From an uncultured Bifidobacterium sp. (GTDB lineage Bacteria > Actinomycetota > Acidimicrobiia > Acidimicrobiales > Ilumatobacteraceae), in assembly GCA_964540395.1 (NCBI GenBank), contig CAZIME010000003.1, positions 11,800-75,799 on the forward strand: a stretch of DNA of 64,000 bases, written 5' to 3'. A model generated the notes under the pieces. The model did not search any database. It worked only from the letters and a program-made list of their open reading frames with translations, and was not told the DNA's origin. The position numbers and the translations under genes are program-made. This document shows positions 1 to 64,000 of the stretch, piece after piece. Within the stretch, counting starts at the first letter, position 1. Each line of letters opens with the position of its first letter.

Positions 1-265
1 TCCGGTTGCGCATGATGGCAACGACGATCCCGAGTCCAACGACGACCTCGGCCGCGGCGACGACGAGCACGAAGAGCACGATGCTCTGTCCGTCGATGTC
101 GAGCAGGCGCTTCGACAGCGCAACGAACGACAGGTTCACCGCGTTGAGCATCAATTCGATGCACATGAACATGACGAGCGGGTTGCGTCGCACGAGGACC
201 CCGACGGTGCCGATCGTGAACAGGAGCGCGGCGAGAACGAGATACCAGGTGGTCGTCGGTGTCAT
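1..265 (-). CDS. nuoK: NADH-quinone oxidoreductase subunit K (C-terminal end cut by window edge)
   Basis: Own translation of the minus strand gives [53 protein letters not shown]..., which is ND4L/NuoK-like. The ATG at 263-265 overlaps the nuoJ stop (ATGA). It is absent from the ORF track because it has no stop inside the window. Confidence 0.9.
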
Positions 266-807
266 GACTGCTCCCCCGCTCCCGCACGACGACGTCGGGC
301 GAGCAGAACGGTTCCGACTACCGCCACGACGAGCAACACGGACGTGAGCTCGAATGCGACGACGTAATCTCCGAACACCGAACGGGCCAACTGCGCGATG
401 TTTGCGTCACCGTTCTCCGCATCGAGTTGGGTGGCAAGACCGCCTCCGCGCACGGCGAGAACGTCGTTGCCGCGGATCACCGCCGTGAGCAGGAGTGCGA
501 GTAGTCCCGCACCGACGACTGCGGCGAGCGAGCGTTGCGCGACGAGCGGTTCGGTCTTCAGATCCTCCGCCCGATCGACACCGAGGAGCATGATGACGAA
601 GAGAAAAAGCACGACGATTGCTCCGGCATACACGATCACCTGGACGGCGGCGAGGAAGTGCGCCTCCTGCGCGACGAAGAGGACCGCGACACCGAAAAGG
701 GTGAGAACGAGCGAGAGTGCGGCGTGAACGGGATTGCGCCGCACGATGACGCCGACGGCCCCGACGAGGCACATCGCCGCTGCGCAGAGGAAAACGAACA
801 GTTCCAT
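262..807 (-). CDS. nuoJ: NADH-quinone oxidoreductase subunit J
   Basis: 181 aa [37 protein letters not shown]..., with an ND6-like TM pattern. It sits between nuoI and nuoK. Confidence 0.92.
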
Positions 808-811
808 GCGG

Positions 812-1468
812 CTACTTCATGCCTCGCCCGTCAGCGGTGGCCTGATCGGGCTCCGCGGCGCGCACCCCGTAACCCAGCTCGCCGGCCCATGACACCACTC
901 CTTCGAACGATGCATCGCCCGCCGGGGCGGTCGCGCGCATCCACGCCGACGTGTTCGCATCTTCGCCCGGGCGCCAGTCCTCCCACGGCAGGTGCTTCGG
1001 TTTGCCGTCGTCACCGACGAGGAGTTCTTCCTTCGTGTAGATCGCATCTCGGCGGTTCGTGAACGAGAACTCGAACAACTTCGTCTCGGTGATCGCCTCG
1101 GTCGGGCATGCCTCGACGCAGAGATCACAGTGGATGCAGCGCAGATAGTTGATCTCGTAGATCCAGCCGAAGCGCTCACCGGGGGACGTCGGCGAATCTG
1201 GATCATTGTCGCGGCCGCGGACGTGGATGCACTTCGCCGGACACACGGCGGCGCACAGTTCGCACCCGATGCACTTCTCCATGCCGTCCTCGTAACGGTT
1301 GAGGACATGACGACCGTGCAAGCGCTCCGGCTTGTCGATCTTCTCATCCATCACCTCGGCCTTCTTCTTGTTGCGTCGGAAGACGCGGCCGCCCGAGTAC
1401 TGGGTGGTGACGCGGTTCTTGCGACCGTGCTGCCGGAACGTGACGAGGAATCCGCCGAGGTAACCCAT
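812..1468 (-). CDS. nuoI: NADH-quinone oxidoreductase subunit I
   Basis: Track ORF 812..2320 trimmed to the ATG at 1466-1468 ([11 protein letters not shown]...), which touches the nuoH stop. It has two 4Fe-4S motifs, [12 protein letters not shown] and [12 protein letters not shown]. Confidence 0.93.
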
Positions 1469-2685
1469 CAGAACTGTGCTCCTTCCCGTGCTCGGGTGCG
1501 TGCACTGGTGGCGAAGGCGAGGCTGAGCATCGCGTAACACGCCGCGAGAACGACGACGGCAATGACCGTCGTTGTGACGACACTCCATCCCTCGCTGCGC
1601 GCGAGGCGTTGTGCGGCGAGCAGGAGGAACCAGCCGAGCGATGCCGGGATGAGAACCTTCCACCCGAAGTCCATGAGCTGGTCGTATCGCAGCCGCGGCA
1701 GCGACGCCCGGAACCACACGTAGGCGTAGAGGAAGACGAGCACCTTGAGTACGAGCCAGATCGTCCCCTCGAGTGCGTTCGGGATGAACGGAATGTCGAG
1801 GATGTAGCCGTTGATCGCGATCGGCTGCGGGCCTCCGAAGAACAGCGTGACGATGAGCGCCGACATCGTCACCGTGTTCATGAACTCGGCGAGGAAGAAC
1901 AACGAGAAGCGCAGCGCCGAGTACTCGGTGTTGAAGCCGCCGACGAGTTCCTGCTCGGCCTCGACGAGATCGAACGGAGGTCGGTTGAGCTCGGCCGTAG
2001 CTGCAATGAGGAAGATGACGAACGGAACGACCCCGGTGGTGACGACGTGCCACGTACCGAGTGTCGACTGTGCGGCCACGATGCCGCTCGTCGACAGTGT
2101 TCCCGCGGTGAGCAGCACGGAGGCGAGCGAGAGGCCGAGCGCCGCCTCGTACGACACCATCTGGGCCGATGCCCGCACCGAGCCGAGCAACGGGTACTTC
2201 GAGCCGCTCGACCACCCTGCGAGCATGATTCCATACACCGCGATCGACGAGATCGCGAGGGCGAACAGCACACCCACGTGCGGGTCCGCGAGTTGCACCC
2301 TCGTCTCGACTCCGAACCACGTGACGATGCCGTCATTGCCGTTGCGCCAGTCACCACCGAGCGGGATGATCGCGAACGCGAGGAACGCCGGGACGAACGA
2401 GAGGAACGGAGCGAGGGCGAATACGAACCGGTCAGCACGGCTCGGAATGATGTCTTCCTTGAAAAACAACTTGATTCCGTCGGCAAGTGTCTGCAGCAAG
2501 CCGAACGGACCGGCCTTGTTCGGACCGATGCGGTTCTGCATACCGGCGACGACCTTGCGCTCGAACCAGACCATGAGCATCGTTGCGACAAGACCCGCGA
2601 CGAACACGGCGAGCACCTTGATACCGACGATTGCGAGATTCTGCCAGCCGAAGTCGCCCTGCAGTGCGGGATCGAGCGCGATCAT
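1468..2685 (-). CDS. nuoH: NADH-quinone oxidoreductase subunit H
   Basis: Track ORF 1468..2775 trimmed to the ATG at 2683-2685 (MIALDPALQ...), with an ATGA overlap on the nuoG stop. It is a multi-TM ND1-like protein ([17 protein letters not shown]). Confidence 0.93.
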
Positions 2686-5060
2686 CGAACGACCTCGATG
2701 GTGACATCCGTGACGTCGGCAGCATGGTCGATGAGTTCGCGCACGTCGGGGCCGTTCTGGTGCAGCGGCACCCATACGGTCCCGCGCGGCACGCTGACAT
2801 CCGCGTGTGCCGGGAGCGACACCGACGTCCGCTGACTGACGAGTCGAACGTGCCCGCCGGCCGAGACACCCGCGTGCACCATGTCGGCCGGGTTGAGGAA
2901 CGCACGGGACTCACCGACGAGCGGTGCGAGCGACGCGCTGCGCGCGGTACCGACGGCTCCGTCGTACAACTCACGCGACACGACGAGTCTGTGGTGGAAG
3001 CCGAGGCGCTGCGCCGGTGTCCGCGACGAGCGCGACATCGTGACGGGTTGCGGGTGCACGACGACGACACCCTCCCGGCGCACGGCGCGCGCATCGGCGG
3101 TGGGAGCGAAAGCGGGAACGCCGGCGACGAGGGCCGCATGCGCATCGGCGTAGGTCGTGACGCCGAGATCGACACCGAGCTGGGCCGCGAGCTCGACGGC
3201 AATCATCCAGTCGGGGCGGGACATGCCCGTCGCCGTCACCTTCTGGGCGACATCGCTGACGCGACCCTCGAGGTTCGTCGTCGTACCGACCTTCTCACCG
3301 AAAGCCGCGGCGGCGAGTACGACATCGGCGCGGGCCACCGACTCGGTGTGGTGCGTATCGACGGCGATGACGCTGCCGACCCGGGCGAAGGCACGACGCG
3401 CGAGGTCGGCATCCGGTACGTCGCTGAGCGGATCGGCTCCGAGCAACACGAGGCACTCGATGCGTCCCGCGGCGGCGGCCTCGAGCATGCCCACGGTGTC
3501 GAGGCCGTTACCCCGCGGCGCCAGTCCGGCGAGAACTGCGCCGCGTACGTTGGCGCGGCGCAACACGGGAAGGACACGCGCATCGGGAGCGGCGGCAAAC
3601 ACTTCGGCGAGACCGTGCAGGACGAACTCGGCCGACTCGGCGAGATTCGTGCGTCCGACGACCACGGTGACGGCACCACGACGCAACTGCTCCGCAACGG
3701 CGGGGGTGGCCACGAGATCGCGCACCACTCGCGATTGATCACCGGATTCGCACGTGACCGACTGCCATGCGTAGGGAGTGAGACCCGACGCACGTGTCGT
3801 CACTTCGATGATGCGGGCGCGACGCTTCTGCGCGGCGTCCCGCAGGCGCAGATAGAGAACCGGCGCTTCTTCCTTGAGGTCGGGTGCGAGGAGGATGACG
3901 GTCGGCGAAGATGCCGCGTCGGCGATCGTGGCCTGCGGGAGCGCAAACACCTCGTTGGGCAATCCGTCGCCCAGGTGTGCATCACGATTGGTGATGCCGA
4001 CCGCTTCGGCGAGTCGGGACCACATGTACGCGTCCTCGTTGGTACCGCGTGCGCCGCCGATGATGCCGATCGCGTTCGCGCCTTTGGACTGATCCGACAG
4101 GGTCGTTCGCAGGATCCGACCGGCGCGCTCGAGTGCCGTCGCCCAGTTCGTTGCGACGAGTGCGTCGCCTTCCCGCACGAGCGGCGCCGTGATCCGATCG
4201 TCAGATCGCAGAGCTTCGAAGTTGAAGCGTCCCTTGTCGCACAGCCATCCCCAGTTCACCGATTCGACGTCGACACCTTGGTAACGCACGATCTCGTCGC
4301 GGCTGCTCTGGACGACGACGCGACAACCAACGGAGCACGTCGTGCACGTGCTCTCCACCTGCTCGAGGTCCCACGGGCGGGCCTTGAAACGGTACGGGGT
4401 TGCGGTGAGCGCGCCGACCGGGCAGATCTGCACCGTGTTGCCGGAGAAGTACGAACTGAACGGCTCGTCCGGGAAGGTCATCACCTGCGTGTTGTTACCG
4501 CGACTGGTGAACGAAATGAGTGGATCACCGGCGACCTCGTCGGCGAATCGCGTGCACCGGTCGCAGAGGATGCAACGCTCACGGTCGAGGTACACGAGTT
4601 CGCTGATCGGGATCGGCTTCTCGTAGTGGCGCTTTTCCTCGACGAATCGACTCTCGCCGGGTCCGTGCGAGAAGGCCTGGTCCTGCAGCGGACACTCGCC
4701 TCCCTTGTCACACACCGGGCAGTCGAGCGGATGGTTGGCGAGCAGCAACTCGAGCACGCCTTCCTGCGCCCGCTTCACGGTGTCACTGTTCGTCGTCACC
4801 GCCTGGCCCTCGGCCACCGGTGTCATGCACGACACCACCATCATCTTTCCGCGCGGACCGTCGACCTCGACGAGACACTGTCGGCACATTCCGACGGGCG
4901 TCATGCGCGGGTGGTAACAGAAGTGGGGAACGTACGAGCCGGCGTCCTGACACGCATCGATGACAAGTTGACCGGGCTGCGCTTCGTGCGCCCGACCGTC
5001 GATCGTCACCGAGACCGTCGTCTTCGGTGCCGCCGTTTCCGCTGCGGATGTGTCAGCCAT
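2682..5060 (-). CDS. nuoG: NADH-quinone oxidoreductase subunit G
   Basis: Start at MADTSAAE (ATG 5058-5060). N-terminal Fe-S Cys clusters are present (CYHPRMTPVGMCRQC, HPLDCPVCDKGGEC, CILCDRCTRF), followed by a molybdopterin-oxidoreductase-like body. Confidence 0.93.
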   Translation of the reverse strand: MADTSAAETAAPKTTVSVTIDGRAHEAQPGQLVIDACQDAGSYVPHFCYHPRMTPVGMCRQCLVEVDGPRGKMMVVSCMTPVAEGQAVTTNSDTVKRAQEGVLELLLANHPLDCPVCDKGGECPLQDQAFSHGPGESRFVEEKRHYEKPIPISELVYLDRERCILCDRCTRFADEVAGDPLISFTSRGNNTQVMTFPDEPFSSYFSGNTVQICPVGALTATPYRFKARPWDLEQVESTCTTCSVGCRVVVQSSRDEIVRYQGVDVESVNWGWLCDKGRFNFEALRSDDRITAPLVREGDALVATNWATALERAGRILRTTLSDQSKGANAIGIIGGARGTNEDAYMWSRLAEAVGITNRDAHLGDGLPNEVFALPQATIADAASSPTVILLAPDLKEEAPVLYLRLRDAAQKRRARIIEVTTRASGLTPYAWQSVTCESGDQSRVVRDLVATPAVAEQLRRGAVTVVVGRTNLAESAEFVLHGLAEVFAAAPDARVLPVLRRANVRGAVLAGLAPRGNGLDTVGMLEAAAAGRIECLVLLGADPLSDVPDADLARRAFARVGSVIAVDTHHTESVARADVVLAAAAFGEKVGTTTNLEGRVSDVAQKVTATGMSRPDWMIAVELAAQLGVDLGVTTYADAHAALVAGVPAFAPTADARAVRREGVVVVHPQPVTMSRSSRTPAQRLGFHHRLVVSRELYDGAVGTARSASLAPLVGESRAFLNPADMVHAGVSAGGHVRLVSQRTSVSLPAHADVSVPRGTVWVPLHQNGPDVRELIDHAADVTDVTIEVVR

Positions 5061-6405
5061 GGCTCGCCACCGCATGTCCGAAGATCGGTTCGACGCCGGC
5101 GATGGCGTGACCGTGCTCGACGTAGTGCTCGAACTCGTGACGGAAGCGCCGCACCGCCGAGGCGATAGGCGACACGGCCGACGGACCGAGCGGGCAGATC
5201 GTCGTCTGCCTGGGCGGCCACGCGATGCCGGGGCTGATGCTCTCGCTGATTTCCATGAGAAGGTCGATGTCCTGCGCGCGACCGTGTCCGTCGAGCATGC
5301 GCTTCAGCACCTTCTCCAACCAGTTCGTTCCCTCGCGGCACGGCGTGCACTTGCCGCAGGATTCGCGCGCAAAGAAGCGCACGATGCGCCAGCATGCGGC
5401 GACCATGTCGGTGGTCTCGTCCATGACGACGATCGCACCCGATCCGAGCATCGATCCGGCCTTGTCGACCGTCGGCTTGTCGAGCGGCATGTCGAGGTGC
5501 TCATCGAAGAACCACATTGCCGATGCGCCGCCGGGAATGAAGGCCTTCACCCGTCGTCCGCCGCGTACGCCACCGCAGTACTCGTCCGCCTCGAACAACA
5601 TGCGGAAGGTCGTCACGCCGTTCGGCACCTCGAACACGCCGGGACGCTTGACGTGTCCGCTCACCGCGAACATGCGCATGCCCGTCGACGTCGGCGCACC
5701 GATCTCCTTGAACGATGCGCCGCCGCGACCGACGATCCACGGAACGTTCGAGAGCGTCTCGACGTTGTTCACGATCGTCGGCTGCATGTACAGACCCTTC
5801 ACCGCCGGGAAGAACGGGGGCTTCAGGCGCGGCATACCACGCTCCCCTTCGAGGCTCTCGATGAGTGCCGTTTCCTCGCCGACGATGTAGGCGCCCGCTC
5901 CCCATGTGAGCGTGATGTCGGCGGAAAAACCCGAGCCGCACACGTTGCGTCCGATCATTCCGTTCGCATACGCATCGTTGATCGCCGCCGCGAGACGCTC
6001 CTGCGCGAGTGCCATTTCGCCACGTACGTAGAGGAACGCGTGCGGTGCGTTGAGTGCGTAACAGGCGAGCATGATGCCCTCGATGAGCTGGTGCGGGTCG
6101 CGCTCCATGAGCAGGCGGTCCTTGTACGTGCCGGGTTCGCTCTCGTCACCGTTGATGACGAGGTAGCGCGGGTGCACACCGGCCGGGAGGAACCCCCACT
6201 TCGTTCCGGCGGGAAAACCTGCTCCGCCGCGGCCCTGGATCTCGGCTGCCTTCACTTCATCGTGTACCTGCTGCGGCGTCATCGCCGTGACGGCCTTACG
6301 CAGCGCTTCGTATCCGCCGGTGCGCACGTAACCGTCGTACGTGTGACCATCGGCCTGATCGAATCGGGTGGTGATGAGTCGGGGTCCGGTCGGTACTGCG
6401 CTCAT
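5053..6405 (-). CDS. nuoF: NADH-quinone oxidoreductase subunit F
   Basis: Track ORF trimmed to the ATG at 6403-6405 (MSAVPTGPRL...), with an ATGA overlap on the nuoE stop. It has the GRGGAGFPAGTKWGF motif and ESCGKCTPCREG. Confidence 0.95.
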   Translation of the reverse strand: MSAVPTGPRLITTRFDQADGHTYDGYVRTGGYEALRKAVTAMTPQQVHDEVKAAEIQGRGGAGFPAGTKWGFLPAGVHPRYLVINGDESEPGTYKDRLLMERDPHQLIEGIMLACYALNAPHAFLYVRGEMALAQERLAAAINDAYANGMIGRNVCGSGFSADITLTWGAGAYIVGEETALIESLEGERGMPRLKPPFFPAVKGLYMQPTIVNNVETLSNVPWIVGRGGASFKEIGAPTSTGMRMFAVSGHVKRPGVFEVPNGVTTFRMLFEADEYCGGVRGGRRVKAFIPGGASAMWFFDEHLDMPLDKPTVDKAGSMLGSGAIVVMDETTDMVAACWRIVRFFARESCGKCTPCREGTNWLEKVLKRMLDGHGRAQDIDLLMEISESISPGIAWPPRQTTICPLGPSAVSPIASAVRRFRHEFEHYVEHGHAIAGVEPIFGHAVASHG

Positions 6406-6986
6406 CGTTCGTCGGCCTTTCGCTGTGCCTCGACTCCCGCATTGCTCCACTTGTCCGTGGTGCGTTGACGCACCGTGGCGAGGGTGCCGTGTGCCGGCAC
6501 GTCGCTGCGGCGTCCGGACGCGAGATCGTCGATGAGTGCGTCGAAGGATTTGGGCGTCACCTTGTACTCGTAGCGGTAGTTCACCTGCAGTGCCGGTGCC
6601 TCCGTGCACGCGGCGATGCACTCGACGTCCTCGAGTGTGAACTTCTCGTCGTCGGTCGTGCTGCCGGCCTTGATCCCCAGTTTCTCCTCGGCATGGTGAA
6701 GGAGATCCCACGCGCCGAGCAGCTGGCACGAGATGTTCGTGCACACGTTGATGCAGTAGCGACCGACGGGTTGGAACTTGAACATCTCGTAGAAACTCGC
6801 CGTTCCGTACACATCCGCCGCCGTGGTGCCGACGAGTTCGGCGATGTGCACCATCGCGTCCTGGGTGACGTAGCCGTCCTGTTCCTGGGCGAGATGGAGC
6901 AGCGGAATGGTTGCGGACTTGCGGCGCGGAAAACGCGCGATGATCTCGTGTGCGATCTCGACGTTGGCCGGCGACAGACGACTCAT
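6402..6986 (-). CDS. nuoE: NADH-quinone oxidoreductase subunit E
   Basis: Trimmed to the ATG at 6984-6986 (MSRLSPANVEIAHEII...), with an ATGA overlap on the nuoD stop. The 2Fe-2S Cys pattern is NVCTNISC ... ECIAACTEAP. Confidence 0.93.
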   Translation of the reverse strand: MSRLSPANVEIAHEIIARFPRRKSATIPLLHLAQEQDGYVTQDAMVHIAELVGTTAADVYGTASFYEMFKFQPVGRYCINVCTNISCQLLGAWDLLHHAEEKLGIKAGSTTDDEKFTLEDVECIAACTEAPALQVNYRYEYKVTPKSFDALIDDLASGRRSDVPAHGTLATVRQRTTDKWSNAGVEAQRKADER

Positions 6987-8326
6987 CGGTCGACCTCGCC
7001 GAGCACGGGATCGATGGACGAGATGACTGCGACGGCGTCGGCGACCAGACCGCCGCGCATCATGTGCGGCAGGCACTGGACATTGACGAAGCTCGGCGCG
7101 CGCACGTGCATGCGGTACGGGGTCGACGATCCGTCGCTGGCGATGTAGCAACCGATCTCGCCGCGCGGGGACTCGATCGCCACGTACACCTCGCCCTCGG
7201 GAACCTTGAATCCCTCGGTGAAGATCTTGAAGTGGTGGATGAGAGCTTCCATCGACTCGTCGATGCGACCGCGCGGGGGCGGCGTCACCTTCTTGTTCTG
7301 GATGCGGTAGTTGCCTGCGGGCATCCGGTCGAGGATCTGGCGCACGATGCGCATGGATTCGCGGATCTCCTGCAGTCGAATGGCGTACCGGTCGTACGCA
7401 TCGCCGTGCACTCCGACAACGACGTCGAACTCGACGTCGTTGTAACGGAGGTACGGCACGTCCTTGCGCAGGTCCCACGCGATACCCGTCGAGCGCAGGA
7501 TCGGCCCCGTGGCGGCGAGGGCGACGGCCTCGTCCTGGGTGATCACACCGACGCCCTGGAGACGTTCGCGCCAGATCGGCTGACCCGTCATCAAGACTTC
7601 GTATTCCTCGAGTCGGGGCGGAATCTCGTCGAGCAGATGGAGCACGTCGTCGCGCCATCCCGCCGGCAGGTCGGCGGCGAGACCACCGGGACGGATGAAG
7701 TTGTGGTTCATCCGCAGTCCGGTCACCTTCTGGAAGAAGCGCAGCACCTGCTCGCGTTCGCGCCAGCCGTACAACATCATCGACACGGCACCGAGGTCCA
7801 TGCCGTTCGTCGCCATGAACAGGAGGTGACTGCTCATGCGGTTGAGCTCCGACAGCAGCATGCGCATCCACACGGCACGCTCGGGGATGTCACCGTCGAT
7901 GCCGAGCAGTTTCTCGGTCGCCATCGAGAACACGAGTTCGTTGTTCAGCGGCGAGAGATAGTCCATGCGCGTTACGTTCGTTCCGCCCTGCATGAACGTC
8001 AGCGACTCGCCCGTCTTTTCCATGCCGGTGTGCAGGTAACCGATGATCGGCTTGCAGCGCAGCACCGTCTCGCCCTGGAGTTCGAGCATGAGTCGCAACA
8101 CGCCGTGGGTACTCGGATGCTGAGGACCCATGTTGATGATCATCGTCTGGTCCTCATCGGGATCCGTCCCCACCGAGGTGAGTGCAGCTGCATCGGCTTC
8201 ACTCATCCGCAGAACCGCACCGGACTCGCGCATGAGTTCCTTGTGGCCGACGATCGATCGTGGCTGGAGTTCCTGAGCACCCTCGGAGGTACCCGCGGAA
8301 ACGATGCGCGGTTCGACGGTCGTCAC
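6983..8326 (-). CDS. nuoD: NADH-quinone oxidoreductase subunit D
   Basis: GTG at 8324-8326 (VTTVEPRIV...) overlaps the nuoC stop. It carries the MGPQHPSTHGVLRL signature. Confidence 0.93.
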   Translation of the reverse strand: MTTVEPRIVSAGTSEGAQELQPRSIVGHKELMRESGAVLRMSEADAAALTSVGTDPDEDQTMIINMGPQHPSTHGVLRLMLELQGETVLRCKPIIGYLHTGMEKTGESLTFMQGGTNVTRMDYLSPLNNELVFSMATEKLLGIDGDIPERAVWMRMLLSELNRMSSHLLFMATNGMDLGAVSMMLYGWREREQVLRFFQKVTGLRMNHNFIRPGGLAADLPAGWRDDVLHLLDEIPPRLEEYEVLMTGQPIWRERLQGVGVITQDEAVALAATGPILRSTGIAWDLRKDVPYLRYNDVEFDVVVGVHGDAYDRYAIRLQEIRESMRIVRQILDRMPAGNYRIQNKKVTPPPRGRIDESMEALIHHFKIFTEGFKVPEGEVYVAIESPRGEIGCYIASDGSSTPYRMHVRAPSFVNVQCLPHMMRGGLVADAVAVISSIDPVLGEVDR

Positions 8327-8820
8327 GACGCCGCTCCCTTGAACTGCACGGGAATCCGGCCTTGCGCGTAATCCTTGCGCAACGGATGCCCCTCCCAATC
8401 CTCGGGCATGAGGATTCGCGTGAGGTCGGGGTGTCCGTCGAAACGGATGCCGAACATGTCGTACACCTCGCGCTCCATCGCCTCGGTTGCGGGATAAAGA
8501 TCGAACAACGACGCAACCGTCTCGCCGTCGGCAACCTGGGTGCGTACCCGGACGCGGCGTTTGTGCTGCAGCGAAAGCAGGTTGACGACGACCTCGAATC
8601 GCTCGGCCGTCACACCGACGGGTAGCGACCGCTGCGGGTGAACGAGGTAATCGACCGCGGTGAGGTCGACGCACATCTGGTAGCCGTCCTCGTACAGCCC
8701 GCGACAAAGGTTGAGGTGCTCGGTACGTGCGGCGTGCACGACGTGCTGACCGAAGCGCGTTTCGCTCGGGCAACCGTGCACGAGCACAGGGCTCGCCTGC
8801 GTCGTCGCGTCGTCGGACAC
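8323..8820 (-). CDS. nuoC: NADH-quinone oxidoreductase subunit C
   Basis: GTG at 8818-8820 lies just after the nuoB stop. It has the 30-kDa subunit motif EREVYDMFGIRFDGHPDLTRILMPEDWEGHPLRKDY. The start is uncertain. Confidence 0.88.
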   Translation of the reverse strand: MSDDATTQASPVLVHGCPSETRFGQHVVHAARTEHLNLCRGLYEDGYQMCVDLTAVDYLVHPQRSLPVGVTAERFEVVVNLLSLQHKRRVRVRTQVADGETVASLFDLYPATEAMEREVYDMFGIRFDGHPDLTRILMPEDWEGHPLRKDYAQGRIPVQFKGAAS

Positions 8821-8821
8821 G

Positions 8822-9406
8822 TCAGCGGCCCTGCAATGCGACGGGCACGGTGAGACCAGCGGGCACCTCTTGAATGTGGACGTCGGCGCCCGCGCCGGTC
8901 GCTGCACGGCGACGCATGATCTCGCCGTCCTCGATGAGCTGGTGCAGGGTTTCGATCGCATGGATGAGGGTCTCCGGTGTCGGTGGACAACCCGGTGCGT
9001 ACACGTCGACGGGGACGATCTGATCGACGCCCTGCACGATGGCGTAGTTGTTGAACATTCCGCCGCTGCTCGCGCAGACGCCCATAGAGATGACCCACTT
9101 CGGTTCCATCATCTGGTCGTACACCTGTCGCAGTACCGGGGCCATCTTCTGGCTGACGCGGCCGGCAACGATCATGATGTCGGCCTGGCGCGGTGACGCA
9201 CGGAACACTTCCATGCCGAAGCGGGCGATGTCGTAGTGCGGTGCCCCGGTGCCCATCATCTCGATGGCGCAACACGCAAGCCCGAACGTCGCACCCCAGC
9301 TTGAACGCGAACGCGACCACTTCACGAGATCCTCGATGCGACCGGTGAGGAAGTTGTGGCGCATCCCTCCGAGACCCTCGTCGGCAATGTCGCGCAGGAC
9401 GCTCAC
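8822..9406 (-). CDS. nuoB: NADH-quinone oxidoreductase subunit B
   Basis: GTG at 9404-9406 overlaps the nuoA stop; an alternative ATG ends at 9364. Motifs are [20 protein letters not shown] and APGCPP. Confidence 0.92.
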
Positions 9407-9873
9407 CGTGAACCCACCAGTTCGGAGTTGCGCTCGCGACCTTCGAGACCCACGATTCGTACGTTGCAACCGGGCTCGGCAACGACTCCGACGTCGACGA
9501 GAGGGGCATCCTTCTTTATCGGACCCCAATCGAGTGCACCACGCGCCACGACGTACACGAACGCAACGAAGAACACCGCGCTGAACGCGACGATCTCCCA
9601 GAAGACGAATGCACCGAGTTCACGTTGCGAAACGGCGTACGGGTAGGCAAAGACGATCTCGATGTCGAACATGATGAACAACATCGCAACGACGTAGAAC
9701 GACACCGGGAAGCGCTCGGGGGCCTCGCGACTCGGCACGATGCCGCATTCGTACGGCGCGAGCTTTGCGCTGTTCGGCCGACGCGGCGCGAGGAGCTTCG
9801 ATGCGACGATGCTGATTGCGCCGAATCCGATGGCAAGCACCATCAGCACGATGATCGGAAGATACTGACCCAC
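9403..9873 (-). CDS. nuoA: NADH-quinone oxidoreductase subunit A (with C-terminal extension)
   Basis: 156 aa, ND3-like (PYECG, FDIEIVF). About 35 extra hydrophilic residues follow the last TM. Confidence 0.9.
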
Positions 9874-9891
9874 GTGCCGCTGTGCCCCGGA

Positions 9892-10725
9892 TCAGACCTT
9901 GTCGAGTTCTCGGTCGAGTTCTCGCGCAGCAGCCAGGTTCTGGCGCAGGATGAGATCGCGACGGTGCAACATCCAGCACAGGATGAGGAAGATCAGCGTC
10001 GAGCCGAGCGTGATGAAAATCGCCGGCTGACGTTTGTTGCCGAGGTCGCGAATCATGTGCACGTAACGGCGGTCCTGCGTCTCGTCGATCTTCGGTCGCG
10101 AGGGGGCACGACCCGGTTCGACGCGCTGCGGAAGCACCGGGGCGACTTCGACGAGCGCGTAACGCGGCTCGTGGAAGAAGGCGAAGAAGTCGAGTGTCTC
10201 GTTGACCTTCGGCCAACGCTCGCCGCCGCGTTCGTAGACAGCGACAGAGACGAACTCACCGGCGTCGAATTCACCCGCCTCGTTGATGAGGATGACGTCC
10301 GACGAGGCGACTGCCTGACCACGCTGAGGGTCCGACTCTTCGAGGCGCACCCATCCGTCCGCTTCGAGCGCAGTGGCGACGTTCGCCGCGGTTTCCACCG
10401 GGGTGGCACCGGGCTGCACCGAACCTGCGACGATCTCGGCGTTCTGCAGGAGTCGTGCATCGCGCACGATCGTTGCCGGTTCGGCGGGCTGCCAGGTGGG
10501 TGAGGCACCGGTGAGACCGATTCCGTATATCCACCACACGGCTCCCATGATCGCCATCCAGCCGAAGAATCCGCCGAGGATGACGAGAATGCCGAGTCGG
10601 GCGCCGAGGTTCGAGCCGACGATGAGGTACGTGCCGCCGATGAGCGCCACCGCCATCGTGATGACGACGATGATTCCGCGGAGGGTCGGCTCCCAGTTGA
10701 TTGCGAGGAGTGTTGCCAACGTCAT
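9892..10725 (-). CDS. Integral membrane protein, family not recognised
   Basis: 277 aa with three N-terminal TM helices, a hydrophilic middle and one C-terminal TM. Its ATG directly abuts the TAA of the upstream cytochrome c gene, and it ends 18 bp before nuoA. Confidence 0.7.
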   Translation of the reverse strand: MTLATLLAINWEPTLRGIIVVITMAVALIGGTYLIVGSNLGARLGILVILGGFFGWMAIMGAVWWIYGIGLTGASPTWQPAEPATIVRDARLLQNAEIVAGSVQPGATPVETAANVATALEADGWVRLEESDPQRGQAVASSDVILINEAGEFDAGEFVSVAVYERGGERWPKVNETLDFFAFFHEPRYALVEVAPVLPQRVEPGRAPSRPKIDETQDRRYVHMIRDLGNKRQPAIFITLGSTLIFLILCWMLHRRDLILRQNLAAARELDRELDKV

Positions 10726-11799
10726 TTAGAGACCTCGCACGTAGTCAACGATTGCCGCGATCTGATCCTCGGTGAGCATGCCGCCGAATCCGGGCATGCG
10801 TCCGCCACCCTGACCTTGTTCGCCGTAACGCTTGCCGTACTCACTGCCGGCGGTGATGAACGCGATCATGTCGGCTCTGTTCGGGAACTGACGGATCGTC
10901 GAACCGCCCGTGAGGTTCGGTCCGAATGCACCGCCACCGGTGATCTGCGGTTCACCGTATGACCAGCCCTTGGTGTGGCAGCGGGCGCACGAGTACTGGC
11001 CGCCGCCGAGATCGAGGTTGAACAATGCTTCACCGAGGGATCCGTACGTGCCGGCCGCGACGAGGCGTTCGGCTTCTTCCTGGATCTGATCCTTCGTCGA
11101 CGCGGGCAGCGTTCCCCCGGCACACGTGCGCGGATCGGCGTCCGCCACGTCGCAGTTCTCGCGCGGCACCTGGATCGACTTCATGTATTCGATGATCGTC
11201 TGGATCTGTTGCTCGTTCAGCGGGCCACCACCGACGAGACCCCACGCCGACATCGGCGAGAACGGACGTCCGTAGTTGAGGATGAAGCGAACTTCTTCCT
11301 CGTCGAATCGCGAAAACACCGTGTTCAGGGCCGGGGCCTTCCAGTTCACCGACTTCACTTCCCCGGTCGTCGGGTCGGTGACGGCGTACGAGGCGACGCC
11401 ACCGGCACCGCTCATGCCGCCGTGACATCCCGCGCAATTGAAACCACCGTCGGCGGTCGAGGCAAAGAGTCCCGAACCCCAACGCTCGAACTTGTGCTGG
11501 AAGTCCTTCTCTGCACCGACCTGTCGACCCGGTTCGAGGATCCAGTACAGCGGCAGCGCGATCGTGAGTACGGCGAGGAAACCGAGACCGAGCAACTGGG
11601 TGCGCTCGAGCTTCTTTCCCTCGAGGATTTCGTCGTCGTAGTACGGCTTGCGGTTCGCCGCGAGCTCGATCTCCGAACCGATTTCCTTGCGGCTCGAACG
11701 GATGTTGAAGATGCCGTAGAGCGCCCAGCCGCCGAGAGCGACGAAGAGGACGATCCACGCGAGCGTGGTCGTGACGGCGGCGAGCAATGGTGCGTTCAT
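10726..11799 (-). CDS. Membrane-anchored dihaem cytochrome c
   Basis: Track ORF trimmed to the ATG at 11797-11799 (MNAPLLAAVTTTLAWIVLFVALGG..., a TM anchor). It has two haem c motifs, CAGCH and CARCH. Confidence 0.88.
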   Translation of the reverse strand: MNAPLLAAVTTTLAWIVLFVALGGWALYGIFNIRSSRKEIGSEIELAANRKPYYDDEILEGKKLERTQLLGLGFLAVLTIALPLYWILEPGRQVGAEKDFQHKFERWGSGLFASTADGGFNCAGCHGGMSGAGGVASYAVTDPTTGEVKSVNWKAPALNTVFSRFDEEEVRFILNYGRPFSPMSAWGLVGGGPLNEQQIQTIIEYMKSIQVPRENCDVADADPRTCAGGTLPASTKDQIQEEAERLVAAGTYGSLGEALFNLDLGGGQYSCARCHTKGWSYGEPQITGGGAFGPNLTGGSTIRQFPNRADMIAFITAGSEYGKRYGEQGQGGGRMPGFGGMLTEDQIAAIVDYVRGL

Positions 11800-11809
11800 G
11801 CCCGTGACC

Positions 11810-12649
11810 TCAGTGCGCGCCCGCGGCACCGACGCAATGCGGTCCCTCGGCTTCCTGTCCGGTGGTGTTCGTGCCGATCGGCGGGCCACCGAAAACGGTT
11901 CCCGTATCGATGATCACCTGGCCGTTGACGACGGAGATGCCGAAGTGGTCCATACCTCGCGGCGCCGGGCCGGCCTTCTTCTCACCGACGCGGTTGTACT
12001 GCGAGCCGTGGCACGGGCATTCGAACCACTGCGATGTCTCGCACACCGGCACGCGGCAACCGAGGTGCGGGCACTTCTGGTACGACGCGACGACTCCCGC
12101 CTGCATTCCGGCGAACACGGGAGCCTGACTGCCGTACGCAGCTTCGGCCTTTGCGAGCGATTCCTTCGGGTATTCCGACACCCACGAGCGCGCTTCGGGA
12201 AGGTACAAGAAACCCTTGTTCGAACGGATCGCGGCGATGACGTCGTCGATCTTGCCCGCATTGATCTTCGATCCGAATCCACCCGACGCACCTCGCCAGA
12301 GGAACGCGACGACCGCGGCACCGAAACCGCCGAGACCTGCGCTCATCAGGGTCACCGTCGCACGGTTGAAGAACTGACGACGCGACACGCCGATGACTTC
12401 GGGATCCGGCGGCGACCACGGGGCAACCTCAGCAGCCTTGGGAACCGCCACCGCCGTCGAGGTTGCGCGAGCGTTCACCGCAGCTGCTTCCGCCGCGCGT
12501 GACGCCTTGCGCGACACGCGATCACGCAACTTCGTCTCACGCGAAAGCACGCCCACTCGGTCGCGACGACGGGTCGCGGTGACGGCGATGACGACGCCGA
12601 GCACGAAGAGCACGGCGACTGCGATGGAAATGATGGTGATGCTGCTCAT
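11810..12649 (-). CDS. Rieske 2Fe-2S protein of a cytochrome bc/b6-type complex
   Basis: 279 aa with an N-terminal TM. Rieske boxes are CPHLGC and CPCHGS. Confidence 0.9.
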   Translation of the reverse strand: MSSITIISIAVAVLFVLGVVIAVTATRRRDRVGVLSRETKLRDRVSRKASRAAEAAAVNARATSTAVAVPKAAEVAPWSPPDPEVIGVSRRQFFNRATVTLMSAGLGGFGAAVVAFLWRGASGGFGSKINAGKIDDVIAAIRSNKGFLYLPEARSWVSEYPKESLAKAEAAYGSQAPVFAGMQAGVVASYQKCPHLGCRVPVCETSQWFECPCHGSQYNRVGEKKAGPAPRGMDHFGISVVNGQVIIDTGTVFGGPPIGTNTTGQEAEGPHCVGAAGAH

Positions 12650-12661
12650 GGTGACCGCCGA

Positions 12662-13396
12662 TCAGAGCTCGAAGAAGATTCCGTCACGCCACGGGAACGT
12701 GAAGTTGAAGCCGGGACCGCGGAAGAACGAGCCAATGATGACGAGGATCGCCCAGAACATCATGTGAACCGTCATCAGACTCGTGATGAACTTGCGGTCT
12801 TCGGGTTTGTTCGACGGGTTGCGATCGAGGTACGGCGCGAACATCAACGCGATGAGTCCCATTCCCGGGATGGTGACGCCCGCGATCATCGGATGGAACA
12901 TCGTGAGCAGTTCCTGCAGCCCGAGGAAGTACCACGGGGCCTTCGACGGGTTCGGGGTCGCATTGAAGTTCGCTGCCTGCAGCAACGGCGCGTTGACGAA
13001 CCACGAGAACATGAACGTGAATGCGAGGCACGCGAGCGCGGCGACGAACTCGACGGACAGCAGGTGCGGCCACGTGTGCACCTTGTCGACCGGCACGGCC
13101 TTCACGTCCTGGATCGATCCCGACTTAACAACGGTGAGCAGGCGCTGGGTGTGACCTCCGGGGCCGGCACCCATCGGTACGCCACCGCCGACGGGGGCAG
13201 CAACGACCGGAGCCTTCGGTGCGTCGGCAACGGCGACGCCGCCGGCACGGGCAGCCTTCGAACGATCGAGGAGTTCCTGCGGGATGCGCGACGCGCCGGC
13301 ACTCTGCGCCGACGACGCGTCGTCACCGCCGGTCGATGCGGCCTTTTCGCGGGCCGCTTGGGCGCGCTTGAGAAGGTGTTCGGGGATCTCCGTCAT
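12662..13396 (-). CDS. Cytochrome b C-terminal half (subunit IV / PetD-like) with a long N-terminal extension
   Basis: 244 aa with three TM helices. The Qo-region motif is KAPWYFLGLQELL (PEWY-equivalent). About 100 hydrophilic residues precede the first TM. Confidence 0.85.
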   Translation of the reverse strand: MTEIPEHLLKRAQAAREKAASTGGDDASSAQSAGASRIPQELLDRSKAARAGGVAVADAPKAPVVAAPVGGGVPMGAGPGGHTQRLLTVVKSGSIQDVKAVPVDKVHTWPHLLSVEFVAALACLAFTFMFSWFVNAPLLQAANFNATPNPSKAPWYFLGLQELLTMFHPMIAGVTIPGMGLIALMFAPYLDRNPSNKPEDRKFITSLMTVHMMFWAILVIIGSFFRGPGFNFTFPWRDGIFFEL

Positions 13397-13420
13397 GGTC
13401 GTTGGGCTCCTTTCACCGGC

Positions 13421-14206
13421 TCACAGCGGTCCGGAAATTCCGCCGTCCTTGCGGACGCGCCAGAAGTGAATGGCGAGGAAGATCACCGTGACGAACGGGA
13501 ACAAGATGACGTGGAGTACGTACCAACGCAACAGCGTTTCCGGTCCGATCTCGGTTCCGCCGAGGAGCACGAACCGCACCTGCGATCCGATCACCGGTGA
13601 GTAGCCCATCATGTTCGTTCCCACTGCGACTGCCCACAGTGCGAGCTGGTCCCACGGCAACAGGTAGCCGGTGAACGACAGCAGCAAGGTGAGCGTGAGG
13701 AGGATGACGCCGACGACCCAGTTGAACTCGCGGGGTGCCTTGTATGCGCCGTGGTAGAAGACGCGCGCCATGTGGAGGAACACCGAGAGGACCATGAGGT
13801 GCGCGCCCCAGCGGTGCATGTTGCGCACCATGAGGCCGAAGGTCACCGACGTGTGCAACGACTGGATGTCGTCCCACGCGTTGGCGGCGGTCGGACGGTA
13901 GAAGAACATCAGGAAAATGCCCGTAATCGTGAGCAAAATGAACAGGAAGAAGGAAAGCCCGCCGAGACACAGCGTGTAGCTCACCTTCACCGCGTGTCGC
14001 TTCACCTTCACCGGGTGGAGGTGGTACAGCACCGAGTTCATGACGACGTACGAACGGTTGCGCGGTGAATCGGTGTATCCCTTGCGGAAGATCGAACCGG
14101 GGCGGAAGATGGAGTTCCACACCTGGCTGCCCTGCAGGGACTCGTTCACCTTGGCAATGCGCTCCTTCAGCGAAGGGCGGGGCTTTTCTTCAACGACGCT
14201 GGCCAT
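13421..14206 (-). CDS. Cytochrome b6-like protein (N-terminal four-helix half of cytochrome b)
   Basis: 261 aa. The haem ligand pairs are H130-x13-H144 and H231-x14-H246. It also has YTLCLGG (Cys80). Confidence 0.9.
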   Translation of the reverse strand: MASVVEEKPRPSLKERIAKVNESLQGSQVWNSIFRPGSIFRKGYTDSPRNRSYVVMNSVLYHLHPVKVKRHAVKVSYTLCLGGLSFFLFILLTITGIFLMFFYRPTAANAWDDIQSLHTSVTFGLMVRNMHRWGAHLMVLSVFLHMARVFYHGAYKAPREFNWVVGVILLTLTLLLSFTGYLLPWDQLALWAVAVGTNMMGYSPVIGSQVRFVLLGGTEIGPETLLRWYVLHVILFPFVTVIFLAIHFWRVRKDGGISGPL

Positions 14207-14217
14207 GAATCGCTCCT

Positions 14218-14631
14218 TTAGAACCGCATCCCGTAGGCGTAACCGTGATTGTTCGTGCGCGCGTGGGGGTCACCGTTTGCCGGTGCCACACCGACCTTGC
14301 CCAACACGATGACGCCGGTCGGGCAACGGTCGACGCACAGTGCGCATCGCGTGCAGATGTCGTCGTCGATGACGAACACGACGTGGTCGGAGGGATCGGC
14401 GCCGGGCATCTCGGTGCCGGTCGATTCGACGACGGCTCCCGGGTTCACCATGTGGATGCACTTCCACGGGCAGATGTCGACGCAGCCCTCGCACATGATG
14501 CATTCGCTCTGATCGATGTGGATGAACTGCTTCGGCTTCACTGCCTTGCTGAGGTAGTCGGCATCGACCTCGACGAGGTGGTACTCGTCGGTGAACGGCA
14601 TCATCGGCGGATTGGCATCAGTGCGAGTCAC
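14218..14631 (-). CDS. 2[4Fe-4S] ferredoxin-like protein
   Basis: 137 aa with no TM or signal peptide. Motifs are CIMCEGCVDICP and CTRCALCVDRCP. Confidence 0.85.
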   Translation of the reverse strand: MTRTDANPPMMPFTDEYHLVEVDADYLSKAVKPKQFIHIDQSECIMCEGCVDICPWKCIHMVNPGAVVESTGTEMPGADPSDHVVFVIDDDICTRCALCVDRCPTGVIVLGKVGVAPANGDPHARTNNHGYAYGMRF

Positions 14632-14637
14632 GGTCGA

Positions 14638-15114
14638 TCACCCCTTCCTCACGAGCGGACGGCCATACGTGCTGGTCGGCAGGGCCTTCGGCTTCTGTTC
14701 GCCGCGCTTCTGCCACCAAGCAAACAGGTAAATCATCAGGCCGATGTAGAAGGCGTGGATGACGATGACGATGATGTCGCGAATCGCCTCGTAAGAAATG
14801 GTGAAGGCGAAGGGGCCCCCGAGTTCCTGGGGCTTCAGGAGATCGAAGGGTCCGAAGATGATCTTGTCCTTGCGCCAGCCGAGATCCTTGTCGGCATGGT
14901 CGATCCATTGGTGGGGCACGACTCCGAAGGCAAGGAACAACACGAAGAAGGCGTACGCGGAACCGAACATCGCCTCACCCCACGTCGCCTTGCGGTCGGA
15001 GCGACGGCGCTTGCCGACGGGAATGATGACGAGAGCGAGGGCGGTGGTGATGATGAACGAGAAGAGGAACGCCTGGTTCATCCCCGGCCATCTCAGAACG
15101 TCGACTGCCAACAT
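14638..15114 (-). CDS. Small integral membrane protein, family not recognised
   Basis: 158 aa with 3-4 hydrophobic helices. It is the first gene of the string; an alternative ATG ends at 15081 (MNQAFLF...). Confidence 0.65.
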   Translation of the reverse strand: MLAVDVLRWPGMNQAFLFSFIITTALALVIIPVGKRRRSDRKATWGEAMFGSAYAFFVLFLAFGVVPHQWIDHADKDLGWRKDKIIFGPFDLLKPQELGGPFAFTISYEAIRDIIVIVIHAFYIGLMIYLFAWWQKRGEQKPKALPTSTYGRPLVRKG

Positions 15115-15298
15115 GCGTGTCGAAGCCTAGTAGGGGTGCCGATCGCAGGCATATCGTGGAGATAAGTGCGCTCGTGCATGAACTTCGGTCGTCGACTCCC
15201 ATCGGGTTAGTCTCTTCGGTTGTGTTTGCAGCTCATCGTGCCGCGCTCGTGCTCTCCACGGTTGCAGTGAGGCTGCCCGTCGAAAAGGCATCGCTGTC

Positions 15299-16123
15299 AT
15301 GACCGAAGTACCCGATTATCTCCTCAAGCGCTCGCGCGACCGGCGCGCGGTTCTGCAGGGTGGAACTCCGTCCGCCGACGCACCCGCCGCATCGAGCGCA
15401 GCCGTTGAAAAGGCGACGAGTTCGTCCGCTGCACCCGCCGTCGCAGCAGAGCCGACTCCTCCGCCGCCCCCGAAACCCGATCCTGCATACGTCGTTGCGG
15501 CAAAGACCCGCAAGAAGATTCCGTTCTGGGCAATGGCCACGCTGAGTTTGTTGCCGTTGTGGGCATTTCTCTATCTCCTCGCATTGTCGCCGCAGGAAGA
15601 AACCGTCGAAGGTCCGATGGCCATCGGTGCCGAGGTCTACGGATCGTGCGCAAGCTGCCACGGTGCCGCCGGACAGGGCGGTGCGGGTCGCATTCTCCAC
15701 GAAGGCGAAGTACTCCTCACCTTCCCGCACATCGAAGACATGCTGAACTTCGTCTACACGGGCAGCCAGCCGTACGTATCGGCCGGACTCAACGTGTACG
15801 GCAACCCCGAGCGCGAAGGTGGCGTGCACGCGCCGTTGTCGTACAACGGCAACGCGATGCCGTCACAGGGTGCCAAGTGGGGCGGCGGTCTCACCGAGTA
15901 CGAAATTCTCGGCGTCGTGTGCCACGTGCGCTACGCCATTTCGGGTGCCGATCCGGCGAGCGAGGAATGGCTCGAGGAATACGAGCGGTGGTGCTCACCG
16001 GAATCGGAGATCTTCGCCGGACTGCAGGACGGAACGACGACGTTCGACACGGTCGCCGACACGTTCAACATGCTCGAGAATCCGCCGCGCATCGTCGGCA
16101 CCGAAGCGCGCGCGTCGAAGTAA
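15299..16123 (+). CDS. Membrane-anchored monohaem cytochrome c
   Basis: 274 aa with an Ala/Pro-rich linker, one TM (IPFWAMATLSLLPLWAFLYLLAL) and a single CASCH motif. Confidence 0.85.
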   Translation: MTEVPDYLLKRSRDRRAVLQGGTPSADAPAASSAAVEKATSSSAAPAVAAEPTPPPPPKPDPAYVVAAKTRKKIPFWAMATLSLLPLWAFLYLLALSPQEETVEGPMAIGAEVYGSCASCHGAAGQGGAGRILHEGEVLLTFPHIEDMLNFVYTGSQPYVSAGLNVYGNPEREGGVHAPLSYNGNAMPSQGAKWGGGLTEYEILGVVCHVRYAISGADPASEEWLEEYERWCSPESEIFAGLQDGTTTFDTVADTFNMLENPPRIVGTEARASK

Positions 16124-16222
16124 CCGCCTCGCGGTAACTTCCGTCACCTCGTCTCGACTCCGCTTCGGATATCGCTGCTGCGTGCCGTCCGTGAACGGCG
16201 CACACCGTACGCTGACGGTCAT

Positions 16223-17476
16223 ATGACGACCCCCGATTCGTCGCGCGTACTCGTCATCGGTGCGGGTCCGGGCGGTGCGGCGATGGGTTACTGGCTCGCC
16301 CGGCACGGCCACGACGTCACCCTCGTCGAGAAGAAGCACTTTCCCCGCGACAAGACGTGCGGTGACGGCCTCACCCCACGTGCCGTGAAGCAACTCGAGG
16401 ACATGGGGCTCACCGACGCGTTGTCGAAGCACCATCGTTACGACGGACTTCGCGCCACGGCCCACGGTCGGCAACTCGAGTTGCAGTGGCCGAGCCATCC
16501 GATCTATCCGCAGCACGGCTACGTCGTGCGACGCCGCGACCTCGACATGATGGTCGCGCACAATGCCCGCGATGCCGGCGCCACGTTGCTCGAGGGACAC
16601 GAAGCCACCCAGCCGATCGTCGAGCGAGGGTGCGTGCGCGGAGCGGTCGTGCGCGATCTCGATCGCGACGTCACGACGGAGATGCGCGCCGACTACGTCG
16701 TCATCGCCGACGGGGCGAACAGCCGGTTCGGACGGTCGCTCGGGACGTCGCGCACGAAGGAATGGCCGTACGGCACCGCGATTCGCACGTACTGGCAGAG
16801 TCCGCGCCATGCCGACCCGTGGATCGAATCGGCCCTCGACGTGAAGGATCGCAACGGCGACTCGATGCCGGGCTACGGATGGATCTTCCCCGTCGGCGAC
16901 GGCACGATCAACGTCGGTGTCGGACTTCTCTCCACCTTCAAGAACTTCCGCCAGGTGAACACGTCGCATCTGCTCGATTCGTACGCGCACATGATCGCCG
17001 ATACGTGGGGCATCGATCCGTCGTCACCCGAATGCCGGGCGACGAGCGGCAAGATTCCGATGGGCGGATCGGTTTTCCCGAAGCAAGGTGCAACGCACCT
17101 CGTCATCGGTGATGCAGCAGGCAGTGTGAACCCCTTCAACGGCGAGGGCATCGACTATGCGTACGAAACTGCGCGCATCGGTGCCGACGTTCTGCACGAG
17201 GCGATCATGACGAACGACGCCACGATTCTCACCCGTTACCCGACGTTGCTCGATGCCGAGTACGGGCAGTACTTCAAGGTGGCCCGCCTGTTCGCGCGGG
17301 TGATCGGGCGACCGGCGCTCATGCGCGAACTGTCGCGCGTCGGAATTCGCAGCCACACGCTCATGGAATGGGTGCTGCGTATCATGGCCAACTTGTTGCG
17401 ACCCGACGAGCGCGGTCCTGCTGAAGTTGCGTACAAGATGGCTGCGGCGATCGTGCGCCTCGCGCCGAACGCCTGA
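16223..17476 (+). CDS. Geranylgeranyl reductase family FAD-dependent oxidoreductase (possible menaquinone side-chain reductase)
   Basis: 417 aa. It has the VLVIGAGPGGAAMGYWLARHGHDVTLVEKK dinucleotide fold and CGDGLTPRA. Confidence 0.85.
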   Translation: MTTPDSSRVLVIGAGPGGAAMGYWLARHGHDVTLVEKKHFPRDKTCGDGLTPRAVKQLEDMGLTDALSKHHRYDGLRATAHGRQLELQWPSHPIYPQHGYVVRRRDLDMMVAHNARDAGATLLEGHEATQPIVERGCVRGAVVRDLDRDVTTEMRADYVVIADGANSRFGRSLGTSRTKEWPYGTAIRTYWQSPRHADPWIESALDVKDRNGDSMPGYGWIFPVGDGTINVGVGLLSTFKNFRQVNTSHLLDSYAHMIADTWGIDPSSPECRATSGKIPMGGSVFPKQGATHLVIGDAAGSVNPFNGEGIDYAYETARIGADVLHEAIMTNDATILTRYPTLLDAEYGQYFKVARLFARVIGRPALMRELSRVGIRSHTLMEWVLRIMANLLRPDERGPAEVAYKMAAAIVRLAPNA

Positions 17477-17495
17477 CTGCCCCGCTGCGTCGCGC

Positions 17496-18104
17496 TCAGC
17501 CCGCGGCGGGCACGCACACGACCTCGATAATCTCGTCGCGATCGACGTCGAGGATCGTGCGTATTCCGCGGCTCGCATAGCGCTCGATGAACTGGCGCAG
17601 CGTTCGCGTCGTCTCCTCGCCCGCACAGGTGCGCACGACACCGTTCGTCAGCGGGACGATCCAGTCGTTGGCGAGCACGCCCCGATCACCGTCGTCGACC
17701 ATGTCGACGAGCGTCGGCAGCGTGAGCACGCGCGACTCGGGGTCATCGGCGGGAACGACGGCGAACCACACGACCGCGGGTCCGAGAGTGTCGGCGAGCA
17801 GAACACACGCGGCCGGAGTGCCTCGATCGGTGCAGGATGCTTCACCCGGGGTGCCGTCGGTGATCGCCACGCGTCGTCCGTCGTCGAGCAGCAGCGTGGC
17901 CGTGCCGACGGAGCGACCGTCGGCGGTCGTCCACGCGTCGGCCCCTTCCCAGGCCATCACCGATGCGGTGGTATCGACGTTGCGTCGCGGGATGTCGGTC
18001 GACGGAGATTCACCGCCGCCGAGCACCACGGCAGCCAGGACGACCGTGGCCAGGATGACCGCGGCGAGTGCTGCCCACGTGCGCCACGCGAGCAGTTGAC
18101 GCAC
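17496..18104 (-). CDS. Hypothetical membrane-anchored or secreted protein
   Basis: 202 aa with an N-terminal hydrophobic helix (AALAAVILATVVLAAVVL). Composition is protein-like; no family recognised. Confidence 0.55.
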   Translation of the reverse strand: MRQLLAWRTWAALAAVILATVVLAAVVLGGGESPSTDIPRRNVDTTASVMAWEGADAWTTADGRSVGTATLLLDDGRRVAITDGTPGEASCTDRGTPAACVLLADTLGPAVVWFAVVPADDPESRVLTLPTLVDMVDDGDRGVLANDWIVPLTNGVVRTCAGEETTRTLRQFIERYASRGIRTILDVDRDEIIEVVCVPAAG

Positions 18105-18113
18105 GACGCGAGG

Positions 18114-18812
18114 TTAGACGCCGACCGCGTCGGTTCGGGGCGACGAGCCCGCCGACCGCATCTGCTCGTGGTAACCGAGGATCTGCAGTTCGACGCCGAG
18201 GTCGACATTGCGCACCGACACGCCGTTCGGAACCGTCAGTACGACGGGTGCGAAGTTGAGCAACGATCCGATACCGGCGGCGATGAGATCATCGGCGACG
18301 CTCTGTGCCGCCGTCGACGGGACGGCGACGACTCCGATTCGTACGCCCATCGATTGCACCACTTCCTTCATGTCATCCATGTGTCGCACGGTTGCTCCAC
18401 CGATCTTCGTGCCCACCTTCTTCGGGTCGACGTCGAACAGACACGCAACGGGAAATCCGCGCGACGCGAAGCCACCGTTCGTCGCCAGGGCCGAGCCCAG
18501 GTTCCCCGCGCCGGCGACGACGACTTTCCACTCGGTGAGCAGGCCGAGCTCGCGCTTGATTTGGTAGACGAGGTAGGTCACCTCGTACCCCACCCCGCGC
18601 GTTCCGTACGTGCCGAGGTACGACAGGTCCTTGCGGACCTTCGCCGCATTGACACCGGCGAGTGCCGCGAGCTGATCACTGGAGATTTGGTGCGTCTCGG
18701 TCATCTGCAAGTCGCTGAGAATCTGCAGATAGACGGGTAGCCGATTGACGGCGGCATCGGGAATGCGCCGTGACCGGCGTGGGCTGGTGGGAACGTCGGG
18801 AGGGGTCGACAT
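18114..18812 (-). CDS. rex: Redox-sensing transcriptional repressor Rex
   Basis: Start set at MSTPPDV (ATG ends 18812; an alternative ends 18842). Motifs are RLPVYLQIL, SYLGTYGTRGVGYEV and the Rossmann VVVAGAGNLGSALA. Confidence 0.9.
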   Translation of the reverse strand: MSTPPDVPTSPRRSRRIPDAAVNRLPVYLQILSDLQMTETHQISSDQLAALAGVNAAKVRKDLSYLGTYGTRGVGYEVTYLVYQIKRELGLLTEWKVVVAGAGNLGSALATNGGFASRGFPVACLFDVDPKKVGTKIGGATVRHMDDMKEVVQSMGVRIGVVAVPSTAAQSVADDLIAAGIGSLLNFAPVVLTVPNGVSVRNVDLGVELQILGYHEQMRSAGSSPRTDAVGV

Positions 18813-18952
18813 GGCCCCAAGGGTAGGTGCCTCGTGCAGCATTTCACGAAGTCGGGCGCCCGACGTGCCGCATGCCACGCGCTGCGGGACGATACGTCTG
18901 GATGACCCGTCCACGATGCATCGCGGCGTTCCGGACGTGAAGACTGTGCGGG

Positions 18953-19723
18953 ATGAACACCGACATGACGAACGTCGTCCTTGCGACCATTGCGACGCTC
19001 GTCGCGACGCTCTTCGCTCTCGTCACCATCGACCGCTGGCGACGCCGTCGCCAGCGCCACACGAATGCATGGGCGATCGCAATGACACTGTTCGCCGTCG
19101 GTGCCGCAGCACTGTGGTGGGCAGAAGCCGACGGTTGGTCGATGCCCGTGTTTCGTGTGTTCTTTCTCGTGGGTGCCGTGCTCAACGTCGCGTGGTTGGC
19201 ACTCGGCTCGCTGTACCTGCTCATCGGCGCACGGTTCACGAATCGCATCCGGGCGTTCGTCGTGGCGGCATCCTTCTTCGCCACGGGCGTCGTTCTCACC
19301 ACCCCCGCCCGCGGCGCCGTACCCGTTGAAGGTCTGCCGCGCGCCAGGGAGTTGTTCGGAGCGCTTCCTCGACTGCTCGTTGCGATCGGGTCCGGAGTTC
19401 CGGCGCTCGTCATCATCGCCGGGGCCGCATGGTCGGTATGGCGACTCGTGCGCCGCCGGACCCCTGCGCTCGCCGCGGCACAGCGATCCGCGCCACTGTC
19501 GGCGCGCCGACTCGTCGCGAGCAACGTAATCATCATGCTCGGCACGCTCATCTTGTCGGCAAGCGGCACGCTCGCCGGCCGTCTCGGCGAGGATCGTTCC
19601 TTCGTGGTTACTCTCACCGTCGGCGTTGTCGTTCTCTTCGCGGGATTCCTCGTCGCCGGCACCCGGCGCAGTGACGGCAGCGCGCTCGCCGACGTGACGG
19701 GCGATTCCCGTCTGCACACGTAG
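18953..19723 (+). CDS. Integral membrane protein, family not recognised
   Basis: 256 aa with about 6-7 hydrophobic helices. The ORFs on the opposite strand here are Arg/Ser-rich junk. Confidence 0.6.
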   Translation: MNTDMTNVVLATIATLVATLFALVTIDRWRRRRQRHTNAWAIAMTLFAVGAAALWWAEADGWSMPVFRVFFLVGAVLNVAWLALGSLYLLIGARFTNRIRAFVVAASFFATGVVLTTPARGAVPVEGLPRARELFGALPRLLVAIGSGVPALVIIAGAAWSVWRLVRRRTPALAAAQRSAPLSARRLVASNVIIMLGTLILSASGTLAGRLGEDRSFVVTLTVGVVVLFAGFLVAGTRRSDGSALADVTGDSRLHT

Positions 19724-19904
19724 CGAATCAACCGACTTCCCGAACGACTGCCGCCGCGTCGCATCGGCTGCGTGCGTCGGGGCGTGATCGGTGGGCGGTC
19801 AGCCCATCGTCAGCGAAACGATGCCCGCGATGAAGATCGCCGCAAGGAGCAGACCGAGAGCGAGAGTCGTTGCGGGACGCACGACTCCGACTGTAGCGGC
19901 GCAA

Positions 19905-20810
19905 CTAATGGCGCCGTTCGTCGCCCGCGCGCGAGCCGAGTTGTACGGCAACGGTGACGCCGGGTGTCGCGCCGGCAGCGGCTGATCGCAGCTGCACCGA
20001 GTCGCCGGCAGCGAGACGCAGCTCGTCTGCCGCCGACCGCTGGCGCATGCAGACGGCGAGCATCCCGTACGAGTCGAGGACGAGACCGAGTCCGCCGCCG
20101 ACTCCCTCGAACGACGTTGCGCGCTGCACGGAACGCGTGACGCTCTCGCCGGTCGCCGTCGTGCACGAGAGGGAGAGCACGTCGCCCCACTCCGCGACGT
20201 CGTCGGATGACACGTTCAACTGGCAATTTCCGTAGCGATCGACCCACGTCACTTCGGCAATGAGCACGTCGCCCTCCCGGCGCGACAGAGGAAGGACACC
20301 CGGCATGAGCAACGCGGGGTCGACTGCGGGTCCGAGTTCGCGCAGCGGAACGCCGTTGCACACATGTGCGGCGACGGGCGCAAAAATGTCGCGACCGGCG
20401 AAGGTTGCGCCGGGTGCGACGAGGTGGTAATCGTCGTTCGTCAACTCGACGGCATCGTCGGCTCCACCGGCGAGGGCGACCGCCATCGACAACAGCCCGT
20501 TGTCGGGACCGATGAGGACTCCCCGCCCGGCGGCGACGGAGACGGCGATCGCACGGCGACTCGTGCCGACGCCCGGGTCAACGACGGCAAGGACGACACC
20601 TTCCGGGACGTACGTGATGCTGCGGGCGAGAGCGAGTGAACCGGCCCTCACGTCGAACGCCGGGATCTCATGGGTGAGATCGAGCACCGTCACGTGCGGG
20701 GCGATGTCGGCGATGACGCCCTTTACGACACCGACGAACTCGTCACTCACTCCGTAGTCGGAAAGAAACGACACGTGCTGATACCTCGGTGCCGGCGACG
20801 GGGAATTCAT
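19905..20810 (-). CDS. SAM hydrolase / SAM-dependent halogenase family protein (DUF62, SAM hydroxide adenosyltransferase-like)
   Basis: 301 aa. Motifs are SFLSDYGVSDEFVGVVKGVI, THEIPAFDV, VVDPGVGTSRR and GPDNGLL. Confidence 0.8.
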   Translation of the reverse strand: MNSPSPAPRYQHVSFLSDYGVSDEFVGVVKGVIADIAPHVTVLDLTHEIPAFDVRAGSLALARSITYVPEGVVLAVVDPGVGTSRRAIAVSVAAGRGVLIGPDNGLLSMAVALAGGADDAVELTNDDYHLVAPGATFAGRDIFAPVAAHVCNGVPLRELGPAVDPALLMPGVLPLSRREGDVLIAEVTWVDRYGNCQLNVSSDDVAEWGDVLSLSCTTATGESVTRSVQRATSFEGVGGGLGLVLDSYGMLAVCMRQRSAADELRLAAGDSVQLRSAAAGATPGVTVAVQLGSRAGDERRH

Positions 20811-21110
20811 CAGCGATCACAGTACCGAGCAGCCGCAGATTCGAAGGTCCTGCTGCCGCACGCAGTGCATGGTTCCCGCACATGTGAACGTGGGAGCCGA
20901 TGCCAACCCCCCGACGGCATCGACTCCCACGGCGCGGCCCTTGCGGGCGCGTCTCCCGGAGCGGAGTGACCCCCGTCCGGTGATCTGAAAACGCGTCATA
21001 CGTTAGGCACGAAATCCCGCCGGCAACACCGTTCCGCGGGGAAATTTTTTCCGCCGGTGACGATGGCATCACCGTGCGCCAACCGTGCACGGCCGTGCAG
21101 TAATCCGCGT

Positions 21111-21920
21111 CTACCGCGGCAACGTACCGAGTTCCCTGCTTCGGGCGGTGGCACGCTCAACTGCAGCAACGAAAGCATCGTGAACTCCCCGCTCCTCGAG
21201 TGCGGCGATGCCGGCCGCCGTCGTGCCGTTCGGTGAAGTGACGCGACGACGAAGTTCCGCGGGCGACTCGGGCTCGCGCTCGACGAGGGCAGCAGCGCCG
21301 GAGAGCAAACTCGCCACGAGCATCTCGGGCTGGGGCAGGTCGGCGTTTCGGGCCGCATCGAGTAGTGCCTCGGCCACGTAGAAGACATATGCCGGGCCGG
21401 ATCCGATGAGTCCGGTGAATGCATCGATGGCGGACTCGGGCAACTCGACGACCATTCCGACCGCCCCGAGTATCGTGCGCGCCCACCCAATGTCGTCGGC
21501 AGTGCAGTTGGCACTCGTCGCAATGGCCGTCGTCGACTTGCCGACGACCGCGGGTGTGTTCGGCATCGCCCGGACGATCGCGGTATCGCTACCGCAGCAT
21601 TCCTGCAGTCGGGTCAGCGTTACACCTGCGGCGATCGAGATGATGCGGCGGACTCCGCGTGCCGCAAGCGCCGTGCATGCCATGTCGACGTCGCCCGGCT
21701 TCACCGCGATGACGGCACCGCCGATCGCACCATCGTGCGCATCGATTGACGCGACGATGCGTGCCGGTGGATACGCCGTTGCAAGCTGCATCCTGCGCCC
21801 GGCGTTCGCTTCGACGAGAACGAGCGTTCGCGCATCGACTCCGGCCCGCAACAGTCCGTCGACCATGGCCGAGCCCATATTGCCGACACCAACGATCGCG
21901 AGATCGCCGAGGTGCTTCAC
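21111..21920 (-). CDS. proC: Pyrroline-5-carboxylate reductase
   Basis: Track ORF trimmed to the GTG at 21918-21920 (VKHLGDLAIVGVGNMGSAMV...). Motifs are RAMPNTPA and TSPNGTT. Confidence 0.88.
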   Translation of the reverse strand: MKHLGDLAIVGVGNMGSAMVDGLLRAGVDARTLVLVEANAGRRMQLATAYPPARIVASIDAHDGAIGGAVIAVKPGDVDMACTALAARGVRRIISIAAGVTLTRLQECCGSDTAIVRAMPNTPAVVGKSTTAIATSANCTADDIGWARTILGAVGMVVELPESAIDAFTGLIGSGPAYVFYVAEALLDAARNADLPQPEMLVASLLSGAAALVEREPESPAELRRRVTSPNGTTAAGIAALEERGVHDAFVAAVERATARSRELGTLPR

Positions 21921-21930
21921 CTCGCCGAGG

Positions 21931-22398
21931 CTACCGAGACGGCCGACGTAGCCCGGGAAACGCGAGATCAACGAGCGTGGCGAAGTGTTGCTCGATGGTC
22001 GCGTACACCGATCCGATGATGCGGTCGAGCTCCGCGTCGTCGAGCGACTCGAGCAACAGCTCACCGTACAGATGCAGTGCGTCCTCCGCACCGATGCCGA
22101 AGTGGTGCCCGACGAGACGCTCGTTGCGCCGCAAGCAGTAGCGCATCAATTCCTCGGAGTGCATCGGCGGGGTTGGAAGCACGTACGTCTCGTGGCGAAG
22201 GGTGCGCTGCCCCAGGAGGAACCACACCGTCATTGTTTCCTTCGCCTCCCCGCGCAGGCGCACGAACCAGCGGTCCGGTTCGTCGGTGGAGCGACCGGCT
22301 GCGAGAACGCTCGACCATTCACCTCGCACGCGGGCGCACCATTCGTCGATCCGCCGCTCGAGGACGGCCCGCGACGAATCGTCGAACAGGTCGGTCAT
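21931..22398 (-). CDS. YbjN-like domain protein (conserved partner of mshA)
   Basis: Trimmed to the ATG ending at 22398 (MTDLFDDSSRAVLERRIDEW...). It lies immediately downstream of mshA, as in other actinobacteria. Confidence 0.65.
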   Translation of the reverse strand: MTDLFDDSSRAVLERRIDEWCARVRGEWSSVLAAGRSTDEPDRWFVRLRGEAKETMTVWFLLGQRTLRHETYVLPTPPMHSEELMRYCLRRNERLVGHHFGIGAEDALHLYGELLLESLDDAELDRIIGSVYATIEQHFATLVDLAFPGLRRPSR

Positions 22399-22405
22399 CG
22401 CCTGT

Positions 22406-23614
22406 TCACGAGCACGTGACGGGTGTGCGTGCTGACACCTCGGCGTAGATCCTGCGGAGTCGCATCGCAGCGGAGTTCCAGGTGTAGCGCCTGCTGCGAT
22501 CGTGAGCGGCAGCACCCATGTCGCGCGCGACGGTGGGTGAATCGATGACCCGGCGCAGGGCGTGGGCGAACGAGTTCACCTCGCGGTCCGTGACGAGCAC
22601 ACCCGTCGCACCGTCGTCGACGAGAGACAAGAGTCCGCCGACAGCACTGGCGACGACCGGTCGACCGCTCGCCATCGCCTCGAGGGCGACGAGACCAAAA
22701 CTCTCGCTGCGCGACGGCACCACGACGACGTCGGCTGCACGGAAGTAGGTGGAGAGCAGGTGGTGCGGCTGCGGGTCGACGTGCCGCACGCGTGCCGACA
22801 TGCCCAGTCGCTCGACGAGTGAACGAACGGCGGTCACTTCGCGCGCACCGTCCGGACCGCTCGCACCGCCGACGACGACGAGTTGGACGTCGCTGCGGCC
22901 GAGCGCCGCAACAGCGCGGATGGCGAGGTCGACCCCCTTCAGCGGCTGGATCCGACCGACGAAGAGAACGACGGGGGAATCACCCAGACCAATCGCCGCG
23001 CGCGCACCGCGCACGTCACCCGGGGAGAAAACGGCATGTTCGACACCCGGTGCGACGACGTCGGCGGCTCCGGTCCACTGCGGGTACAACGTTCGTAGCT
23101 GATTGCGTTCTTCTGCGCACGACACGACGACCGTGTCGGAGCAACCCATCACGGCCACCTCGCCCGCATCGCGCTCGGGTGACTCACCGTCACCGAACAG
23201 CGACTTCACCCGGGCAAGCGTGTGGAACGTCGTCACCAGCGGCAGACCGAGATCGTGCTTCAGGGCGTGCCCGGAGATGCCGGACAGCCAATAATTGGCG
23301 TGGATGACGTGCGGCTCGCTGCGCAACAGATGGTGCCGAACCTCGGCAGTGAAGACATCGACGACGTTCGGCAAGTCTTCCTTTTCGACGTCGTAGTCCC
23401 CTGCTTCGACGTGGACGAGCGTGTTGTTCGGTTCGCGCACGATGACCGAGGGCAACCCCGGTTTCCACGCACGGGTGTACGTCGTCACCTCGACCCCGAG
23501 ACGGGCGAGCGCAGATGCAATCTCGCGCACGTAGACGTTCATGCCGCCGCCGTCACCGACACCGGGCTGGGCCAACGGCGAGGTGTGCATCGAAAGAAGA
23601 GCTACGCGTTGCAT
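22406..23614 (-). CDS. mshA: D-inositol-3-phosphate glycosyltransferase (mycothiol biosynthesis)
   Basis: 402 aa. The N-terminus MQRVALLSMHTSPLAQPGVGDGGGMNVYV is typical of MshA; GT4 fold. Confidence 0.88.
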   Translation of the reverse strand: MQRVALLSMHTSPLAQPGVGDGGGMNVYVREIASALARLGVEVTTYTRAWKPGLPSVIVREPNNTLVHVEAGDYDVEKEDLPNVVDVFTAEVRHHLLRSEPHVIHANYWLSGISGHALKHDLGLPLVTTFHTLARVKSLFGDGESPERDAGEVAVMGCSDTVVVSCAEERNQLRTLYPQWTGAADVVAPGVEHAVFSPGDVRGARAAIGLGDSPVVLFVGRIQPLKGVDLAIRAVAALGRSDVQLVVVGGASGPDGAREVTAVRSLVERLGMSARVRHVDPQPHHLLSTYFRAADVVVVPSRSESFGLVALEAMASGRPVVASAVGGLLSLVDDGATGVLVTDREVNSFAHALRRVIDSPTVARDMGAAAHDRSRRYTWNSAAMRLRRIYAEVSARTPVTCS

Positions 23615-23671
23615 CGTGCAACGAGCAACCTATCGGCGGACATCCCTCGCGAATCCGCCGCAGCGGGCGGA

Positions 23672-24388
23672 TCAGTCGTCGAGCAGCTCGTCGACGGCGG
23701 AATCGTGCGTCTTGTAACGCTTCACCAACTCCGCGGACAGCGCGTCGATCGCGGCGAACAACTCGCGGCGCTGACGGGACACCTCTGCCTCGAAGCTCGA
23801 CAGTTCGTCGATGCACACGGTGAGTTCGTCGTCATCGAGGCCGTGCACCGATCCGAATCCGACGCGGTCACACAGCGCATCGAGCTGTGCGACCAGTGGA
23901 TCGTCGATGCTCGGTTCGGTGTCGCGCGGCGGCCGTTGTGAGCCTCCCGCGCTTTCCGCAGCGAATACTCGCGTGATCTCACCCGACACGTCGATGTCGC
24001 CGCCCCGATTCTCCGCGCGTCGCTCTCTTTCGGCGCGCGCAATATCCAGTCGACCCTGCACCATTCGCCGCACGTACGACACCGAGTCCTCGCGCTGCTG
24101 GAGATCGTTGCGTGTCGTGCGCAAATCGGCGAGGGACAACGTGGTCGGATCGCTTCCACCCGACACCGGCGGCAGGATCGCAACTTCGTCGAGCGCACCG
24201 ACGACACAATGTTTCTCCGCAGGTTCACCGTTCACCCAAATGCGACTCATCGACAGGACGTTCTCGAACGCCGGGCCGCAGCGGCCGATCACGTGTGCGA
24301 GCACCTCGGCGACGGTTTCACCCGGAACGTCGTCGCTCGCGCGACCCGCGACGTCGCGTGCCTGGGCGAAATACAGCACGCGCGGCAT
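23672..24388 (-). CDS. Fusion protein: N-terminal MoaD/ThiS-type beta-grasp (ends ...PPVSGG at residues 77-78) joined to a C-terminal RsiG-like domain
   Basis: Single 238-codon ORF. Residues 1-78 resemble MoaD. Residues 85-238 contain EDSVSYVRRMVQGRLD, an exact E-x3-S-x2-R-x3-Q-x3-D, plus a second degenerate copy EAEVSRQRRELFAAID and the tail RYKTHDSAVDELLDD. Confidence 0.75.
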   Translation of the reverse strand: MPRVLYFAQARDVAGRASDDVPGETVAEVLAHVIGRCGPAFENVLSMSRIWVNGEPAEKHCVVGALDEVAILPPVSGGSDPTTLSLADLRTTRNDLQQREDSVSYVRRMVQGRLDIARAERERRAENRGGDIDVSGEITRVFAAESAGGSQRPPRDTEPSIDDPLVAQLDALCDRVGFGSVHGLDDDELTVCIDELSSFEAEVSRQRRELFAAIDALSAELVKRYKTHDSAVDELLDD

Positions 24389-24424
24389 GTCGCAACTGTA
24401 CCCAAGGCACTACCCTGCGTCGGC

Positions 24425-25039
24425 GTGCACGGCCAGGCTTCACCGACGATCACCCGCGTGCTCGTGCTCCGTCACGGCGAATCCGAGTGGAACGTTGCCG
24501 GTCGCTGGCAGGGTCGCGCCGACGTACCCCTCACGGAGCGTGGACGTCGACAAGCTCTGCTCGCGGCCGCGCGTCTCGATCCCGTCGACGCGATCGTCGC
24601 GAGCACGTTGCAGCGCGCGTCCAGAACTGCCGAGCTCATCGGTGCCGCACTCGGTGCGACGACTCCGGTGCTCGACGCTCGCCTTGTTGAGACCGATGTC
24701 GGCCCTTGGGAGGGTTTGACGCGCGACGATATCGACGCGCAATGGCCCGGGTACCTCGATTCGATGCGCATTCCGCAGGGATTCGAACCGACGCACTCCG
24801 TCGTCGGGCGCGTCCACGAATCGTTCGTCGACCTTGCACGCCGCCATCCCGGTTCGACTCTGCTCGTCATCAGCCATAGCGGCGTCATTCGCACCTTGCG
24901 TCGGCACCACGGAGTCGCCGATAAGCGCTTGCACAATCTCGAAGGTTGCTGGTTCGACGTCTCCGCCGAGGGAGTCCTCTCGGTCGGTTCGTTCGTGTCA
25001 CCGCTCGCCACGACGGGGGGCGCAACCGAGTCGCTCTGA
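24425..25039 (+). CDS. Histidine phosphatase (phosphoglycerate mutase-like) family protein
   Basis: Track ORF trimmed to the in-frame GTG at 24425; an alternative GTG is at 24458. It has the catalytic motif VLVLRHGESEWN and a later ISHSGVI. Confidence 0.8.
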   Translation: MHGQASPTITRVLVLRHGESEWNVAGRWQGRADVPLTERGRRQALLAAARLDPVDAIVASTLQRASRTAELIGAALGATTPVLDARLVETDVGPWEGLTRDDIDAQWPGYLDSMRIPQGFEPTHSVVGRVHESFVDLARRHPGSTLLVISHSGVIRTLRRHHGVADKRLHNLEGCWFDVSAEGVLSVGSFVSPLATTGGATESL

Positions 25040-25042
25040 GAC

Positions 25043-25090
25043 CGTGTCATTACAAGATCGTGTCATTACAAGACCGTGTGATTGCAGCGA
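25043..25090. repeat. Three tandem 16-bp units, CGTGTCATTACAAGA(T/C) twice then a degenerate CGTGTGATTGCAGCGA
   Basis: Read directly at 25043-25058, 25059-25074 and 25075-25090. Each unit contains TGT-N4-ACA. The region is locally AT-rich and intergenic, upstream of the MFS gene. Confidence 0.85.
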
Positions 25091-26368
25091 GCGAGCGCCG
25101 GATCATGCACGACCGCACCATCGGCAAATGGATCAACCGCAGTAGCGTCGTGCGTCGTGCCACGACGAATCATCGATGCGTCGTACGCACCAATCGTTCG
25201 CGAAAGCATTGCACCGCTCACGACGAGCAGGCTCACTGCGAATGCGGCCTACCGCTTCGCCCCGCCGTTCATCGCGATCATTGCCGCGGGAAGTGCCGGA
25301 TTCGACGTGTCGGTCGTCGACGTCGGAATCGCCATCTCCGTGTCGGAACTCACCGGGTTCCTTGCACCGGCACTCGGCTCGCTCGTCGATCGCGTATCAC
25401 GTCGCGTCGCGATGGCACTCGGCCTCCTCGGCTGCATCACGGGCACATTTGTCGTCGCCGCCAGCCCGAACGTCGCAGTATTCGCGGTGGGGCTCACGAT
25501 GATCAATCTCCTGAAGTCGCTGTACGACCTCGGTATGGCGGCGTGGATCGCCGACCACGTCGAATACGAGAAGCGCGGCCGGATCGTCGGAATCACCGAA
25601 ACATCGTGGGCACTGGGTTTGCTCGTCGGTGTGTCGGCAATGGGTATCGTCACGGCGCTGTCATCGTGGCGCTGGGGGTACGTCGCAGGCGCGGTCGCCG
25701 TCGCCGTGACCGGCGTCTGGCTCGACTCCAGGTTGCGCCACGACACCGTCGCCACGGTGCGTCGTGGTCGTACCCGGGGCGACACCCCGTCGCACGATTC
25801 GAAGATGCGCGGACGCTCGTGGTTCGTACCACTGTCGATGTTCGGGCTGATGGGTGCGAGTCAGTGCATATTCGTCACGTTCGGGGCCTGGCTAGCTGAC
25901 GATTTCGGTGTCGGTGCGTTCGGTCTTGCGGCGATCGGTTTCGTGCTCGGCGCGGTCGAGCTCGCATCATCGTTGACGAGTGCGCGCAAAACCGATGCGT
26001 GGGGCAAGGAACGCAGCGTGCTCATGGGATCCGTGATCATGATTCCAACCGCACTCGCGCTCGCGCTCACCTCCGAATTCATGTACCCGGGTCTGCTCGC
26101 CATCGCTCTGCTCATTCTCGGATTCGAGTTCGCCGTCGTCAGCATGCTGCCGCTCGCGACGCATCTCGTCCCGAGCTCACCGGGCAAGGGATTCGGAATC
26201 GTCATCGGCGCGGGGACGTTCGGACGCGGAGTGATGTCCCTCGTCGCGACGGCGGCATACGAGTACTCGGGCATCGCCGCCGCGGCAATAGCCTCGATTG
26301 TCTGTGCGGTGCTCGCCGGCGCGGCTATCGCCGCGTACGGACGTACGGGCGTCGGGCATCGCCACTGA
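25082..26368 (+). CDS. MFS transporter
   Basis: 428 aa track ORF with about 12 hydrophobic helices. The start is uncertain because the ATG at 25082 lies inside the tandem repeat; an in-frame GTG at 25157 is an alternative. Confidence 0.75.
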   Translation: MQRASAGSCTTAPSANGSTAVASCVVPRRIIDASYAPIVRESIAPLTTSRLTANAAYRFAPPFIAIIAAGSAGFDVSVVDVGIAISVSELTGFLAPALGSLVDRVSRRVAMALGLLGCITGTFVVAASPNVAVFAVGLTMINLLKSLYDLGMAAWIADHVEYEKRGRIVGITETSWALGLLVGVSAMGIVTALSSWRWGYVAGAVAVAVTGVWLDSRLRHDTVATVRRGRTRGDTPSHDSKMRGRSWFVPLSMFGLMGASQCIFVTFGAWLADDFGVGAFGLAAIGFVLGAVELASSLTSARKTDAWGKERSVLMGSVIMIPTALALALTSEFMYPGLLAIALLILGFEFAVVSMLPLATHLVPSSPGKGFGIVIGAGTFGRGVMSLVATAAYEYSGIAAAAIASIVCAVLAGAAIAAYGRTGVGHRH

Positions 26369-26421
26369 GGTTGTTGGCTGCAGACGGGAACCGGTCGCGA
26401 TAACCAGGGGCTCGGTGCGGT

Positions 26422-28116
26422 CTAGCCGCGGTAACCGTGAGTGATCGGCAATCGTCGATCCTTGCCGAACGCCTTCGTCGTCACTCGCACACCCGGCGGC
26501 AACTGTCGCCGCTTGTACTCGTTCGCATCGACGAGTCGTACGATTCGCGCAACGAGCTGCGCGTCGACGCCGCTCGCGACGATGTCCGCCGCGGTGCGAT
26601 CCTCCTCGACGTACGCACGCAGGATCGGGTCGAGTACGTCGTACGGGGGGAGGCTCTGGTCGTCGCGTTGGTCCGGGCGCAACTCAGCGGACGGTGGCTT
26701 CGTCAACGTCGATACGGGGATAACTTCGCGACCGGCGCGCTCGTTGATCCGCCGGCACAGGTCGTACACCTCGGTCTTGAAGACGTCCTTGATCACCGCG
26801 TACCCGCCGACCGAGTCGCCGTACAAAGTGAAGTAGCCGACCGCCAGCTCGCTCTTGTTCCCCGTCGTGAGCACCATCCACCCGAACTTGTTCGACAGCG
26901 CCATCAGCGTCGTACCTCGCACGCGACTCTGCAGGTTCTCCTCGGCGAGATCGTGTGCACGCCCCGCGAACGACGGTGCCGTCATCTCGAGGTACGACGC
27001 GAACGCGGGCTCGATGGGAATCGTGCGGAAATCGATGCCGAGGTTGCGCGCGAGTGCCGCCGCATCGACGAGCGAACCCTCGCTCGAGTAACGCGACGGC
27101 ATTGCCACCCCATGCACGTGATCGGCACCCAACGCATCGACTGCAATTGCAGCGACGAGTGCCGAATCGATTCCGCCGGACAAACCGACGACGACGTCCG
27201 TGAATTTGTTCTTGCGCACGTAGTCGCGCGTTCCGAGCGCAAGTGCACCGAGCACCTGGTCGACTTCGGATGCACGTTCGACGATCCTCGCAGCGCCCCG
27301 TTGTGCGGCGCCCGATGGCACTCTCGACACCGCACGTGACACCGAACCTTCAACGTCGACGTCGACGACTTCGCACCGCTCCTCGAACTGCTCGAGTCGT
27401 GCAATGACCGCACCGTCGGGTCCGACGACGACGGAGCCGCCGTCGAAGACGAGTTCGTCCTGCCCGCACACCTGGTTGACGTAGACGACGGGAATTCCCG
27501 TTTCGCGCGCACGATCGACGATCGTCGTTTCGCGTCGTGACGCTTTTCTGCGATCGAACGGCGAACCGTTGATGTTCAGTGCAATTCGCGCTCCGGCGTC
27601 CCGTTGCCGTGCGAGTGGACCGTTCTCCACCCACAGGTCCTCGCAGATGCTCACACCGACCGGAACGCCGGCGATCGGCACGGTGAAGCCGGGAACGTTT
27701 CCCGGTGCGAAGTAGCGCACCTCGTCGAACACCGAGTAGTTCGGCAGCATCACCTTGTGGTACACCGCTTCGACGCGTCCATGGCGGCACACAGCGGCCG
27801 CATTTGCGAGTCGCGCGGGTTGGGCACTCGACGGTGTCGAGTCGGATCGGCCACCTGCCGAAGCGTCGACGAACCCGACAATCGCAACGCAGTCGGAGAC
27901 CGCCCGCGCGACATCGTCGAGGGCGCGGCGCACGTCGTCGACGAATCCCGACTTGAAGACGAGATCCTCAGGTGGATAGCCGGTGAGTGCGAGTTCGGGA
28001 AAGACGACGACATCGCAGCCCGCCTGCGTTGCCTCGGAGATCCTCTCGCCGATCTTGCGGGCATTTGCCGCGAGATCCCCGACGTGCGGGTTCATCTGGG
28101 CGATGCCGATGCGCAT
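26422..28116 (-). CDS. nadE: Glutamine-dependent NAD+ synthetase
   Basis: Trimmed to MRIGIAQMNPHVGD (ATG ends 28116). It has an N-terminal nitrilase-like domain (FPELALTGYPPEDL) and a C-terminal synthetase domain (GLSGGIDSAL). Confidence 0.92.
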   Translation of the reverse strand: MRIGIAQMNPHVGDLAANARKIGERISEATQAGCDVVVFPELALTGYPPEDLVFKSGFVDDVRRALDDVARAVSDCVAIVGFVDASAGGRSDSTPSSAQPARLANAAAVCRHGRVEAVYHKVMLPNYSVFDEVRYFAPGNVPGFTVPIAGVPVGVSICEDLWVENGPLARQRDAGARIALNINGSPFDRRKASRRETTIVDRARETGIPVVYVNQVCGQDELVFDGGSVVVGPDGAVIARLEQFEERCEVVDVDVEGSVSRAVSRVPSGAAQRGAARIVERASEVDQVLGALALGTRDYVRKNKFTDVVVGLSGGIDSALVAAIAVDALGADHVHGVAMPSRYSSEGSLVDAAALARNLGIDFRTIPIEPAFASYLEMTAPSFAGRAHDLAEENLQSRVRGTTLMALSNKFGWMVLTTGNKSELAVGYFTLYGDSVGGYAVIKDVFKTEVYDLCRRINERAGREVIPVSTLTKPPSAELRPDQRDDQSLPPYDVLDPILRAYVEEDRTAADIVASGVDAQLVARIVRLVDANEYKRRQLPPGVRVTTKAFGKDRRLPITHGYRG

Positions 28117-28182
28117 CTTTCCGGCATGTGGCGTGGCACCGGGCACGCCGTGAGGCTACCGAGCGGGTCGATCGTCGGATCT

Positions 28183-28204
28183 GTTCACACACCGTTCACA
28201 CTCG
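28183..28204 (+). promoter_or_regulatory. Two direct 11-nt repeat units GTTCACACACC / GTTCACACTCG (candidate OmpR/PhoB-family site, PHO-box or GlnR-type)
   Basis: The exact 8-mer GTTCACAC is repeated with 11-bp periodicity in the nadE/glnII divergent intergenic region. Confidence 0.4.
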
Positions 28205-28266
28205 GATGACGGAACCGATACGCCGGGCGACCAACATGGATGGGTCACTCCATGAAAGGAACCCCT

Positions 28267-29340
28267 ATGCCCTATCAGGCTGAATACATCTGGATCGACG
28301 GCACGAAGCCAACGCCGTTGCTCCGCTCGAAGACGAAGGTCCTCGACAATTCGGTGAAGACTCCGCCGATCTGGGGCTTCGACGGTTCGTCGACGGAGCA
28401 AGCGACCGGCGAGTCGTCGGACTGCATGCTCAAGCCTGTCTATTGGTGCAAGGATCCGATTCGCGGCGGCAAGAACATCCTCGTCATGTGCGAGGTATAT
28501 CTCGCATCGACGGGTTTGCCGCACCCGACGAACACCCGTGCCGCGTGCGCCGCGGCAGCGGAGAAGTACAAGAAGCACGGGATGATCTACGGCATCGAGC
28601 AGGAGTACACGTTCATGCGCCTGAACGGTCGTCCGTACGGCTTCCCCGAACTCGACGGCGAGCCCGGGCCGCAGGGTCCCTATTACTGCGGCGTCGGTGC
28701 CGGACGCGTCATGGGCCGCGACATCGTCGAGTTGCACACCGAGGCGTGCATCGAGGCGGGACTCACCATCTCGGGAACGAACGCCGAAGTCATGCCCGGG
28801 CAGTGGGAATTCCAGATCGGACCGCTCGATGCGCTGAAGGTCAGCGACGAGATGTACGTCGCACGTTGGCTGTTGCATCGCATCGCCGAGGACTTCGACG
28901 TGGTCGCGTCGTTCGATGCCAAACCCCAGAAGGGTGACTGGAACGGTGCCGGTGCACATACGAACTTCTCGACGAAGGCGATGCGCGAGGGATACGACGC
29001 GATCGAGTCGGCGTGCAAGGCTCTCGAAGGTCGCGTGATGGAACACGTGGACAACTACGGTCACGACATCCAGAGCCGCCTCACCGGCAAGCACGAGACG
29101 GCGCCGTGGAACAAGTTCAGCTATGGCGTGTCGAATCGCGGTGCGTCAATCCGAATTCCGTGGCAGGTCGCCAAGGATCGCAAGGGTTACGCCGAGGACC
29201 GTCGTCCGAACGCGAACATGGATCCGTACGTCGTCACCCGACTCATCCTCGAGACGGTGTGCAGCAAGGAGAAGCTGCCCGCCGCCGATGCGAAGAAGAG
29301 CAAGAAGGGCGACAAGAAGAAGTCCGGAAAGAAGAAGTAG
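28267..29340 (+). CDS. glnII: Glutamine synthetase type II (eukaryote-like GSII) with a Lys-rich C-terminal tail
   Basis: Start at MPYQAEYIWIDG (ATG 28267, preceded by AAAGGA). Motifs are GIEQEYT, NAEVMPGQWEFQIGP, GAGAHTNFS and RGASIRIP. The tail is KKSKKGDKKKSGKKK. Confidence 0.9.
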   Translation: MPYQAEYIWIDGTKPTPLLRSKTKVLDNSVKTPPIWGFDGSSTEQATGESSDCMLKPVYWCKDPIRGGKNILVMCEVYLASTGLPHPTNTRAACAAAAEKYKKHGMIYGIEQEYTFMRLNGRPYGFPELDGEPGPQGPYYCGVGAGRVMGRDIVELHTEACIEAGLTISGTNAEVMPGQWEFQIGPLDALKVSDEMYVARWLLHRIAEDFDVVASFDAKPQKGDWNGAGAHTNFSTKAMREGYDAIESACKALEGRVMEHVDNYGHDIQSRLTGKHETAPWNKFSYGVSNRGASIRIPWQVAKDRKGYAEDRRPNANMDPYVVTRLILETVCSKEKLPAADAKKSKKGDKKKSGKKK

Positions 29341-29385
29341 GTAGCGGTTGCGCGGCGCACGCGTCGCACGATCATCGGTTCACGA

Positions 29386-29423
29386 GGGCCCGGGGCGTCA
29401 CCACACGGTGGCACCCCGGGCCC
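29386..29423 (+). terminator. GC-rich hairpin downstream of glnII
   Basis: GGGCCCGGGG cgt CACC acac GGTG gca CCCCGGGCCC, followed by TTGCCGCTT. The U-tract is weak. Confidence 0.5.
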
Positions 29424-29452
29424 TTGCCGCTTGACTGAGAGGAGAGGTTCGG

Positions 29453-30790
29453 ATGCTCGAGCAACAGCGCGAATACGTTCTACGCACCGTCGAGGAGCGC
29501 GGGATTCGTCTCGTGCGCCTGTGGTTCACCGACGTCCTCGGCAACCTGAAGAGTTTCGCCATCAGCCCGGCCGAGTTGGAGAATGCCCTCGTCGACGGAA
29601 TGAGTTTCGACGGTTCGTCGATCGACGGCTACGGCCGCGTCCAGGAAACCGACGTGCTCGCAATGCCCGACCCGAACACCTTCGAGGTGCTGCCGTGGGT
29701 CGATCCGAAAGGCGCTGAAGCCCGGGTGTTCTGCGATATCGGTCAGCTCGATGGCTCACCGTTCAATGGCGACCCACGTCAGGTGCTGCGCCGCAACTTG
29801 GAGGCTGCGCGAGCGCTCGGCTTTCAGTTCTACGTCGCACCCGACGTCGAGTTCTTCTACTTCGCACCGCCCGAGGACGGTGTGGCACCGCGACCGCTCG
29901 ATTCCGGCGGATTCTTCGACCTCACCACCACCGACATTTCGTCGTCGCTGCGCAAGGAGACCATCCGCACGCTCGAGACGATGAGCATCCCCGTTGAGTA
30001 CAGCTTCCACGAGGACGCACCGAGCCAGCACGAGATCGACCTGCGCCACACCGACGCCCTCACGATGGCCGACAGCATCATGACGTTCCGGTTCGTCGTG
30101 AAGGAGATTGCCTCGCTGCACGGCGTCCATGCGACGTTCATGCCCAAGCCGCTCGAGGGGGTGCAGGGTTCGGGCATGCACCTTCACCTGTCGCTGTTCA
30201 AGGGTGACACGAATGCATTCCACTCAGACGACGACAAGTACAACCTCTCCGACACTGCACGATCGTTCATGGCCGGACTCCTTCATCACGCACCGGAGAT
30301 CACCGCCGTCACGAACCAGACGGTGAACAGTTACAAGCGTCTCGTTCCCGGTTTCGAGGCACCCGTGCACATCTCATGGGCTCGCAACAATCGCAGCGGC
30401 CTCATTCGCGTTCCGATGCCCAAACGCGGCAGCGAACTCGCGACGCGCATCGAGTACCGCTCGCCTGATGCAACGTGCAACCCGTATCTTGCGTTCTCCG
30501 TGATCCTTGCCGCGGGTCTGCGCGGTATCGAACAGGGATACACCCTGCCCGACGAAGCCGACTCGAACCTCTTCGAAATGGGTGACGACATGCTCGCCAA
30601 GATGGGAATCGAGCAACTGCCACAGTCACTCAACGACGCGCTGCGCGTCATGGAGAAGTCCGAACTCGTAGCGGAGGCACTCGGCGAGCACATCTTCGAG
30701 TGGTTCCTGCGCAACAAGCGTGCCGAGTGGCGCTCGTACAAGACCCACGTCTCGCAGTTCGAACTGGACCGGTACCTGCGCGCTCTATGA
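29453..30790 (+). CDS. glnA: Glutamine synthetase type I (445 aa, GlnA2/GSI-alpha-like size)
   Basis: Begins MLEQQREYVLRTVEERGIRLVRLWFTDVLG. Motifs are FDGSSI, HHE-region SFHEDAPSQHEID, GSGMHLHLSL and NSYKRLVPGFEAP. Confidence 0.9.
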   Translation: MLEQQREYVLRTVEERGIRLVRLWFTDVLGNLKSFAISPAELENALVDGMSFDGSSIDGYGRVQETDVLAMPDPNTFEVLPWVDPKGAEARVFCDIGQLDGSPFNGDPRQVLRRNLEAARALGFQFYVAPDVEFFYFAPPEDGVAPRPLDSGGFFDLTTTDISSSLRKETIRTLETMSIPVEYSFHEDAPSQHEIDLRHTDALTMADSIMTFRFVVKEIASLHGVHATFMPKPLEGVQGSGMHLHLSLFKGDTNAFHSDDDKYNLSDTARSFMAGLLHHAPEITAVTNQTVNSYKRLVPGFEAPVHISWARNNRSGLIRVPMPKRGSELATRIEYRSPDATCNPYLAFSVILAAGLRGIEQGYTLPDEADSNLFEMGDDMLAKMGIEQLPQSLNDALRVMEKSELVAEALGEHIFEWFLRNKRAEWRSYKTHVSQFELDRYLRAL

Positions 30791-31476
30791 CGACGCTCGG
30801 ATTCCTCGCCGTCTATCCCGATCATCCGACGGTCGAGCTCGCCCGCACCCTCGATCTTTCGGGTTATCCGTGGAAGGGCGTGTCGAGTGCCGACACGCTC
30901 ACCCGACTCGAACCTGCCGACGGTTGGGCGGGTGCCGTCATCATGTGCGACGACGATCCCGAAGGTGGCTGGGCGATGTGCCGCGCATTGCGTCGCCGCG
31001 ACAGACCGGTGCAACGGGTGCTCGTCGTCGTCACCGGCGCGCAACTCGCCGATCTCGAACTGCGCGACGATCTCTTCGATGACTTCTGCCTCTCCCCGTT
31101 CCACCCCCGCGAACTCGACGCCCGCTTGCGCCACCTCTTCTTCACCCACCTCACGGTGAAGCCCGAGTCGCTCATCGAGTACGGCGGTCTGCGTCTGAAC
31201 ACCGAGACGTACCAGGCGTCGTTCGGCGGTCGTCCGCTCGACCTCACGTACATGGAGTACGAATTGCTGAAGTTCCTCGCGCAGAACCCCGGCAAGGTGT
31301 TCACCCGCGAAACGTTGCTGTCGCGCGTATGGGGCTACGAGTACTTCGGCGGAGCGCGAACCGTCGACGTACACATTCGCCGCCTGCGCGCCAAGCTCGG
31401 CGAGGAGCATGCACACCTCATCGAGACGGTGCGCAGCGTGGGCTACCGCTTCGGACAATCGAAGTGGAGCATTTGA
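30787..31476 (+). CDS. glnR: OmpR-family regulator with an atypical receiver domain, GlnR-like
   Basis: The ATG at 30787 overlaps the glnA stop (ATGA). The C-terminal winged helix is LTYMEYELLKFLAQNPGKVFTRETLLSRVWGYEYFGGARTVDVHIRRLRAKLG. The receiver lacks the usual acidic-pocket pattern. Confidence 0.75.
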   Translation: MTTLGFLAVYPDHPTVELARTLDLSGYPWKGVSSADTLTRLEPADGWAGAVIMCDDDPEGGWAMCRALRRRDRPVQRVLVVVTGAQLADLELRDDLFDDFCLSPFHPRELDARLRHLFFTHLTVKPESLIEYGGLRLNTETYQASFGGRPLDLTYMEYELLKFLAQNPGKVFTRETLLSRVWGYEYFGGARTVDVHIRRLRAKLGEEHAHLIETVRSVGYRFGQSKWSI

Positions 31477-31522
31477 CGGCTCCTGTCGCCAAATGAGGTG
31501 ACGCTCTTGGTGACTCCCGACG

Positions 31523-32098
31523 TCAGATGAGAGCGACGATGCCGAGCACGATGAACAGTGCTCCGGCACCGCGCTGAACGAAGCGCAGCGGTACGCGCGA
31601 TACCAGCCATCGCCCCGCAAGTACCGCAAGACCCGACACGCTGATGAGTGCTGCCGCGGCACCGAGACCGACGGCAAACGGGCGACCCGTCGATGCGGCG
31701 AATCCGGCGGTTGCAAGTTGCGTGATGTCGGCGAACTCGGCGACTCCGACCGTCGACACCGCCACGGTGAACGTGCGGCGCCACGTCACCCGAGCCGGCA
31801 TGGCGCTCGCATCGGACTCTTCACGTTCCGGGGCGCGCGACGACCACAACACCCACGCACCGGCGACGATGAACAGAAAGCCGATCGTCGCTTGCACCGG
31901 ACCGCGCGGCAACCGCGAGAGAAATCCGCCGAGGGCCGATGCGACGACGACGTGACCGACGTACGCGACCGACACCCCCGACCACACCGCCGATCGCGAG
32001 GGAAAGCGCGTCGACAGCAACAAGGTCGCGAACATCGTCTTGTCGGGAAGTTCCGCCAGGAACACCGCCGCGAAGACGACGGCGATCGTCGACAACAC
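31523..32098 (-). CDS. UPF0016 / GDT1 / TMEM165 family cation (Mn2+/Ca2+) transporter
   Basis: Track ORF trimmed to the GTG ending at 32098 (VLSTIAVVFAAVFLAELPDKTM...). It has two E-x-x-D-(K/I)-T motifs, ELPDKT and EFADIT. Confidence 0.8.
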   Translation of the reverse strand: MLSTIAVVFAAVFLAELPDKTMFATLLLSTRFPSRSAVWSGVSVAYVGHVVVASALGGFLSRLPRGPVQATIGFLFIVAGAWVLWSSRAPEREESDASAMPARVTWRRTFTVAVSTVGVAEFADITQLATAGFAASTGRPFAVGLGAAAALISVSGLAVLAGRWLVSRVPLRFVQRGAGALFIVLGIVALI

Positions 32099-32105
32099 GG
32101 TCGCG

Positions 32106-33482
32106 TCAGCTCCGCTCGCCGAGTCGTTGCATCCGTCGCGACAGCCGCTCGTGGCGGGAGAGCATCTCGTCGAGTGCATCGTGAACCAGTTCGTGGTTGC
32201 GAACGACGGGCTTTCCGTTGACGATGGTGTCGCGTGCCGATGCGGGCCCGCAGCGCAACCATGCCTCGATCGGATCGGCAACGGCGCCGGCGAATCGCGG
32301 CCCATCAAGGGACCACACCGCGATGTCCCCCACCGCACCGACGCTGATTTCGCCGATCTCGCCGATGCGACCGAGACATCCGGCGCCGCCGCGGGTCGCG
32401 CATTCGAGTGCGACTCGTGCCGATGCCGCACCGGCACCGTCACGCAATTTCGCCAGCAGCAGCGCCTGTCGGGCTTCGAGCCACAACGATGCCGAGTCGG
32501 CCGACGACGATCCGTCGACGCCAAGTCCGACGTGCACACCAGCATTGCGCAGCGGCACGATGGGTGCGATCCCCGACGCAAGGATGAGGTTGCTGCTCGG
32601 GCAGTGTGCCACGCCAACCTCGGCTGCACCGAGTCGCGCGATTTCGGCGTCGTTCGGCATGACGCAGTGCGCCAACCACGTCCGCGACGACACCCAGCCG
32701 ACATCCTCGAGATACTCCATCGGACGACACCCGAACGTCGCGAGTGAATATGCGTCGTCCTCGGCATTTTCGGCGAAGTGGGTGTGCAACCGAACGTCGA
32801 GCTTCTCCGCCAAGTGCGCACTCTCGATCATCAGCCGCTTCGTGACGCTGAACGGTGAACACGGTGCGAGCGCAATGCGCACCATCGCTCCGTGCGAACG
32901 ATCGTGATGGCGCTCGACGGCACGCTGCGAATCGGCGAGGATCTCGTCATCGTCCTGCACGACGTCATCCGGAGGCAGACCTCCGTCTTTTTCCGACAGT
33001 GACATCGACCCGCGGGTGGGATGGAAACGCATGCCCAAGTCACGCGCGGCCGCAATCTCGGCCGACAGAAGGTCGCCCCCACCGCGTGGATGGAGATAGA
33101 GATGATCGGTCGACGTCGTGCACCCCGACAATGCCAACTCGGCGAGTCCGATCCAGGCGGACACGTACGCCGATTCCTCATCAAGCGCACTCCACAACGG
33201 ATACAAGGTGCGCAACCAACCGAACAGCGGAGCGTTCGTCATGGCGGGAAATGCACGCGTGAGGTTCTGGTACAGGTGATGATGCGTGTTCACGAGCCCC
33301 GGCGTGACCAGGCAATTCGCCGCATCAATCGCGACCGGGGCCGCGGGTGGAGTCCCGGTTCCGATCGCGGTGACCAATCCATCTGTCAACGCGACCCAAC
33401 CGTTCGCGAGTTCGCGCCGCTGCGCATCCATCGTCGCGACGAGTCGTGCCGAATGCACGACGAGATCGGGCCGCGCGGTCAT
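32106..33482 (-). CDS. Amidohydrolase superfamily deaminase (8-oxoguanine deaminase / SsnA-like)
   Basis: 458 aa. It has the GLVNTHHHLYQ metal motif, plus HTHFAEN and HCPSSN. Confidence 0.8.
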   Translation of the reverse strand: MTARPDLVVHSARLVATMDAQRRELANGWVALTDGLVTAIGTGTPPAAPVAIDAANCLVTPGLVNTHHHLYQNLTRAFPAMTNAPLFGWLRTLYPLWSALDEESAYVSAWIGLAELALSGCTTSTDHLYLHPRGGGDLLSAEIAAARDLGMRFHPTRGSMSLSEKDGGLPPDDVVQDDDEILADSQRAVERHHDRSHGAMVRIALAPCSPFSVTKRLMIESAHLAEKLDVRLHTHFAENAEDDAYSLATFGCRPMEYLEDVGWVSSRTWLAHCVMPNDAEIARLGAAEVGVAHCPSSNLILASGIAPIVPLRNAGVHVGLGVDGSSSADSASLWLEARQALLLAKLRDGAGAASARVALECATRGGAGCLGRIGEIGEISVGAVGDIAVWSLDGPRFAGAVADPIEAWLRCGPASARDTIVNGKPVVRNHELVHDALDEMLSRHERLSRRMQRLGERS

Positions 33483-33658
33483 GATGCGACCACCCGAGGG
33501 TTACCGATTGAGTTCGAGAAGTTCGCTCCCGGCGTGACGCTTCGTCGCGTCGCGATCGAGGGACGTGCCGAGCAATGCTGCGAGCGCGACCGAACCGAGT
33601 CCGACGATGACCGGAAACGCGAGAAGTACCGCAACGAGGACGATTGCACCGGCCACGA

Positions 33659-34138
33659 TCAGCGACCCGTGCGACGCGACTTCTTCGCCGTAACTTTTTC
33701 CGACACGGCTTTTTTCGCTGCGGTTTTCTTCCCACTCGTGCTCTGCGCCGTTCGGGCAGGCGCCGCCGTTGCGCGCTGCGGCTTGTACGCCCACGCCTCG
33801 ATTTCCACGGCCCCTCCGGCCGGCAGGGCCGAGACCTGCACGGTGCTGCGCGCGGGGCGCGCGGTACCGAAGCCCTCGACGTACGACTCGTTGAACGTGG
33901 CAAACGTGTCGAGATCGGTGAGGAAACACATCGTCTTCTTCACGTCGGCGATCGTCGCACCGACGCTCGCGAGGTGGGCCTTCAGGTTGACGATCGCCTG
34001 CGCCGTTTGCGTCTTCACACCACCGGCAACGATGGCTCCATCGCGCAATCCGAGTTGACCCGACACGATGATCCAATCGCCCGCACGAACGACGGGTGTG
34101 TACGGTCCGATGGGAGTTGCCCCTGTGGAAGTTGCCAT
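33659..34138 (-). CDS. RidA/YjgF family deaminase with a Lys/Ala-rich C-terminal tail
   Basis: 159 aa. The RidA core has GPYTPVVRAGDWIIVSGQLG and VEIEAWA. About 40 extra residues follow: ...SGKKTAAKKAVSEKVTAKKSRRTGR. Confidence 0.82.
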   Translation of the reverse strand: MATSTGATPIGPYTPVVRAGDWIIVSGQLGLRDGAIVAGGVKTQTAQAIVNLKAHLASVGATIADVKKTMCFLTDLDTFATFNESYVEGFGTARPARSTVQVSALPAGGAVEIEAWAYKPQRATAAPARTAQSTSGKKTAAKKAVSEKVTAKKSRRTGR

Positions 34139-34218
34139 ATGTTCAGGTTAGACGGAGCGTCACGCAACACCGTCGCCGGGTGGCCGTCCGCGAGGGTGGC
34201 AGCGTTACCCTGCGGGTG

Positions 34219-35142
34219 ATGAACGACGTGTCACGGCGCCGATTCCTACGCAACGGTATGTTCTTCACGCTCGCTGCGGGTACCACCACCGGTTTCGGCA
34301 CGATTCTCGCGGCATGCGGTGGGTCGCCGGAACCGCAGGATGCAGGCGGCGCGATCGGTGAACTACCCGACGACATCCAGATCATCCAGCGATTCCCGCA
34401 GATCCTCGTGCCGGGTGACGTGCGCATTCCCGTGTCGCTCGCGTTCGGCGGTGGCCTGCTCACGACGAACGGTGACATGAAGCTGCCGGACCTGCTCACC
34501 GGTCGACTCGAGCGACTGGTCGGTGCCGATTTCGTTGCCTACCGCGACTCACTCACCGCGGAACGGCACGACGAGAATCTCGTGACGCCGTACTGGCCGT
34601 TCCGACTCACCATCGACGAACCGGGCGTGTACCAACTCGTCCTCGACGGTGGTCCGATCGAGGGCGCTGCAGTTCAGGTGTCGCCACGCGACTCGATCGC
34701 CGTGCCGAAGGTTGGCGAACCGCTTCCGGCGCTCGACACTCCGACGACGACCGATACACGCGGAGTCGATCCGTTGTGCACACGAACGCCGGAACCATGT
34801 GCACTTCACGACACGTCTTTGCGCGAGGCGCTTTCGCTCGGCCGACCGATCGCGTACCTCATCGGCACACCCGCTCATTGCTCAACGGGTACGTGCGCAC
34901 CGGCGCTCGATGCGTTGCTCGCCATGCACGCCGAATTCGGTGACGTCGCCACTTTCATCCACGCCGAGGTGTACGCCGACCGTGCCGCGACGACTCCGTC
35001 ACCGGCGATCAGTGATTTCGCGATGACCTACGAACCGGCGTTGTTCGTCACCGACACCAGTGGCACGATCATCGACCGCTTGGATGCGGTCTTCGATGCG
35101 CGGGAGTTGCGCGCGAGCCTGGCCCGCGCGGGGATCAGCTGA
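34219..35142 (+). CDS. Tat-signal lipoprotein, function unknown (thioredoxin-like C-terminal region suspected)
   Basis: Trimmed to MNDVSRRRFLRNG (twin-arginine). It has the lipobox LAAC|GG and a CSTGTC motif in the C-terminal part. Confidence 0.65.
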   Translation: MNDVSRRRFLRNGMFFTLAAGTTTGFGTILAACGGSPEPQDAGGAIGELPDDIQIIQRFPQILVPGDVRIPVSLAFGGGLLTTNGDMKLPDLLTGRLERLVGADFVAYRDSLTAERHDENLVTPYWPFRLTIDEPGVYQLVLDGGPIEGAAVQVSPRDSIAVPKVGEPLPALDTPTTTDTRGVDPLCTRTPEPCALHDTSLREALSLGRPIAYLIGTPAHCSTGTCAPALDALLAMHAEFGDVATFIHAEVYADRAATTPSPAISDFAMTYEPALFVTDTSGTIIDRLDAVFDARELRASLARAGIS

Positions 35143-35455
35143 AGCTCTGACCGCAGCCGCAGGTGCGTGACGCGTTCGGGTTCGTGATCTTGAACCCCGA
35201 TTCGGTCAACCCGTCGGTGTAGTCGAGGCTCGCACCGGCGAGCAGTTGCGCCGACGCCGAGTCGACGACGACCTTCACGTCGCCGAACGCTTCGACCTTG
35301 TCCTCGGGGGTGAAGTCACCGTCGAAGTACATCTCATACGAGTAGCCCGAGCATCCGCCGGGGCGAACTGCGACGCGCAGCGCGAGGTCGCTGGCGTTTT
35401 CCGTCTCGAGGAGTTGTTTCACCTTCGTCACGGCGGTTGGCGTGAGAGTGATCAT
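35135..35455 (-). CDS. erpA: Fe-S cluster insertion protein, HesB/IscA/ErpA family
   Basis: 106 aa with GGCSGYSY and a C-terminal CGCGQSF. Confidence 0.88.
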   Translation of the reverse strand: MITLTPTAVTKVKQLLETENASDLALRVAVRPGGCSGYSYEMYFDGDFTPEDKVEAFGDVKVVVDSASAQLLAGASLDYTDGLTESGFKITNPNASRTCGCGQSFS

Positions 35456-35585
35456 CGTCCGGTCTCCTTTTGACTCGGTGATTGCGGCGGTCTTTCGACC
35501 AATGAACTCAGGATACAGCGCCCGTCACACGACGAATCGAACGGTGCGTCGACTCGTGGCATCCCTCCGCGGATAGGTTCGGAGC

Positions 35586-36785
35586 GTGACCGGTCGCACG
35601 GTTTCCCCTCCCACAGCCGACGAGGTCCGCAACATGTTGCGGGCCGTCATCGACCCCGAGCTCGGCGAGAACATCGTCGACCTCGGCATGGCGGGTGACG
35701 TCACGGTCTCCGCGACGGGACTCGTCACCATCGGGGTAAAACTCACGATCAAGGGCTGCCCGCTGCGCGCACAGATCAAGAAGGACGTCGAATCACGGGT
35801 CCTCACCCATCCCGGTGTGACGAAAGTGTCGATCGACTGGGGCGAGATGACGAGCGAGGAGCGCTCGGCGGTGATGACCCGTGCCCGATGGAGTGCCCGT
35901 GAACGGGCCGTCGACACGGCGGTACCCACGTCGGCCCGCGTACTCGCAGTCGCGAGCGGCAAGGGAGGAGTCGGCAAGAGTTCGGTAACGGCGAACCTCG
36001 CCGTTGCGCTCGCTGCCGAGGGATTCGTCGTCGGTGTCCTCGATGCCGACATCTGGGGATTCTCCATTCCCCGCATGCTCGGAATATCGGATCGCCTAGA
36101 AGCGCGGCGCATCGACGGAATCGACAAGCCACGTATCATTCCCAACGAGCGCACAGTCGGCGACGGCTTGCTGAAAGTCGTGAGCACGGGCATGCTCGTC
36201 GAGGACGAAGAGACCGCACTCATGTGGCGGGGGCTCATGCTCACCAAGGCGGTCGAGCAGTTCCTCAATGACGTGCATTGGGGTGAGCTCGACTACCTAC
36301 TCATCGACATGCCCCCGGGAACCGGGGACGTCCAGATGGGTCTGGCGCGCATGTTGCCCCGCACCGACTTGCTCATCGTCACCACGCCGGCGGTGTCGGC
36401 GCAGAAGGTGGCGATTCGGGCCGCCGACATGGCGCGACGCAGTTTCTTGCGCGTCGCCGGCGTCATCGAGAACATGAGTTTCTTCGTCTGCGAACACGGA
36501 ACGCCGACACCGCTCTTCGGTGAAGGTGGAGGTGCGACCCTCGCCCGTGACGTCGGAGTCGAACTGCTCGGTCGGATCCCCATCGAAAACGCCGTGGCGC
36601 ACGGCAGCGATACCGGCGAACCGGTGGCCCTCGGCGGCACGACGATGGCGGCTCTCGAGTTCCGCACGATCGCGAAGAAGCTCATCGCCGACACCGTTCC
36701 GTCGGTCGACATGGCCGGGTGTTCGGCACGCATGCTCGAGTCGGTTGCTCTCGCGCTCGGTCCGAAGCCCGCACCCAGGTCCTGA
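35586..36785 (+). CDS. mrp: Mrp/ApbC/NBP35 family Fe-S cluster carrier ATPase
   Basis: GTG start at 35586; an alternative ATG is at 35634. It has an N-terminal DUF59-like region (VIDPELGENIVDLGM), the P-loop SGKGGVGKSS and a CEHG motif. Confidence 0.88.
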   Translation: MTGRTVSPPTADEVRNMLRAVIDPELGENIVDLGMAGDVTVSATGLVTIGVKLTIKGCPLRAQIKKDVESRVLTHPGVTKVSIDWGEMTSEERSAVMTRARWSARERAVDTAVPTSARVLAVASGKGGVGKSSVTANLAVALAAEGFVVGVLDADIWGFSIPRMLGISDRLEARRIDGIDKPRIIPNERTVGDGLLKVVSTGMLVEDEETALMWRGLMLTKAVEQFLNDVHWGELDYLLIDMPPGTGDVQMGLARMLPRTDLLIVTTPAVSAQKVAIRAADMARRSFLRVAGVIENMSFFVCEHGTPTPLFGEGGGATLARDVGVELLGRIPIENAVAHGSDTGEPVALGGTTMAALEFRTIAKKLIADTVPSVDMAGCSARMLESVALALGPKPAPRS

Positions 36786-36869
36786 CGTTCGGTTTCCGAC
36801 TCGTACGTCGGTTGGTGCGGCACCCCATCGGCGCACGTCACCGCGCAGCGAACTCAGTCGGTACGCACG

Positions 36870-37718
36870 TCAGTCAGGGAGTGAGTCGTACCCGGGTTCA
36901 CCCGGCAATACCACACCGATGACGTGACCGCGCGCGTCAACCTTGAACTTCGGAAGGATCGGCGCGGGAGATCCAACCGCATCGGCCGCGGCGAGAACGG
37001 TGCCGATGTCGTTGTGACCGGCAAGGAACTGCAGATTGCTCGCGGTCGGCGGGAACATCGCAAGTTCTCCCCGCGTTGCACGCTCGAGTGCCTCGCTCGG
37101 TTCCACCCACAAGCTGTCGATCGTTTCGAGATCGTCGTGCAACGGTTCCTGGCCGGGCGGCGCGGGAGCGACGAAGAATCGGGTATCGAAACGGCGGGAT
37201 TCCCCGCGCGGTGTAACCCAGTTGCTGACATAGCGCACGTCGCCGAGGGCCAGCCGCAGTCCCTCCTCACGGCACACGTCGAGCAGCGTTGCCGTGCCAT
37301 CATGCACGGCGTGACGCGCCTCGGCGAATCGTCGGGCAGTTGCCGCATCGTCGCTCCGCACGAGCTCACCGCTGCGGGCGTGACGCGCGAGCAGGATTCC
37401 CGATTCCTCGAAGCACTCCCGCAAGGCCCCGACCCAGTACGCCAACCCGCCGCGCTCCACACGCAACAGTGCACTCGCTCGCTCGTCGTCGAGCCCGTCG
37501 CACAATGCATGCAGTCGCGGATCGGCGTCAGCGTCATCGACTCTTCCGCCGGGGAATACGTACATTCCGCGGGCGAAGCTCGCGTTGTGCGTTCGTTGCA
37601 CCATGAACACCTCGAGCGTGGTTGGCGAATCGGAACGTCCGCGCACGAGCATCACCGTCGATGCAGGCCTGATCGGCTCGTCGTGACGATCGGCGTGGAA
37701 TTCGCGTTCGATGGCCAT
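36870..37718 (-). CDS. NUDIX hydrolase family protein
   Basis: 282 aa. The Nudix-box remnant is GGRVD...LRECFEESGILL. Confidence 0.7.
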   Translation of the reverse strand: MAIEREFHADRHDEPIRPASTVMLVRGRSDSPTTLEVFMVQRTHNASFARGMYVFPGGRVDDADADPRLHALCDGLDDERASALLRVERGGLAYWVGALRECFEESGILLARHARSGELVRSDDAATARRFAEARHAVHDGTATLLDVCREEGLRLALGDVRYVSNWVTPRGESRRFDTRFFVAPAPPGQEPLHDDLETIDSLWVEPSEALERATRGELAMFPPTASNLQFLAGHNDIGTVLAAADAVGSPAPILPKFKVDARGHVIGVVLPGEPGYDSLPD

Positions 37719-37724
37719 CGGCGG

Positions 37725-38687
37725 TTACCGCTGCATCGGAGCTGACACGTCCGGCGCCGGCACGTTCGGTGTGGATACCGCCGCGGATGCCGGTGTGCGT
37801 CCGAGCAACCAGGCCCCACCGACGGTGACGGCACTTCCGACGACGCTGACGACGTCGAGGCGCTCACCGCGCAGCACGACACCGAGGAACAGCGATACGG
37901 GTGGCATGAGGTACAGGCTTGCCGACGCCCTCGTGGAACCGATACGACCGGCCAGCGTCGCCATCATGTAGTGGGCGAGGGCCGTTCCGAGGGCACCGAG
38001 CACGAGCACCGCACCCGCGGCCTTCCACGCGAACCTGCTCTCGTCGAGCGAGACGATTCCGAGCGGCAGGACGCACAGGAACGCGATGCCCTGCGCACGC
38101 CAGAGCACGGGAAGGGCACCGAATTTGCGCTGTAGCGGTGCGGCGACGTTCAACGCGAACCCGTAGAGAACGAGAGCGCCGAGCACGAGCATGACGCCGA
38201 ACACGCTCGACGAGCCGCGACCGAGGCTCGGCACCGCAATGAGAACGACGCCGGCCGTGCCGACGAGGAGTCCCGTGCGCTGCATCGGCGGTGGCAGACG
38301 ACGCAGCATGCCGATCGCAACGAGGGCCACGAACACGGGCGACGCACCGTTGAGCATGCCGATGACGCTGCTCGATACGTGCAGCTCGGCGTATGGGAAT
38401 GCGGTGAGCGGAATTGCGAGCCAGACGAGTGCAAGAACGACGACTTTGCGCCACTCGGAAGCTGGAAGGCTCTGCCGTGACTTCGGGAAGAATGCGAGCG
38501 TGACGAATCCGATCGCGATTCGCAACGGCGTGATGAGACCGGGTGAAACGTCGTCGAGTGCGATCGCAATGAAATAGAACGACGAGCCCCAGATCGTTCC
38601 CGGAAGAACGAGCAAGAGCCACTCGACGGGGCGCAGAGCCCGGTGTTCGTTCGCGCTCACCCGCGCAGAGCTCGGGTCGATCGTCAT
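37725..38687 (-). CDS. EamA/DMT family transporter
   Basis: Trimmed to MTIDPSSARV (ATG ends 38687, ATGA overlap with the upstream stop). It has 10 hydrophobic helices. Confidence 0.78.
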   Translation of the reverse strand: MTIDPSSARVSANEHRALRPVEWLLLVLPGTIWGSSFYFIAIALDDVSPGLITPLRIAIGFVTLAFFPKSRQSLPASEWRKVVVLALVWLAIPLTAFPYAELHVSSSVIGMLNGASPVFVALVAIGMLRRLPPPMQRTGLLVGTAGVVLIAVPSLGRGSSSVFGVMLVLGALVLYGFALNVAAPLQRKFGALPVLWRAQGIAFLCVLPLGIVSLDESRFAWKAAGAVLVLGALGTALAHYMMATLAGRIGSTRASASLYLMPPVSLFLGVVLRGERLDVVSVVGSAVTVGGAWLLGRTPASAAVSTPNVPAPDVSAPMQR

Positions 38688-39991
38688 TGACTGCGGCGCT
38701 CGCGATAATCGCGTGCGGCGCCTTCGAGGGGCTCGATTTCGAGCGTCACTCCGTCGATCGAAACGACGCGACATTCCTCGCCGTTGCGCACGGGAGTGGC
38801 ACGATTGGTGCGTGCGCGCCACCGGGCGTCGCGCACGATGACGATTCCGTCCGGATCGACATCGTTCGCAGCTACGCCGCGTTCACCGATCAGCCATTCA
38901 CGTCCGATCGTCGGGGTGGCGAATCGGGTTCGCACCATCGACGGCATGCCGACGACGAACGCAAGGGTGACCGACGCAATTCCCGCGATGAGCGGCAACC
39001 ACCCGAGACGCAGCGACTGCATCTGGGCGGATTCGAAGAGAAAGAACGCTCCGACAACGTGGATGATGACTCCGACACCCGTCCAGAAACGGGGGATCCC
39101 AACCTGGACGTCGACGGCGAAGGCCAGCGTCGCGAGGATGAGCAAGGCAACCGCCCACCCGCGCGCCGGGAGTTCGGCAAGCCCGTAGCTACCGAGAAGG
39201 GTGGTGATCGCACCGACGGCTCCGGCGATGCCGATACCCGCGGTGAAGAACTCGAACACGAGGAGCGCCAACCCGAATGCGAACAACAGGTACGCGAGGG
39301 GCGGACTCGCGACGGTGTGCATGAACTGAGCACCCGTGCCGAGCTTGAAGAATCGTGTCGTCGTCGCTTCGCGTGTGATCTGACCGTCGGCATCGAGGGT
39401 CTCGACGACCGTGTCTAGCGCCCGACCCTTGATCGTGAGTCCGTCCATCGCAAGGAGCATGTTCTTCAGCACGGGCACACCCTCGTCGGGTGTGGTGAGG
39501 CGCAGCGCACCCGTCTCACGGGCCTCGCGGTAGTCGAGTGTGCGGGTGCGCAACAAACTCGTCGCATCGCCGAAGTCGACCATGTCGCCATCGACGACAA
39601 GTGGCTGACCGATGCGACCGATGAACGCAGTCGGCGCCATAGCTGATACGTCGGCAACGGCGAGCAGCTGCGCAGACCAGCCGAGAGCGCGGGCACCGCT
39701 CGGACCCACCCACATTCCGACGGGGATGTCGGAGTTGCGGATCGTGGCGAGCAGACTTTCCATGCGGGCGCGATCAACGATCGCACCGGTCGAGTTGATC
39801 TGGAGGATGAGGGCTTGCGCACCGTTTTCCTGCGATCTGGCGACGGCCGTATCGATACCGTGGGCGACGACGTTGTCGATGAGTCCGGTGACTTCGACGA
39901 CGTCGACCTTCGCAAGTCGGTCGATCGGGTCATCGGTCGCGCGAACGCCGCCCACGAATGCGAGCAGGGCGAGCAGTACGGTGCTGAACAC
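38684..39991 (-). CDS. NfeD-like membrane-bound serine protease (ClpP-class N-domain, TM region, C-terminal OB)
   Basis: Track ORF trimmed to the GTG ending at 39991 (VFSTVLLALLAFVGG...). An alternative GTG ends at 40036 (VHAARLPSEHYRGRAVFST...). The C-terminal part is ...VIVRDARWRARTN...CRVVSIDGVTLEIEPL. Confidence 0.75.
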   Translation of the reverse strand: MFSTVLLALLAFVGGVRATDDPIDRLAKVDVVEVTGLIDNVVAHGIDTAVARSQENGAQALILQINSTGAIVDRARMESLLATIRNSDIPVGMWVGPSGARALGWSAQLLAVADVSAMAPTAFIGRIGQPLVVDGDMVDFGDATSLLRTRTLDYREARETGALRLTTPDEGVPVLKNMLLAMDGLTIKGRALDTVVETLDADGQITREATTTRFFKLGTGAQFMHTVASPPLAYLLFAFGLALLVFEFFTAGIGIAGAVGAITTLLGSYGLAELPARGWAVALLILATLAFAVDVQVGIPRFWTGVGVIIHVVGAFFLFESAQMQSLRLGWLPLIAGIASVTLAFVVGMPSMVRTRFATPTIGREWLIGERGVAANDVDPDGIVIVRDARWRARTNRATPVRNGEECRVVSIDGVTLEIEPLEGAARDYRERRSQ

Positions 39992-40030
39992 GGCACGACC
40001 ACGGTAGTGCTCGCTTGGTAACCTTGCTGC

Positions 40031-40438
40031 GTGCACGTGCTCGTCGCCACCGACGCCCAGTGGGTTCTCGACGAGGTGTTGTCGGCGCTCGGCACGGCCG
40101 AGACGTCTTTCACGGTGTGTCGTGACGGTCGCAACGTCACGCGCGCCGTACTCCAGCGCACTCCCGATCTCGCGGTGCTCGACCTTCAGGTCGGTTCGAT
40201 GGGTGCGATGGCCGTGACGATGAACCTGCGCCTCGACCACAGTGGCGGTCGTATTCCGCACGTCCCCGTGCTCATGCTCCTCGACCGTCTCGCCGACGTT
40301 CATCTCGCCCGCCGCAGCGGTGCCGAAGGGTGGATCATCAAGCCGCTCGATTCGCTGCGCTTGCGCCGCGCCGCAACGGAGATTCTCGGCGGAGGCTCGT
40401 GGCACGAAAGTGCCGCACCGATGACGCAGCTCGCCTGA
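40031..40438 (+). CDS. Stand-alone response-regulator receiver (CheY-like) protein
   Basis: 135 aa. Motifs are HVLVATD, PDLAVLDLQVGSMG and WIIKPLD. Confidence 0.75.
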   Translation: MHVLVATDAQWVLDEVLSALGTAETSFTVCRDGRNVTRAVLQRTPDLAVLDLQVGSMGAMAVTMNLRLDHSGGRIPHVPVLMLLDRLADVHLARRSGAEGWIIKPLDSLRLRRAATEILGGGSWHESAAPMTQLA

Positions 40439-40493
40439 GCCCGTCCCGTCCGCTCGTACGACCGTTAGGCTGATCGGGCGTTTACTTCGAATC

Positions 40494-40568
40494 CGGGGAG
40501 TAGCGCAGCTTGGTTAGCGCGCCACGTTCGGGACGTGGAGGCCGGGAGTTCAAATCTCCCCTCCCCGA
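40494..40568 (+). tRNA. tRNA-Pro (anticodon CGG)
   Basis: Hand-folded cloverleaf. The acceptor CGGGGAG pairs with CTCCCCG. The D arm is GCGC/GCGC. The anticodon stem CCACG/CGTGG closes the loop TTCGGGA. The T arm is GGGAG-TTCAAAT-CTCCC, with discriminator A and no encoded CCA. Confidence 0.88.
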
Positions 40569-40569
40569 C

Positions 40570-42488
<1,919 letters not shown>

Positions 42489-42494
42489 CGCGAC

Positions 42495-43760
42495 CTACTT
42501 GCGTTCCGGCAGGGGTGCGCTGTACTCGGATCCACCGTCGAGATCGAACGCCGAATGAAGGGCGCGCACCGCGGTCTGCATCGATCCCCCACGCACGACC
42601 ACGGAGATACGGATCGTGCTCGTCGAGATCATCTCGATGTTCACGCCGTTGTCGGCGAGAACGCGGAACATCTTCGCCGCGACGCCGGGGCTCGTCTTCA
42701 TTCCCGCACCGACGAGCGACACCTTGGCGATGTCGTCATCGTGCTGCACTCCGCGCGCACCCAACCCGCTCGCCACCTTCCCGACGATCGGCTCGGCCGT
42801 CTCGCGGTCGGCCTTCGGGACGGTGAACGAGATGTCGGTCGTGCCTTGTATCGACGTGTTCTGCACGATCATGTCGACGTTGACGTTCGCGTTCGCGAGA
42901 CTCTCGAAGATCTCGGCGGAAACGCCCGGGCGGTCGGGGACTCCGAGGATCATGATTTTCGATTCGGAGGCATCCTGCACGACGCCGGAGATGATCGGTG
43001 CTTCCATGGCCTTGTACTGCCTTTCGTGATTGCGATGGGTGATCCACGTGCCCGGTTCCCAGGTGAAACTCGAGCGGACGTGAATGGGTACGTCGTGGTT
43101 GCGGGCGAACTCGACCGAACGCAAGGCGAGCACCTTGCTACCGGCGCCTGCCATCTCGAGCATCTCGTCGAACTCGAGCGAGGCAAGTTTGCGCGCACGG
43201 GGAACGATGCGCGGATCGGCACTGAACACGCCCGTGACGTCGGTGTAGATCTCGCAGGCGTCGGCGCGCAATGCAGCGGCGAGTGCAACGGCGGTGGTGT
43301 CGCTGCCGCCGCGGCCGAGCGTCGTGATCTCCTTCTCCGTGCTGATGCCCTGGAAACCGGCGACGACGGCAACCTTCCCCGCGGCGAGTGCTTCGCGCAC
43401 GCGATCGCCCTTCACTTCGAGGATCTTCGCCTTCGTGTGCACGGTATCGGTGATGATGCCCACCTGGCTTCCCGTGAAACTCATTGCATCGACATCGCAG
43501 TCGTGCAGAGCCATGCACAGCAGCGCCATGCTGATGCGCTCACCCGTCGTCAGCAACATATCCATCTCGCGGCTCGGGGGATTCGACGACACCTGGCGGG
43601 CGAGCTCGAGCAGATTGTCCGTTGCTTTACCCATCGCCGATACGACGACGACCACGTCGTTGCCCGCACGGCGGGTTTCGGCGACGTGGCGGGCCACGTT
43701 GCGCATGCGCTCCGGATCGGCAACCGACGTCCCGCCATATTTCTGAACGATGAGAGCCAC
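42495..43760 (-). CDS. lysC: Aspartate kinase
   Basis: 421 aa beginning [19 protein letters not shown], with C-terminal tandem ACT domains. Confidence 0.93.
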
Positions 43761-43861
43761 GGCGGCTTCACGCTAGCCGTGCAGGTTTTTCCGAACCGGT
43801 CGTCGGGCGGAATCCGTCTACTGGCATCCATCGCATCGTCGACCAATAGGCTTCGTTCAGC

Positions 43862-44674
43862 ATGGGAACGTCAAAGCGCCAACGCCAGAAACAGAATCGT
43901 CAGCAGGTCGTCGAGGCGCGTGCGAAATCGGTCCAGCGCCGTCGCACCCGCTCGCGCGGCATCCGCATCGCCATCGTCGCCGCGATCATCATCGGCATGG
44001 TCGGGGTTGTGTTCGTCTCGGGAGGCAGTGATTCCTCCCCCACAGCCGACTCCGCGACGACCGTCGCTCCCGCGCCGACAGCGGGTGCTCGTGACTTCGT
44101 GTATGGCGACGGGGAATGCCCACCCGTTGACGGCTCGGCACCGCAACGGCGCGAGTTCGGATCGGCGCCGCAGTTGTGCATCGACCCGGCAAGGTCGTAC
44201 GAAGCCGATGTCGTCACCAACCTCGGTGAATTCACTATTCGCCTCGCCCCCGATCGGGCACCCGGCACGGTGAACAACTTCGTGTCGCTCGCCCGCTGGA
44301 AGTACTACGACGACACGACGTGCCACCGAGTCATCGCCGATTTCGTCGTCCAGTGCGGTGATCCGACTGCGACCGGGTCCGGCGGTCCCGGTTATCAGTT
44401 CGCCGACGAACTGCCGCAGGCAGGTGAGTACAAGATCGGATCAATTGCCATGGCAAACGCCGGACCAGATACGAACGGCAGTCAGTTCTTCATCATCACC
44501 GGCAACGACGGTGCGGGCCTCCCGCCGAACTACACGCTGTTCGGCGAGGTGATCAACGGACTCGATACGACAGTTCCCGCAATGGCCGCGTTGTTCAACC
44601 CCGATCCGAGTGCCAACGGCGTGCCGCCCGCGGGAGAGATTCGCATCGAGTCGGTGACGATTCGCGAGAGCTGA
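43862..44674 (+). CDS. Membrane-anchored cyclophilin-type peptidyl-prolyl isomerase
   Basis: 270 aa with a basic N-terminus and one TM. Motifs are HRVIADFVVQCGDP and MANAGPDTNGSQFFI. Confidence 0.88.
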   Translation: MGTSKRQRQKQNRQQVVEARAKSVQRRRTRSRGIRIAIVAAIIIGMVGVVFVSGGSDSSPTADSATTVAPAPTAGARDFVYGDGECPPVDGSAPQRREFGSAPQLCIDPARSYEADVVTNLGEFTIRLAPDRAPGTVNNFVSLARWKYYDDTTCHRVIADFVVQCGDPTATGSGGPGYQFADELPQAGEYKIGSIAMANAGPDTNGSQFFIITGNDGAGLPPNYTLFGEVINGLDTTVPAMAALFNPDPSANGVPPAGEIRIESVTIRES

Positions 44675-44685
44675 GTCGTCGCACG

Positions 44686-45486
44686 GTGCCGATCCCGGCA
44701 CATGCGCAAGCGATGACGTCGGTGAGCGGAGTCGACATCACGTTCTTCAACGAGAACGAGCGACGCAGCGGTCGATGGGATGGGCCGCCATCCCCCGTCG
44801 ATCCGTCGAAGTACGCGTGGCCGGACGCCGGATCATGGCCGACGAAGGGCGACGTCGTCGCCCGCGGCGCGGACCTCCACCCGTCGACGCTCATCGATGC
44901 ATACCGACGCGGCCTCTTTCCGATGGAGGGTGTCGACGACGAGAACCCGACGGAGATCTACTGGTGGTCACCGCAACGACGCGGAATCATTCCCCTCGAC
45001 GGATTGCGCATCACCCGGTCGATGCGGCGCAGTGCACGGCGGTACTCCGTACGCATCAACCACGACTTCGTGCGCACGGTGCTCGGCTGTGCATCCCGTG
45101 CGCGGGACGGTGATCGCGACACCAACGGCGACGACGACGGAGAATGGATCACCGACCGCTTCGTCGACGCCTATGCGCGGCTGCACGAACTCGGATGGGC
45201 GCACAGCATCGAGACGTACGATGCCGACGGCGTGCTCGTCGGCGGTCTGTACGGTGTGCGGATCGGCGGATTCTTCGCGGGCGAGTCCATGTTCCACCTC
45301 GCACGCGACGCATCGAAAGTCGCCCTCATGGCACTCGTCGAGCTGATGCAGGTGAGCGACATGTCGTTGCTCGACACCCAATGGTTGACGCCCCATCTCG
45401 AGTCCCTCGGCGCGGTCGCGGTTCCCCGGGACGACTATCTCCGGCTTCTCGCGTCGGCCACGGGGACGGGCCGACGCTTATCCTGA
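44686..45486 (+). CDS. aat: Leucyl/phenylalanyl-tRNA--protein transferase
   Basis: GTG start at 44686; an alternative ATG is at 44713. Motifs are LIDAYRRGLFPM, YWWSPQRRGIIPL and GGFFAGESMF. Confidence 0.8.
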   Translation: MPIPAHAQAMTSVSGVDITFFNENERRSGRWDGPPSPVDPSKYAWPDAGSWPTKGDVVARGADLHPSTLIDAYRRGLFPMEGVDDENPTEIYWWSPQRRGIIPLDGLRITRSMRRSARRYSVRINHDFVRTVLGCASRARDGDRDTNGDDDGEWITDRFVDAYARLHELGWAHSIETYDADGVLVGGLYGVRIGGFFAGESMFHLARDASKVALMALVELMQVSDMSLLDTQWLTPHLESLGAVAVPRDDYLRLLASATGTGRRLS

Positions 45487-45490
45487 TCGC

Positions 45491-47464
45491 ATGACTAACG
45501 CATCCGCGACGCCTCGGCCGCGACGCGACGAGCCGTGGATGATGCGCACCTACTCGGGCCACTCGAGCGCCGAGGCATCGAACGAGTTGTACCGCCTGAA
45601 CCTCTCGAAGGGGCAGACGGGTCTGTCCATTGCATTCGATCTCCCGACACAGACCGGCTACGACCCCGATCATGAACTCGCGCGCGGCGAGGTCGGAAAG
45701 GTCGGCGTGCCCGTCGCGCACCTCGGACACATGCGCACCCTGCTCGCCGGCATTCCACCCGGGGACATGAACACGTCGATGACGATCAACGCAACCGCGC
45801 CGTGGCTGCTCGCCCTGTACGTCGCCAACGCCCGCGAACAAGGAGTGCAGGACCATCACCTGCGCGGCACGACGCAGAACGACCTGCTGAAGGAATACCT
45901 CTCGCGCGGCACGTACATCCTCCCGCCGCTCGCGTCGCGCCGGCTCATCGTCGACATGATCGCCTGGTGCGCGAAGAACTCACCGAAGTGGAATCCGATG
46001 AACGTGTGCTCGTACCACCTGCAGGAGGTGGGTGCGACTCCGACGCAGGAGCTGGCCTTCGCGCTCGTCAATGCCGTCGACATTCTCGATGCCGTTCGCG
46101 ACAGTGGGCAGGTGTCCCCCGACGACTTTGTCGGGGTCTTCGGTTCGATTTCCTTCTTCGTCAACGCCGGAATCCGCTTCGTCGAGGAGACGTGCAAGAT
46201 GCGCGCCTTCGTCGAGCTGTGGGAGCGCATCGGTCGCGAGCGCTACGGAATCACCGATGACAAGGCTCTGCGCTTCCGTTACGGAATGCAGGTGAACTCG
46301 CTCGGACTCACCGAGGCACAGCCCGAAAACAACGTCCAGCGAATCGTCCTTGAAATGCTCGCGGTGACGTTGTCGAAGCGGGCCCGTGCCCGCAGCGTGC
46401 AGTTGCCGACGTGGAACGAGGCCCTCGGGTTGCCGCGCCCGTGGGACCAGCAATGGTCGCTGCGCATGCAACAGGTGCTCGCGTACGAGACCGACCTGCT
46501 CGAGTACGACGACATCTTCGACGGCTCACGGGTCATCAACGAAACCACCCGCAAACTCGTCGACGGTGCATGGGCCGAAGTGAACGAGATCCTCGCTCTC
46601 GGCGGGGCGTACGCGAACGTCGAGGAACTGAAGTCGCGGCTCGTCGCATCGATGGCCGAGCGCGTTCGCCGCATCGAGTCGGGCGACCAAACGGTGGTCG
46701 GCGTCAACCGCTTCACCGAATCGGAGACGTCGCCGCTCGGTGGCAGCGACAACATCTTGCGCGTCGACCCCGGTGTCGAGGCGCGGCTCGTCGCCGACAT
46801 CGAGCAGTGGCGCGCACGACGCGATGGAGCCGCCGTGCAGCGGGCCCTCGATGCACTGCGAACCGCGGTGGAACGCGGTGACAACGTCATGCCGCCGTCG
46901 ATCGAGCTCGCCATTGCGGGTGGCACGACGGGCGAGTGGGCCGCCGCAATGCGCGACGTTTTCGGTGAGTACCGCGCACCGACAGGTGTCGGTGTCCGCA
47001 GCGTCGCCGGCAGCGAGCGCCTCGCGGCGATCGCCCGGCGCAGCGCGTCACTTGCCGGCGGACCGCCGCGCTTCCTCGTCGCCAAACCCGGGCTCGACGG
47101 TCACTCCAGCGGCGCCGAGCAGATTGCCGTCGCCGCCCGCGACGCCGGCATGGAAGTGATCTACAGCGGAATCCGTCTCACACCGCACCAGATCGCCGCA
47201 TCGGCACGCGACGAGGACCCCGATGTCGTCGGTTTGTCGATCTTGTCGGGATCGCACCTCGAACTCGTGCCCGTCGTCGTCGCCGAGCTGCGCAAGAACG
47301 GCGTCCAGGCTCCCGTCATCGTCGGTGGAATCATTCCCGAGGAGGATCGCGATCGCCTCATCGACATCGGCGTTCACCGCGTGTACACGCCGAAGGACTT
47401 CGACATTCCCGCGATCATGGACGACATCGTCGACTTGGTGTCTTCCACGCGCTCGGCGCGCTGA
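45491..47464 (+). CDS. Adenosylcobalamin-dependent acyl-CoA mutase, single-chain (ICM/ECM-like catalytic domain plus C-terminal B12 domain)
   Basis: 657 aa. Motifs are MMRTYSGHSSAEASNELYR and AFDLPTQTGYDPDH. The C-terminal GLDGHSSGAEQ is a DxHxxG motif. Confidence 0.85.
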   Translation: MTNASATPRPRRDEPWMMRTYSGHSSAEASNELYRLNLSKGQTGLSIAFDLPTQTGYDPDHELARGEVGKVGVPVAHLGHMRTLLAGIPPGDMNTSMTINATAPWLLALYVANAREQGVQDHHLRGTTQNDLLKEYLSRGTYILPPLASRRLIVDMIAWCAKNSPKWNPMNVCSYHLQEVGATPTQELAFALVNAVDILDAVRDSGQVSPDDFVGVFGSISFFVNAGIRFVEETCKMRAFVELWERIGRERYGITDDKALRFRYGMQVNSLGLTEAQPENNVQRIVLEMLAVTLSKRARARSVQLPTWNEALGLPRPWDQQWSLRMQQVLAYETDLLEYDDIFDGSRVINETTRKLVDGAWAEVNEILALGGAYANVEELKSRLVASMAERVRRIESGDQTVVGVNRFTESETSPLGGSDNILRVDPGVEARLVADIEQWRARRDGAAVQRALDALRTAVERGDNVMPPSIELAIAGGTTGEWAAAMRDVFGEYRAPTGVGVRSVAGSERLAAIARRSASLAGGPPRFLVAKPGLDGHSSGAEQIAVAARDAGMEVIYSGIRLTPHQIAASARDEDPDVVGLSILSGSHLELVPVVVAELRKNGVQAPVIVGGIIPEEDRDRLIDIGVHRVYTPKDFDIPAIMDDIVDLVSSTRSAR

Positions 47465-47478
47465 CATCGACCGAATCG

Positions 47479-47826
47479 CTACGGCAGCATCGTCGTCGAC
47501 GGCGCAACGGGGACAAATCCCGTCGCCGGCGGCATCTCAAGTATCTGCCCCGCCTCGATGCGATCGGGATTCGTGATGCCGTTGAGACTCATCAGCGCGC
47601 TCATGTCGACGTTGAACATCTGTGCGATCTGAAAGAGGTTGTCCCCGGGTTGGATCGCATAGAAGATCGGCGCCTGGTACACGGTCGTCGTTGTCGTCGA
47701 CGTGGTCGTCGTCGTCTCCGGAACGGCCTCGGTCTGCGATGCGACCCGGGCGGTGACGAGAGCAAGGACTCCCGACACGAGCGACACGACGAGCAGCGTC
47801 CACTGCAGTCGACCGCGGAGGAACAT
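47479..47826 (-). CDS. LysM domain protein with N-terminal anchor and Thr-rich linker
   Basis: Trimmed to MFLRGRLQWTLLVVSL (ATG ends 47826). The LysM domain is YAIQPGDNLFQIAQMFNVDMSALMSLNGITNPDRIEAGQIL. Confidence 0.75.
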   Translation of the reverse strand: MFLRGRLQWTLLVVSLVSGVLALVTARVASQTEAVPETTTTTSTTTTTVYQAPIFYAIQPGDNLFQIAQMFNVDMSALMSLNGITNPDRIEAGQILEMPPATGFVPVAPSTTMLP

Positions 47827-47831
47827 CGTGC

Positions 47832-48275
47832 TCAGGCTAGGCGCGCGAGACGATGGCGGTTGAACCGCGTAACGACGATCGGCGGAACGTTGACGACGAG
47901 CGAGAAACCGACGTTGGCGATGAATGGCAGCGGATCGTTCCACAGCAGGAACACGGGCGTGACTGCGAGCATCGTGAGGTGCGTTTTTTCCGCGCGTAGC
48001 GACTCGACGGCGAGGCGCTGCAGTCCGCCTTCGTGCATTTGAGGGAGCCGCCGCTTGCTCATGCCGCCGAACCACGTACCCGCCTCGGGAACGAGACGCT
48101 TCCATGCGCGTATGCGAAAGACCCGGACGTACAGCTCGCCACCGCGCTCGAACGACCGCAGTCGAGTCCAGCGTCCCACTCGCGCGATACTGGCGAGCGG
48201 CTGACGGGCCCGCCACACACCGACGACGGAGCCGATGACGACCCACGCGACGACGTTGACGATGAAGATCGTCAT
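47832..48275 (-). CDS. Membrane protein of the CrtO-like (glycosyl-4,4'-diaponeurosporenoate acyltransferase) family
   Basis: 147 aa. FERGGELYVRVFRIRAWKRL, ESLRAEKTHL and NVPPIVVTRFNRHRL resemble, from memory, conserved blocks of staphylococcal CrtO. Confidence 0.55.
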   Translation of the reverse strand: MTIFIVNVVAWVVIGSVVGVWRARQPLASIARVGRWTRLRSFERGGELYVRVFRIRAWKRLVPEAGTWFGGMSKRRLPQMHEGGLQRLAVESLRAEKTHLTMLAVTPVFLLWNDPLPFIANVGFSLVVNVPPIVVTRFNRHRLARLA

Positions 48276-48310
48276 GTTGACGGCATCATGACGCGGTTTT
48301 CGCTGCCGCC

Positions 48311-49315
48311 TCAGCGGCGCGCGTCCATGAACATCCCGCGCAACGCCTGGTAGTTCTCGACGCAGTGACCGGCCCCGAGCACGACGGCTTCGAGCGGCTG
48401 GTCGGAGAGGTTGACGGGGACACGGGTATCACGCTGCAATCGTTCGGCGAGTCCGCGCAGCAGCGCACCTCCACCGACGAGATAGATGCCGCGCGTGAGG
48501 AGGTCCTGCGCCAGCTCGGGAGGCGTCGCTGCGAGGCACTCCTTCACCGAATCGATGATCCGCGTGACGACCTCGTCGAGCGCAGTCCGGATCTCCGCCG
48601 CGGTGAGGACGACGATTTTCGGCAAACCGGTGACGAGATCACGACCGCGCACCTCGGCATCGCGATCGGTCGGCGACGCAAGCGCGCTGCCGATGCTGAT
48701 CTTGATCTCCTCGGCAGTGCGTTCTCCGATCGCCAGGCCGTGCTCGCGACGAACGTGGGTCTGGATCGCTTCGTCAAGGGTGAAACCGCCGACGCGCTCG
48801 GCTTTCAGGGTGACGATTCCACCGAGACTGATGACGGCCGTTTCGGTCGTGCCACCGCCGATATCGACGACCATGTTCCCCACCGGTTCGTCGATCGGCA
48901 GGTCCGCGCCGATCGCGGCGGCCATCGGCTGTTCGAGCAACTGGGCGTCGGCGGCACCGGCTCGACGCGTCGCGTCCGTGACCGCGCGGCGCTCGACCTC
49001 GGTGATCGCCGAGGGCACGCAAATGAGAACCTTCGGTCGCTGGAATCGCGACACGCCCGCACGCTTCAGCAGGAGACGGATCATCTGCTCGGTCGTTTCG
49101 AAGTCGGTGATCGCCCCGCCGCGCAACGGTCGCACGGCGACGATCGAACTCGGCGTGCGCCCGATCATGTCCCATGCCTCGCGACCGGTTGCGAGTACCT
49201 CGTTGGTGCGGCGGTTCTTCGCAATGACGGTTGGTTCGTTCATGACGATGCCGCGTCCCTGCATGTACACGAGGGTGTTTGCGGTACCGAGGTCGATGGC
49301 GAGGTCGCGTGCCAC
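48311..49315 (-). CDS. mreB: Rod-shape determining actin homologue MreB
   Basis: 334 aa with a GTG start. Motifs are DLAIDLGTANTLVY and VVDIGGGTTE. Confidence 0.93.
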   Translation of the reverse strand: MARDLAIDLGTANTLVYMQGRGIVMNEPTVIAKNRRTNEVLATGREAWDMIGRTPSSIVAVRPLRGGAITDFETTEQMIRLLLKRAGVSRFQRPKVLICVPSAITEVERRAVTDATRRAGAADAQLLEQPMAAAIGADLPIDEPVGNMVVDIGGGTTETAVISLGGIVTLKAERVGGFTLDEAIQTHVRREHGLAIGERTAEEIKISIGSALASPTDRDAEVRGRDLVTGLPKIVVLTAAEIRTALDEVVTRIIDSVKECLAATPPELAQDLLTRGIYLVGGGALLRGLAERLQRDTRVPVNLSDQPLEAVVLGAGHCVENYQALRGMFMDARR

Positions 49316-49317
49316 GG

Positions 49318-49536
49318 TCAGACCGACTTTCCGGATCGCGTACCTGCACGCAGTTGTTCGCGCAAGTGGGCGCGCGAGTCGTCCGACAGCGCCTGCAGGT
49401 GCTGGCGGAACCGCTCCGCACCGTCGACCTGGCGGGTGCGACCGCCGTCGGCGGCGACGAGATACGCGAGGATGCCCGCGGACACGATGGAAATCGCGGC
49501 AAACATGATGCTCAAGGTTCCCGCCACGCCGATCAC
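49318..49536 (-). CDS. Small membrane protein (72 aa), unknown
   Basis: The GTG at 49534-49536 overlaps the moaE stop (GTGA), and the stop at 49318-49320 lies 2 nt before the mreB start. The sequence is VIGVAGTLSIMFAAISIVSAGILAYLVAADGG..., one TM followed by a charged helix. An alternative ATG ends at 49506. Confidence 0.45.
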   Translation of the reverse strand: MIGVAGTLSIMFAAISIVSAGILAYLVAADGGRTRQVDGAERFRQHLQALSDDSRAHLREQLRAGTRSGKSV

Positions 49537-50033
49537 CGGCGACTCGTCGCTGACACGTCGATGATCGGCTGCGCGTTGGTTCCCCAATCGCTGCCGTCGG
49601 CCCATGTCTCGCGCTTCCAGATCGGAACCGTGTCCTTCAACGTGTCGATCGCGAAGCGTGCCGCCTCGAATGCCGACGGTCGGTGCGGTGCCGACACGAC
49701 GACGACGACTGCGGAATCGGTGAGCTGCAGGAGTCCGACCCGGTGCACCATGCCGATGCGACCGAGATCGGGCCATCGCCGTCGCATCTCGGCGGCGATG
49801 TCGAGCATGCGGCGGCGTGCAGGTTCTTCGTACGCCTCGTAGGCGAGCGTCGAAACGTCGTGGCGACCGTCTGCGTGGTCGCGCACCGTTCCGGAGAACA
49901 GCACCACCGCTCCGCACGACTTCGTCACCGCCCAGTCGTACATGTCGGCGACGTCGATTGCATCGGTGATGAGCTCGATTCGATCGCTCGCATCGCCGGA
50001 AACTGCGTGATCGTGACGCGGCATCGGCATCAT
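49533..50033 (-). CDS. moaE: Molybdopterin synthase catalytic subunit
   Basis: Trimmed to MMPMPRHDH (ATG ends 50033; alternatives end at 50030 and 50024). Motifs are VLFSGTVRDH, YEAYEEPA, SAPHRPSAFEAARFAID and PIWKRE. Confidence 0.85.
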   Translation of the reverse strand: MMPMPRHDHAVSGDASDRIELITDAIDVADMYDWAVTKSCGAVVLFSGTVRDHADGRHDVSTLAYEAYEEPARRRMLDIAAEMRRRWPDLGRIGMVHRVGLLQLTDSAVVVVVSAPHRPSAFEAARFAIDTLKDTVPIWKRETWADGSDWGTNAQPIIDVSATSRR

Positions 50034-50088
50034 CGTACCGCGCACCGCACGACCGACCGTCCAAAACCGGCGCCATAGCATCGTCGTC

Positions 50089-51237
50089 GTGAGCGACGAC
50101 TCGGGTGTCGATCCGCTGCGCCATCCCCTGTTCGGTCCGATGGCCCGTGCCCTCGCCGGCAGCGGCCCCATCCACTGGGACGTCGCCCGACAGACGGCGA
50201 TGATGATCGCAACCGGTGGTTCACCCGAGATGAACGTCGATCCCACCACCCGTATCGCCGTCGAACGACTCGCACCGATCGCCGAGATGCACGTTCGCGA
50301 CGTCACCCAACTCGAGGTGAGCGCCTCGAGTGTCGCGGTCGTCGATCGGTCGACGTGGGTCCACCACACTCTCGCCGAATGGCGCACCTTCTTTTCGTCG
50401 CTCGCCGGATCGCTTCAGCCATCCGCCGATCGCGATGCCGATCCCGTTGCGGCGATGCTCGCCAACGTCGGGCGAATGATTGCGCCGGCAATGACCGGAA
50501 TGTCGATCGGATCCATGATCGGCACCCTCTCAACGACGTCGTTCGGTTGCTACGACCTGCCCCTGCCCCGTGACCCGCACGGTGCGATCCGCATCATCGG
50601 GCGCAACGTCGACGAGTTCGCGCATGAATGGTCGCTCGAGGCCGACGACGTCCGCCTGTGGGTCGTCGCGCATGAACTCGCCACCCATGCCGTGTTCAAC
50701 GTCGCCGACATTCGCAACCACGTCGTCGCATTGATCACCGGATTTGCCGGCGCATTCCGTCCCGATCCCGAGGCATTGATGCACGGGCTCACCGACGTCG
50801 ATCCGTCATCGGCCGATCCGATGGCGCTCATGCAACGCTTCGTCGACGATCCGACACTGCTCACCGGCGCCGTCCGGTCACCCGAACAGGACCGGATCCA
50901 GCCGATTCTCGATGCAGCAATGACCGCGCTCATCGGCTTCGTCGATGTCGCAGTCGACGAGGTGACGAACCGTGTACTGGGTTCGTCATCGCGCATCAGC
51001 GAAGCCGTTCGACGACGCCGGGTGGAGGAATCGAGTCAACGTACGGTCGTCGAGAACCTGCTCGGTCTGCGCCTCGACCGCGACGGCATCGCCGCCGGGC
51101 GAGCATTCGTCAACGGTGTCATCGAGAGGGGCGGTCGGGACGCCCTGGCGCGCATGTTCACGGCCGCACACCGACTGCCGACTCCCGCCGAGATCGCGGC
51201 ACCGGGTTTGTGGTTGGCGCGGGTCGAATTCGACTAG
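50089..51237 (+). CDS. Zincin-like putative metalloprotease (DUF2342-like)
   Basis: 382 aa. The motif VAHELATHAV is HExxH-like with one extra residue. The family assignment is from memory. Confidence 0.5.
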   Translation: MSDDSGVDPLRHPLFGPMARALAGSGPIHWDVARQTAMMIATGGSPEMNVDPTTRIAVERLAPIAEMHVRDVTQLEVSASSVAVVDRSTWVHHTLAEWRTFFSSLAGSLQPSADRDADPVAAMLANVGRMIAPAMTGMSIGSMIGTLSTTSFGCYDLPLPRDPHGAIRIIGRNVDEFAHEWSLEADDVRLWVVAHELATHAVFNVADIRNHVVALITGFAGAFRPDPEALMHGLTDVDPSSADPMALMQRFVDDPTLLTGAVRSPEQDRIQPILDAAMTALIGFVDVAVDEVTNRVLGSSSRISEAVRRRRVEESSQRTVVENLLGLRLDRDGIAAGRAFVNGVIERGGRDALARMFTAAHRLPTPAEIAAPGLWLARVEFD

Positions 51238-51938
51238 ACGCGTTCGAACTTGTAGCCGAGACCGCGGATCGTGACGATCGACCGCGGTGCAGCGGGATCG
51301 GACTCAACCTTCGAGCGGAGGCGCTTGATGTGTACGTCGAGGGTCTTCGTGTCGCCGTAGTAATCGCTGCCCCACACACGATCGATGAGTTGCTCGCGCG
51401 TCATCACTCGACCGGCGTTCACCATGAGAACGTAGAGGAGCTCGAACTCCTTCAGCGGCAACTTCGTACGATCGCCGCGGATGACGACGACGTGCTGCTC
51501 CGGGTCGATCGACACGTCGCCGACGACGACTGCACTGTCCGACGAACCGGTGCCGGTATCGGACGGCAACGTGCGTCGCAGCGCCGCACGGATGCGGGCA
51601 GTCAACTCGCGCATACGGTACGGCTTCACGACATAGTCGTCGGCACCGACTTCGAGACCCACGACCGTGTCGAGTTCGGTGCCCTTCGCCGACACCATGA
51701 TGATCGGTACCGCGCTGCGCTTGCGGATCTCACGACACACGTCGGTTCCCGACACCTTCGGCAGCATGACGTCGAGCAGGATGACGTCGGGATTGACGGC
51801 TTCCCAGGTACGCAAGGCTTCGGCACCGTCACGAGCCACCTCGACGCTGAATCCTTCGCGCTTCAAGCCGACGACGAGTGCATCGACGAACGACTCCTCG
51901 TCCTCAACGACGAGGACCGTGGGCTGCGTGGTGCTCAT
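51234..51938 (-). CDS. regX3: OmpR/PhoB-family response regulator, RegX3-like
   Basis: 234 aa. Motifs are TVLVVEDEESFVDAL, ILLDVMLPKVSGTDVC, VGADDYVVKPY and a winged helix. Confidence 0.88.
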   Translation of the reverse strand: MSTTQPTVLVVEDEESFVDALVVGLKREGFSVEVARDGAEALRTWEAVNPDVILLDVMLPKVSGTDVCREIRKRSAVPIIMVSAKGTELDTVVGLEVGADDYVVKPYRMRELTARIRAALRRTLPSDTGTGSSDSAVVVGDVSIDPEQHVVVIRGDRTKLPLKEFELLYVLMVNAGRVMTREQLIDRVWGSDYYGDTKTLDVHIKRLRSKVESDPAAPRSIVTIRGLGYKFERV

Positions 51939-53167
51939 GCATCGACTCCCGGTGCGTAGGTGCGGTCAATGACCGGGGTCGACGGGTCGACGGTGCCGGT
52001 TGTTCCGACGGAGACGTGACGCGGAAGGACGACCGTGAACGTGGCACCGCGACCCTCCTCCGAAATCACACTCACGGTTCCCCCATGATGCGCAACGACA
52101 TGGCGCACGATCGAGAGACCGAGTCCCGATCCACCCGTTGCGCGACTGCGGGCCCTGTCGACACGGTAGAACCGCTCGAAGATCCGCTGCTGGTCCTTGG
52201 CGGCGATGCCGATGCCCTGATCGATCACTTCGATCGCCACCGACGTGTCGGCAACCTTGACGAGCAGCTGGACGAGTTTCCCGTCACCGCTGTACTTGAT
52301 CGCATTCTCGACGAGGTTGGCGACCGCCGACACGAGCTGATTGCGGTCGCCCTTGACGTAAACGCCCTTCGGGCAGTCGGTCTTCAGAACGATCCCCGTT
52401 CGCGCACATTCGTGCTGCATCCGTGCCGTCACTTCGTCGACGACGAGCGACATGTCGACGGCTTCCCAATGTTCGGCGCCGCCGAACTCGATCCGCGATA
52501 GGTCGAGCAGGTCGTCGACGGTGCTCGAGAGACGGTACGCCTCGCCGACGATGCGACCGGCGAATCGCGAGAGCACCTGCGGATCAGTCTCCTCGACCAT
52601 GGCATCGGCGAGCGCGGCGATGCCGCCGATCGGGGTTTTCAGCTCGTGGCTGAGGTTCGCAACGAAGTCGGTACGCACGGTGTCGATTCGCATGCGCTCG
52701 GTGACGTCCTCGATCGTCACGATGCCGCCACCGGACAGCAGCAGACGTCCGCGCAGATCGAACGAGCGCATCGGTTGCCCGGCGGTCTGCAGGAGACGCT
52801 GTGTCTCACCGCCGGTCAGCGTGCTCTTCAGCAACACTTCCGCCGCCTCCTCGACAAGTACGTCGACATGGCGCACACCGGTTATCGCCGCGGCAGCGAC
52901 GTTCTTGAACGTGATGACACCCGTCCGGTCGGCTACGACGACACCGGCCGGTAGGGCGTCGAGCGCCGAGCGCAACACGACTAGCGAATCCTCGATCGAC
53001 GAACGCGCCTCAGCCGCGACGCGTGGTGCTTCGCCAACCAACGACGTCGGTTCGAGGTGAGCGGCATCACGCACATCGGCCGGCGATTGGTGCGATGTCT
53101 GACGGCGCACGGAGATGCCGAGTCCGGCACCCACCAGGAAGATGACCAGTGCGAGCAGCAGTTCCAT
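51935..53167 (-). CDS. senX3: Sensor histidine kinase, SenX3-like
   Basis: Trimmed to MELLLALVIFLVG (ATG ends 53167). It has the H-box SHELKTPIG, N/G boxes and a 4-bp overlap with regX3. Confidence 0.85.
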   Translation of the reverse strand: MELLLALVIFLVGAGLGISVRRQTSHQSPADVRDAAHLEPTSLVGEAPRVAAEARSSIEDSLVVLRSALDALPAGVVVADRTGVITFKNVAAAAITGVRHVDVLVEEAAEVLLKSTLTGGETQRLLQTAGQPMRSFDLRGRLLLSGGGIVTIEDVTERMRIDTVRTDFVANLSHELKTPIGGIAALADAMVEETDPQVLSRFAGRIVGEAYRLSSTVDDLLDLSRIEFGGAEHWEAVDMSLVVDEVTARMQHECARTGIVLKTDCPKGVYVKGDRNQLVSAVANLVENAIKYSGDGKLVQLLVKVADTSVAIEVIDQGIGIAAKDQQRIFERFYRVDRARSRATGGSGLGLSIVRHVVAHHGGTVSVISEEGRGATFTVVLPRHVSVGTTGTVDPSTPVIDRTYAPGVDA

Positions 53168-53181
53168 CGGTATGCGCGACC

Positions 53182-53901
53182 TCAGGCGGTCGGCAGGGGG
53201 AACTCTCCCGTCGCGTCGCGTTGACGCTGACGATCGATCGCCTTCAATTCGGGCTTCCATCCCGTGAGGGCGAAGCGCACGCGTTCACCGACGTTCACGG
53301 CATGGTCACCGATGCGCTCGTAGAAACGGGCGACGACGGCAAGCTGCACGGCGAGCTGTAGATCCATCCGCTCGCGCGCATGTGTCTCGAAGATCGATCC
53401 GACGAACTGACGGTGCAGACCGTCAAGGAAGGAGTCCATGTCCTCGAGCGCCGCGGCAGTTGCCGCATCGTTCTCGGCAAACGAATTGATCGCTGCGGTG
53501 AAGAGTTGTTCACCCTGCTCACTCATCTTCGAGATGAGTCCGCGCAGGACCGGATCGATTTCCTTTCCGTAAATGCGTCGCGCTGCCTTGCAGATGTTGA
53601 CCGCGAGATCCGCCGAGCGCTCGAGATCGCTGACAATCTTCAGGATCGAGACGAGCTGGCGGAGCTCGCCGGCGACCGGTGCCTGCAGTGCGAGTATCTC
53701 GAAGACGCGGTTCTCGATGTCGTGCGAACGGGCGTCGATTTCGTCGTCGGACTGCACGAGGTAGTCGGCACCCTCGAGATCACCGTTGAGCAGAACCGCC
53801 GTCGCCCGAGGAATCGCTTCGATGACCGAGGCTCCGAGACGGACCACTTCGGCACGTAGAGCCTCCATTTCGGAGTGGAAAGTCTTCCTCGTCTCTTCCA
53901 T
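53182..53901 (-). CDS. phoU: Phosphate signalling accessory protein PhoU
   Basis: Trimmed to MEETRKTFHSEMEAL (ATG ends 53901). It has two PhoU repeats with E/D-x3-D motifs (ERIGDHAVN, ERSADLAVN). Confidence 0.88.
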   Translation of the reverse strand: MEETRKTFHSEMEALRAEVVRLGASVIEAIPRATAVLLNGDLEGADYLVQSDDEIDARSHDIENRVFEILALQAPVAGELRQLVSILKIVSDLERSADLAVNICKAARRIYGKEIDPVLRGLISKMSEQGEQLFTAAINSFAENDAATAAALEDMDSFLDGLHRQFVGSIFETHARERMDLQLAVQLAVVARFYERIGDHAVNVGERVRFALTGWKPELKAIDRQRQRDATGEFPLPTA

Positions 53902-53988
53902 TGGCGGTCTCCCGTCATACGACCTTGGGCACAAGGGTACGGGGTCGACGAAGCGCCCCGGTGAGATTGCGCTGAATGCCGTCTTTCG

Positions 53989-54010
53989 GCAATCTGAACG
54001 TTGGGTGAAC
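53989..54010 (-). promoter_or_regulatory. Two direct 11-nt units GTTCACCCAAC / GTTCAGATTGC (PHO-box-like) upstream of phoU-senX3-regX3
   Basis: Read on the minus strand, about 90-110 nt upstream of the phoU ATG. The GTTCA core is repeated with 11-bp periodicity. Confidence 0.4.
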
Positions 54011-54021
54011 GTCGCCGACGA

Positions 54022-56148
54022 CTACCGCACCTGCGTGCGCACGACCCACTCGTGCAACTGCCGCTGGGCGTCGTTCGTTCCGCCGTGCTCACCGACGAGA
54101 CGCCACGAGTCGTCGGGGTTGAGTCGGTAATGCACGTTTCCGTCGTCAAGAAGGAAGCCGAGCACAGTGTCGAGCCAGGCGCGGTGTTTCGGGTGCGTGA
54201 GACGCACGAGTGTCTCGATGCGTCCGTCGAGATTGCGACTCATGAGGTCGGCGGAACCGATGAGATGCAGTGGTTCACCATCGGTGTGCCCGTGCTCGAA
54301 GCGGTAGATCCGTGAGTGCTCGAGGTAACGACCGAGGATCGAACGCACGGTGACGTTCTCCGACATCCCTGCGATGCCGGGTCGCACGGAGCAGATCCCG
54401 CGGACGATGAGGTTGATCCGAACACCCGCATTGCTCGCCGAATAGAGAGCTTCGATGACGTCGGGTTCCTGGATCGCATTCAGCTTCAGCGTGATACGTC
54501 CGGCATCGCCGTACGACGCCTCTTTGTATATGAGGTCGACGATCCGTGACTTCATTTGGTGCGGAGCGACGAGCAACTCCTCGTAGCGGGGTTCACGTCC
54601 GTAGCCGGTGAGGTAGTTGAAGAGTTCCGTTGCGTCGCGTCCGACATGGTCCTCGCACGTGAAGAAACCGATGTCCTCGTACACCTTCGCGGTCGTCGAG
54701 TTGTAGTTTCCGGTCGCGAGGTGGACGTACCGCTTCATGCCGGTCGGTTCGTCGCGCACGACGAGGATGCACTTCGCATGCGTCTTCAGACCGACGAGAC
54801 CGTACGTGACGTGGACGCCCGAGTACTCGAGCTCGCGTGCCCACGACACGTTGCGCGCCTCGTCGAATCGTGCCTTCAGTTCGAGTACCACGGCAACTTG
54901 TTTTCCCGCTTCGGCGGCTGCGATGAGGTGTCGCGCGACCGCGCTGTCACCCGACGTGCGGTACAGGGTCATCTTGATCGAGAGGACCTTCGGATCGCGT
55001 GCCGCCTGTTCGACGAATGCCTCCGTCGAGGATGCGAAAGACTCGTAGGGGTGATGGACGAGCAGCTGGCGTGCAGTGATGACGTCGAAGATGCTCCTCC
55101 CCGAGTCGTGCGCAGCGACGAGACGCCCCGCGGTGACGGAGGTCCACGGTTCGTAGCGCAGCCGCGGAACGTCGAGGTTCGACAATTGCTGCAGCAGTGT
55201 GAGGTCGATCCACGAGCGGTGCCGGATGACGTCGACGGGCTGGAGTTCGAGCTCGTCGAGGAGCAACTCGAGTACGCGCGCCGGCATCGACTCCTCTACT
55301 TCGAGACGCACGGCACGGCCGAAGCGGCGGCGGCGCAGCTCCAACTCGACTGCGGCGAGGAGATCCTCGGCGTCCTCGTCGTCGAGGCTGAGGTCGGCAT
55401 TGCGCGTCACCCGGAACCTCGAGACGCTCTCGACGTTCATGCCGGGGAACAGGCGGCCGAGATGCGCCGCGATGACGTCCTCGAGCAGGACGAATTCACC
55501 CGACGATGCGGTGAGCAGGCGCGGAAAGTTGCGTGGCACCTTCAGTCGTGCAAATCCCTCGCGACCCGTGTCGGGGTCGCGCAGGAGTACGGCGAGGTTG
55601 AGAGCGAGATTCGAGATATAGGGAAATGGGTGCGACGGATCGACGGCGAGCGGCGTGAGAACGGGGAAGATGCGCGCCTCGAAGTCGGCGGACAACTCGT
55701 CGCGCGAGCGGCGCGACAGCTTCGACCATGCGACGATTCGAATTCCCTCCGCGTCGAGCGTCGGGCGCAGTACGTCGATGAGCAGACGTTCCTGCTGCTC
55801 GACGAACCATTGCACTCGTGAGGCAATCTCGCGGATCTGCTGCGCGGGCGAGCGACCGTCGGGACTCCGCGTCGCAACATCGCCGGCCACCTGATCCTTC
55901 AGTGCTGCGACGCGGATTTGGTAGAACTCGTCGAGATTCGAGGCGGATATCGCAACGAACCTGCACCGCTCGAGCAGGGGTACTCCGTCGCTCGACGCGA
56001 GGGTGAGTACACGCTCGTTGAAGTCGAGCCAACTCAGTTCACGATTGATGTATCGGGACTCGATGGGCTCAAGGTACCGAGGTGGAGCCGCCGCGGACCC
56101 GGAATTGCGCGATACTTTGCGAGACTTCATCCGCCGTTCACCGCTCAT
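54022..56148 (-). CDS. ppk: Polyphosphate kinase 1
   Basis: 708 aa. It has YINRELSWLDFNERVL and two PLD-like HKD regions (LKTHAKCILV). An alternative ATG ends at 56130. Confidence 0.93.
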   Translation of the reverse strand: MSGERRMKSRKVSRNSGSAAAPPRYLEPIESRYINRELSWLDFNERVLTLASSDGVPLLERCRFVAISASNLDEFYQIRVAALKDQVAGDVATRSPDGRSPAQQIREIASRVQWFVEQQERLLIDVLRPTLDAEGIRIVAWSKLSRRSRDELSADFEARIFPVLTPLAVDPSHPFPYISNLALNLAVLLRDPDTGREGFARLKVPRNFPRLLTASSGEFVLLEDVIAAHLGRLFPGMNVESVSRFRVTRNADLSLDDEDAEDLLAAVELELRRRRFGRAVRLEVEESMPARVLELLLDELELQPVDVIRHRSWIDLTLLQQLSNLDVPRLRYEPWTSVTAGRLVAAHDSGRSIFDVITARQLLVHHPYESFASSTEAFVEQAARDPKVLSIKMTLYRTSGDSAVARHLIAAAEAGKQVAVVLELKARFDEARNVSWARELEYSGVHVTYGLVGLKTHAKCILVVRDEPTGMKRYVHLATGNYNSTTAKVYEDIGFFTCEDHVGRDATELFNYLTGYGREPRYEELLVAPHQMKSRIVDLIYKEASYGDAGRITLKLNAIQEPDVIEALYSASNAGVRINLIVRGICSVRPGIAGMSENVTVRSILGRYLEHSRIYRFEHGHTDGEPLHLIGSADLMSRNLDGRIETLVRLTHPKHRAWLDTVLGFLLDDGNVHYRLNPDDSWRLVGEHGGTNDAQRQLHEWVVRTQVR

Positions 56149-56221
56149 TGGTGTGCACGTCTTCCCGATGTCATTTCCGCGGAACGCACCGTGTACGTGG
56201 GGTGCGTCGCGGCGGCAAGTC

Positions 56222-56485
56222 CTACGAGTTCACCTCTGCCGGGAACCACTCGACACTGATGTTCTCGCGCAATGCATCGCCGTTGATCCGCTCGCGGTTG
56301 CGACGGAACTGCGAATCCTTCCATGGGATGAAGGCAAGTCGGGCAAGTACGCGAGCCTGGAACTCCTCGAGCACCGAACGATCGCCGTAGTCGCCGATGA
56401 CCTCCCAATGGGGGTACACGGGTCCGACGTACGTGATCCGGACGTGCGCCCGGGGCGGTTCCTTGTGCGTGGTGACGTCGGACAT
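56222..56485 (-). CDS. Hypothetical protein (87 aa)
   Basis: Protein-like composition (MSDVTTHKEPPRAHVRITYVGPVYPHWEVIGDYGDRSVLEEF...). It is co-directional with ppk1, 73 nt upstream. No family recognised. Confidence 0.45.
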   Translation of the reverse strand: MSDVTTHKEPPRAHVRITYVGPVYPHWEVIGDYGDRSVLEEFQARVLARLAFIPWKDSQFRRNRERINGDALRENISVEWFPAEVNS

Positions 56486-56609
56486 TGCGACCTCCAGGCG
56501 TTGCAGGCTATCGCTGTCCCGACTACTTCACGGTGGCCGCGTCTGTTGCTGATGCGGTCCGCGACGATACCCGCAAGAAGAGCCTGCAGAAGTGCTGGAA
56601 TGAAGGCCG

Positions 56610-58151
56610 ATGTCCGACCTCATCGCCGCACTCGACGTGGGAACGAACAGTTTCCACCTCGTCGTCGCCAAGCCGACGTCAACCGGCTTCGAAGTGGTGA
56701 CCCGTGAACGCGAGGTCATCCGTCTGGGTCGCGGCGGCGGGGACATGAAGGAGATCTCCGACGACGCCATGGATCGTGGTGTGCGCAGTCTCGTGCGCAT
56801 GCACGAGATCGCCGACTCACACGGGGCGATGTTGCGCGCCGTGGCAACGAGTGCCGTGCGCGAGGCGACGAACCGCGGCGACTTCATCAGGCGTGCACGC
56901 AAGGAGGCCGGCGTCGATCTCGAGGTGGTCTCGGGAACCGAGGAGGCCCGCCTCATTCACCTCGGTGTGCTCAATGCAATCGGCGTCCATGATCAGGTGA
57001 TGTTCATGTGCGACATCGGTGGCGGATCCACCGAGATCGTCGTCGGACTCGACGATGAAGTGATGTTCGCCCGCAGCTTCAAGGTCGGCGCCGTTCGTCT
57101 CACCGATCGCTTCTTCACCCACGAGACGCTGCATCCGAGTGCGGTGTCGAGTTGCCGACAATTCGTGCGCTCGACGTTTTCGGTCGTTGCGCCCGAAGTG
57201 CGCGGTCTCGGTTTCCAGGTAGCCGCCGCTTCGTCGGGTACGGCGGAGACGGTTGCGAGGCTCGTCATCCGCGAGCGGGGAATCGACGAACCCCGTTCGC
57301 TCAACCGCTTCGACTTCTCCGCCGACGAGGTGCGCCGCGTCGTCGAACGTCTCTACTCGGTACCGACGGTCGACGAGCGTCAGGCGATATTCGGGCTCGA
57401 CCGCAGCAGGGCCGAGATCATCCTCGCCGGCGCACTCATCCTCGAATCGGTCACCGAGATTTTCGGTGTCACGACACTCACGTTCTCCGACTATGCGTTG
57501 CGCGAAGGAGTCCTGTTCGACACCCTCCGTCGTGACGGTCGGATCGTCGTCGCCGACGAGGACGATGCCGCACGACGCAGCGTGCATCAACTCGCGGAAC
57601 GCTGCGACGATCGTCCGGACCATTCTCAGCACGTTGCACGTTTGGCAGGTGACTTGTTCGACCAGTTGTTCGCACCGCTGCGTCTCAGTTCCCAATGGCG
57701 CCGTTACCTCGAATTTGCCGCGCTTCTCGCCAACGTCGGGGTGGTCGTCGCGCACGCCAAGCACCACCTTCACTCGTATTACGTCATCCGCAACTCGGAA
57801 CTCGTCGGTCTCACCGACCGTGAAATCGAGATCGTCGCCCAGATCGCCCGGTACCACCGCAAGAGCGTCCCGAAGGAATCACACCCCGAATTCCTCGCCC
57901 TGTCCGAGTCCGATCGCTACGTCGTGCGGTCGATGGCCGCGATCCTGCGCATCGCCATCGGACTCGATCGCACCCAGGACGGCAGGGTGAAGTCGGCATT
58001 GGTATCGACCGGCGACGACACGATCACGATTTCACTCCGTGCCACCGGCAGGAAGCGTGGTGAACTCGGACTGAACGTCTACGCGGCCAATGAACGCAAG
58101 GGTTTGCTCGCCGACATCAGCGGGAGCAAGGTGAAGATCGTCGAGGAATGA
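56610..58151 (+). CDS. ppx: Exopolyphosphatase / pppGpp phosphohydrolase (Ppx/GppA) with HD domain
   Basis: 513 aa. Motifs are IAALDVGTNSFHLVV and DIGGGSTE. The C-terminal HD region is HAKHHLHSYYVI. Confidence 0.9.
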   Translation: MSDLIAALDVGTNSFHLVVAKPTSTGFEVVTREREVIRLGRGGGDMKEISDDAMDRGVRSLVRMHEIADSHGAMLRAVATSAVREATNRGDFIRRARKEAGVDLEVVSGTEEARLIHLGVLNAIGVHDQVMFMCDIGGGSTEIVVGLDDEVMFARSFKVGAVRLTDRFFTHETLHPSAVSSCRQFVRSTFSVVAPEVRGLGFQVAAASSGTAETVARLVIRERGIDEPRSLNRFDFSADEVRRVVERLYSVPTVDERQAIFGLDRSRAEIILAGALILESVTEIFGVTTLTFSDYALREGVLFDTLRRDGRIVVADEDDAARRSVHQLAERCDDRPDHSQHVARLAGDLFDQLFAPLRLSSQWRRYLEFAALLANVGVVVAHAKHHLHSYYVIRNSELVGLTDREIEIVAQIARYHRKSVPKESHPEFLALSESDRYVVRSMAAILRIAIGLDRTQDGRVKSALVSTGDDTITISLRATGRKRGELGLNVYAANERKGLLADISGSKVKIVEE

Positions 58152-58154
58152 CGA

Positions 58155-58361
58155 TCAGGAGTGCGAGGACCCCGAGTCGTCCTTCGATGCCTCGTTCTTC
58201 ACGCCCTCGGCCTTCTTCGCCTCGGCATTGCCCTCGGCGAGACCCTTGCGCAACTCACCCTGAGCGCGGCCGAGGTTGCGTGCGATCTTCGGCAGTCGCG
58301 AACCGCCGAACAATAGAACGATGACACCGATGATGATCCACAGTTCGATTCCGCTGGGCAT
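58155..58361 (-). CDS. tatA: Sec-independent translocase subunit TatA/E
   Basis: 68 aa beginning MPSGIELWIIIGVIVLLFGGSRLPKIARNLG. Confidence 0.9.
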   Translation of the reverse strand: MPSGIELWIIIGVIVLLFGGSRLPKIARNLGRAQGELRKGLAEGNAEAKKAEGVKNEASKDDSGSSHS

Positions 58362-58387
58362 GGCGTCACCCTAACAGGGCTGGTGAG

Positions 58388-58666
58388 TTACGCAGTCGCG
58401 ATGACGCGCGTGGCCTGCGCACGCTGACGACGCAAGCGGCGTCGTTCGCGTTCCGACAACCCGCCCCAAATGCCGAACTTTTCACCGTTCTCGAGGGCGT
58501 AATCAAGGCACTGCTGTCGCACTTCGCAGCCACGACATACTTCCTTCGCTTCGCGCGTCGATGCGCCGCGCTCGGGGAAGAACAAATCGGGGTCGACACC
58601 GAGGCAATTCGCCCGGTCCTGCCACGAGCGATCCTCGCTCGCAGGCAACAGTTCACTCTCTTTCAC
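58388..58666 (-). CDS. whiB: WhiB-family transcription factor (WhiB/WhiB2-like)
   Basis: 92 aa. The four Cys are in ANCLGVDPDLFFPERGASTREAKEVCRGCEVRQQC, followed by FGIWGGLSERERRRL. Confidence 0.9.
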   Translation of the reverse strand: MKESELLPASEDRSWQDRANCLGVDPDLFFPERGASTREAKEVCRGCEVRQQCLDYALENGEKFGIWGGLSERERRRLRRQRAQATRVIATA

Positions 58667-58768
58667 GTACGGAACCTCTTTCCCCCCGAACTACAGCGAT
58701 GTCATTCTGACAGAAAGTTAACTCCGAATGCAAATAGGACGCCCGTGATCGTCGAGGGGATCCGATGA

Positions 58769-60748
58769 TCACCCTGCACGTCGTGACGACCGGCGGGACC
58801 TCTCGTGGCGCTTGCCGTCGAGGAAGTCGATGAGCACGTACTCACCGAGTGTGTCGGGGGAGGCGAAGAAGGCGCGGCCGCCGTTGAACCGGGCCATCTT
58901 TTCGATGAAGTCGCGTAGTGCGGTCGTCGCATCGAGCATGAAGGTGTTGATACGGATGCCCTCACGGGTGCACCGTGCCACTTCGCGCATCGTCGCTTCG
59001 ACGGTCTCGTACACCGGCGGATAGTGGAAGAACACCTCGCCATCATCCATGACGTGGGCCGTCGGCTCGCCGTCGGTGATCATGACGATCTGGCGGGTTC
59101 CGGGCTTGCCCGCGAGCAGTTGCCGGGCGAGGCGCAGACCATGCTGCATGTTCGTGCCGTACACGAAATCCCAGGAAACCGCGGGCAAGTCGACCGGGTT
59201 GAGGACCCGCGCAACTTCGCTGAACCCGACGATTCCGAGGTAATCGCGCGGAAAACGGGATGTGATGAGCGCGTGGAGGGCGACTGCCACCTTCTTCGCC
59301 GGAAGGAAGTTGTCACGCATCGGCATCGACAGCGAGAGGTCGACCATGAGCACGGTCGACGAACGCGTCTGGTGTTCCGTGCGCTCGACTTCGAAATCGT
59401 CGGGATGGAGTTCGATCGGCACACCGGCGCCTCCCCTGCGCAACGAATTGCGCAATGTCGTGCGCAAATCGAGGTGGAATGGATCGCCGAACTCGTAGGG
59501 CTTGGTGTCCTCGGCGCGCTCGAGCCCCGTGCCGAGTTCGTCGAGTCGGTGACCCCCGAAGACGTCCCGACCGAGCCGACCGAAGATCTCGCGCAGGGCA
59601 TTGTTCCCGATCTGTCGAAGGCCCCGGGCGGTGAGTTCGAGACGACCCTCGGTCGTGTCGATGAGACCTGCCTCGGCAAGCGACTCCGCGAGTCCGGCAA
59701 GACGGCGCAAGGAATCGGCGGAGTCTTCACCGAGATGTCGGGCAACGGCCTCGAGGTCGACGTCGGCGAGCTGGCCCGGAGCAGCTGCCCGGGACAGGAA
59801 CGCCTCGAGGTCCTCCAGCCGGGCCATCTCTTCGGCCGCCCGTAGCGCGTCGCGCATCGACAGCGGGTCGCCTCCGCTGAACTCGGCGGCGTCGTTCCAA
59901 CCGAGATTCGGATACATCGCCTGGAGGTTTTCCGCCAGTTGGTCCATCTGCCAGCGCAGGTCCATGTCGCCGAGGAGCTCGTTCGACAGGGCCTCGAGCT
60001 GCGCGCGTTGCTCGGGCGACATCGCGTTGAGCACGGACCGCGCCGCAGCCATTCGGCGGGCGAGCAACTCGAGCAGATCGTCGATGTTGGCAGGGTTTTC
60101 CGGGAAATGCGCCCCGAAGCGTTCCATGAACGCCTCGAACTGTGGGTCTTCTCCGCGGCCGTGTCGGGCGAGCATCTCGTTGAGCGCGGCGAGCATGTCC
60201 TTGATCTCTGCGAGCTGCACATCGTCGAGCTGCTGCATCGCCCCGGAAATCTGATCGACGTGGCGCTGCATGATCTGTTCGCGAACGTCGCTGAGCAGCG
60301 CCTCGAAGCGTCGTCGCGCATCGTCGGAGACGAAGTCGTAGCCCCGCAGTTCCTCGATTCTTGCGGCGAGCGGATCAGGCAACAGGTCGAGTTGCAGCGC
60401 CCGGGCATCGGCGCGATCGGCGTCGGTCGGACGCAACCGGTCGAGTGCCAGCCGCTCCTCGTCGAGGATGTCGTTGAGTTGCTCGTTGAGTCGGGTGAAC
60501 ATCCCGCCGGGGTCGCCCTTTGCGAGTTCGGCACGTCTTTGCCGCAGCCGCTCAATCATCGAGCGCAGCCCTTCGATGTTGCGGCCGTCGCCCCGGTCGA
60601 GTCCACCGTGCATGATCCGTCTCAGGGCGGCGGCAACGTCACCGTGGTGGATGACCTCGTCGGTGATCTCGGCGAGGAGATGATCAGAGTCGGGGGCAAG
60701 TACGCGCTGTGTGCCGTCCCATCGTGAATACGTGAATCGGCGTCCCAC
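58769..60748 (-). CDS. VWA domain protein with a long helical N-terminal region
   Basis: 659 aa. The C-terminal VWA has the MIDAS motif VLMVDLSLSM. It is the partner of the AAA+ gene at 61367-62821. Confidence 0.8.
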   Translation of the reverse strand: MGRRFTYSRWDGTQRVLAPDSDHLLAEITDEVIHHGDVAAALRRIMHGGLDRGDGRNIEGLRSMIERLRQRRAELAKGDPGGMFTRLNEQLNDILDEERLALDRLRPTDADRADARALQLDLLPDPLAARIEELRGYDFVSDDARRRFEALLSDVREQIMQRHVDQISGAMQQLDDVQLAEIKDMLAALNEMLARHGRGEDPQFEAFMERFGAHFPENPANIDDLLELLARRMAAARSVLNAMSPEQRAQLEALSNELLGDMDLRWQMDQLAENLQAMYPNLGWNDAAEFSGGDPLSMRDALRAAEEMARLEDLEAFLSRAAAPGQLADVDLEAVARHLGEDSADSLRRLAGLAESLAEAGLIDTTEGRLELTARGLRQIGNNALREIFGRLGRDVFGGHRLDELGTGLERAEDTKPYEFGDPFHLDLRTTLRNSLRRGGAGVPIELHPDDFEVERTEHQTRSSTVLMVDLSLSMPMRDNFLPAKKVAVALHALITSRFPRDYLGIVGFSEVARVLNPVDLPAVSWDFVYGTNMQHGLRLARQLLAGKPGTRQIVMITDGEPTAHVMDDGEVFFHYPPVYETVEATMREVARCTREGIRINTFMLDATTALRDFIEKMARFNGGRAFFASPDTLGEYVLIDFLDGKRHERSRRSSRRAG

Positions 60749-60774
60749 GGCTGAACCGTAGCATTGGTCACACC

Positions 60775-61326
60775 ATGAGGTTCCCGCGCACGATCATTTT
60801 CGTCGACCTCTCCGGCTTCACGGAATACATCGAAACGCGCGGCGACGAGGCGGCGGTCGAACTGCTCCACCGCTTCCGACGCATCGCCCGCGACCTCGCA
60901 GCCGAGCTCGGCGTGCGCATCGACAAGTTTCTCGGCGACGGTTTCATGGCGATCTCCGTCGAGCCGGACAGCGGCATCGTGTTCGCCACCGAACTGCGCC
61001 GCCGTACCGCGGGCGAACTGTCACCGCTGAAATTGCGCATCGGCATCGCGTCCGGCGACACGATGCTCTTCGACGGCGACGACTACATCGGCACGGCACC
61101 GAATCTTGCCGCGCGTCTGTGCGACGAGGCGACCGACTTCGGCATCCTCATTCCCACCGATCAAACGGCTTCCTTGCCGCGCGGAGTGCGCGCCGAGCCG
61201 ATCGGCAAGTTGCGGTTGCGCGGGTTCCCCCGCCGCATCGCGGTGTCGGCGCTCCGCGGTGACGCCGAGGTGCTCGAACGCAACGACACCGGCGAGTTGT
61301 GGACGCGCGCACCGTTCCCGGTGTGA
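60775..61326 (+). CDS. Minimal class III adenylate/guanylate cyclase (catalytic domain only)
   Basis: 183 aa. Motifs are IIFVDLSGFT, KFLGDGFMAI, IGIASGD and YIGTAPNLAARL. Confidence 0.8.
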   Translation: MRFPRTIIFVDLSGFTEYIETRGDEAAVELLHRFRRIARDLAAELGVRIDKFLGDGFMAISVEPDSGIVFATELRRRTAGELSPLKLRIGIASGDTMLFDGDDYIGTAPNLAARLCDEATDFGILIPTDQTASLPRGVRAEPIGKLRLRGFPRRIAVSALRGDAEVLERNDTGELWTRAPFPV

Positions 61327-61366
61327 TCACCACGGCAGTTCGCAGCGCTTACCCCGTACGAACGAT

Positions 61367-62821
61367 TCAGCGAGCGGTTCGGGATCGGTAGACGCCGCCG
61401 GCTGACCCGGTCGAGTCCTTGTTCAGACGCTTCGCGAGGTGAAGACCCTCGAGCACGAATTCGACGGCACTCGCCCGCACGGCCGATGATGCGTCGGCGC
61501 CGACGAGCGAGTCGACGACTCCGCTGAACGCGGGAATTGCGGCAGCCTGGGCGACAAGATCGTTTGATGCGACGTCATGACCGGTCGCCGCGGTGAGACC
61601 GTCCTCGAACGCTGCAACGATGTCCCGCGTCGCCGGCGAGGTGACACGTCGCTTGAACACGGCGAGTGTGGCTGCCGCCAGGATCGCCCCGAATACGTCT
61701 CCCTCGCGGTGCTCGTCGATTCCCTCGAACTCGATCTTTCCCGCACTCGACGCGACGAGTGCATCGAGGTCGCTTATTCGCGGTACGACGAGGGACTCAC
61801 CGGCCCGCAGTGCGCGGCGCATTGCACTCGCCACCATCACTTCGCGGTTGCTCACGGTGAGACGGACCGACACGCCGCTGCGCTGGTTGACGTTGTTGTG
61901 CTGCCGCGCCGCCTGACTCATTTCAGCAACGATCTCGTCCATGAAGTCGGGGATCTCCGTCGCGACGTCGCCGACGTCGGGGTCGCGTGCCTCCTGGCGC
62001 ATGATCGCCATCTCGGTGGTGACGTCGAGCGGATAGTGCGTACGGATCTGCGAACCGAACCGGTCCTTGAGTGGCGTGATGATGCGCCCGCGGTTCGTGT
62101 AGTCCTCGGGGTTCGCCGACGCGACGAGAAGGATGTCGAGCGGTAGCCGCACCTTGTAGCCGCGCACCTGGATGTCGCGCTCCTCGAGGACGTTGAGCAG
62201 ACCGACCTGGATGCGCTCGCTGAGATCCGGCAACTCGTTGATGGCGAAGATGCCGCGGTTCGTGCGCGGCACGAGACCGTAGTGAAGCGTGAGTTCGTCG
62301 CTGAGGTACCGACCTTCGGCGACCTTGATCGGATCCACCTCACCGATGAGATCGGCGATCGACGTGTCGGGCGTGGCGAGTTTCTCACCGAAGCGTGCGT
62401 CGCGGTGCACCCATGCAATCGGGGTTGCATCCCCTTTCTGGTTCACGAGGTCACGTGCGTAGCGGGAAACGGGGTGATACGGGTCGTCGTTGATCTCGCT
62501 GCCTTCGACGATCGGCATCCACTCGTCGAGCAGTCCCGTGAGCGACCGAATGATTCGGGTCTTTGCCTGTCCCCGCTCGCCGAGGAAGACGATGTCGTGA
62601 CCGGCAAGAATCGCATTTTCCAGCTGCGGAATGACCGTGTCTTCGTATCCCATCACCCCGGCGACGAGCGGCTCGCCCCGCGTCATGCGCGCAACGGCGT
62701 TCGCACGGATCTCCTCTTTCACGGGTCGTGACATCCATCCGGATGCACGCAGTTCACCGAGGGTGCGAATGGCGGGGGACATGCGCTCAACCATAGGCGT
62801 GGACGACGTACGAAGAACCAT
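61367..62821 (-). CDS. AAA+ ATPase of the ChlI/MoxR-like type
   Basis: The start is ambiguous (ATGs ending at 62821, 62794 or 62782). It has the Walker A FLGERGQAKTR, a Walker-B-like GIFAINELPDL and a sensor region. Confidence 0.78.
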   Translation of the reverse strand: MVLRTSSTPMVERMSPAIRTLGELRASGWMSRPVKEEIRANAVARMTRGEPLVAGVMGYEDTVIPQLENAILAGHDIVFLGERGQAKTRIIRSLTGLLDEWMPIVEGSEINDDPYHPVSRYARDLVNQKGDATPIAWVHRDARFGEKLATPDTSIADLIGEVDPIKVAEGRYLSDELTLHYGLVPRTNRGIFAINELPDLSERIQVGLLNVLEERDIQVRGYKVRLPLDILLVASANPEDYTNRGRIITPLKDRFGSQIRTHYPLDVTTEMAIMRQEARDPDVGDVATEIPDFMDEIVAEMSQAARQHNNVNQRSGVSVRLTVSNREVMVASAMRRALRAGESLVVPRISDLDALVASSAGKIEFEGIDEHREGDVFGAILAAATLAVFKRRVTSPATRDIVAAFEDGLTAATGHDVASNDLVAQAAAIPAFSGVVDSLVGADASSAVRASAVEFVLEGLHLAKRLNKDSTGSAGGVYRSRTAR

Positions 62822-62841
62822 CGCGTCGTTAGCCTGACAAT

Positions 62842-63591
62842 GTGACCCCCACCAACGCATCTTCCTCCACTGCCGCCGCGCGTGCCGAACAGGCGACGAA
62901 GCACTACGGATCCGGCGACAACCTCGTTCGTGCCCTCGACGGAATCGACGTCTCCTTCGAGCGCGGAAAGTTCAGCGCGATCATGGGCCCGAGTGGTTCG
63001 GGCAAGTCGACGCTCATGCACTGCCTCGCCGGGCTCGACTCACTCACGTCGGGTCGGGTATACATCGGCGACGTCGAGCTGTCGGCTCTCAACGACCGCG
63101 AGCTCACGAAGTTGCGTCGCGCCAAGGTCGGGTTCGTCTTCCAGGCGTTCAACCTCATCCCGACGCTCACCGCCGAGGAGAACATCGTCCTTCCGCTCAC
63201 TCTGGGCAACGAACAAGGCGACAAGGAATGGATCGACCGGGTGGTGCGGACCATCTCGCTGCAGGACCGTCTCGATCACCGTCCGAGCGAACTCTCCGGC
63301 GGCCAGCAACAGCGCGTCGCCGTTGCCCGCGCTCTCGCAAGCAAGCCAGAGATCATCTTCGCCGACGAACCCACGGGAAACCTTGACTCGCGCACGGGCG
63401 GCGAGGTGCTGAAGTTCATGCGCCAGGCCGTCGACGAACTCGGACAGACGATCGTCATGGTGACGCACGATGCAGTGGCGGCGAGCTTTGCCGATCGCAT
63501 CGTCTTCCTCGCCGACGGTCGACTCGCCGGTGAACTCCTCGAACCGACTCCCGAGCGCGTCCTCGACCGGTTGAAGAACCTCGGCAGCTGA
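62842..63591 (+). CDS. ABC transporter ATP-binding protein (MacB/LolD/FtsE-like)
   Basis: GTG start. Motifs are GPSGSGKST, LSGGQQQRVAVARAL and IIFADEPTGNLD. Confidence 0.9.
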   Translation: MTPTNASSSTAAARAEQATKHYGSGDNLVRALDGIDVSFERGKFSAIMGPSGSGKSTLMHCLAGLDSLTSGRVYIGDVELSALNDRELTKLRRAKVGFVFQAFNLIPTLTAEENIVLPLTLGNEQGDKEWIDRVVRTISLQDRLDHRPSELSGGQQQRVAVARALASKPEIIFADEPTGNLDSRTGGEVLKFMRQAVDELGQTIVMVTHDAVAASFADRIVFLADGRLAGELLEPTPERVLDRLKNLGS

Positions 63592-63600
63592 GGCACCCCG

Positions 63601-64000
63601 GTGATCCGTCTCGCACTGAAAATGACGCTGGCCCGCAAGGGTCGGTTGCTCCTCACGGCACTTGCCGTCATCCTCGGAACGTCGTTCCTCTCGGGAACGT
63701 TCATCTTCCGCGACACGATCAACAAGACCTTCGACGAGCTCTTCTCCGACGTCTTCCGCGACGTCGATGCCTACGTACGCTCGACGAACTTCATCGAGAC
63801 GAACTTCGGCGGCGAGCAGCGCTCCCCGGTTCCCGTTGCCTTGCGCGACGAGGTGCTGAAGGTCCCCGGCGTCACCAACGCCGTCGGCGACATGCAGGTG
63901 TTCGCACGTGTCATCGGCAAGGACGGCAAGCCTCTCGGAAGCGAGGGGAACGGTCCGCCGACTTTCGGCGGTATCGCCATCGAGGAATCGGTGTTCTGGA
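63601..64000 (+). CDS. ABC transporter permease, FtsX/MacB-like (N-terminal part, runs off the right edge)
   Basis: The GTG at 63601 is 9 nt after the ATPase stop. It begins VIRLALKMTLARKGRLLLTALAVILGTSFLSG, followed by an extracytoplasmic domain. Confidence 0.8.
   Translation, partial: MIRLALKMTLARKGRLLLTALAVILGTSFLSGTFIFRDTINKTFDELFSDVFRDVDAYVRSTNFIETNFGGEQRSPVPVALRDEVLKVPGVTNAVGDMQVFARVIGKDGKPLGSEGNGPPTFGGIAIEESVFW

Follow-up and report, generated by a model that had tools for sequence, protein, structure and literature searches.

Genes for a cytochrome b6-type complex and for complex I very probably form a single operon in a member of the Acidimicrobiia

We found that the genes for a cytochrome b6-type complex and the 14 genes for complex I very probably form a single operon, most of which lies in the 64-kb stretch of DNA analyzed here (the window). 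All are on the minus strand in one string of 21 genes and 20,114 bp, and ORF coordinates place each of its 20 junctions between -8 and +24 bp, which is the same-strand arrangement with short or no spacers expected of a single operon. Eighteen of these genes are in the window, as the first-pass annotation had counted; nuoL, nuoM, and nuoN continue the string beyond its left edge (in L002, contig C3:1-12500), where a convergent gene ends it. The first-pass annotation had proposed a super-operon of more than 15 kb. Comparative sequence evidence strongly favors the co-transcription that it envisaged, and the unit is larger than it supposed, at 20.1 kb and 21 genes.

Gene identities were assigned by Pfam, and NCBIfam scores were read against curated cut-offs. 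From first gene to last, the string contains the following.

14638..15114, minus strand: mp158, a 158-aa membrane protein, the first gene of the string
14218..14631, minus strand: ferredoxin-type subunit, 2x[4Fe-4S] (Pfam Fer4 families)
13421..14206, minus strand: cytochrome b6-type protein, the N-terminal four-helix half of cytochrome b (PF00033, E = 2e-45)
12662..13396, minus strand: subunit IV-like protein, 244 aa, the C-terminal part of cytochrome b (PF00032)
11810..12649, minus strand: Rieske iron-sulfur protein (PF00355)
10726..11799, minus strand: membrane-anchored dihaem cytochrome c (PF13442 and PF00034, two stretches)
9892..10725, minus strand: mp277, 277 aa, three transmembrane helices and an alpha/beta domain, the last gene of the bc block
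9874..9891, minus strand: fusion junction, the 18-bp spacer from the mp277 stop to the nuoA GTG
9403..9873, minus strand: nuoA (PF00507), GTG start
8822..9406, minus strand: nuoB (PF01058)
8323..8820, minus strand: nuoC (PF00329)
6983..8326, minus strand: nuoD (PF00346)
6402..6986, minus strand: nuoE (PF01257)
5053..6405, minus strand: nuoF (PF01512, PF10589)
2682..5060, minus strand: nuoG (PF13510, PF10588, PF22117, PF00384)
1468..2685, minus strand: nuoH (PF00146)
812..1468, minus strand: nuoI (Pfam Fer4 families), whose first codon shares 1 nt with the nuoH stop
262..807, minus strand: nuoJ (PF00499)
1..265, minus strand: nuoK, 3' end outside the window (nuoK to nuoN: PF00420, PF00361, PF00662)
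L002 9835-11754, 8303-9838, and 6800-8299: nuoL, nuoM, and nuoN, outside the window and next in the string

The gaps within the bc block are 6, 11, 24, 12, 10, and 0 bp, followed by the 18 bp before nuoA. Among the nuo genes, 4-bp ATGA/GTGA overlaps join A/B, C/D, D/E, E/F, G/H, and J/K; F/G overlap by 8 bp and H/I by 1 bp (TGATG), and B/C and I/J are separated by 1 and 4 bp. These coordinates reproduce every gap value given in the first-pass annotation. All 14 subunits, NuoA to NuoN, are represented by Pfam matches above cut-off, including the NADH-oxidizing module of NuoE, NuoF, and NuoG.

The bc block is one cluster encoding a Rieske protein, a c-type cytochrome with the heme-binding motifs CAGCH and CARCH, and a cytochrome b split into two proteins (b6 and subunit IV); the genome has no other cytochrome b/Rieske set. 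Subunit IV carries APWY as its Qo motif (KAPWYF in the 244-aa protein). A split cytochrome b and an APWY Qo motif are the common features of the APWY clade defined by Kao and Hunte in 2014, which includes Ilumatobacter coccineum and had no characterized member as of that paper (PMC4122944); the complex encoded here shares both. Unlike the present account, that paper does not describe a nuo gene neighborhood (PMC4122944). We also considered the Ext cytochrome b pair of selenite/tellurite reduction operons. Although the cytochrome b6 protein scored above the cytb_ExtP cut-off (304.9 bits against 290), subunit IV fell below that of ExtQ (51.2 bits against 150), and the complex was therefore not filed as Ext. 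Ferredoxin identity is 66-82% through most of the class, dropping to 51-58% in the deepest clade and to 35-55% in other classes. Neither of the two membrane proteins mp158 and mp277 could be placed in a family: mp158, whose homologues in relatives align from residue 1, had no significant match in Pfam and NCBIfam profile searches, and mp277 matched no Pfam or NCBIfam family. The latter has 1492 homologues and accompanies the bc block in every arrangement compared; its AlphaFold model (pLDDT 87) found no PDB fold match with an E value below 0.26.

Gene order in relatives, which the first-pass annotation had proposed comparing, with blocks always unlinked as the contrary outcome, retains the bc-nuo linkage. 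The order Rieske-cytochrome c-mp277-nuoA-nuoB is kept at 30/30 loci from the same family and at 20/20 loci from 14 other families of the order; over these 50 loci from 15 families, nuoA starts a median of 4 bp after the mp277 stop (range, -8 to 68). All 55 named GTDB contigs that extend far enough past mp277 have the same layout, their gaps ranging from -1 to 70 bp, and the junction is intact down to 28% mp277 identity. We found no paper describing this fused layout.

The first-pass annotation saw neither a hairpin nor an AT-rich promoter-like stretch in the spacer. Four approaches, each of limited power in high-GC actinobacteria, gave negative results at the junction. A consensus scan of 9874-9891 yielded no promoter-like or terminator-like site, and the predicted fold is not more stable than that of shuffled sequence (z = 0.20). 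Relatives share no conserved motif in the 160 nt before nuoA, and third-codon-position identity over the last 300 nt of mp277 (0.45-0.61) shows no excess synonymous-site conservation over the string mean of 0.544 +/- 0.084. A Shine-Dalgarno-like core occurs 4-20 nt before the nuoA start in 31/49 loci, compared with 17% at control positions, and in 28 of the 31 this core falls within mp277. In the window itself, nuoA starts with GTG after an 18-nt spacer and lacks a clear Shine-Dalgarno sequence, which makes translational coupling less evident than in relatives. From these sequence comparisons, we infer that transcription crosses the mp277-nuoA junction.

Upstream of the first gene is the only sizeable upstream noncoding region, as the first-pass annotation had stated.

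15115..15298, no strand: divergent control region, 184 bp, between the monohaem cytochrome c gene (plus) and mp158 (minus)
15124..15131, minus strand: ACTAGGCT box with a -10-like TAGGCT (TANNNT), the best-conserved block with 12 near relatives aligned
15166..15177, minus strand: GCACGAGCGCAC box, family consensus T[G/T]CACGAnnGCAC, the second conserved block of the alignment

The equivalent region measures 140-520 bp in 68/70 named relatives and is estimated at 4-9 kb in the other two (L164 and L165). Both boxes lie upstream of mp158 in 13/13 aligned genomes, and conservation of the -10-like box is limited to the 16 closest relatives. Among the 12 near relatives, ACTAG is invariant and is followed by GGCT in most, GTCT in two, and GGGT in one. 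The exact ACTAGGCT box occurs once in the window, and just two copies of CTAG[GT]CT are present in 1.09 Mb of the relatives' string sequence. In the window, 9 nt separate the end of the box from the ATG at 15114, and the mRNA is therefore likely to have almost no leader; in relatives, the box is found 45-61 nt before the ATG and is followed by a Shine-Dalgarno-like GAAAGG that the window has lost. The TAGGCT box is the presumptive promoter of the 21-gene string. A consensus scan found no sigma-70-like site anywhere, the proposed promoter region included; actinobacterial promoters are very degenerate. About 36 nt upstream of the -10-like box, the GCACGAGCGCAC box is a candidate regulator site, and its loose pattern is not overrepresented in the window. 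Control by Rex, as in respiratory operons of the Streptomyces type, was considered and is not supported: no Rex operator (TTGTGAA-N4-TTCACAA, up to 3 mismatches) occurs in 15115-15298, and none precedes nuoA either, and the sole match in the window at this threshold (18832-18849) is beside rex itself.

The genes across the control region bear on how the two blocks came together.

15299..16123, plus strand: monohaem cytochrome c gene, divergent
16223..17476, plus strand: geranylgeranyl reductase family gene (ggr, MenJ-like; GG-red-SF 230 bits, cut-off 158.8)
18117..18812 (start approximate), minus strand: rex, redox-sensing repressor and inversion flank marker (PF06971, PF02629)

Against the MenJ model, ggr scored 337 bits, below the cut-off of 700. 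In 4/4 other classes of the phylum, ggr, nuoA, and nuoB are adjacent and the bc block is 14-25 kb away, an arrangement indicating that ggr is the ancestral upstream neighbor of nuoA. We built a tree from concatenated ferredoxin, cytochrome b6, subunit IV, and Rieske sequences (quick search, LG+G4), rooted with the other classes. The 21 rows with the tight fusion group in one clade (SH-aLRT, 97), and the sister Acidimicrobiia clade mostly has nuo and ggr back-to-back with the bc block (nuo<-ggr | bc->). On this tree the fusion is a derived state that arose once, and in these data it is confined to one order-level clade. A single inversion of ggr plus the bc operon would yield the window's layout, and we infer from gene order that such an inversion took place. 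Both rex and its neighbors are on the side of the bc block that it predicts, and the position of rex differs between the two clades accordingly. In families of the order without the bc block, the layout is that of the window minus the block (nuoA<-|->ggr...rex). An extra stretch of about 7 kb lies between mp277 and rex in the sister clade but not in the window, and more than one rearrangement step may therefore have been required. Of the Acidimicrobiia loci examined, only those of the fused-layout order have the monohaem cytochrome c gene directly beside the bc block.

Collectively, these data make a lineage-specific operon fusion by inversion, followed by expression as a single 21-gene transcription unit, the probable explanation. 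The ancestor of one Acidimicrobiia order, that of the window's genome, would have carried ggr and nuoA-N back-to-back with a seven-gene operon for a b6-type, ferredoxin-carrying quinol:cytochrome c complex, and a local inversion of ggr and that operon would have set nuoA directly behind mp277. The 21 genes have most likely shared a single mRNA ever since, transcribed from the divergent control region, which holds the conserved -10-like box, with almost no leader in this genome, and translation may be handed from gene to gene over the overlaps and tiny spacers. With one transcript and linked translation, the sole complex III and the 14-subunit complex I, which together make up the respiratory chain from NADH to cytochrome c, would be turned on and off as one. 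The "stoichiometric co-regulation" suggested in the first-pass annotation goes too far, as co-transcription couples mRNA supply and not subunit stoichiometry.

The same gene order could instead hold two abutting transcription units, with nuoA-N expressed mainly from a promoter in the 3' part of mp277 or in coding sequence further upstream, the bc transcript ending or being processed near the junction, and separate regulation possible. Long operons often carry internal promoters and processing sites, and promoters inside coding sequence, which may be lineage specific, are compatible with the sequence data. Moreover, in relatives without the bc block, nuo is served by a short divergent region (95-250 bp) beside ggr, so nuo can run from a promoter of its own. 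We nevertheless regard two units as unlikely, given the median 4-bp gap, the placement of the nuoA ribosome-binding site usually inside mp277, the lack of a conserved motif or synonymous-site constraint upstream of nuoA and of a hairpin or terminator-like site at the junction, and the persistence of the junction to the lowest mp277 identity. That the adjacency arose by chance, its small gaps reflecting streamlining without selective meaning, is scarcely credible. The genome is small (1.64 Mb) and densely coded, but relatives of 4.1-5.5 Mb (L014, L016, L022, L023, L025, L027, and L028) keep the junction with gaps of -1 to 34 bp, which shows that it is not an effect of genome streamlining. The junction was also present, with a single origin on the tree, in all 105 loci of the order examined, some possibly representing the same species twice and all being nonindependent samples of related genomes.

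Selection might also have kept the fusion for assembly, if co-translational assembly joins complex I to the b6-type complex in a I-III supercomplex. The ctaE-qcrCAB operon with its III2-IV2 supercomplex is a precedent from the same phylum, the family-less membrane subunits mp277 and mp158 are possible tethers, and bc-nuo linkage, loose or tight, recurs in several classes. However, mp277 is not nuo specific, as it remains beside the bc block where the nuo genes are located elsewhere, and sister clades manage without the fusion; we judge physical coupling highly improbable. A more elaborate version, which we consider very unlikely, would make the fused operon the genetic footprint of a complex I-complex III respirasome, in which co-transcription with coupled translation would bring NuoA and the membrane arm beside the new b6-type complex, mp277 and mp158 would act as tethers, and the ferredoxin would provide a second low-potential electron entry on the cytoplasmic side.

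The order-wide union of a sole complex III with complex I offers a clean natural system for studying co-regulation of the NADH-to-cytochrome c segment and for asking whether bacteria co-assemble complexes I and III. The fusion can be dated on the tree, and the sister clades with divergent layout and the families that lost the block are natural controls. The fusion also draws attention to abundant freshwater and soil Acidimicrobiia as carriers of a ferredoxin-containing, uncharacterized complex III. The window's genome is that of a freshwater actinobacterium.

In Escherichia coli, Streptomyces, and other Actinomycetota, nuoA-N is a 14-gene NDH-1 operon with a promoter upstream of nuoA. The string described here has the same 14 genes in the canonical order and with overlaps, but its nuoA has no upstream noncoding region and lies 18 bp behind seven genes of another respiratory complex. 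In Actinomycetota, nuoA-N is usually preceded by a geranylgeranyl-reductase family gene, whereas here ggr is on the other side and in the opposite orientation. To our knowledge, operons over two respiratory complexes are rare. Genes for alternative complex III (act) are clustered with cytochrome oxidase genes in Bacteroidota and Rhodothermus, and there, too, the genes of a quinol:cytochrome c oxidoreductase are linked to those of another respiratory complex; however, that enzyme is of an unrelated family and its partner is complex IV, not complex I. The ctaE-qcrCAB operon of Corynebacterium and Mycobacterium, in which a complex IV subunit is co-transcribed with complex III and the products form the III2-IV2 supercomplex, is likewise one operon over two respiratory complexes; it is from the same phylum and is the single well-studied actinobacterial example. 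It joins complexes III and IV in four genes with a long actinobacterial cytochrome b, whereas the present string joins complexes III and I in 21 genes with a split, b6-type cytochrome b.

The first-pass annotation had described 18 minus-strand genes running from position 15114 down to the left edge, and we recovered the same 18. Its distances were also correct: gaps of 6, 11, 24, 12, 10 and 0 bp within the bc block (mp158 to mp277), then 18 bp before nuoA and mostly 4-bp overlaps thereafter. The genes are as follows.

Genes of the co-directional string within the window
14638-15114, minus strand: mp158, a 158-aa membrane protein, no family
14218-14631, minus strand: fdx, a 2x[4Fe-4S] ferredoxin
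13421-14206, minus strand: cytb6, a cytochrome b6-type protein
12662-13396, minus strand: suIV, subunit IV-like, with an APWY Qo motif
11810-12649, minus strand: Rieske protein
10726-11799, minus strand: cytc, a membrane-anchored dihaem cytochrome c
9892-10725, minus strand: mp277, a 277-aa membrane protein, no family
9873 to left edge, minus strand: nuoA to nuoK, complex I subunits

The window covers positions 11800-75799 of contig C3. To its left, in the stretch from 1 to 12500 of that contig (locus L002), nuoL, nuoM, and nuoN continue the string in the same register, and the nuoN stop is overlapped by a convergent gene. The complete string thus comprises 21 genes over 20,114 bp, with 20 of 20 junctions between -8 and +24 bp, and its nuo genes make up an ordinary NDH-1 set of 14. 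A tblastn search of the genome carrying the window (1.64 Mb, 93% complete) found no second cytochrome b or Rieske gene; the bc block is therefore the organism's only complex III. By the source names of the nearest mp277 homologues, the genome belongs to freshwater Ilumatobacteraceae, class Acidimicrobiia. The N-terminal peptide MTE[IV]P[ED][HY]LLKR[AS] is common to the subunit IV-like protein and to a monohaem cytochrome c encoded divergently from the string (15299-16123, plus strand).

Complex I genes also occur elsewhere in this genome. A second nuoA/nuoB/nuoC-like set lies on the minus strand at 292-1759 of L002, about 5 kb beyond nuoN and at the contig edge, with 33 to 48% identity to the first, and contigs C39 and C102 carry nuoL/M/N-like paralogues. 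A second nuoB, 15 to 19 kb downstream of the first, is also present in four other-class genomes, and from this recurrence tandem nuo operons look ancient in the phylum.

When gene order was compared among relatives, the linkage between the two blocks was tight throughout the order. Of 301 genomes sampled from the class, 238 had an mp277 match. The order Rieske-cytc-mp277-nuoA-nuoB was kept in all 30 same-family loci (15 genera, mp277 identity 47 to 65%), and 20 more loci from 14 other families of the order kept the whole arrangement, in which ggr (a geranylgeranyl reductase family gene) and the cytochrome c gene diverge from mp158-fdx-b6-suIV-Rieske-cytc-mp277-nuoA-nuoB-nuoD. Across these 50 loci, which are related and hence not independent of one another, the mp277 stop and the nuoA start were a median of 4 bp apart (range, -8 to 68, one value being a frame-tracing artefact), and many junctions read TGATG or TGAnnnATG. 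An independent scan, in which a ferredoxin alignment was compared with named GTDB species representatives, returned 80 loci from species that probably overlap in part with the 50-locus set; nuoA lay within 70 bp of mp277 (median, 4) in all 55 whose sequence continues for more than 600 bp past mp277. Since gaps of -1 to 34 bp are retained in genomes of 4.1 to 5.5 Mb, the tight junction is not a by-product of streamlining. In 31 of 49 loci, a Shine-Dalgarno-like core precedes the nuoA start by 4 to 20 nt (versus 17% at control positions), and in 28 of those 31 it lies inside the mp277 reading frame. Single-digit spacers combined with a ribosome-binding site inside the preceding gene are, in operon-prediction practice, the usual signature of one operon, and translation may be coupled across the mp277-nuoA junction.

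Several public metagenome-assembled records with this Acidimicrobiia locus (L097, L100, L115, L118, L126, L139, L149, L166, and L171) carry unexpected titles ('Bifidobacterium breve', 'uncultured Bifidobacterium sp.', 'Ferrithrix thermotolerans DSM 19514', and 'Gammaproteobacteria bacterium'), and their taxonomy looks mislabelled.

Between mp277 and nuoA, the first-pass annotation had seen neither a hairpin nor an AT-rich promoter-like stretch. Our results agree. The spacer (9874-9891, TCCGGGGCACAGCGGCAC) contains no promoter-like or terminator-like consensus site by consensus scan, and the 121 nt around the junction form no more stable a fold than shuffled sequence does (z = 0.20). Sigma-70 and intrinsic-terminator consensus scans were uninformative, returning 0 promoters and 8 terminator-like sites (9.4 expected), all within genes. 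The 3' part of the 277-aa reading frame had been singled out as a place to look for internal promoters. Position-anchored information content revealed no position-conserved motif in the 160 nt before nuoA, and the last 300 nt of mp277 gave no third-codon-position conservation signal of an embedded promoter (identity to the four nearest relatives of 0.45 to 0.61, versus a string mean of 0.544 +/- 0.084); these negative results have limited power in high-GC actinobacteria and do not prove that internal promoters are absent. Logan contigs with the exact mp277 protein span the junction in four runs, which we do not count as transcript evidence. The highest third-codon-position identity of the string in the same four relatives (0.78 to 0.79, versus a mean of 0.54) falls at 14490-14550 in the ferredoxin gene, where it could reflect codon constraint in a Cys-rich motif or an embedded element.

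The sole sizeable noncoding stretch upstream of the string is, as had been noted, the control region at 15115-15298, between the divergent monohaem cytochrome c gene and mp158. The equivalent region measures 140 to 520 bp in 68 of 70 named relatives, with estimates of 4 to 9 kb in the other two (L164 and L165). Aligned with those of 12 near relatives, it is mostly unalignable, and two blocks stand out.

Conserved blocks of the control region
15166-15177, minus strand: block 1, T[G/T]CACGAnnGCAC
15124-15131, minus strand: block 2, ACTAGGCT

The TAGGCT within block 2 agrees with TANNNT, the -10 pattern of actinobacteria. The exact box occurs once in the 64-kb window, and CTAG[GT]CT occurs just twice in 1.09 Mb of the relatives' string sequence, yet the 16 closest relatives have it upstream of mp158. 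In them it stands 45 to 61 nt ahead of the ATG, with a Shine-Dalgarno-like GAAAGG box in between. The window's genome is without that leader, only 9 nt separating the end of TAGGCT from the mp158 ATG, and the transcript here is probably nearly leaderless; loss of the leader suggests a shift to nearly leaderless mRNA for a 20-kb operon. Judged from these alignments, the head of the string holds the only detectable conserved element that is promoter-like. The control region also contains a 10-bp direct repeat with copies at 15166-15177 and 15241-15252; only the promoter-proximal copy is in a conserved block, and the distal one lies in unalignable sequence.

We also considered control by the redox-sensing repressor Rex, whose gene lies nearby (18117 to about 18812, minus strand, assigned by Pfam). 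Neither the control region nor the sequence before nuoA contains a site resembling the Streptomyces-type Rex operator, and we rejected this candidate; the only match in the window at up to 3 mismatches is at 18832-18849, in rex's own start region. As a gene, rex is a conserved neighbor of the bc block, and in three loci of another class (L080, L081, and L082) it directly follows the block.

Outside the order, the two blocks are arranged differently.

Layouts at 20 loci from other Acidimicrobiia orders
10 of 20: nuoD<-nuoB<-nuoA<-ggr back-to-back with mp158->...->mp277
2 of 20: as in the first 10, but with ggr and nuoA separated by an insert of about 2 kb
6 of 20: ggr back-to-back with the bc block, no nuo within 20 kb
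2 of 20 (L062 and L068): mp277->small ORF->nuoA, co-directional

In the deepest clade of the class, the bc block is followed after 1 to 5.6 kb by ggr and, 0 to 5 kb further, by nuoA. Fourteen loci from other Actinomycetota classes have a ferredoxin-b6-subunit IV-Rieske-cytochrome c block, which in some is accompanied by an mp277-like gene, and none has nuo or ggr within 7 to 10 kb of it. Four of these genomes have ggr->nuoA->nuoB adjacent, with the bc block 14 to 25 kb off on the same contig. This makes ggr->nuoA adjacency the ancestral state and the layout of the window a derived one. We concatenated the ferredoxin, cytochrome b6, subunit IV, and Rieske proteins and built a quick-search tree with the other classes as its root. 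On it, tight fusion falls in a single clade of 21 rows (SH-aLRT 97), and the sister clade has the divergent forms (SH-aLRT 98). In our sampling, tight fusion is confined to one order-level clade; in the rest of the class, the blocks are neighbors in other orientations.

A single inversion of the segment holding ggr and the bc block would convert nuo<-ggr / bc-> into nuo<-bc / ggr->. The gene rex and its neighbors lie beyond mp277 in the sister clade and beyond ggr in the window, oriented as such an inversion predicts. About 7 kb between mp277 and rex in the sister clade is absent from the window, and the rearrangement may therefore involve more than one event. The L062/L068 layout is either a fusion that arose independently or an intermediate. 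The small ORF in these sister-clade genomes (about 9241-9596 in L062 and 9330-9590 in L068) encodes a hydrophobic segment.

Three families of the window's order (f3, f4, and f9; L176 to L180) are without mp277, ferredoxin, and the b6-type block. They have a long cytochrome b (31 to 36% identity), 27 to 35 kb from nuo in the two genomes with both on one contig. In the four f3/f4 genomes examined, 95 to 250 bp separate the divergent nuoA and ggr, and three of them have rex close by; the distance in f9 is about 1.5 kb. Their layout reads as the window's minus the cytochrome c gene and the bc block, and these families appear to have replaced their complex III.

Because mp277 accompanies the bc block with or without adjacent nuo, it is a bc-associated rather than a nuo-associated protein. 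It matches no Pfam or NCBIfam family, and its confident AlphaFold model (pLDDT 87), with three transmembrane helices and an alpha/beta domain, has no fold match in the PDB (best E = 0.26). Identification as a known accessory subunit of complex I or III is accordingly unsupported, as is a possible role as a tether in a I-III supercomplex.

Collectively, these data most likely describe an order-wide, derived operon fusion in which a single promoter region would drive both the only quinol:cytochrome c oxidoreductase and the NADH dehydrogenase of 14 subunits. The single co-transcribed super-operon proposed in the first-pass annotation is thus well supported by spacing, order-wide conservation, embedded ribosome-binding sites, and a box found only at the string head, although it is unproven. 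Its corollary, that co-transcription imposes stoichiometry, goes too far: mRNA supply would be coupled for the NADH-to-cytochrome c segment of the chain, but co-transcription alone does not fix subunit stoichiometry.

Among split cytochromes b, the bc part falls in the 'APWY clade', which includes Ilumatobacter and of which no member had been characterized as of Kao and Hunte (PMC4122944). Its cytochrome b6 passes the NCBIfam cytb_ExtP cutoff, and its subunit IV falls below the ExtQ cutoff. We found no description of a bc-nuo operon in the literature; among operons that join two respiratory complexes, ctaE-qcrCAB of Corynebacterium and Mycobacterium is the nearest precedent.

Follow-up and report, generated by a model that had tools for sequence, protein, structure and literature searches.

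In anammox bacteria, a Rieske/cytochrome b complex has been described that carries a cytoplasmic iron-sulfur oxidoreductase (PMC12954380). Models of the Kuenenia complexes put this oxidoreductase on the n-side, where its clusters form a route from haem cn, and from an extra haem b, to FAD, and it is reported to co-migrate with the complex; His43 and His62 are proposed as ligands of an extra haem b between the monomers (PMC12954380). Electron bifurcation has been proposed for Kuenenia, a model-supported proposal motivated by the use of menaquinone together with a high-potential Rieske centre (PMC12954380). Two sequence rules are available for such enzymes: a Ser/Tyr signature classes a Rieske protein as high-potential (PMC4122944, PMC12954380), and a CxGG motif marks the cysteine of haem cn (PMC4122944, PMC5600118). 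The APWY clade of Rieske/cytochrome b complexes was defined in 2014, when the split cytochrome b of Ilumatobacter was already catalogued (PMC4122944).

The window analysed here, a stretch of 64,000 nucleotides from a member of the Ilumatobacteraceae, contains a related module. The ORF listing confirmed seven co-directional ORFs on the minus strand at 9892-15114, in the order and at the coordinates given by the first-pass annotation (Table 1), separated by gaps of 6, 11, 24, 12, 10, and 0 nt. Pfam searches of each ORF recovered a Fer4 dicluster, Cytochrome_B, Cytochrom_B_C, Rieske, and two cytochrome c domains, left M158 and M277 unmatched, and found no flavoprotein or other acceptor module encoded in the operon. 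The complex I gene nuoA lies 18 nt downstream of M277 on the same strand, and a terminator scan of this gap found no terminator-like site. A gene for a MenJ-like menaquinone reductase, recognized by NCBIfam, adjoins the module. The divergent intergenic region is presumed to hold the promoters of the M158 operon and of CytC274; searches of it for a sigma-70-like consensus, an inverted repeat, and a Rex box found none.

Table 1. Features of the Rieske/cytochrome b module and its flanks (positions in the window).
Feature	Position	Strand	Basis or remark
nuoA, complex I operon gene 1	9403-9873	-	Oxidored_q4 and NuoA matches
M277, orphan 277-aa membrane protein	9892-10725	-	ORF call
M277 C-terminal LHRRD with invariant His	9955-9969	-	conservation
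Dihaem cytochrome c, 357 aa	10726-11799	-	two cytochrome c domains; mechanical ORF reaches 11889
Rieske iron-sulfur subunit, 279 aa	11810-12649	-	Rieske Pfam
Tat-like SRRQFF, Rieske	12368-12385	-	read from sequence
Subunit-IV-type protein, 244 aa	12662-13396	-	Cytochrom_B_C
Qo motif APWY, subunit IV	12929-12940	-	read from sequence
Second copy of subunit IV motif, RIPQELLDRSKAAR	13247-13288	-	near-invariant, Acidimicrobiales loci
Subunit IV N-terminal peptide motif MTEIPEHLLKRAQAARE	13346-13396	-	near-invariant, Acidimicrobiales loci
Cytochrome b6-type subunit, 261 aa	13421-14206	-	Cytochrome_B, 155 bits
CLGG motif, Cys80 of b6	13958-13969	-	aligns with spinach b6 FYCLGG
Invariant MNSVLYHLHPVKVKRH segment, b6 N-terminal extension (His62, His64, His71)	13994-14041	-	conservation
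Fdx137, 137-aa 2[4Fe-4S] ferredoxin-type protein	14218-14631	-	Fer4 families
Fdx137 cluster motif CTRCALCVDRCP	14320-14355	-	read from sequence
Fdx137 cluster motif CIMCEGCVDICP	14467-14502	-	read from sequence
M158, orphan 158-aa membrane protein	14638-15114	-	first operon gene; ORF call
Divergent intergenic region, 184 bp	15115-15298	.	between M158 and CytC274
CytC274, membrane-anchored monohaem cytochrome c	15299-16123	+	divergent; CASCH at 15647-15661

The cytochrome b is genuinely split and of b6 type, and its halves fall outside QcrB, as the first-pass annotation had suggested. In a PDB search, the best solved relatives of the b6 subunit are cytochromes b6 (171 bits), whereas bc1 cytochrome b reaches 115 bits and actinobacterial QcrB ~85; the NCBIfam models of actinobacterial QcrB and QcrA reach only 117 and 21 bits, far under their cut-offs of 500 and 275, and both the CLGG and the APWY motifs are present. 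Split b6 proteins also occur outside cyanobacteria and firmicutes (PMC3509893). Alignment with spinach b6 places His131, His145, His232, and His247 on the four haem ligands and shows that the C-terminal GISGPL is retained; the Arg five residues past His247 is also kept, as in b6f. Cys80 is a candidate covalent ligand of haem cn (ci), and with Cys80, the Arg, and GISGPL in place the haem cn pocket looks intact, like that of b6f. Unlike chloroplast b6, the subunit begins with a conserved extension of 75 residues, which, with its YHLHP and VWxSIFRxG motifs, is common to an oxidoreductase-linked cytochrome b. The MNSVLYHLHPVKVKRH segment within it is identical or nearly so in 78/78 Acidimicrobiales and 52/58 distant loci, and FFLHLHPVSL stands at the corresponding position of the oxidoreductase-linked cytochrome b of locus L163; its histidines are candidate equivalents of the anammox extra-haem-b histidine. 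Subunit IV has a cytoplasmic N-terminal extension of ~100 residues, in which variable, low-complexity linkers separate the two motif copies, followed by three transmembrane (TM) helices.

The Rieske protein consists of an N-terminal TM helix, a cytoplasmic linker, SRRQFF with a second TM helix, and the cluster boxes CPHLGC and CPCHGSQYN. The Ser/Tyr signature is found in both the Acidimicrobiales and the distant lineages, and from these two residues we infer a high-potential centre. The cytochrome c carries the haem motifs CAGCH and CARCH. Its start is most likely the ATG at 11799, giving 357 aa, because most orthologues are 353 to 357 aa long; this start also abolishes an apparent overlap of the Rieske and cytochrome c genes. 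Of its earlier description as an N-terminally anchored dihaem protein, the two haems stand, but the sequence reads as two hydrophobic segments forming a hairpin rather than a single anchor helix. A search of the PDB found no relative of it, QcrC included. The sequence thus shows a core made up of a b6 subunit with four helices, two bis-His haem sites, and the cysteine for haem cn; a subunit IV with three helices and APWY at the Qo site; a putatively Tat-exported Rieske protein; and a membrane-anchored dihaem cytochrome c. CytC274, the N terminus of which bears the MTEVPDYLLKR motif of subunit IV, is a candidate complex partner in Acidimicrobiales only: it is present in 69/69 loci of that order, and the single match outside it is weak (L165; 24%, E 0.008) and falls over the cytochrome c gene of that locus.

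To survey relatives, 80 species-level Acidimicrobiales genomes were retrieved by the b6 gene alone, and presence was counted over loci whose contig extends far enough to show a gene. Where the contig was long enough, none of the other six genes was missing, and order and strand are identical in all 60 loci holding all eight genes (the seven plus nuoA). The gene arrangement is therefore not due to chance. The check suggested by the first-pass annotation, whether the three extra genes stay with the split cytochrome b in relatives, comes out in its favour for Fdx137 (77/77), M158 (74/74), and M277 (62/62), and again in distant lineages. Fdx137 lies directly upstream of b6 in 77/77 loci, and NuoA follows M277 in 61/61.

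The seven genes stand in identical order in distantly related soil lineages of high GC content, at least some of which carry the label Actinomycetota, with b6 proteins 65 to 75% identical and ferredoxins 32 to 48% identical to those of the window. The neighbours there differ, being hemL, resB/ccsA or ccmABCEF, and COX1; nuo is absent near the module in these loci, and in none of them does NuoA follow the M277-like gene. The ferredoxin is immediately 5' of b6 in 75/80 distant loci, the remaining five stopping at a contig edge, and the M158-like and ferredoxin genes overlap by 4 nt in L164 and L165. Profile comparisons by hhalign match M158 to the ORF upstream of the ferredoxin (97.3%, E 2.5e-11) and M277 to the ORF after the cytochrome c (99.4%, E 5.7e-22), confirming, at the level of sequence profiles, that both orphan proteins are homologous across lineages. 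Motifs are likewise retained: [TF/TY]CLGG in 52/58 loci, APWYF in 40/40, and CPCHGS[KR]Y[NS] in 24/25. The cytochrome c is monohaem in 19 of the 20 distant loci scored; dihaem forms occur in L159 and in L164 and L165, which were called independently. Bearers of the operon are characterised as freshwater Acidimicrobiia and other deep-branching actinobacteria.

Fdx137 has two CxxCxxCxxxCP motifs separated by a long insert and a conserved N-terminal extension, DY..VD..L..VKPK. It has no signal peptide or TM segment and is thus predicted to be cytoplasmic. Across the 80 Acidimicrobiales species its identity is 69 to 93%, second only to b6 (medians: b6, 86%; Fdx137, 81%; Rieske, 63%); the Rieske and cytochrome c subunits are both less conserved. 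The family is small: at E<=1e-3 it comprises 635 clusters from 1.84 billion representatives, and in the 160 loci it was always found together with a b6 gene. The family search found no natural ferredoxin-b6 fusion; apparent fusions were frameshifted translations. The nearest single-domain relatives outside the family (P0494, P0495, and P0507; 38 to 42% identity, E 6e-13 to 2e-11) correspond to the dicluster domains at the C termini of GltD-like Fer4_20 plus Pyr_redox_2 oxidoreductases, all encoded within Rieske/cytochrome b clusters. These clusters have APWY wherever a subunit-IV sequence is available (L162 and L163; L161 shows the adjacent Rieske gene alone), and we read them as being of the anammox/planctomycete kind. 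Homology and topology together suggest that Fdx137 sits on the cytoplasmic (n) side. As for the orphans, neither has a match in Pfam, NCBIfam, or PDB. M158 is predicted to have three TM helices, at 14-36, 45-76, and 108-135 in its AF2 model (pLDDT 85.7; best Foldseek E 2.4), and a C-terminal tail with a near-invariant S-x-x-GRPLV. M277 is predicted to have two TM helices at its N terminus and one at its C terminus, with an extracytoplasmic alpha/beta domain of ~150 residues between them (pLDDT 75.5; best Foldseek E 0.5). Co-inheritance suggests that Fdx137, M158, and M277 belong to the b6-type complex as dedicated components.

What might a dedicated ferredoxin do in such an enzyme? We tentatively favor, at less than even confidence, an APWY-clade b6-type menaquinol:cytochrome c oxidoreductase with a dedicated n-side electron path through Fdx137, in which electrons flow outward. 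Fdx137 would bind to the N-terminal extensions of b6 and subunit IV, both long and conserved, and its two [4Fe-4S] clusters would link the cytoplasm with the low-potential chain at its haem bH/cn end; M158 and M277 would serve as membrane subunits holding this assembly in place on the n-side. Menaquinol oxidized by a high-potential Rieske centre would release a very low-potential electron, and some of this flux would pass through Fdx137 to an acceptor in the cytoplasm, either replacing menaquinone reduction at the Qi site or running beside it. The outward direction, favored on the basis of the Ser/Tyr signature, the adjacent MenJ-like gene, and the Kuenenia-like pairing of Rieske and menaquinone, is the weakest step. 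Against it, an intact-looking haem cn pocket means that a normal Q cycle needs no additional outlet, and for apparently aerobic organisms with complex I in the same operon it is hard to see why low-potential reductant driven by quinol would be required. The lack of an acceptor module in the operon, and of a natural ferredoxin-b6 fusion among the sequences searched, also weighs against this reading.

A reading only slightly less likely is that the module encodes a standard menaquinol:cytochrome c reductase of the b6c type with a normal Q cycle, and that Fdx137, M158, and M277 are assembly, maturation, or stabilising factors off the catalytic path, such as helpers in covalent haem cn attachment or Rieske cluster insertion. 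Strict synteny is equally expected of assembly genes, which counts against the three proteins as subunits; the residues of the haem cn pocket and of the Qi side are kept as in b6f, and cytochrome c maturation genes adjoin the module in distant lineages. Moreover, haem cn lineages require a maturation system, for which the operon has no Pfam-recognisable candidate while holding two unassigned membrane proteins. However, conservation of Fdx137 above that of the Rieske protein and cytochrome c is unusual for an assembly factor, its nearest outgroup consists of domains of the protein that co-migrates with the Kuenenia complex (PMC12954380), and a permanent partner in the cytoplasm is implied by the long, invariant extensions that b6 and subunit IV have on the n-side.

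Electrons could also run the other way, with Fdx137 as the entry port from a cytoplasmic ferredoxin or other low-potential donor through haem cn to menaquinone, making the enzyme a ferredoxin:quinone reductase. This reaction is thermodynamically downhill, shares the structural evidence of the outward path, requires a Qi/haem cn site that looks intact, and follows a standard idea of the b6f literature, in which haem cn takes electrons from ferredoxin in proposals for cyclic electron flow (PMC5600118). We consider it unlikely, as it leaves a high-potential Rieske signature with menaquinone unexplained and wastes the energy of a low-potential reductant despite the complex I encoded in the same operon; the analogous reverse direction in Kuenenia was rejected by its authors on energetic grounds (PMC12954380). 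Clustering is common among respiratory genes, this operon continues into nuo, and Fdx137 has only generic Fer4 domains, so Fdx137 might be a general soluble carrier co-transcribed with unrelated M158 and M277. That is improbable for a seven-gene unit that stays intact where all surroundings, nuo included, are different, with start and stop codons overlapping in distant lineages and a narrow ferredoxin family never apart from b6 in 160 loci. A recent trivial split of ordinary actinobacterial QcrB, which the actinobacterial host and a cytochrome c dihaem like QcrC would suit, is refuted by the bit scores and NCBIfam models, by the haem cn cysteine and APWY, by a cytochrome c lacking detectable similarity to any solved QcrC, and by a split common to lineages with b6 proteins 65 to 75% identical, leaving it next to no probability.

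The operon suggests an unstudied electron path between a membrane enzyme and the cytoplasm. The b6 subunit passes the NCBIfam model of Geobacter ExtP (304.9 bits; cut-off, 290), but that model leaves out its first 54 residues, aligning from residue 55 onward. The closest described analogue of the module, one absent from the first-pass annotation, is the anammox-type Rieske/cytochrome b complex (PMC12954380). Kuenenia and this module would share the unusual pairing of a high-potential Rieske centre, here deduced from its signature, with menaquinone, and under the outward reading Fdx137 would be a stripped-down counterpart of the anammox-type iron-sulfur arm.

ORF calls recovered seven minus-strand genes in the order that the first-pass annotation had given: M158 (an orphan membrane protein of 158 aa), Fdx137 (a 137-aa 2[4Fe-4S] ferredoxin-type protein), a cytochrome b6-like protein, subunit IV, a Rieske protein, a dihaem cytochrome c, and M277 (an orphan membrane protein of 277 aa). 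The G+C content of the window is 62-67%. Pfam searches assigned the core ORFs to the families that had been anticipated for them, with Fer4-type 2[4Fe-4S] ferredoxin families in the second ORF, Cytochrome_B in the third (155 bits), Cytochrom_B_C in the fourth, Rieske in the fifth, and two class I cytochrome c domains (Cytochrome_CBB3 and Cytochrom_C) in the sixth; M158 and M277 had no match in Pfam or NCBIfam. Fdx137 carries the motif CxxCxxCxxxCP twice, the Rieske protein, whose gene adjoins the cytochrome b genes, has the cluster boxes CPHLGC and CPCHGSQYN, and the haem motifs of the cytochrome c are CAGCH and CARCH. A start at the most likely ATG of the cytochrome c (see the table below) brings its length in line with that of its orthologues, mostly 353 to 357 aa, and makes the overlap with the Rieske gene vanish.

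The spacers between the seven genes measure 6, 11, 24, 12, 10, and 0 nt. nuoA lies 18 nt past M277, a terminator scan found no terminator-like site in this gap, and the complex I operon extends over the first 9.9 kb; the seven-gene unit and the complex I operon probably form one transcript. On the other side lie CytC274, a divergently transcribed, membrane-anchored monohaem cytochrome c, and a homologue of MenJ-like menaquinone (isoprenoid) reductases. A scan of the 184-bp divergent region for a sigma-70-like promoter, an inverted repeat, or a Rex box found none of these. A gene for a Rex-like redox-sensing repressor is located 3 kb from the operon, and its own 5' region holds a weak Rex-box-like palindrome, TCGTGCAGCATTTCACGA, with three mismatches; the number of Rex-like matches equals chance expectation, and none falls in the operon promoter region. 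The sole RNA gene found in the window by Rfam and ARAGORN encodes a tRNA-Pro.

Coordinates of the Rieske/cytochrome b module, its sequence motifs, and other features of the window
Feature	Position	Strand	Remark
nuoA	9403-9873	-	after M277
Seven-gene module	9892-15114	-	
ATG, most likely start of the dihaem cytochrome c	11799	-	gives 357 aa
Rieske box II, CPCHGSQYN	11993-12019	-	Ser/Tyr 'high-potential' signature
N-terminal peptide of subunit IV, two copies	13346-13396, 13247-13288	-	
Cytochrome b6-like protein, match to ExtP model	13421-14206	-	NF040969
MNSVLYHLHPVKVKRH segment of b6	13994-14041	-	[YFH]HLHP
VWxSIFRxG segment of b6	14096-14122	-	
CytC274	15299-16123	+	divergent across 184-bp spacer
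N-terminal peptide of CytC274	15299-15340	+	
MenJ-like reductase homologue	16223-17476	+	after CytC274; 337 bits, below equivalog cut-off of 700
Rex-like repressor gene	18114-18914	-	
Rex-box-like palindrome	18832-18849		weak
tRNA-Pro (CGG)	40494-40569	+	

The cytochrome b belongs to the b6 type. Against solved structures, the b6 protein scored 162 to 171 bits with chloroplast and cyanobacterial b6, about 115 bits with proteobacterial cytochrome b, and about 85 bits with actinobacterial QcrB. Its residues His131, His145, His232, and His247 align with the four ligands of haems bL and bH in spinach b6, and its CLGG motif (Cys80) aligns with YCLGG of spinach b6, which makes Cys80 the candidate cysteine for haem cn (also called haem ci). 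The protein ends in GISGPL exactly as chloroplast b6 does, at the canonical split between separate ORFs of 261 and 244 aa, and residues 153 to 156 of subunit IV form the Qo motif APWY, a recognised natural variant (PMC4122944). Motifs and alignment thus bear out the split b6-type cytochrome b and the dihaem cytochrome c that had been proposed from the sequence. Might the two halves have arisen by a recent split of an ordinary actinobacterial QcrB? The b6-like scores and the haem cn cysteine contradict this, as does the failure of the NCBIfam models for actinobacterial QcrB (NF050120, 117 bits against a cut-off of 500) and QcrA (NF050121, 21 against 275 bits). The cytochrome c is likewise unlike QcrC: at E<=0.01 it matched no solved QcrC chain, and no QcrC model is among the six NCBIfam matches obtained at E<=0.01. 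The b halves hence fall outside ordinary QcrB, and such an origin is extremely improbable.

The first-pass annotation had also supposed a poorly described member of the Rieske/cytochrome b family, and this reading is supported: the cytochrome b clade as such is already catalogued, and the ferredoxin and the two membrane proteins are apparently undescribed. An "APWY clade", uncharacterised and taxonomically mixed, was defined in 2014 by Kao and Hunte, who counted the split cytochrome b of Ilumatobacter coccineum among five actinobacterial pairs in the APWY or the PEWY-cyt c clade (PMC4122944). Groups of short cytochromes b with CxGG outside cyanobacteria and firmicutes were reported by Baymann et al. 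in 2012 (PMC3509893) and by Dibrova et al. in 2017 (PMC5600118). The module combines APWY with a short cytochrome b containing CxGG, the trait of the APWY clade and of subfamily G of Dibrova et al. In the literature that we found on such operons, the small ferredoxin, M158, and M277 are nowhere mentioned. The best NCBIfam model for the b6 protein is ExtP (304.9 bits against a cut-off of 290), whose name, "selenite/tellurite reduction operon b-type cytochrome", is a probable misannotation of a respiratory b6, since the ext cluster is made up of genes for multihaem cytochromes, a porin, and a rhodanese and the context here is entirely different.

To what extent do the additional genes stay with the cytochrome b? 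Scanning the b6 protein against one genome per species yielded 80 loci with 83 to 95% identity, labeled as Ilumatobacteraceae, Acidimicrobiales, Acidimicrobiia, or unclassified Actinomycetota, besides a few evident mislabels of metagenome-assembled genomes. Judged from these labels, the window derives from freshwater-type Acidimicrobiia. These loci were chosen via b6 only and therefore provide an unbiased test of the other genes inside Acidimicrobiales. As the first-pass annotation had predicted, the ferredoxin, M158, and M277 remain syntenic with the split cytochrome b at every locus whose contig extends far enough, together with the rest of the module and its neighbors on both sides (see the table below). 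The complete set of eight genes (the seven and nuoA) is contained in 60 loci, invariably in the same order and on the same strand; co-transcription of complexes I and III is a possibility in Acidimicrobiales. With a median identity behind that of b6 only, the ferredoxin is the second most constrained protein of the set.

Conservation of the module and its neighbors among the 80 Acidimicrobiales loci (denominators, loci whose contig extends far enough)
Protein	Loci with gene	Median identity to the window
M158	74/74	64%
Ferredoxin (Fdx137)	77/77	81%
Cytochrome b6-like protein		86%
Subunit IV	75/75	74%
Rieske protein	68/68	63%
Dihaem cytochrome c	63/63	62%
M277	62/62	56%
nuoA	61/61	
Divergent cytochrome c (CytC274)	69/69	

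The three most divergent Acidimicrobiales loci (L054, L069, and L075) encode a longer cytochrome c of 496 to 536 aa, about 150 residues above the typical length, and likewise a longer M277 of 304 to 372 aa. A near-invariant peptide, (M/V)TE[IV]P[ED][HY]LLKR[AS]xxxR, forms the N-terminus of both subunit IV and CytC274, with a second copy in subunit IV about 35 residues after the first and with variable, low-complexity linkers. The peptide is kept in almost all 80 loci, the most divergent ones included, and the 64-kb window has no further copy; in the distant lineages described below, subunit IV lacks it and has a different helical N-terminus. The sequence pattern suggests a common cytoplasmic docking partner or a targeting signal.

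A single-sequence homologue search with Fdx137 returned only near relatives (76 to 93% identity). Fdx137 was searched against 1.84 billion representative proteins, and a metagenome scan was then seeded with distant members. The family is small (635 clusters at E<=1e-3 and 151 at E<=1e-10, many of them fragments or frameshifted read-throughs), and its full-length members at 37 to 46% identity are labeled "Actinomycetota bacterium" where named (two clusters). Entries that resemble fusions of M158 with the ferredoxin or of the ferredoxin with b6 (P0379, P0381, P0398, P0420, P0449, P0452, and P0471) proved to be frameshifted read-throughs, with Arg/Pro/Gly-rich out-of-frame stretches that could pass for natural fusions, and another candidate fusion, P0367, was rejected as it looks chimeric. 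The scan yielded 80 soil and sediment loci, with a G+C content of 0.66 to 0.72 in four that were sampled. A b6 gene whose product is 65 to 75% identical to that of the window directly follows the ferredoxin in 75 of them, and the contig edge follows in the other 5. Where the contig runs on, the order is (M158-like)-ferredoxin-b6-subunit IV-Rieske-cytochrome c-(M277-like). Profile-profile comparison related the flanking ORFs to M158 (97.3%, E 2.5e-11) and M277 (99.4%, E 5.7e-22), so that the membrane proteins are syntenic with the split cytochrome b in distant lineages as well. Independent gene calls on two contigs of 321 and 63 kb gave the same seven genes, the first two overlapping by 4 nt; on both, the module adjoins cytochrome c maturation genes and a haem-copper oxidase, and nuo is not near it. 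Since the same seven genes recur in distant lineages amid other surroundings, the module is an old, stable unit. The Qo motif APWY is found in 40/40 distant loci, the haem cn cysteine in 52/58, and the Ser/Tyr Rieske box in 24/25. The cytochrome c is monohaem in 19 of 20 metagenome loci and dihaem in three loci outside Acidimicrobiales (L159, L164, and L165). Linkage to nuo, the presence of the divergent cytochrome c, and a c subunit with two haems are for the most part characteristic of Acidimicrobiales. The maturation genes beside the module differ: the module of L164 (2828-6714) lies next to System II genes (ResB, CcsA-like, DsbD, and thioredoxin) and that of L165 (2656-7271) next to System I genes (ccmABCEF). 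Actinomycetota do not usually have System I, so that the L165 lineage, which carries no taxon label, may belong to another phylum or have acquired these genes laterally.

Once its own family and multi-domain polyferredoxins are set aside, the single domains that Fdx137 matches best are the C-terminal domains of three GltD-like proteins, P0494, P0495, and P0507 (38 to 42% identity, E 6e-13 to 2e-11). These proteins of about 600 aa consist of Fer4_20, Pyr_redox_2, and a C-terminal 2[4Fe-4S] domain, which shares with Fdx137 an unusually long inter-motif insert and the ending RCPTG(A/V)I. All three genes lie inside Rieske/cytochrome b clusters, namely, oxidoreductase-Rieske (L161), b6-subunit IV (APWY, five helices)-oxidoreductase-multihaem cytochromes (L162), and oxidoreductase-Rieske-fused cytochrome b (APWY)-multihaem cytochrome (L163), an organization that matches the anammox/planctomycete type. 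The cytochromes b of such oxidoreductase-linked APWY clusters are 54 to 64% identical to the b6 of the window. For the Kuenenia complexes, a 2025 study reported Rieske potentials above +300 mV, menaquinone-7, and an NAD(P) oxidoreductase on the n-side, i.e., the cytoplasmic side; in its AlphaFold3 models, four iron-sulfur clusters run from haem cn to FAD, and an extra haem b sits between two b6-like subunits, bound by one N-terminal histidine from each (PMC12954380). The b6 of the window contains an invariant segment, MNSVLYHLHPVKVKRH, 9 to 18 residues ahead of the haem cn cysteine, that is kept in 78/78 Acidimicrobiales and 52/58 distant loci, and the cytochrome b of L163 has FFLHLHPVSL and, upstream, VWRSIFRHG at the same positions. 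By analogy, a histidine of MNSVLYHLHPVKVKRH would correspond to the haem-binding histidine of Kuenenia. Two elements of the b6 N-terminal extension, VWxSIFRxG and [YFH]HLHP, are clade-wide ahead of the haem cn cysteine. The former sits upstream of the start of the ExtP model (residue 55) and is found in cytochromes b with an n-side iron-sulfur partner, that is, in this module and in L163; it may be a docking site for that partner.

Topology was predicted from the window sequence and b6f. It would place on the cytoplasmic side the extended N-termini of b6 (longer by 75 residues) and of subunit IV (longer by about 100), the C-terminal tail in which M158 carries its invariant GRPLV, the LHRRD end of the last helix of M277, the stretch that joins the two helices of the Rieske protein, and the hairpin loop of the cytochrome c. 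Fdx137 lacks an export signal. These segments point to a sizeable, conserved cytoplasmic assembly of which Fdx137 would be the only cofactor-bearing soluble part. The AF2 model of M158 has three helices (pLDDT 85.7); that of M277 (pLDDT 75.5) begins with two helices and closes with one, with an alpha/beta ectodomain in between. Foldseek searches of these models against the PDB gave nothing below E 0.5 for M277 and 2.4 for M158, profile searches against PDB sequences gave no match, and M158 and M277 of both lineages lack a Pfam match; the two families comprise 3851 and 1310 database proteins at E<=1e-3.

Taken as a whole, the core lacks none of the sequence features of a b6-type quinol:cytochrome c oxidoreductase. 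What does the ferredoxin do in it? We consider it somewhat more probable than an even chance that Fdx137 is a bound n-side subunit providing a path for electrons between the haem bH/cn end and the cytoplasm, in one direction or the other; M158 and M277 would belong to this complex as membrane subunits. A canonical enzyme whose three additional proteins are assembly factors has a smaller though appreciable chance of being correct, and co-transcription of the three without any functional link is very improbable given that the seven genes form an old, stable unit.

The direction of electron flow is the weakest step of the explanation. For a bound Fdx137, we tentatively favor the exit of low-potential electrons, at less than even probability, because the Ser/Tyr Rieske signature together with menaquinone, an energetically unusual pairing, implies a very reducing semiquinone at Qo; the same logic led to the bifurcation proposal for the homologous Kuenenia complexes. 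Reverse flow, from ferredoxin to menaquinone via haem cn, fits the intact-looking Qi pocket and seems rather unlikely. Exit of electrons could go as far as a quinol-driven, electron-bifurcating ferredoxin reductase in deep-branching, apparently aerobic actinobacteria, which we regard as a doubtful conjecture. Bifurcation would be paid for by the downhill flow from menaquinol to the high-potential Rieske protein, cytochrome c, and ultimately O2, and the second electron would pass through haems bL, bH, and cn to the 2[4Fe-4S] subunit, possibly via an extra haem on the YHLHP histidines.

If bifurcation does occur, low-potential reductant would come straight from the respiratory chain, by a minimal, O2-linked form of a mechanism so far proposed for anammox bacteria only, and the module would be a genetically simple system in which the function of haem cn could be tested. 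Ever since the first b6f structures appeared, it has been disputed what haem cn does and whether b6-type complexes exchange electrons with ferredoxin on the n-side, a dispute that matters for the ferredoxin:quinone reductase route in cyclic electron flow. In the literature that we found, a hard-wired n-side iron-sulfur arm is known from the anammox complexes only, whose hosts are slow growers and whose mechanism is model-based; here, a cytochrome b apparently of the same clade has what would be a minimal arm, one small ferredoxin-type protein. The hosts are abundant freshwater and soil actinobacteria, including the Ilumatobacter lineage, which has cultured members, so that the question is approachable experimentally in a potentially tractable system from apparently aerobic lineages. 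The analysis also defines two orphan membrane-protein families as respiratory-module components and indicates that complex III of Acidimicrobiia is not the textbook actinobacterial QcrCAB. Relative to that literature, the small dedicated ferredoxin and the pair of orphan membrane proteins appear to be new, and so do their deep conservation and the connection with the anammox-type arm.

Among known systems, b6f is the best solved match of the b subunit (171 bits), with the same split place, the CxGG cysteine, the four His ligands, and the GISGPL C-terminus. Unlike b6f, the seven ORFs include no cytochrome f and no PetG/L/M/N recognisable by Pfam, the Qo motif is APWY instead of PEWY, b6 and subunit IV have N-terminal extensions of 75 and about 100 residues, and a ferredoxin gene is part of the operon, whereas binding of ferredoxin or FNR to b6f is merely transient or debated (PMC5600118). 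With the firmicute and heliobacterial b6c complexes (QcrABC), the module shares a b6-type core of predicted respiratory, menaquinol-oxidising function, the haem cn cysteine, a c-type cytochrome as acceptor, and a Gram-positive host. Subunit IV of Bacillus forms one protein with its cytochrome c, whereas subunit IV here has no CxxCH and the cytochrome c is separate and hairpin-anchored. The Qo motif of firmicutes is PDWY (PMC4122944) in place of APWY, and ferredoxin, M158, and M277 are not described in their operons. QcrCAB of Mycobacterium, Corynebacterium, and Streptomyces comes from the same phylum as the module and resembles it in its dihaem c subunit and in its Rieske protein, where additional N-terminal membrane helices precede a Tat-like signal, but QcrB is an unsplit chain of about 540 aa without the haem cn cysteine.

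ExtOPQ of Geobacter (extHIJKLMNOPQS cluster) resembles the module in that b6 scores above the ExtP cut-off and subunit IV matches ExtQ weakly, and Kao and Hunte placed delta-proteobacterial complexes in the APWY clade (PMC4122944). The ExtP model leaves out the first part of the b6 N-terminal extension, and the Ext cluster encodes multihaem cytochromes, a porin, and a rhodanese but no ferredoxin; ExtM, considered as a candidate ferredoxin, is a 12-haem cytochrome (PMC5877670).

The last comparison is with the anammox/planctomycete complexes, represented by Kuste4569-4574 and Kustd1480-1485 of Kuenenia and by subfamily G of Dibrova et al. Common to both are a b6-like, four-helix cytochrome b whose N-terminal extension contains [YFH]-H-L-H-P, a separate subunit IV, a pairing of menaquinone with a Rieske signature of high or mid-high potential, and an iron-sulfur module that is encoded in the cluster and placed on the n-side, here by prediction, Fdx137 being homologous to the module of the anammox type; L162 and L163, taken as the anammox type, have APWY at Qo as in the window. 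Unlike the anammox type, the iron-sulfur module here is a free-standing 137-aa protein without a flavin/NAD(P) domain, and Pyr_redox_2 and Fer4_20 are absent from all seven ORFs and from the distant modules. Subunit IV here has three helices and a long N-terminal extension and ends in ...GIFFEL, whereas that of the anammox type has five, the subunit IV part of L162 and L163 containing two helices more than that of the window. The c subunit is dihaem here, mostly monohaem in the distant lineages, and hexa- or octahaem in the anammox type, and the module differs further in its two added orphan membrane proteins and in its seemingly aerobic actinobacterial hosts.

Follow-up and report, generated by a model that had tools for sequence, protein, structure and literature searches.

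A two-cluster ferredoxin encoded in the b6-type complex III operon of Actinomycetota as a candidate accessory n-side subunit

The operon for a Rieske/cytochrome b complex in a freshwater actinobacterium encodes, directly before its cytochrome b6-like protein, a ferredoxin-like protein of 137 aa. Our preferred reading, to which we give a probability of roughly 0.55, is that this protein may be a bound, accessory n-side Fe-S subunit of a b6-type complex III and may dock on the arm of subunit IV. That the ferredoxin binds to the complex, where it docks and whether it passes electrons are points that we infer from comparative evidence. Rieske/cytochrome b complexes are textbook three-subunit enzymes and, to our knowledge, the only exceptions with an n-side Fe-S module are the little-understood complexes of anammox bacteria.

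Results

Composition of the operon and its host

The window, by which we mean the whole stretch of 64,000 nucleotides that was analysed, holds the following features.

16223-17476, divergent from the operon: MenJ-like geranylgeranyl-type reductase
14638..15114, minus strand: 158-aa membrane protein without family assignment, first gene of the operon (ORF list, profile searches)
14218..14631, minus strand: 2x[4Fe-4S] ferredoxin-like protein, 137 aa, GTG start (ORF list, Pfam)
13421..14206, minus strand: cytochrome b6-like protein, 261 aa (Pfam Cytochrome_B)
12662..13396, minus strand: subunit IV-like protein, 244 aa (Pfam Cytochrom_B_C)
11810..12649, minus strand: Rieske [2Fe-2S] protein, 279 aa, with an RRQFF twin-arginine motif and the ligand boxes CPHLGC and CPCH (Pfam Rieske)
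10726..11889, minus strand: dihaem cytochrome c with a membrane anchor, 387 aa, CxxCH at residues 152 and 301
9892..10725, minus strand: 277-aa membrane protein without family assignment, last gene before nuoA (ORF list)
about 812-1480, minus strand: canonical NuoI, in the nuo operon

The genes of the operon follow one another in the order 158-aa protein, ferredoxin, cytochrome b6, subunit IV, Rieske protein, dihaem cytochrome c and 277-aa protein, after which come nuoA and the rest of nuo. A gene for a monohaem cytochrome c is also divergent from the operon. Pfam Cytochrome_B, Cytochrom_B_C and Rieske match adjacent genes, so that a split cytochrome b and a Rieske protein are encoded in one operon. 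Cytochrome b6 has an n-side N-terminal extension of about 45 aa and carries, as C80 in YTLCLGG (DNA 13967-13969), the CxGG cysteine to which haem ci would be covalently attached; CxGG was found in 122 cytochrome b6 sequences from operons with the ferredoxin and in 5 from operons without it. In subunit IV, an N-terminal arm of about 100 aa lies on the cytoplasmic side, and the Qo motif is APWY at residue 153 (SKAPWYFLGLQE).

The host genome has 1.64 Mb and is 93% complete. It contains one cytochrome b gene and one haem-copper oxidase locus, and cytochrome bd was not found in the 93% that is covered. Hence, the complex encoded by this operon is the only visible route from menaquinol through cytochrome c to oxygen. 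A 2-oxoacid:ferredoxin oxidoreductase was likewise not found in the host genome, which therefore shows no evident source of reduced ferredoxin.

The ferredoxin and its family

The first-pass annotation had described a protein of 137 aa with two CxxCxxCxxxCP motifs and neither signal peptide nor transmembrane segment, encoded 11 bp upstream of the b6-like gene and 6 bp after the gene of a small membrane protein, and both the open reading frame and the sequence bear out this description. The first cluster motif, C44-x2-C47-x2-C50-x3-C54-P55, corresponds to DNA 14467-14502 and the second, C93-x2-C96-x2-C99-x3-C103-P104, to DNA 14320-14355. Direct reading of the protein sequence revealed neither a hydrophobic stretch nor a signal or twin-arginine sequence, and its composition is that of a small, acidic and hydrophilic protein (GRAVY -0.07, pI 4.9). 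The C-terminal tail is specific to Acidimicrobiia and ends in GYAYGMRF. The GTG start is preceded by a strong Shine-Dalgarno sequence, GAGGAAGGGG. The 11-bp gap between the ferredoxin and the start of cytochrome b6 (14206) has AGGAG inside it, and the 6-bp gap on the other side separates the ferredoxin from the gene of the 158-aa membrane protein, whose stop is at 14638.

Three Pfam models match the protein with E-values of 7e-11 to 6e-10, all of them above their gathering cut-offs: Fer4 with 41.9 bits (cut-off 21.1), Fer4_7 with 39.8 (27) and Fer4_10 with 41.9 (25.5). A Pyr_redox or Fer4_20 domain was not found by Pfam. More than 2000 homologues of the protein were found at 90% clustering. 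Homologues carry the organism names Ilumatobacteraceae or Acidimicrobiia, and the names that databases give to the protein are generic, or wrongly NuoI or PreA. The eight cluster cysteines and a ninth cysteine in CPWxC are invariant among 116 aligned homologues. Measured against 93%-identical relatives, the dN/dS of the ferredoxin is about 0.05, which equals the value of cytochrome b6 and lies 2-3 times below the values of subunit IV, the Rieske protein, the cytochrome c and both membrane proteins. The number of homologues, the invariant cysteines and this dN/dS together exclude a chance open reading frame. Moreover, the host encodes both its canonical NuoI and, elsewhere in the genome, a 92-aa single-cluster ferredoxin as separate genes, so the 137-aa protein is neither of these.

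An AF2 monomer model of the ferredoxin, built on the 116-sequence alignment, was unusable (mean pLDDT 53, pTM 0.37). A sequence search of the PDB returned generic polyferredoxin and NuoI matches only, and no bc-type complex with such a subunit. Our literature searches found no paper that describes this actinobacterial operon ferredoxin.

Conservation of gene order

The first-pass annotation had offered adjacency to cytochrome b6 across genomes as a check on its reading, and this check is passed strongly. In 80/80 Acidimicrobiia loci, which represent species-level genomes fetched with the ferredoxin and were scored for gene order as far as each contig extends, the ferredoxin gene stands directly upstream of cytochrome b6, subunit IV, Rieske protein and dihaem cytochrome c. 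The order in this class is menJ and cytochrome c (both divergent), membrane protein, ferredoxin, cytochrome b6, subunit IV, Rieske protein, dihaem cytochrome c, membrane protein and nuoA. Among loci from about 25 further families the ferredoxin is directly followed by cytochrome b6, subunit IV and Rieske protein in 40/40, and cytochrome c comes next in most of them.

Two kinds of apparent gene fusion were rejected. Open frames of 365-366 aa in G160 and G238 had suggested a fusion of ferredoxin and cytochrome b6, and a stop codon is present in the copy that was translated (G160). Fusions of membrane protein and ferredoxin in P0291 and P0104 are frameshift artefacts of long-read assemblies.

Across 401 sampled genomes of the phylum, the presence of the ferredoxin tracks that of the b6-type cytochrome b. 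A ferredoxin match occurs in 166 of these genomes; about 157 of the matches are strong, and about 9 are weak (E near 1e-9) and come from genomes with another type of cytochrome b. The ferredoxin follows the orthologous cytochrome b6 from family to family, with equal counts of both genes in f20 (17/19), f21 (8/10), f23 (18/21) and f27 (21/22). Two families of the window's own order have neither the ferredoxin nor the orthologous cytochrome b6 and possess a distant cytochrome b instead. The ferredoxin family is known only from Actinomycetota, the phylum that our survey covered, and the conserved synteny may therefore reflect a single ancestral event.

Losses from otherwise intact operons

The first-pass annotation had held that absence of the gene from otherwise identical operons of close relatives would refute its proposal, and such operons do exist in a minority of lineages (G164, G177, G203, G229 and G325). 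In family f57, 22/35 genomes have the ferredoxin gene. In G164 (on one complete contig), G177 and G229 of this family, cytochrome b6 comes 45-91 bp after the gene of the 158-aa homologue, and neither a ferredoxin nor a remnant of one was found between the two genes. The operon of G203 (f57) is also without ferredoxin, and its upstream gene is not resolved. A clean deletion is seen in G325 (f14), where the gene of a 130-aa membrane protein runs directly into cytochrome b6; its relative G092 has the same membrane protein gene, then the ferredoxin and then cytochrome b6. Profile searches found no ferredoxin copy elsewhere in any of these five genomes. The best matches elsewhere in the f57 loss genomes reached 32-44 bits, compared with 170-183 bits for true f57 orthologues.

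In a tree built on cytochrome b6 and the C-terminal part of subunit IV, G177 and G203 are sister to the ferredoxin-bearing G419 (support 96/97), and G164 and G229 group apart from them (support 100/99). Because the tree separates these two pairs, at least two losses occurred in f57, in addition to one in f14. The loss lineages have kept both the haem ci cysteine of cytochrome b6 and the APWY motif as they were. Clean deletion from otherwise intact operons in at least three lineages indicates that the ferredoxin is dispensable for the Q-cycle core. Dispensability alone is shown by these losses, and they leave a possible connection of the ferredoxin to the complex untouched. The suggestion that the 158-aa membrane protein could be the docking subunit finds no support here, since homologues of that protein are kept in ferredoxin-less operons.

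A candidate docking site on the arm of subunit IV

Aligning the operon proteins of ferredoxin-bearing and ferredoxin-less f57 members picked out one short motif in subunit IV.

13109..13153, minus strand: subunit IV arm motif HTQRLLTVVKSGSIQ, residues 82-96, candidate docking site of the ferredoxin

The motif lies about 12 residues before TWPHL, which is the start of the first membrane helix of subunit IV. The arm belongs to the n-side of the complex, as do haems bH and ci. The motif takes the form HTQRLLTVVKSGSIQ in the window, QRLLAVVKPEAIQ in f14 and HTHRLLAMVPPTGIQ in f57 and related families, and the strict pattern [QH]R[LM]L[TA]xV is found in 106/109 ferredoxin-bearing loci across the phylum; the three misses are a change of V to I, a change of V to G and one assembly frameshift. 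None of the four ferredoxin-less loci has the strict pattern (0/4), their sequences being GLEATGAATPGEGSQ, RRRLGLTTPPGIQ, RRQMPLAPPSGVQ and TRRLEMAQPSGTQ. G419, the ferredoxin-bearing sister of one loss group, keeps HTHRLLAMVPPSGIQ.

Since the two ferredoxin-less groups of f57 are separate, and one of them is sister to the motif-intact G419 (96/97), the motif decayed twice. The correlation covers two loss lineages of one family (f57), as subunit IV of G325 is not in the assembly. Decay of the arm motif together with loss of the ferredoxin is the pattern expected of a docking site, and we regard the motif as a candidate for such a site. Other alignment columns that separate members with and without ferredoxin, at the N-terminus of cytochrome b6 and the C-terminus of the membrane protein, are not conserved outside f57 and may be clade effects; they were set aside.

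A larger counterpart in Chloroflexota

One contig in the bin of an actinobacterial genome, G066, carries the gene of a 644-aa protein and, after it, genes for a multihaem cytochrome c, a cytochrome b, an APWY-bearing subunit IV and a Rieske protein. The 644-aa protein combines Fer4_20 and a pyridine-nucleotide oxidoreductase domain with a two-cluster domain at its C-terminus. We rejected this module as an actinobacterial operon of the anammox type: relatives of the 644-aa protein (72-95% identity) are named Chloroflexi or Anaerolineae, which makes it probable that the contig contaminates this bin. In two contigs from Anaerolineae (L185 and L186), the gene of a 669-aa homologue overlaps the start of the cytochrome b gene by 4 bp and is followed by cytochrome b, subunit IV (APWY), Rieske protein and dihaem cytochrome c.

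Compared by hhalign, the ferredoxin family and the C-terminal domain of the Chloroflexota flavoprotein (644-669 aa) aligned with probabilities of 98.8-99.3% and E-values of 8e-17 to 4e-20, over 74-75 ungapped columns that include a shared inter-cluster spacer of 38 residues and a shared extra CPxxC cysteine. The score was 114-120 against the Chloroflexota domain and 83 against the NuoI of the host, where gaps were needed; the likeness to the Chloroflexota domain exceeds that to NuoI only moderately. The flavoprotein part itself had no match in 130 operon loci, and no clear flavoprotein partner for the ferredoxin was found in the host genome. By these alignments, the 137-aa ferredoxin corresponds, as a protein in its own right, to the two-cluster domain at the C-terminus of the flavoprotein; the two are encoded at the same operon position.

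In subunit IV of Chloroflexota, KTYALVEL(V/M) stands as far from the first membrane helix as the arm motif does in Actinomycetota, which gives a weak hint that the arm contact may be older than the split between the small and the large forms of the Fe-S protein.

Large NAD(P)-type Fe-S flavoproteins have been described in operons of the same cytochrome b subfamily by Dibrova et al. (PMC5600118) and in work on anammox bacteria. For the anammox subunit, the Fe-S chain has been modelled directly beneath haems bN and cN (PMC12954380, 2025), and all subunits of the Kuenenia complex co-migrate according to earlier work as it is cited there (PMC12954380).

Relation to known systems

The complexes of the anammox type (Kuenenia Kuste4569-4574 and Kustd1480-1485; PMC12954380, PMC5600118) and those of Chloroflexota resemble the window complex in their split cytochrome b, in the same N-terminal extension and in the APWY motif of subunit IV. 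The likeness to the Kuenenia complex rests on its descriptions, and the sequences compared here are Chloroflexota proteins. The n-side subunit of the anammox type possesses an FAD/NAD(P)-binding domain besides its Fe-S clusters, whereas the actinobacterial operon encodes the two-cluster module alone, with neither an FAD or NAD(P) domain nor Fer4_20. Moreover, the actinobacterial cytochrome b keeps the cysteine for haem ci, where Chloroflexota cytochrome b has FGLG instead. By its APWY motif the window cytochrome b belongs to the APWY clade that Kao and Hunte defined (2014, PMC4122944), which roughly corresponds to subfamily G of Dibrova et al. (PMC5600118). Kao and Hunte name Ilumatobacter as one of few Actinobacteria whose cytochrome b is split, and they state that no member of the clade has been characterised (PMC4122944). 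Both papers catalogue the cytochromes b (PMC4122944, PMC5600118), and neither mentions the small ferredoxin gene of Actinomycetota.

With cytochrome b6f and with the b6c complexes of Bacillota and Heliobacteria, the window complex shares the haem ci cysteine in CxGG and the split into b6 and subunit IV; among solved structures, b6 chains match its cytochrome b best (E 4e-49). For b6f, a ferredoxin-to-haem-cn route is a proposal of long standing (PMC5600118). Unlike the window operon, b6f and b6c complexes have no operon-encoded Fe-S subunit, and they differ from the window complex in its APWY Qo motif, its dihaem cytochrome c acceptor and its long n-side extensions on both cytochrome b6 and subunit IV.

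Bound subunits with 2x[4Fe-4S] clusters are familiar from complex I (NuoI, also called Nqo9) and from photosystem I (PsaC). Of the NCBIfam models, that of NuoI (TIGR01971) matches the ferredoxin best; NuoI shares its long spacer and terminal extensions, and the CPxxC motif is also found in the host's own NuoI. However, the ferredoxin scores 41 bits against the NuoI cut-off of 113, and its gene lies outside the nuo operon; it does not belong to NuoI.

A further likeness is to ExtOPQ of Geobacter, which acts in selenite/tellurite reduction (PMC5877670). The window cytochrome b scores 304.9 bits on ExtP (cut-off 290), whereas subunit IV scores 51.2 bits on ExtQ, against a cut-off of 150. We rejected identity with an Ext cluster because of this ExtQ score and because porin, rhodanese and multihaem Ext genes are absent from the window. 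The Ext cluster as described has no ferredoxin (PMC5877670).

Discussion

According to our preferred reading, the ferredoxin would dock on the cytoplasmic N-terminal arm of subunit IV, beside the n-side haems bH and ci, and its two [4Fe-4S] clusters would form a short wire between these haems and the cytoplasm. The ferredoxin would then be an accessory side port outside the Q-cycle core, at which the low-potential chain might pass electrons on to a soluble acceptor, or the complex might take electrons in. Since the clusters are intact and selection is strong, a redox role is likelier than a purely structural one. The first-pass annotation had likewise linked the ferredoxin to the n-side of a b6-type complex. 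This link fits both the decay of the arm motif and the homology in domain and position with Chloroflexota, and what weighs against it is that the ferredoxin can be dispensed with.

A bolder proposal, which we consider speculative and rather unlikely, is that the clusters could be a working third electron port of the haem-ci-containing b6-type complex, in one of two ways. Oxidation of quinol at the Qo site might push a low-potential electron through haems bL, bH and ci onto the Fe-S subunit, and a low-potential reductant would then be made in an aerobe. Alternatively, the Fe-S subunit might deliver electrons from the cytoplasm through haem ci to menaquinone. If true, the latter would be a natural and genetically fixed version of the debated ferredoxin:quinone reductase route of b6f. 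Two features of the present host, the lack of an evident source of reduced ferredoxin and the position of the complex as sole complex III, argue against a main role in ferredoxin-to-quinone input from catabolism.

The most serious competitor is a freely soluble ferredoxin that is merely co-transcribed with the operon and acts as a transient, diffusible carrier for complex III or for other enzymes. We hold this to be unlikely, with a real chance of being right. Such a carrier would be expected to look as this protein does, small, acidic (pI 4.9), hydrophilic and without anchor; its gene has been cleanly lost in several lineages that kept the operon, and the AF2 monomer model (mean pLDDT 53) shows no hint of a binding surface. 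However, a general carrier would not follow one operon so strictly, and constraint as strong as that on cytochrome b6 would be unexpected for it. The host, moreover, already has another small ferredoxin, and no 2-oxoacid oxidoreductase that would reduce a ferredoxin was found in its genome. The long inter-cluster spacer and the terminal extensions resemble those of the bound proteins NuoI and FwdF, and decay of the subunit IV arm upon loss of the gene is again not what a free carrier predicts. A protein that is bound with its clusters off the electron pathway, as a structural or evolutionary relic of the large Fe-S flavoprotein subunit and comparable to cluster N7 of complex I, would be in keeping with the homologous position of the C-terminal domain in Chloroflexota, with a flavoprotein partner that is absent from the operon loci and not evident in the host genome, and with repeated losses that mark the ferredoxin as dispensable. 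We consider it improbable, as invariance of all cluster ligands and a dN/dS as low as that of cytochrome b6 represent more constraint than a relic should experience.

Two further explanations would place the ferredoxin outside the finished enzyme or outside complex III altogether. A maturation factor for attachment of haem ci, or for insertion of another cofactor, would explain why the ferredoxin always comes directly before a cytochrome b6 with the haem ci cysteine, and we know of no machinery for haem ci attachment in Bacillota. Three findings make this role quite improbable: ferredoxin-less operons keep the CxGG cysteine, the homologous domain of Chloroflexota accompanies a cytochrome b that lacks it, and profile searches revealed no similarity to known maturation systems. 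The ferredoxin might also serve as electron donor for the divergently encoded MenJ-like reductase, for which the ferredoxin-dependent geranylgeranyl reductases of archaea offer a parallel; all Acidimicrobiia loci have a menJ-like gene no more than 2 kb away from the operon. In the 40 loci outside Acidimicrobiia, however, no menJ-like gene is present within 7 kb, and the adjacency of ferredoxin and cytochrome b6 persists, which leaves this explanation with very little to recommend it.

Our data suggest that a cut-down two-cluster module is a standard part of the housekeeping complex III in much of the Actinomycetota outside Actinomycetia, and its carriers (166/401 sampled genomes) include abundant freshwater and soil lineages. 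The module offers a tractable system for the role of an n-side Fe-S wire beside haem ci, in which the loss lineages are natural knock-outs and the arm motif is a specific putative docking site. If electrons do cross the clusters, this would bear both on the ferredoxin-to-haem-cn route of b6f and on the NAD(P)H-generating bifurcation that has been proposed for the anammox complexes.

Sequence features of the ferredoxin and its neighbours

The 2[4Fe-4S] ferredoxin encoded directly before the cytochrome b6 gene carries a characteristic C-terminal tail, which was kept in all 14 of the aligned sequences from Acidimicrobiia. Ferredoxins of other families are without this tail, and the tails found there are unrelated to it.

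Window 14218-14260, minus strand: C-terminal tail of the ferredoxin, ending GY(A/S)YG(M/V/L)R(F/W/L/M).

In two homologues, P0291 and P0104, the ferredoxin looked as if it were naturally fused to the 158-aa membrane protein, and these apparent fusions were rejected as assembly artefacts. Both come from long-read assemblies, and in both a frameshifted stretch separates the membrane protein part from the ferredoxin part.

An N-terminal peptide is common to two respiratory proteins of the window, subunit IV and the monohaem cytochrome c encoded divergently from the operon.

Window 13334-13396, minus strand: N-terminus of subunit IV, beginning MTEIPEHLLKRAQAARE.
Window 15299-15361, divergent to the operon: N-terminus of the monohaem cytochrome c, beginning MTEVPDYLLKRSRDRR.

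Elsewhere in the source genome (G000) lies the gene for another small ferredoxin, a 92-aa protein of the single-cluster type. Neither a 2-oxoacid:ferredoxin oxidoreductase nor a cytochrome bd was found in this assembly, which is 93% complete.

G000 contig C9 (locus L171, 1285-1563), minus strand: single-cluster ferredoxin, containing CTGDGLCVDHCP.

Genomic surroundings of the operon

In Acidimicrobiia, nuoA-N continue the complex III genes unbroken on the same strand (window 9403-15114 and 1-9873), and nuoA comes next in the Acidimicrobiia loci compared, whereas outside this class nuoA is absent within 7 kb of the operon. Divergent from the operon, all Acidimicrobiia loci have genes for a MenJ-like reductase and a 274-aa monohaem cytochrome c.

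Window 16223-17476, divergent to the operon: MenJ-like geranylgeranyl-type reductase (NF045655, 337 bits, under the cut-off of 700).

An anammox/Chloroflexota-type Rieske/cytochrome b operon is present on a contig (L182, G066:C78:1-10492) of a bin assigned to Actinomycetota. The operon comprises genes for an NAD(P)-type Fe-S flavoprotein (644 aa), a multihaem cytochrome c (521 aa), a cytochrome b that lacks the haem ci cysteine, an APWY-bearing subunit IV and a Rieske protein. This contig is probably contamination of the bin, because its relatives at 72-95% identity bear the names Chloroflexi or Anaerolineae.

Genes upstream of the operon vary by family: hemL and a thioredoxin-like ResA/TlpA gene are the neighbours in f57 (L140, L152-L155), whereas a CcsA-like cytochrome c assembly gene takes this position in f14 (L117, L156). 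These upstream neighbours link the operon to genes of haem and cytochrome c maturation.
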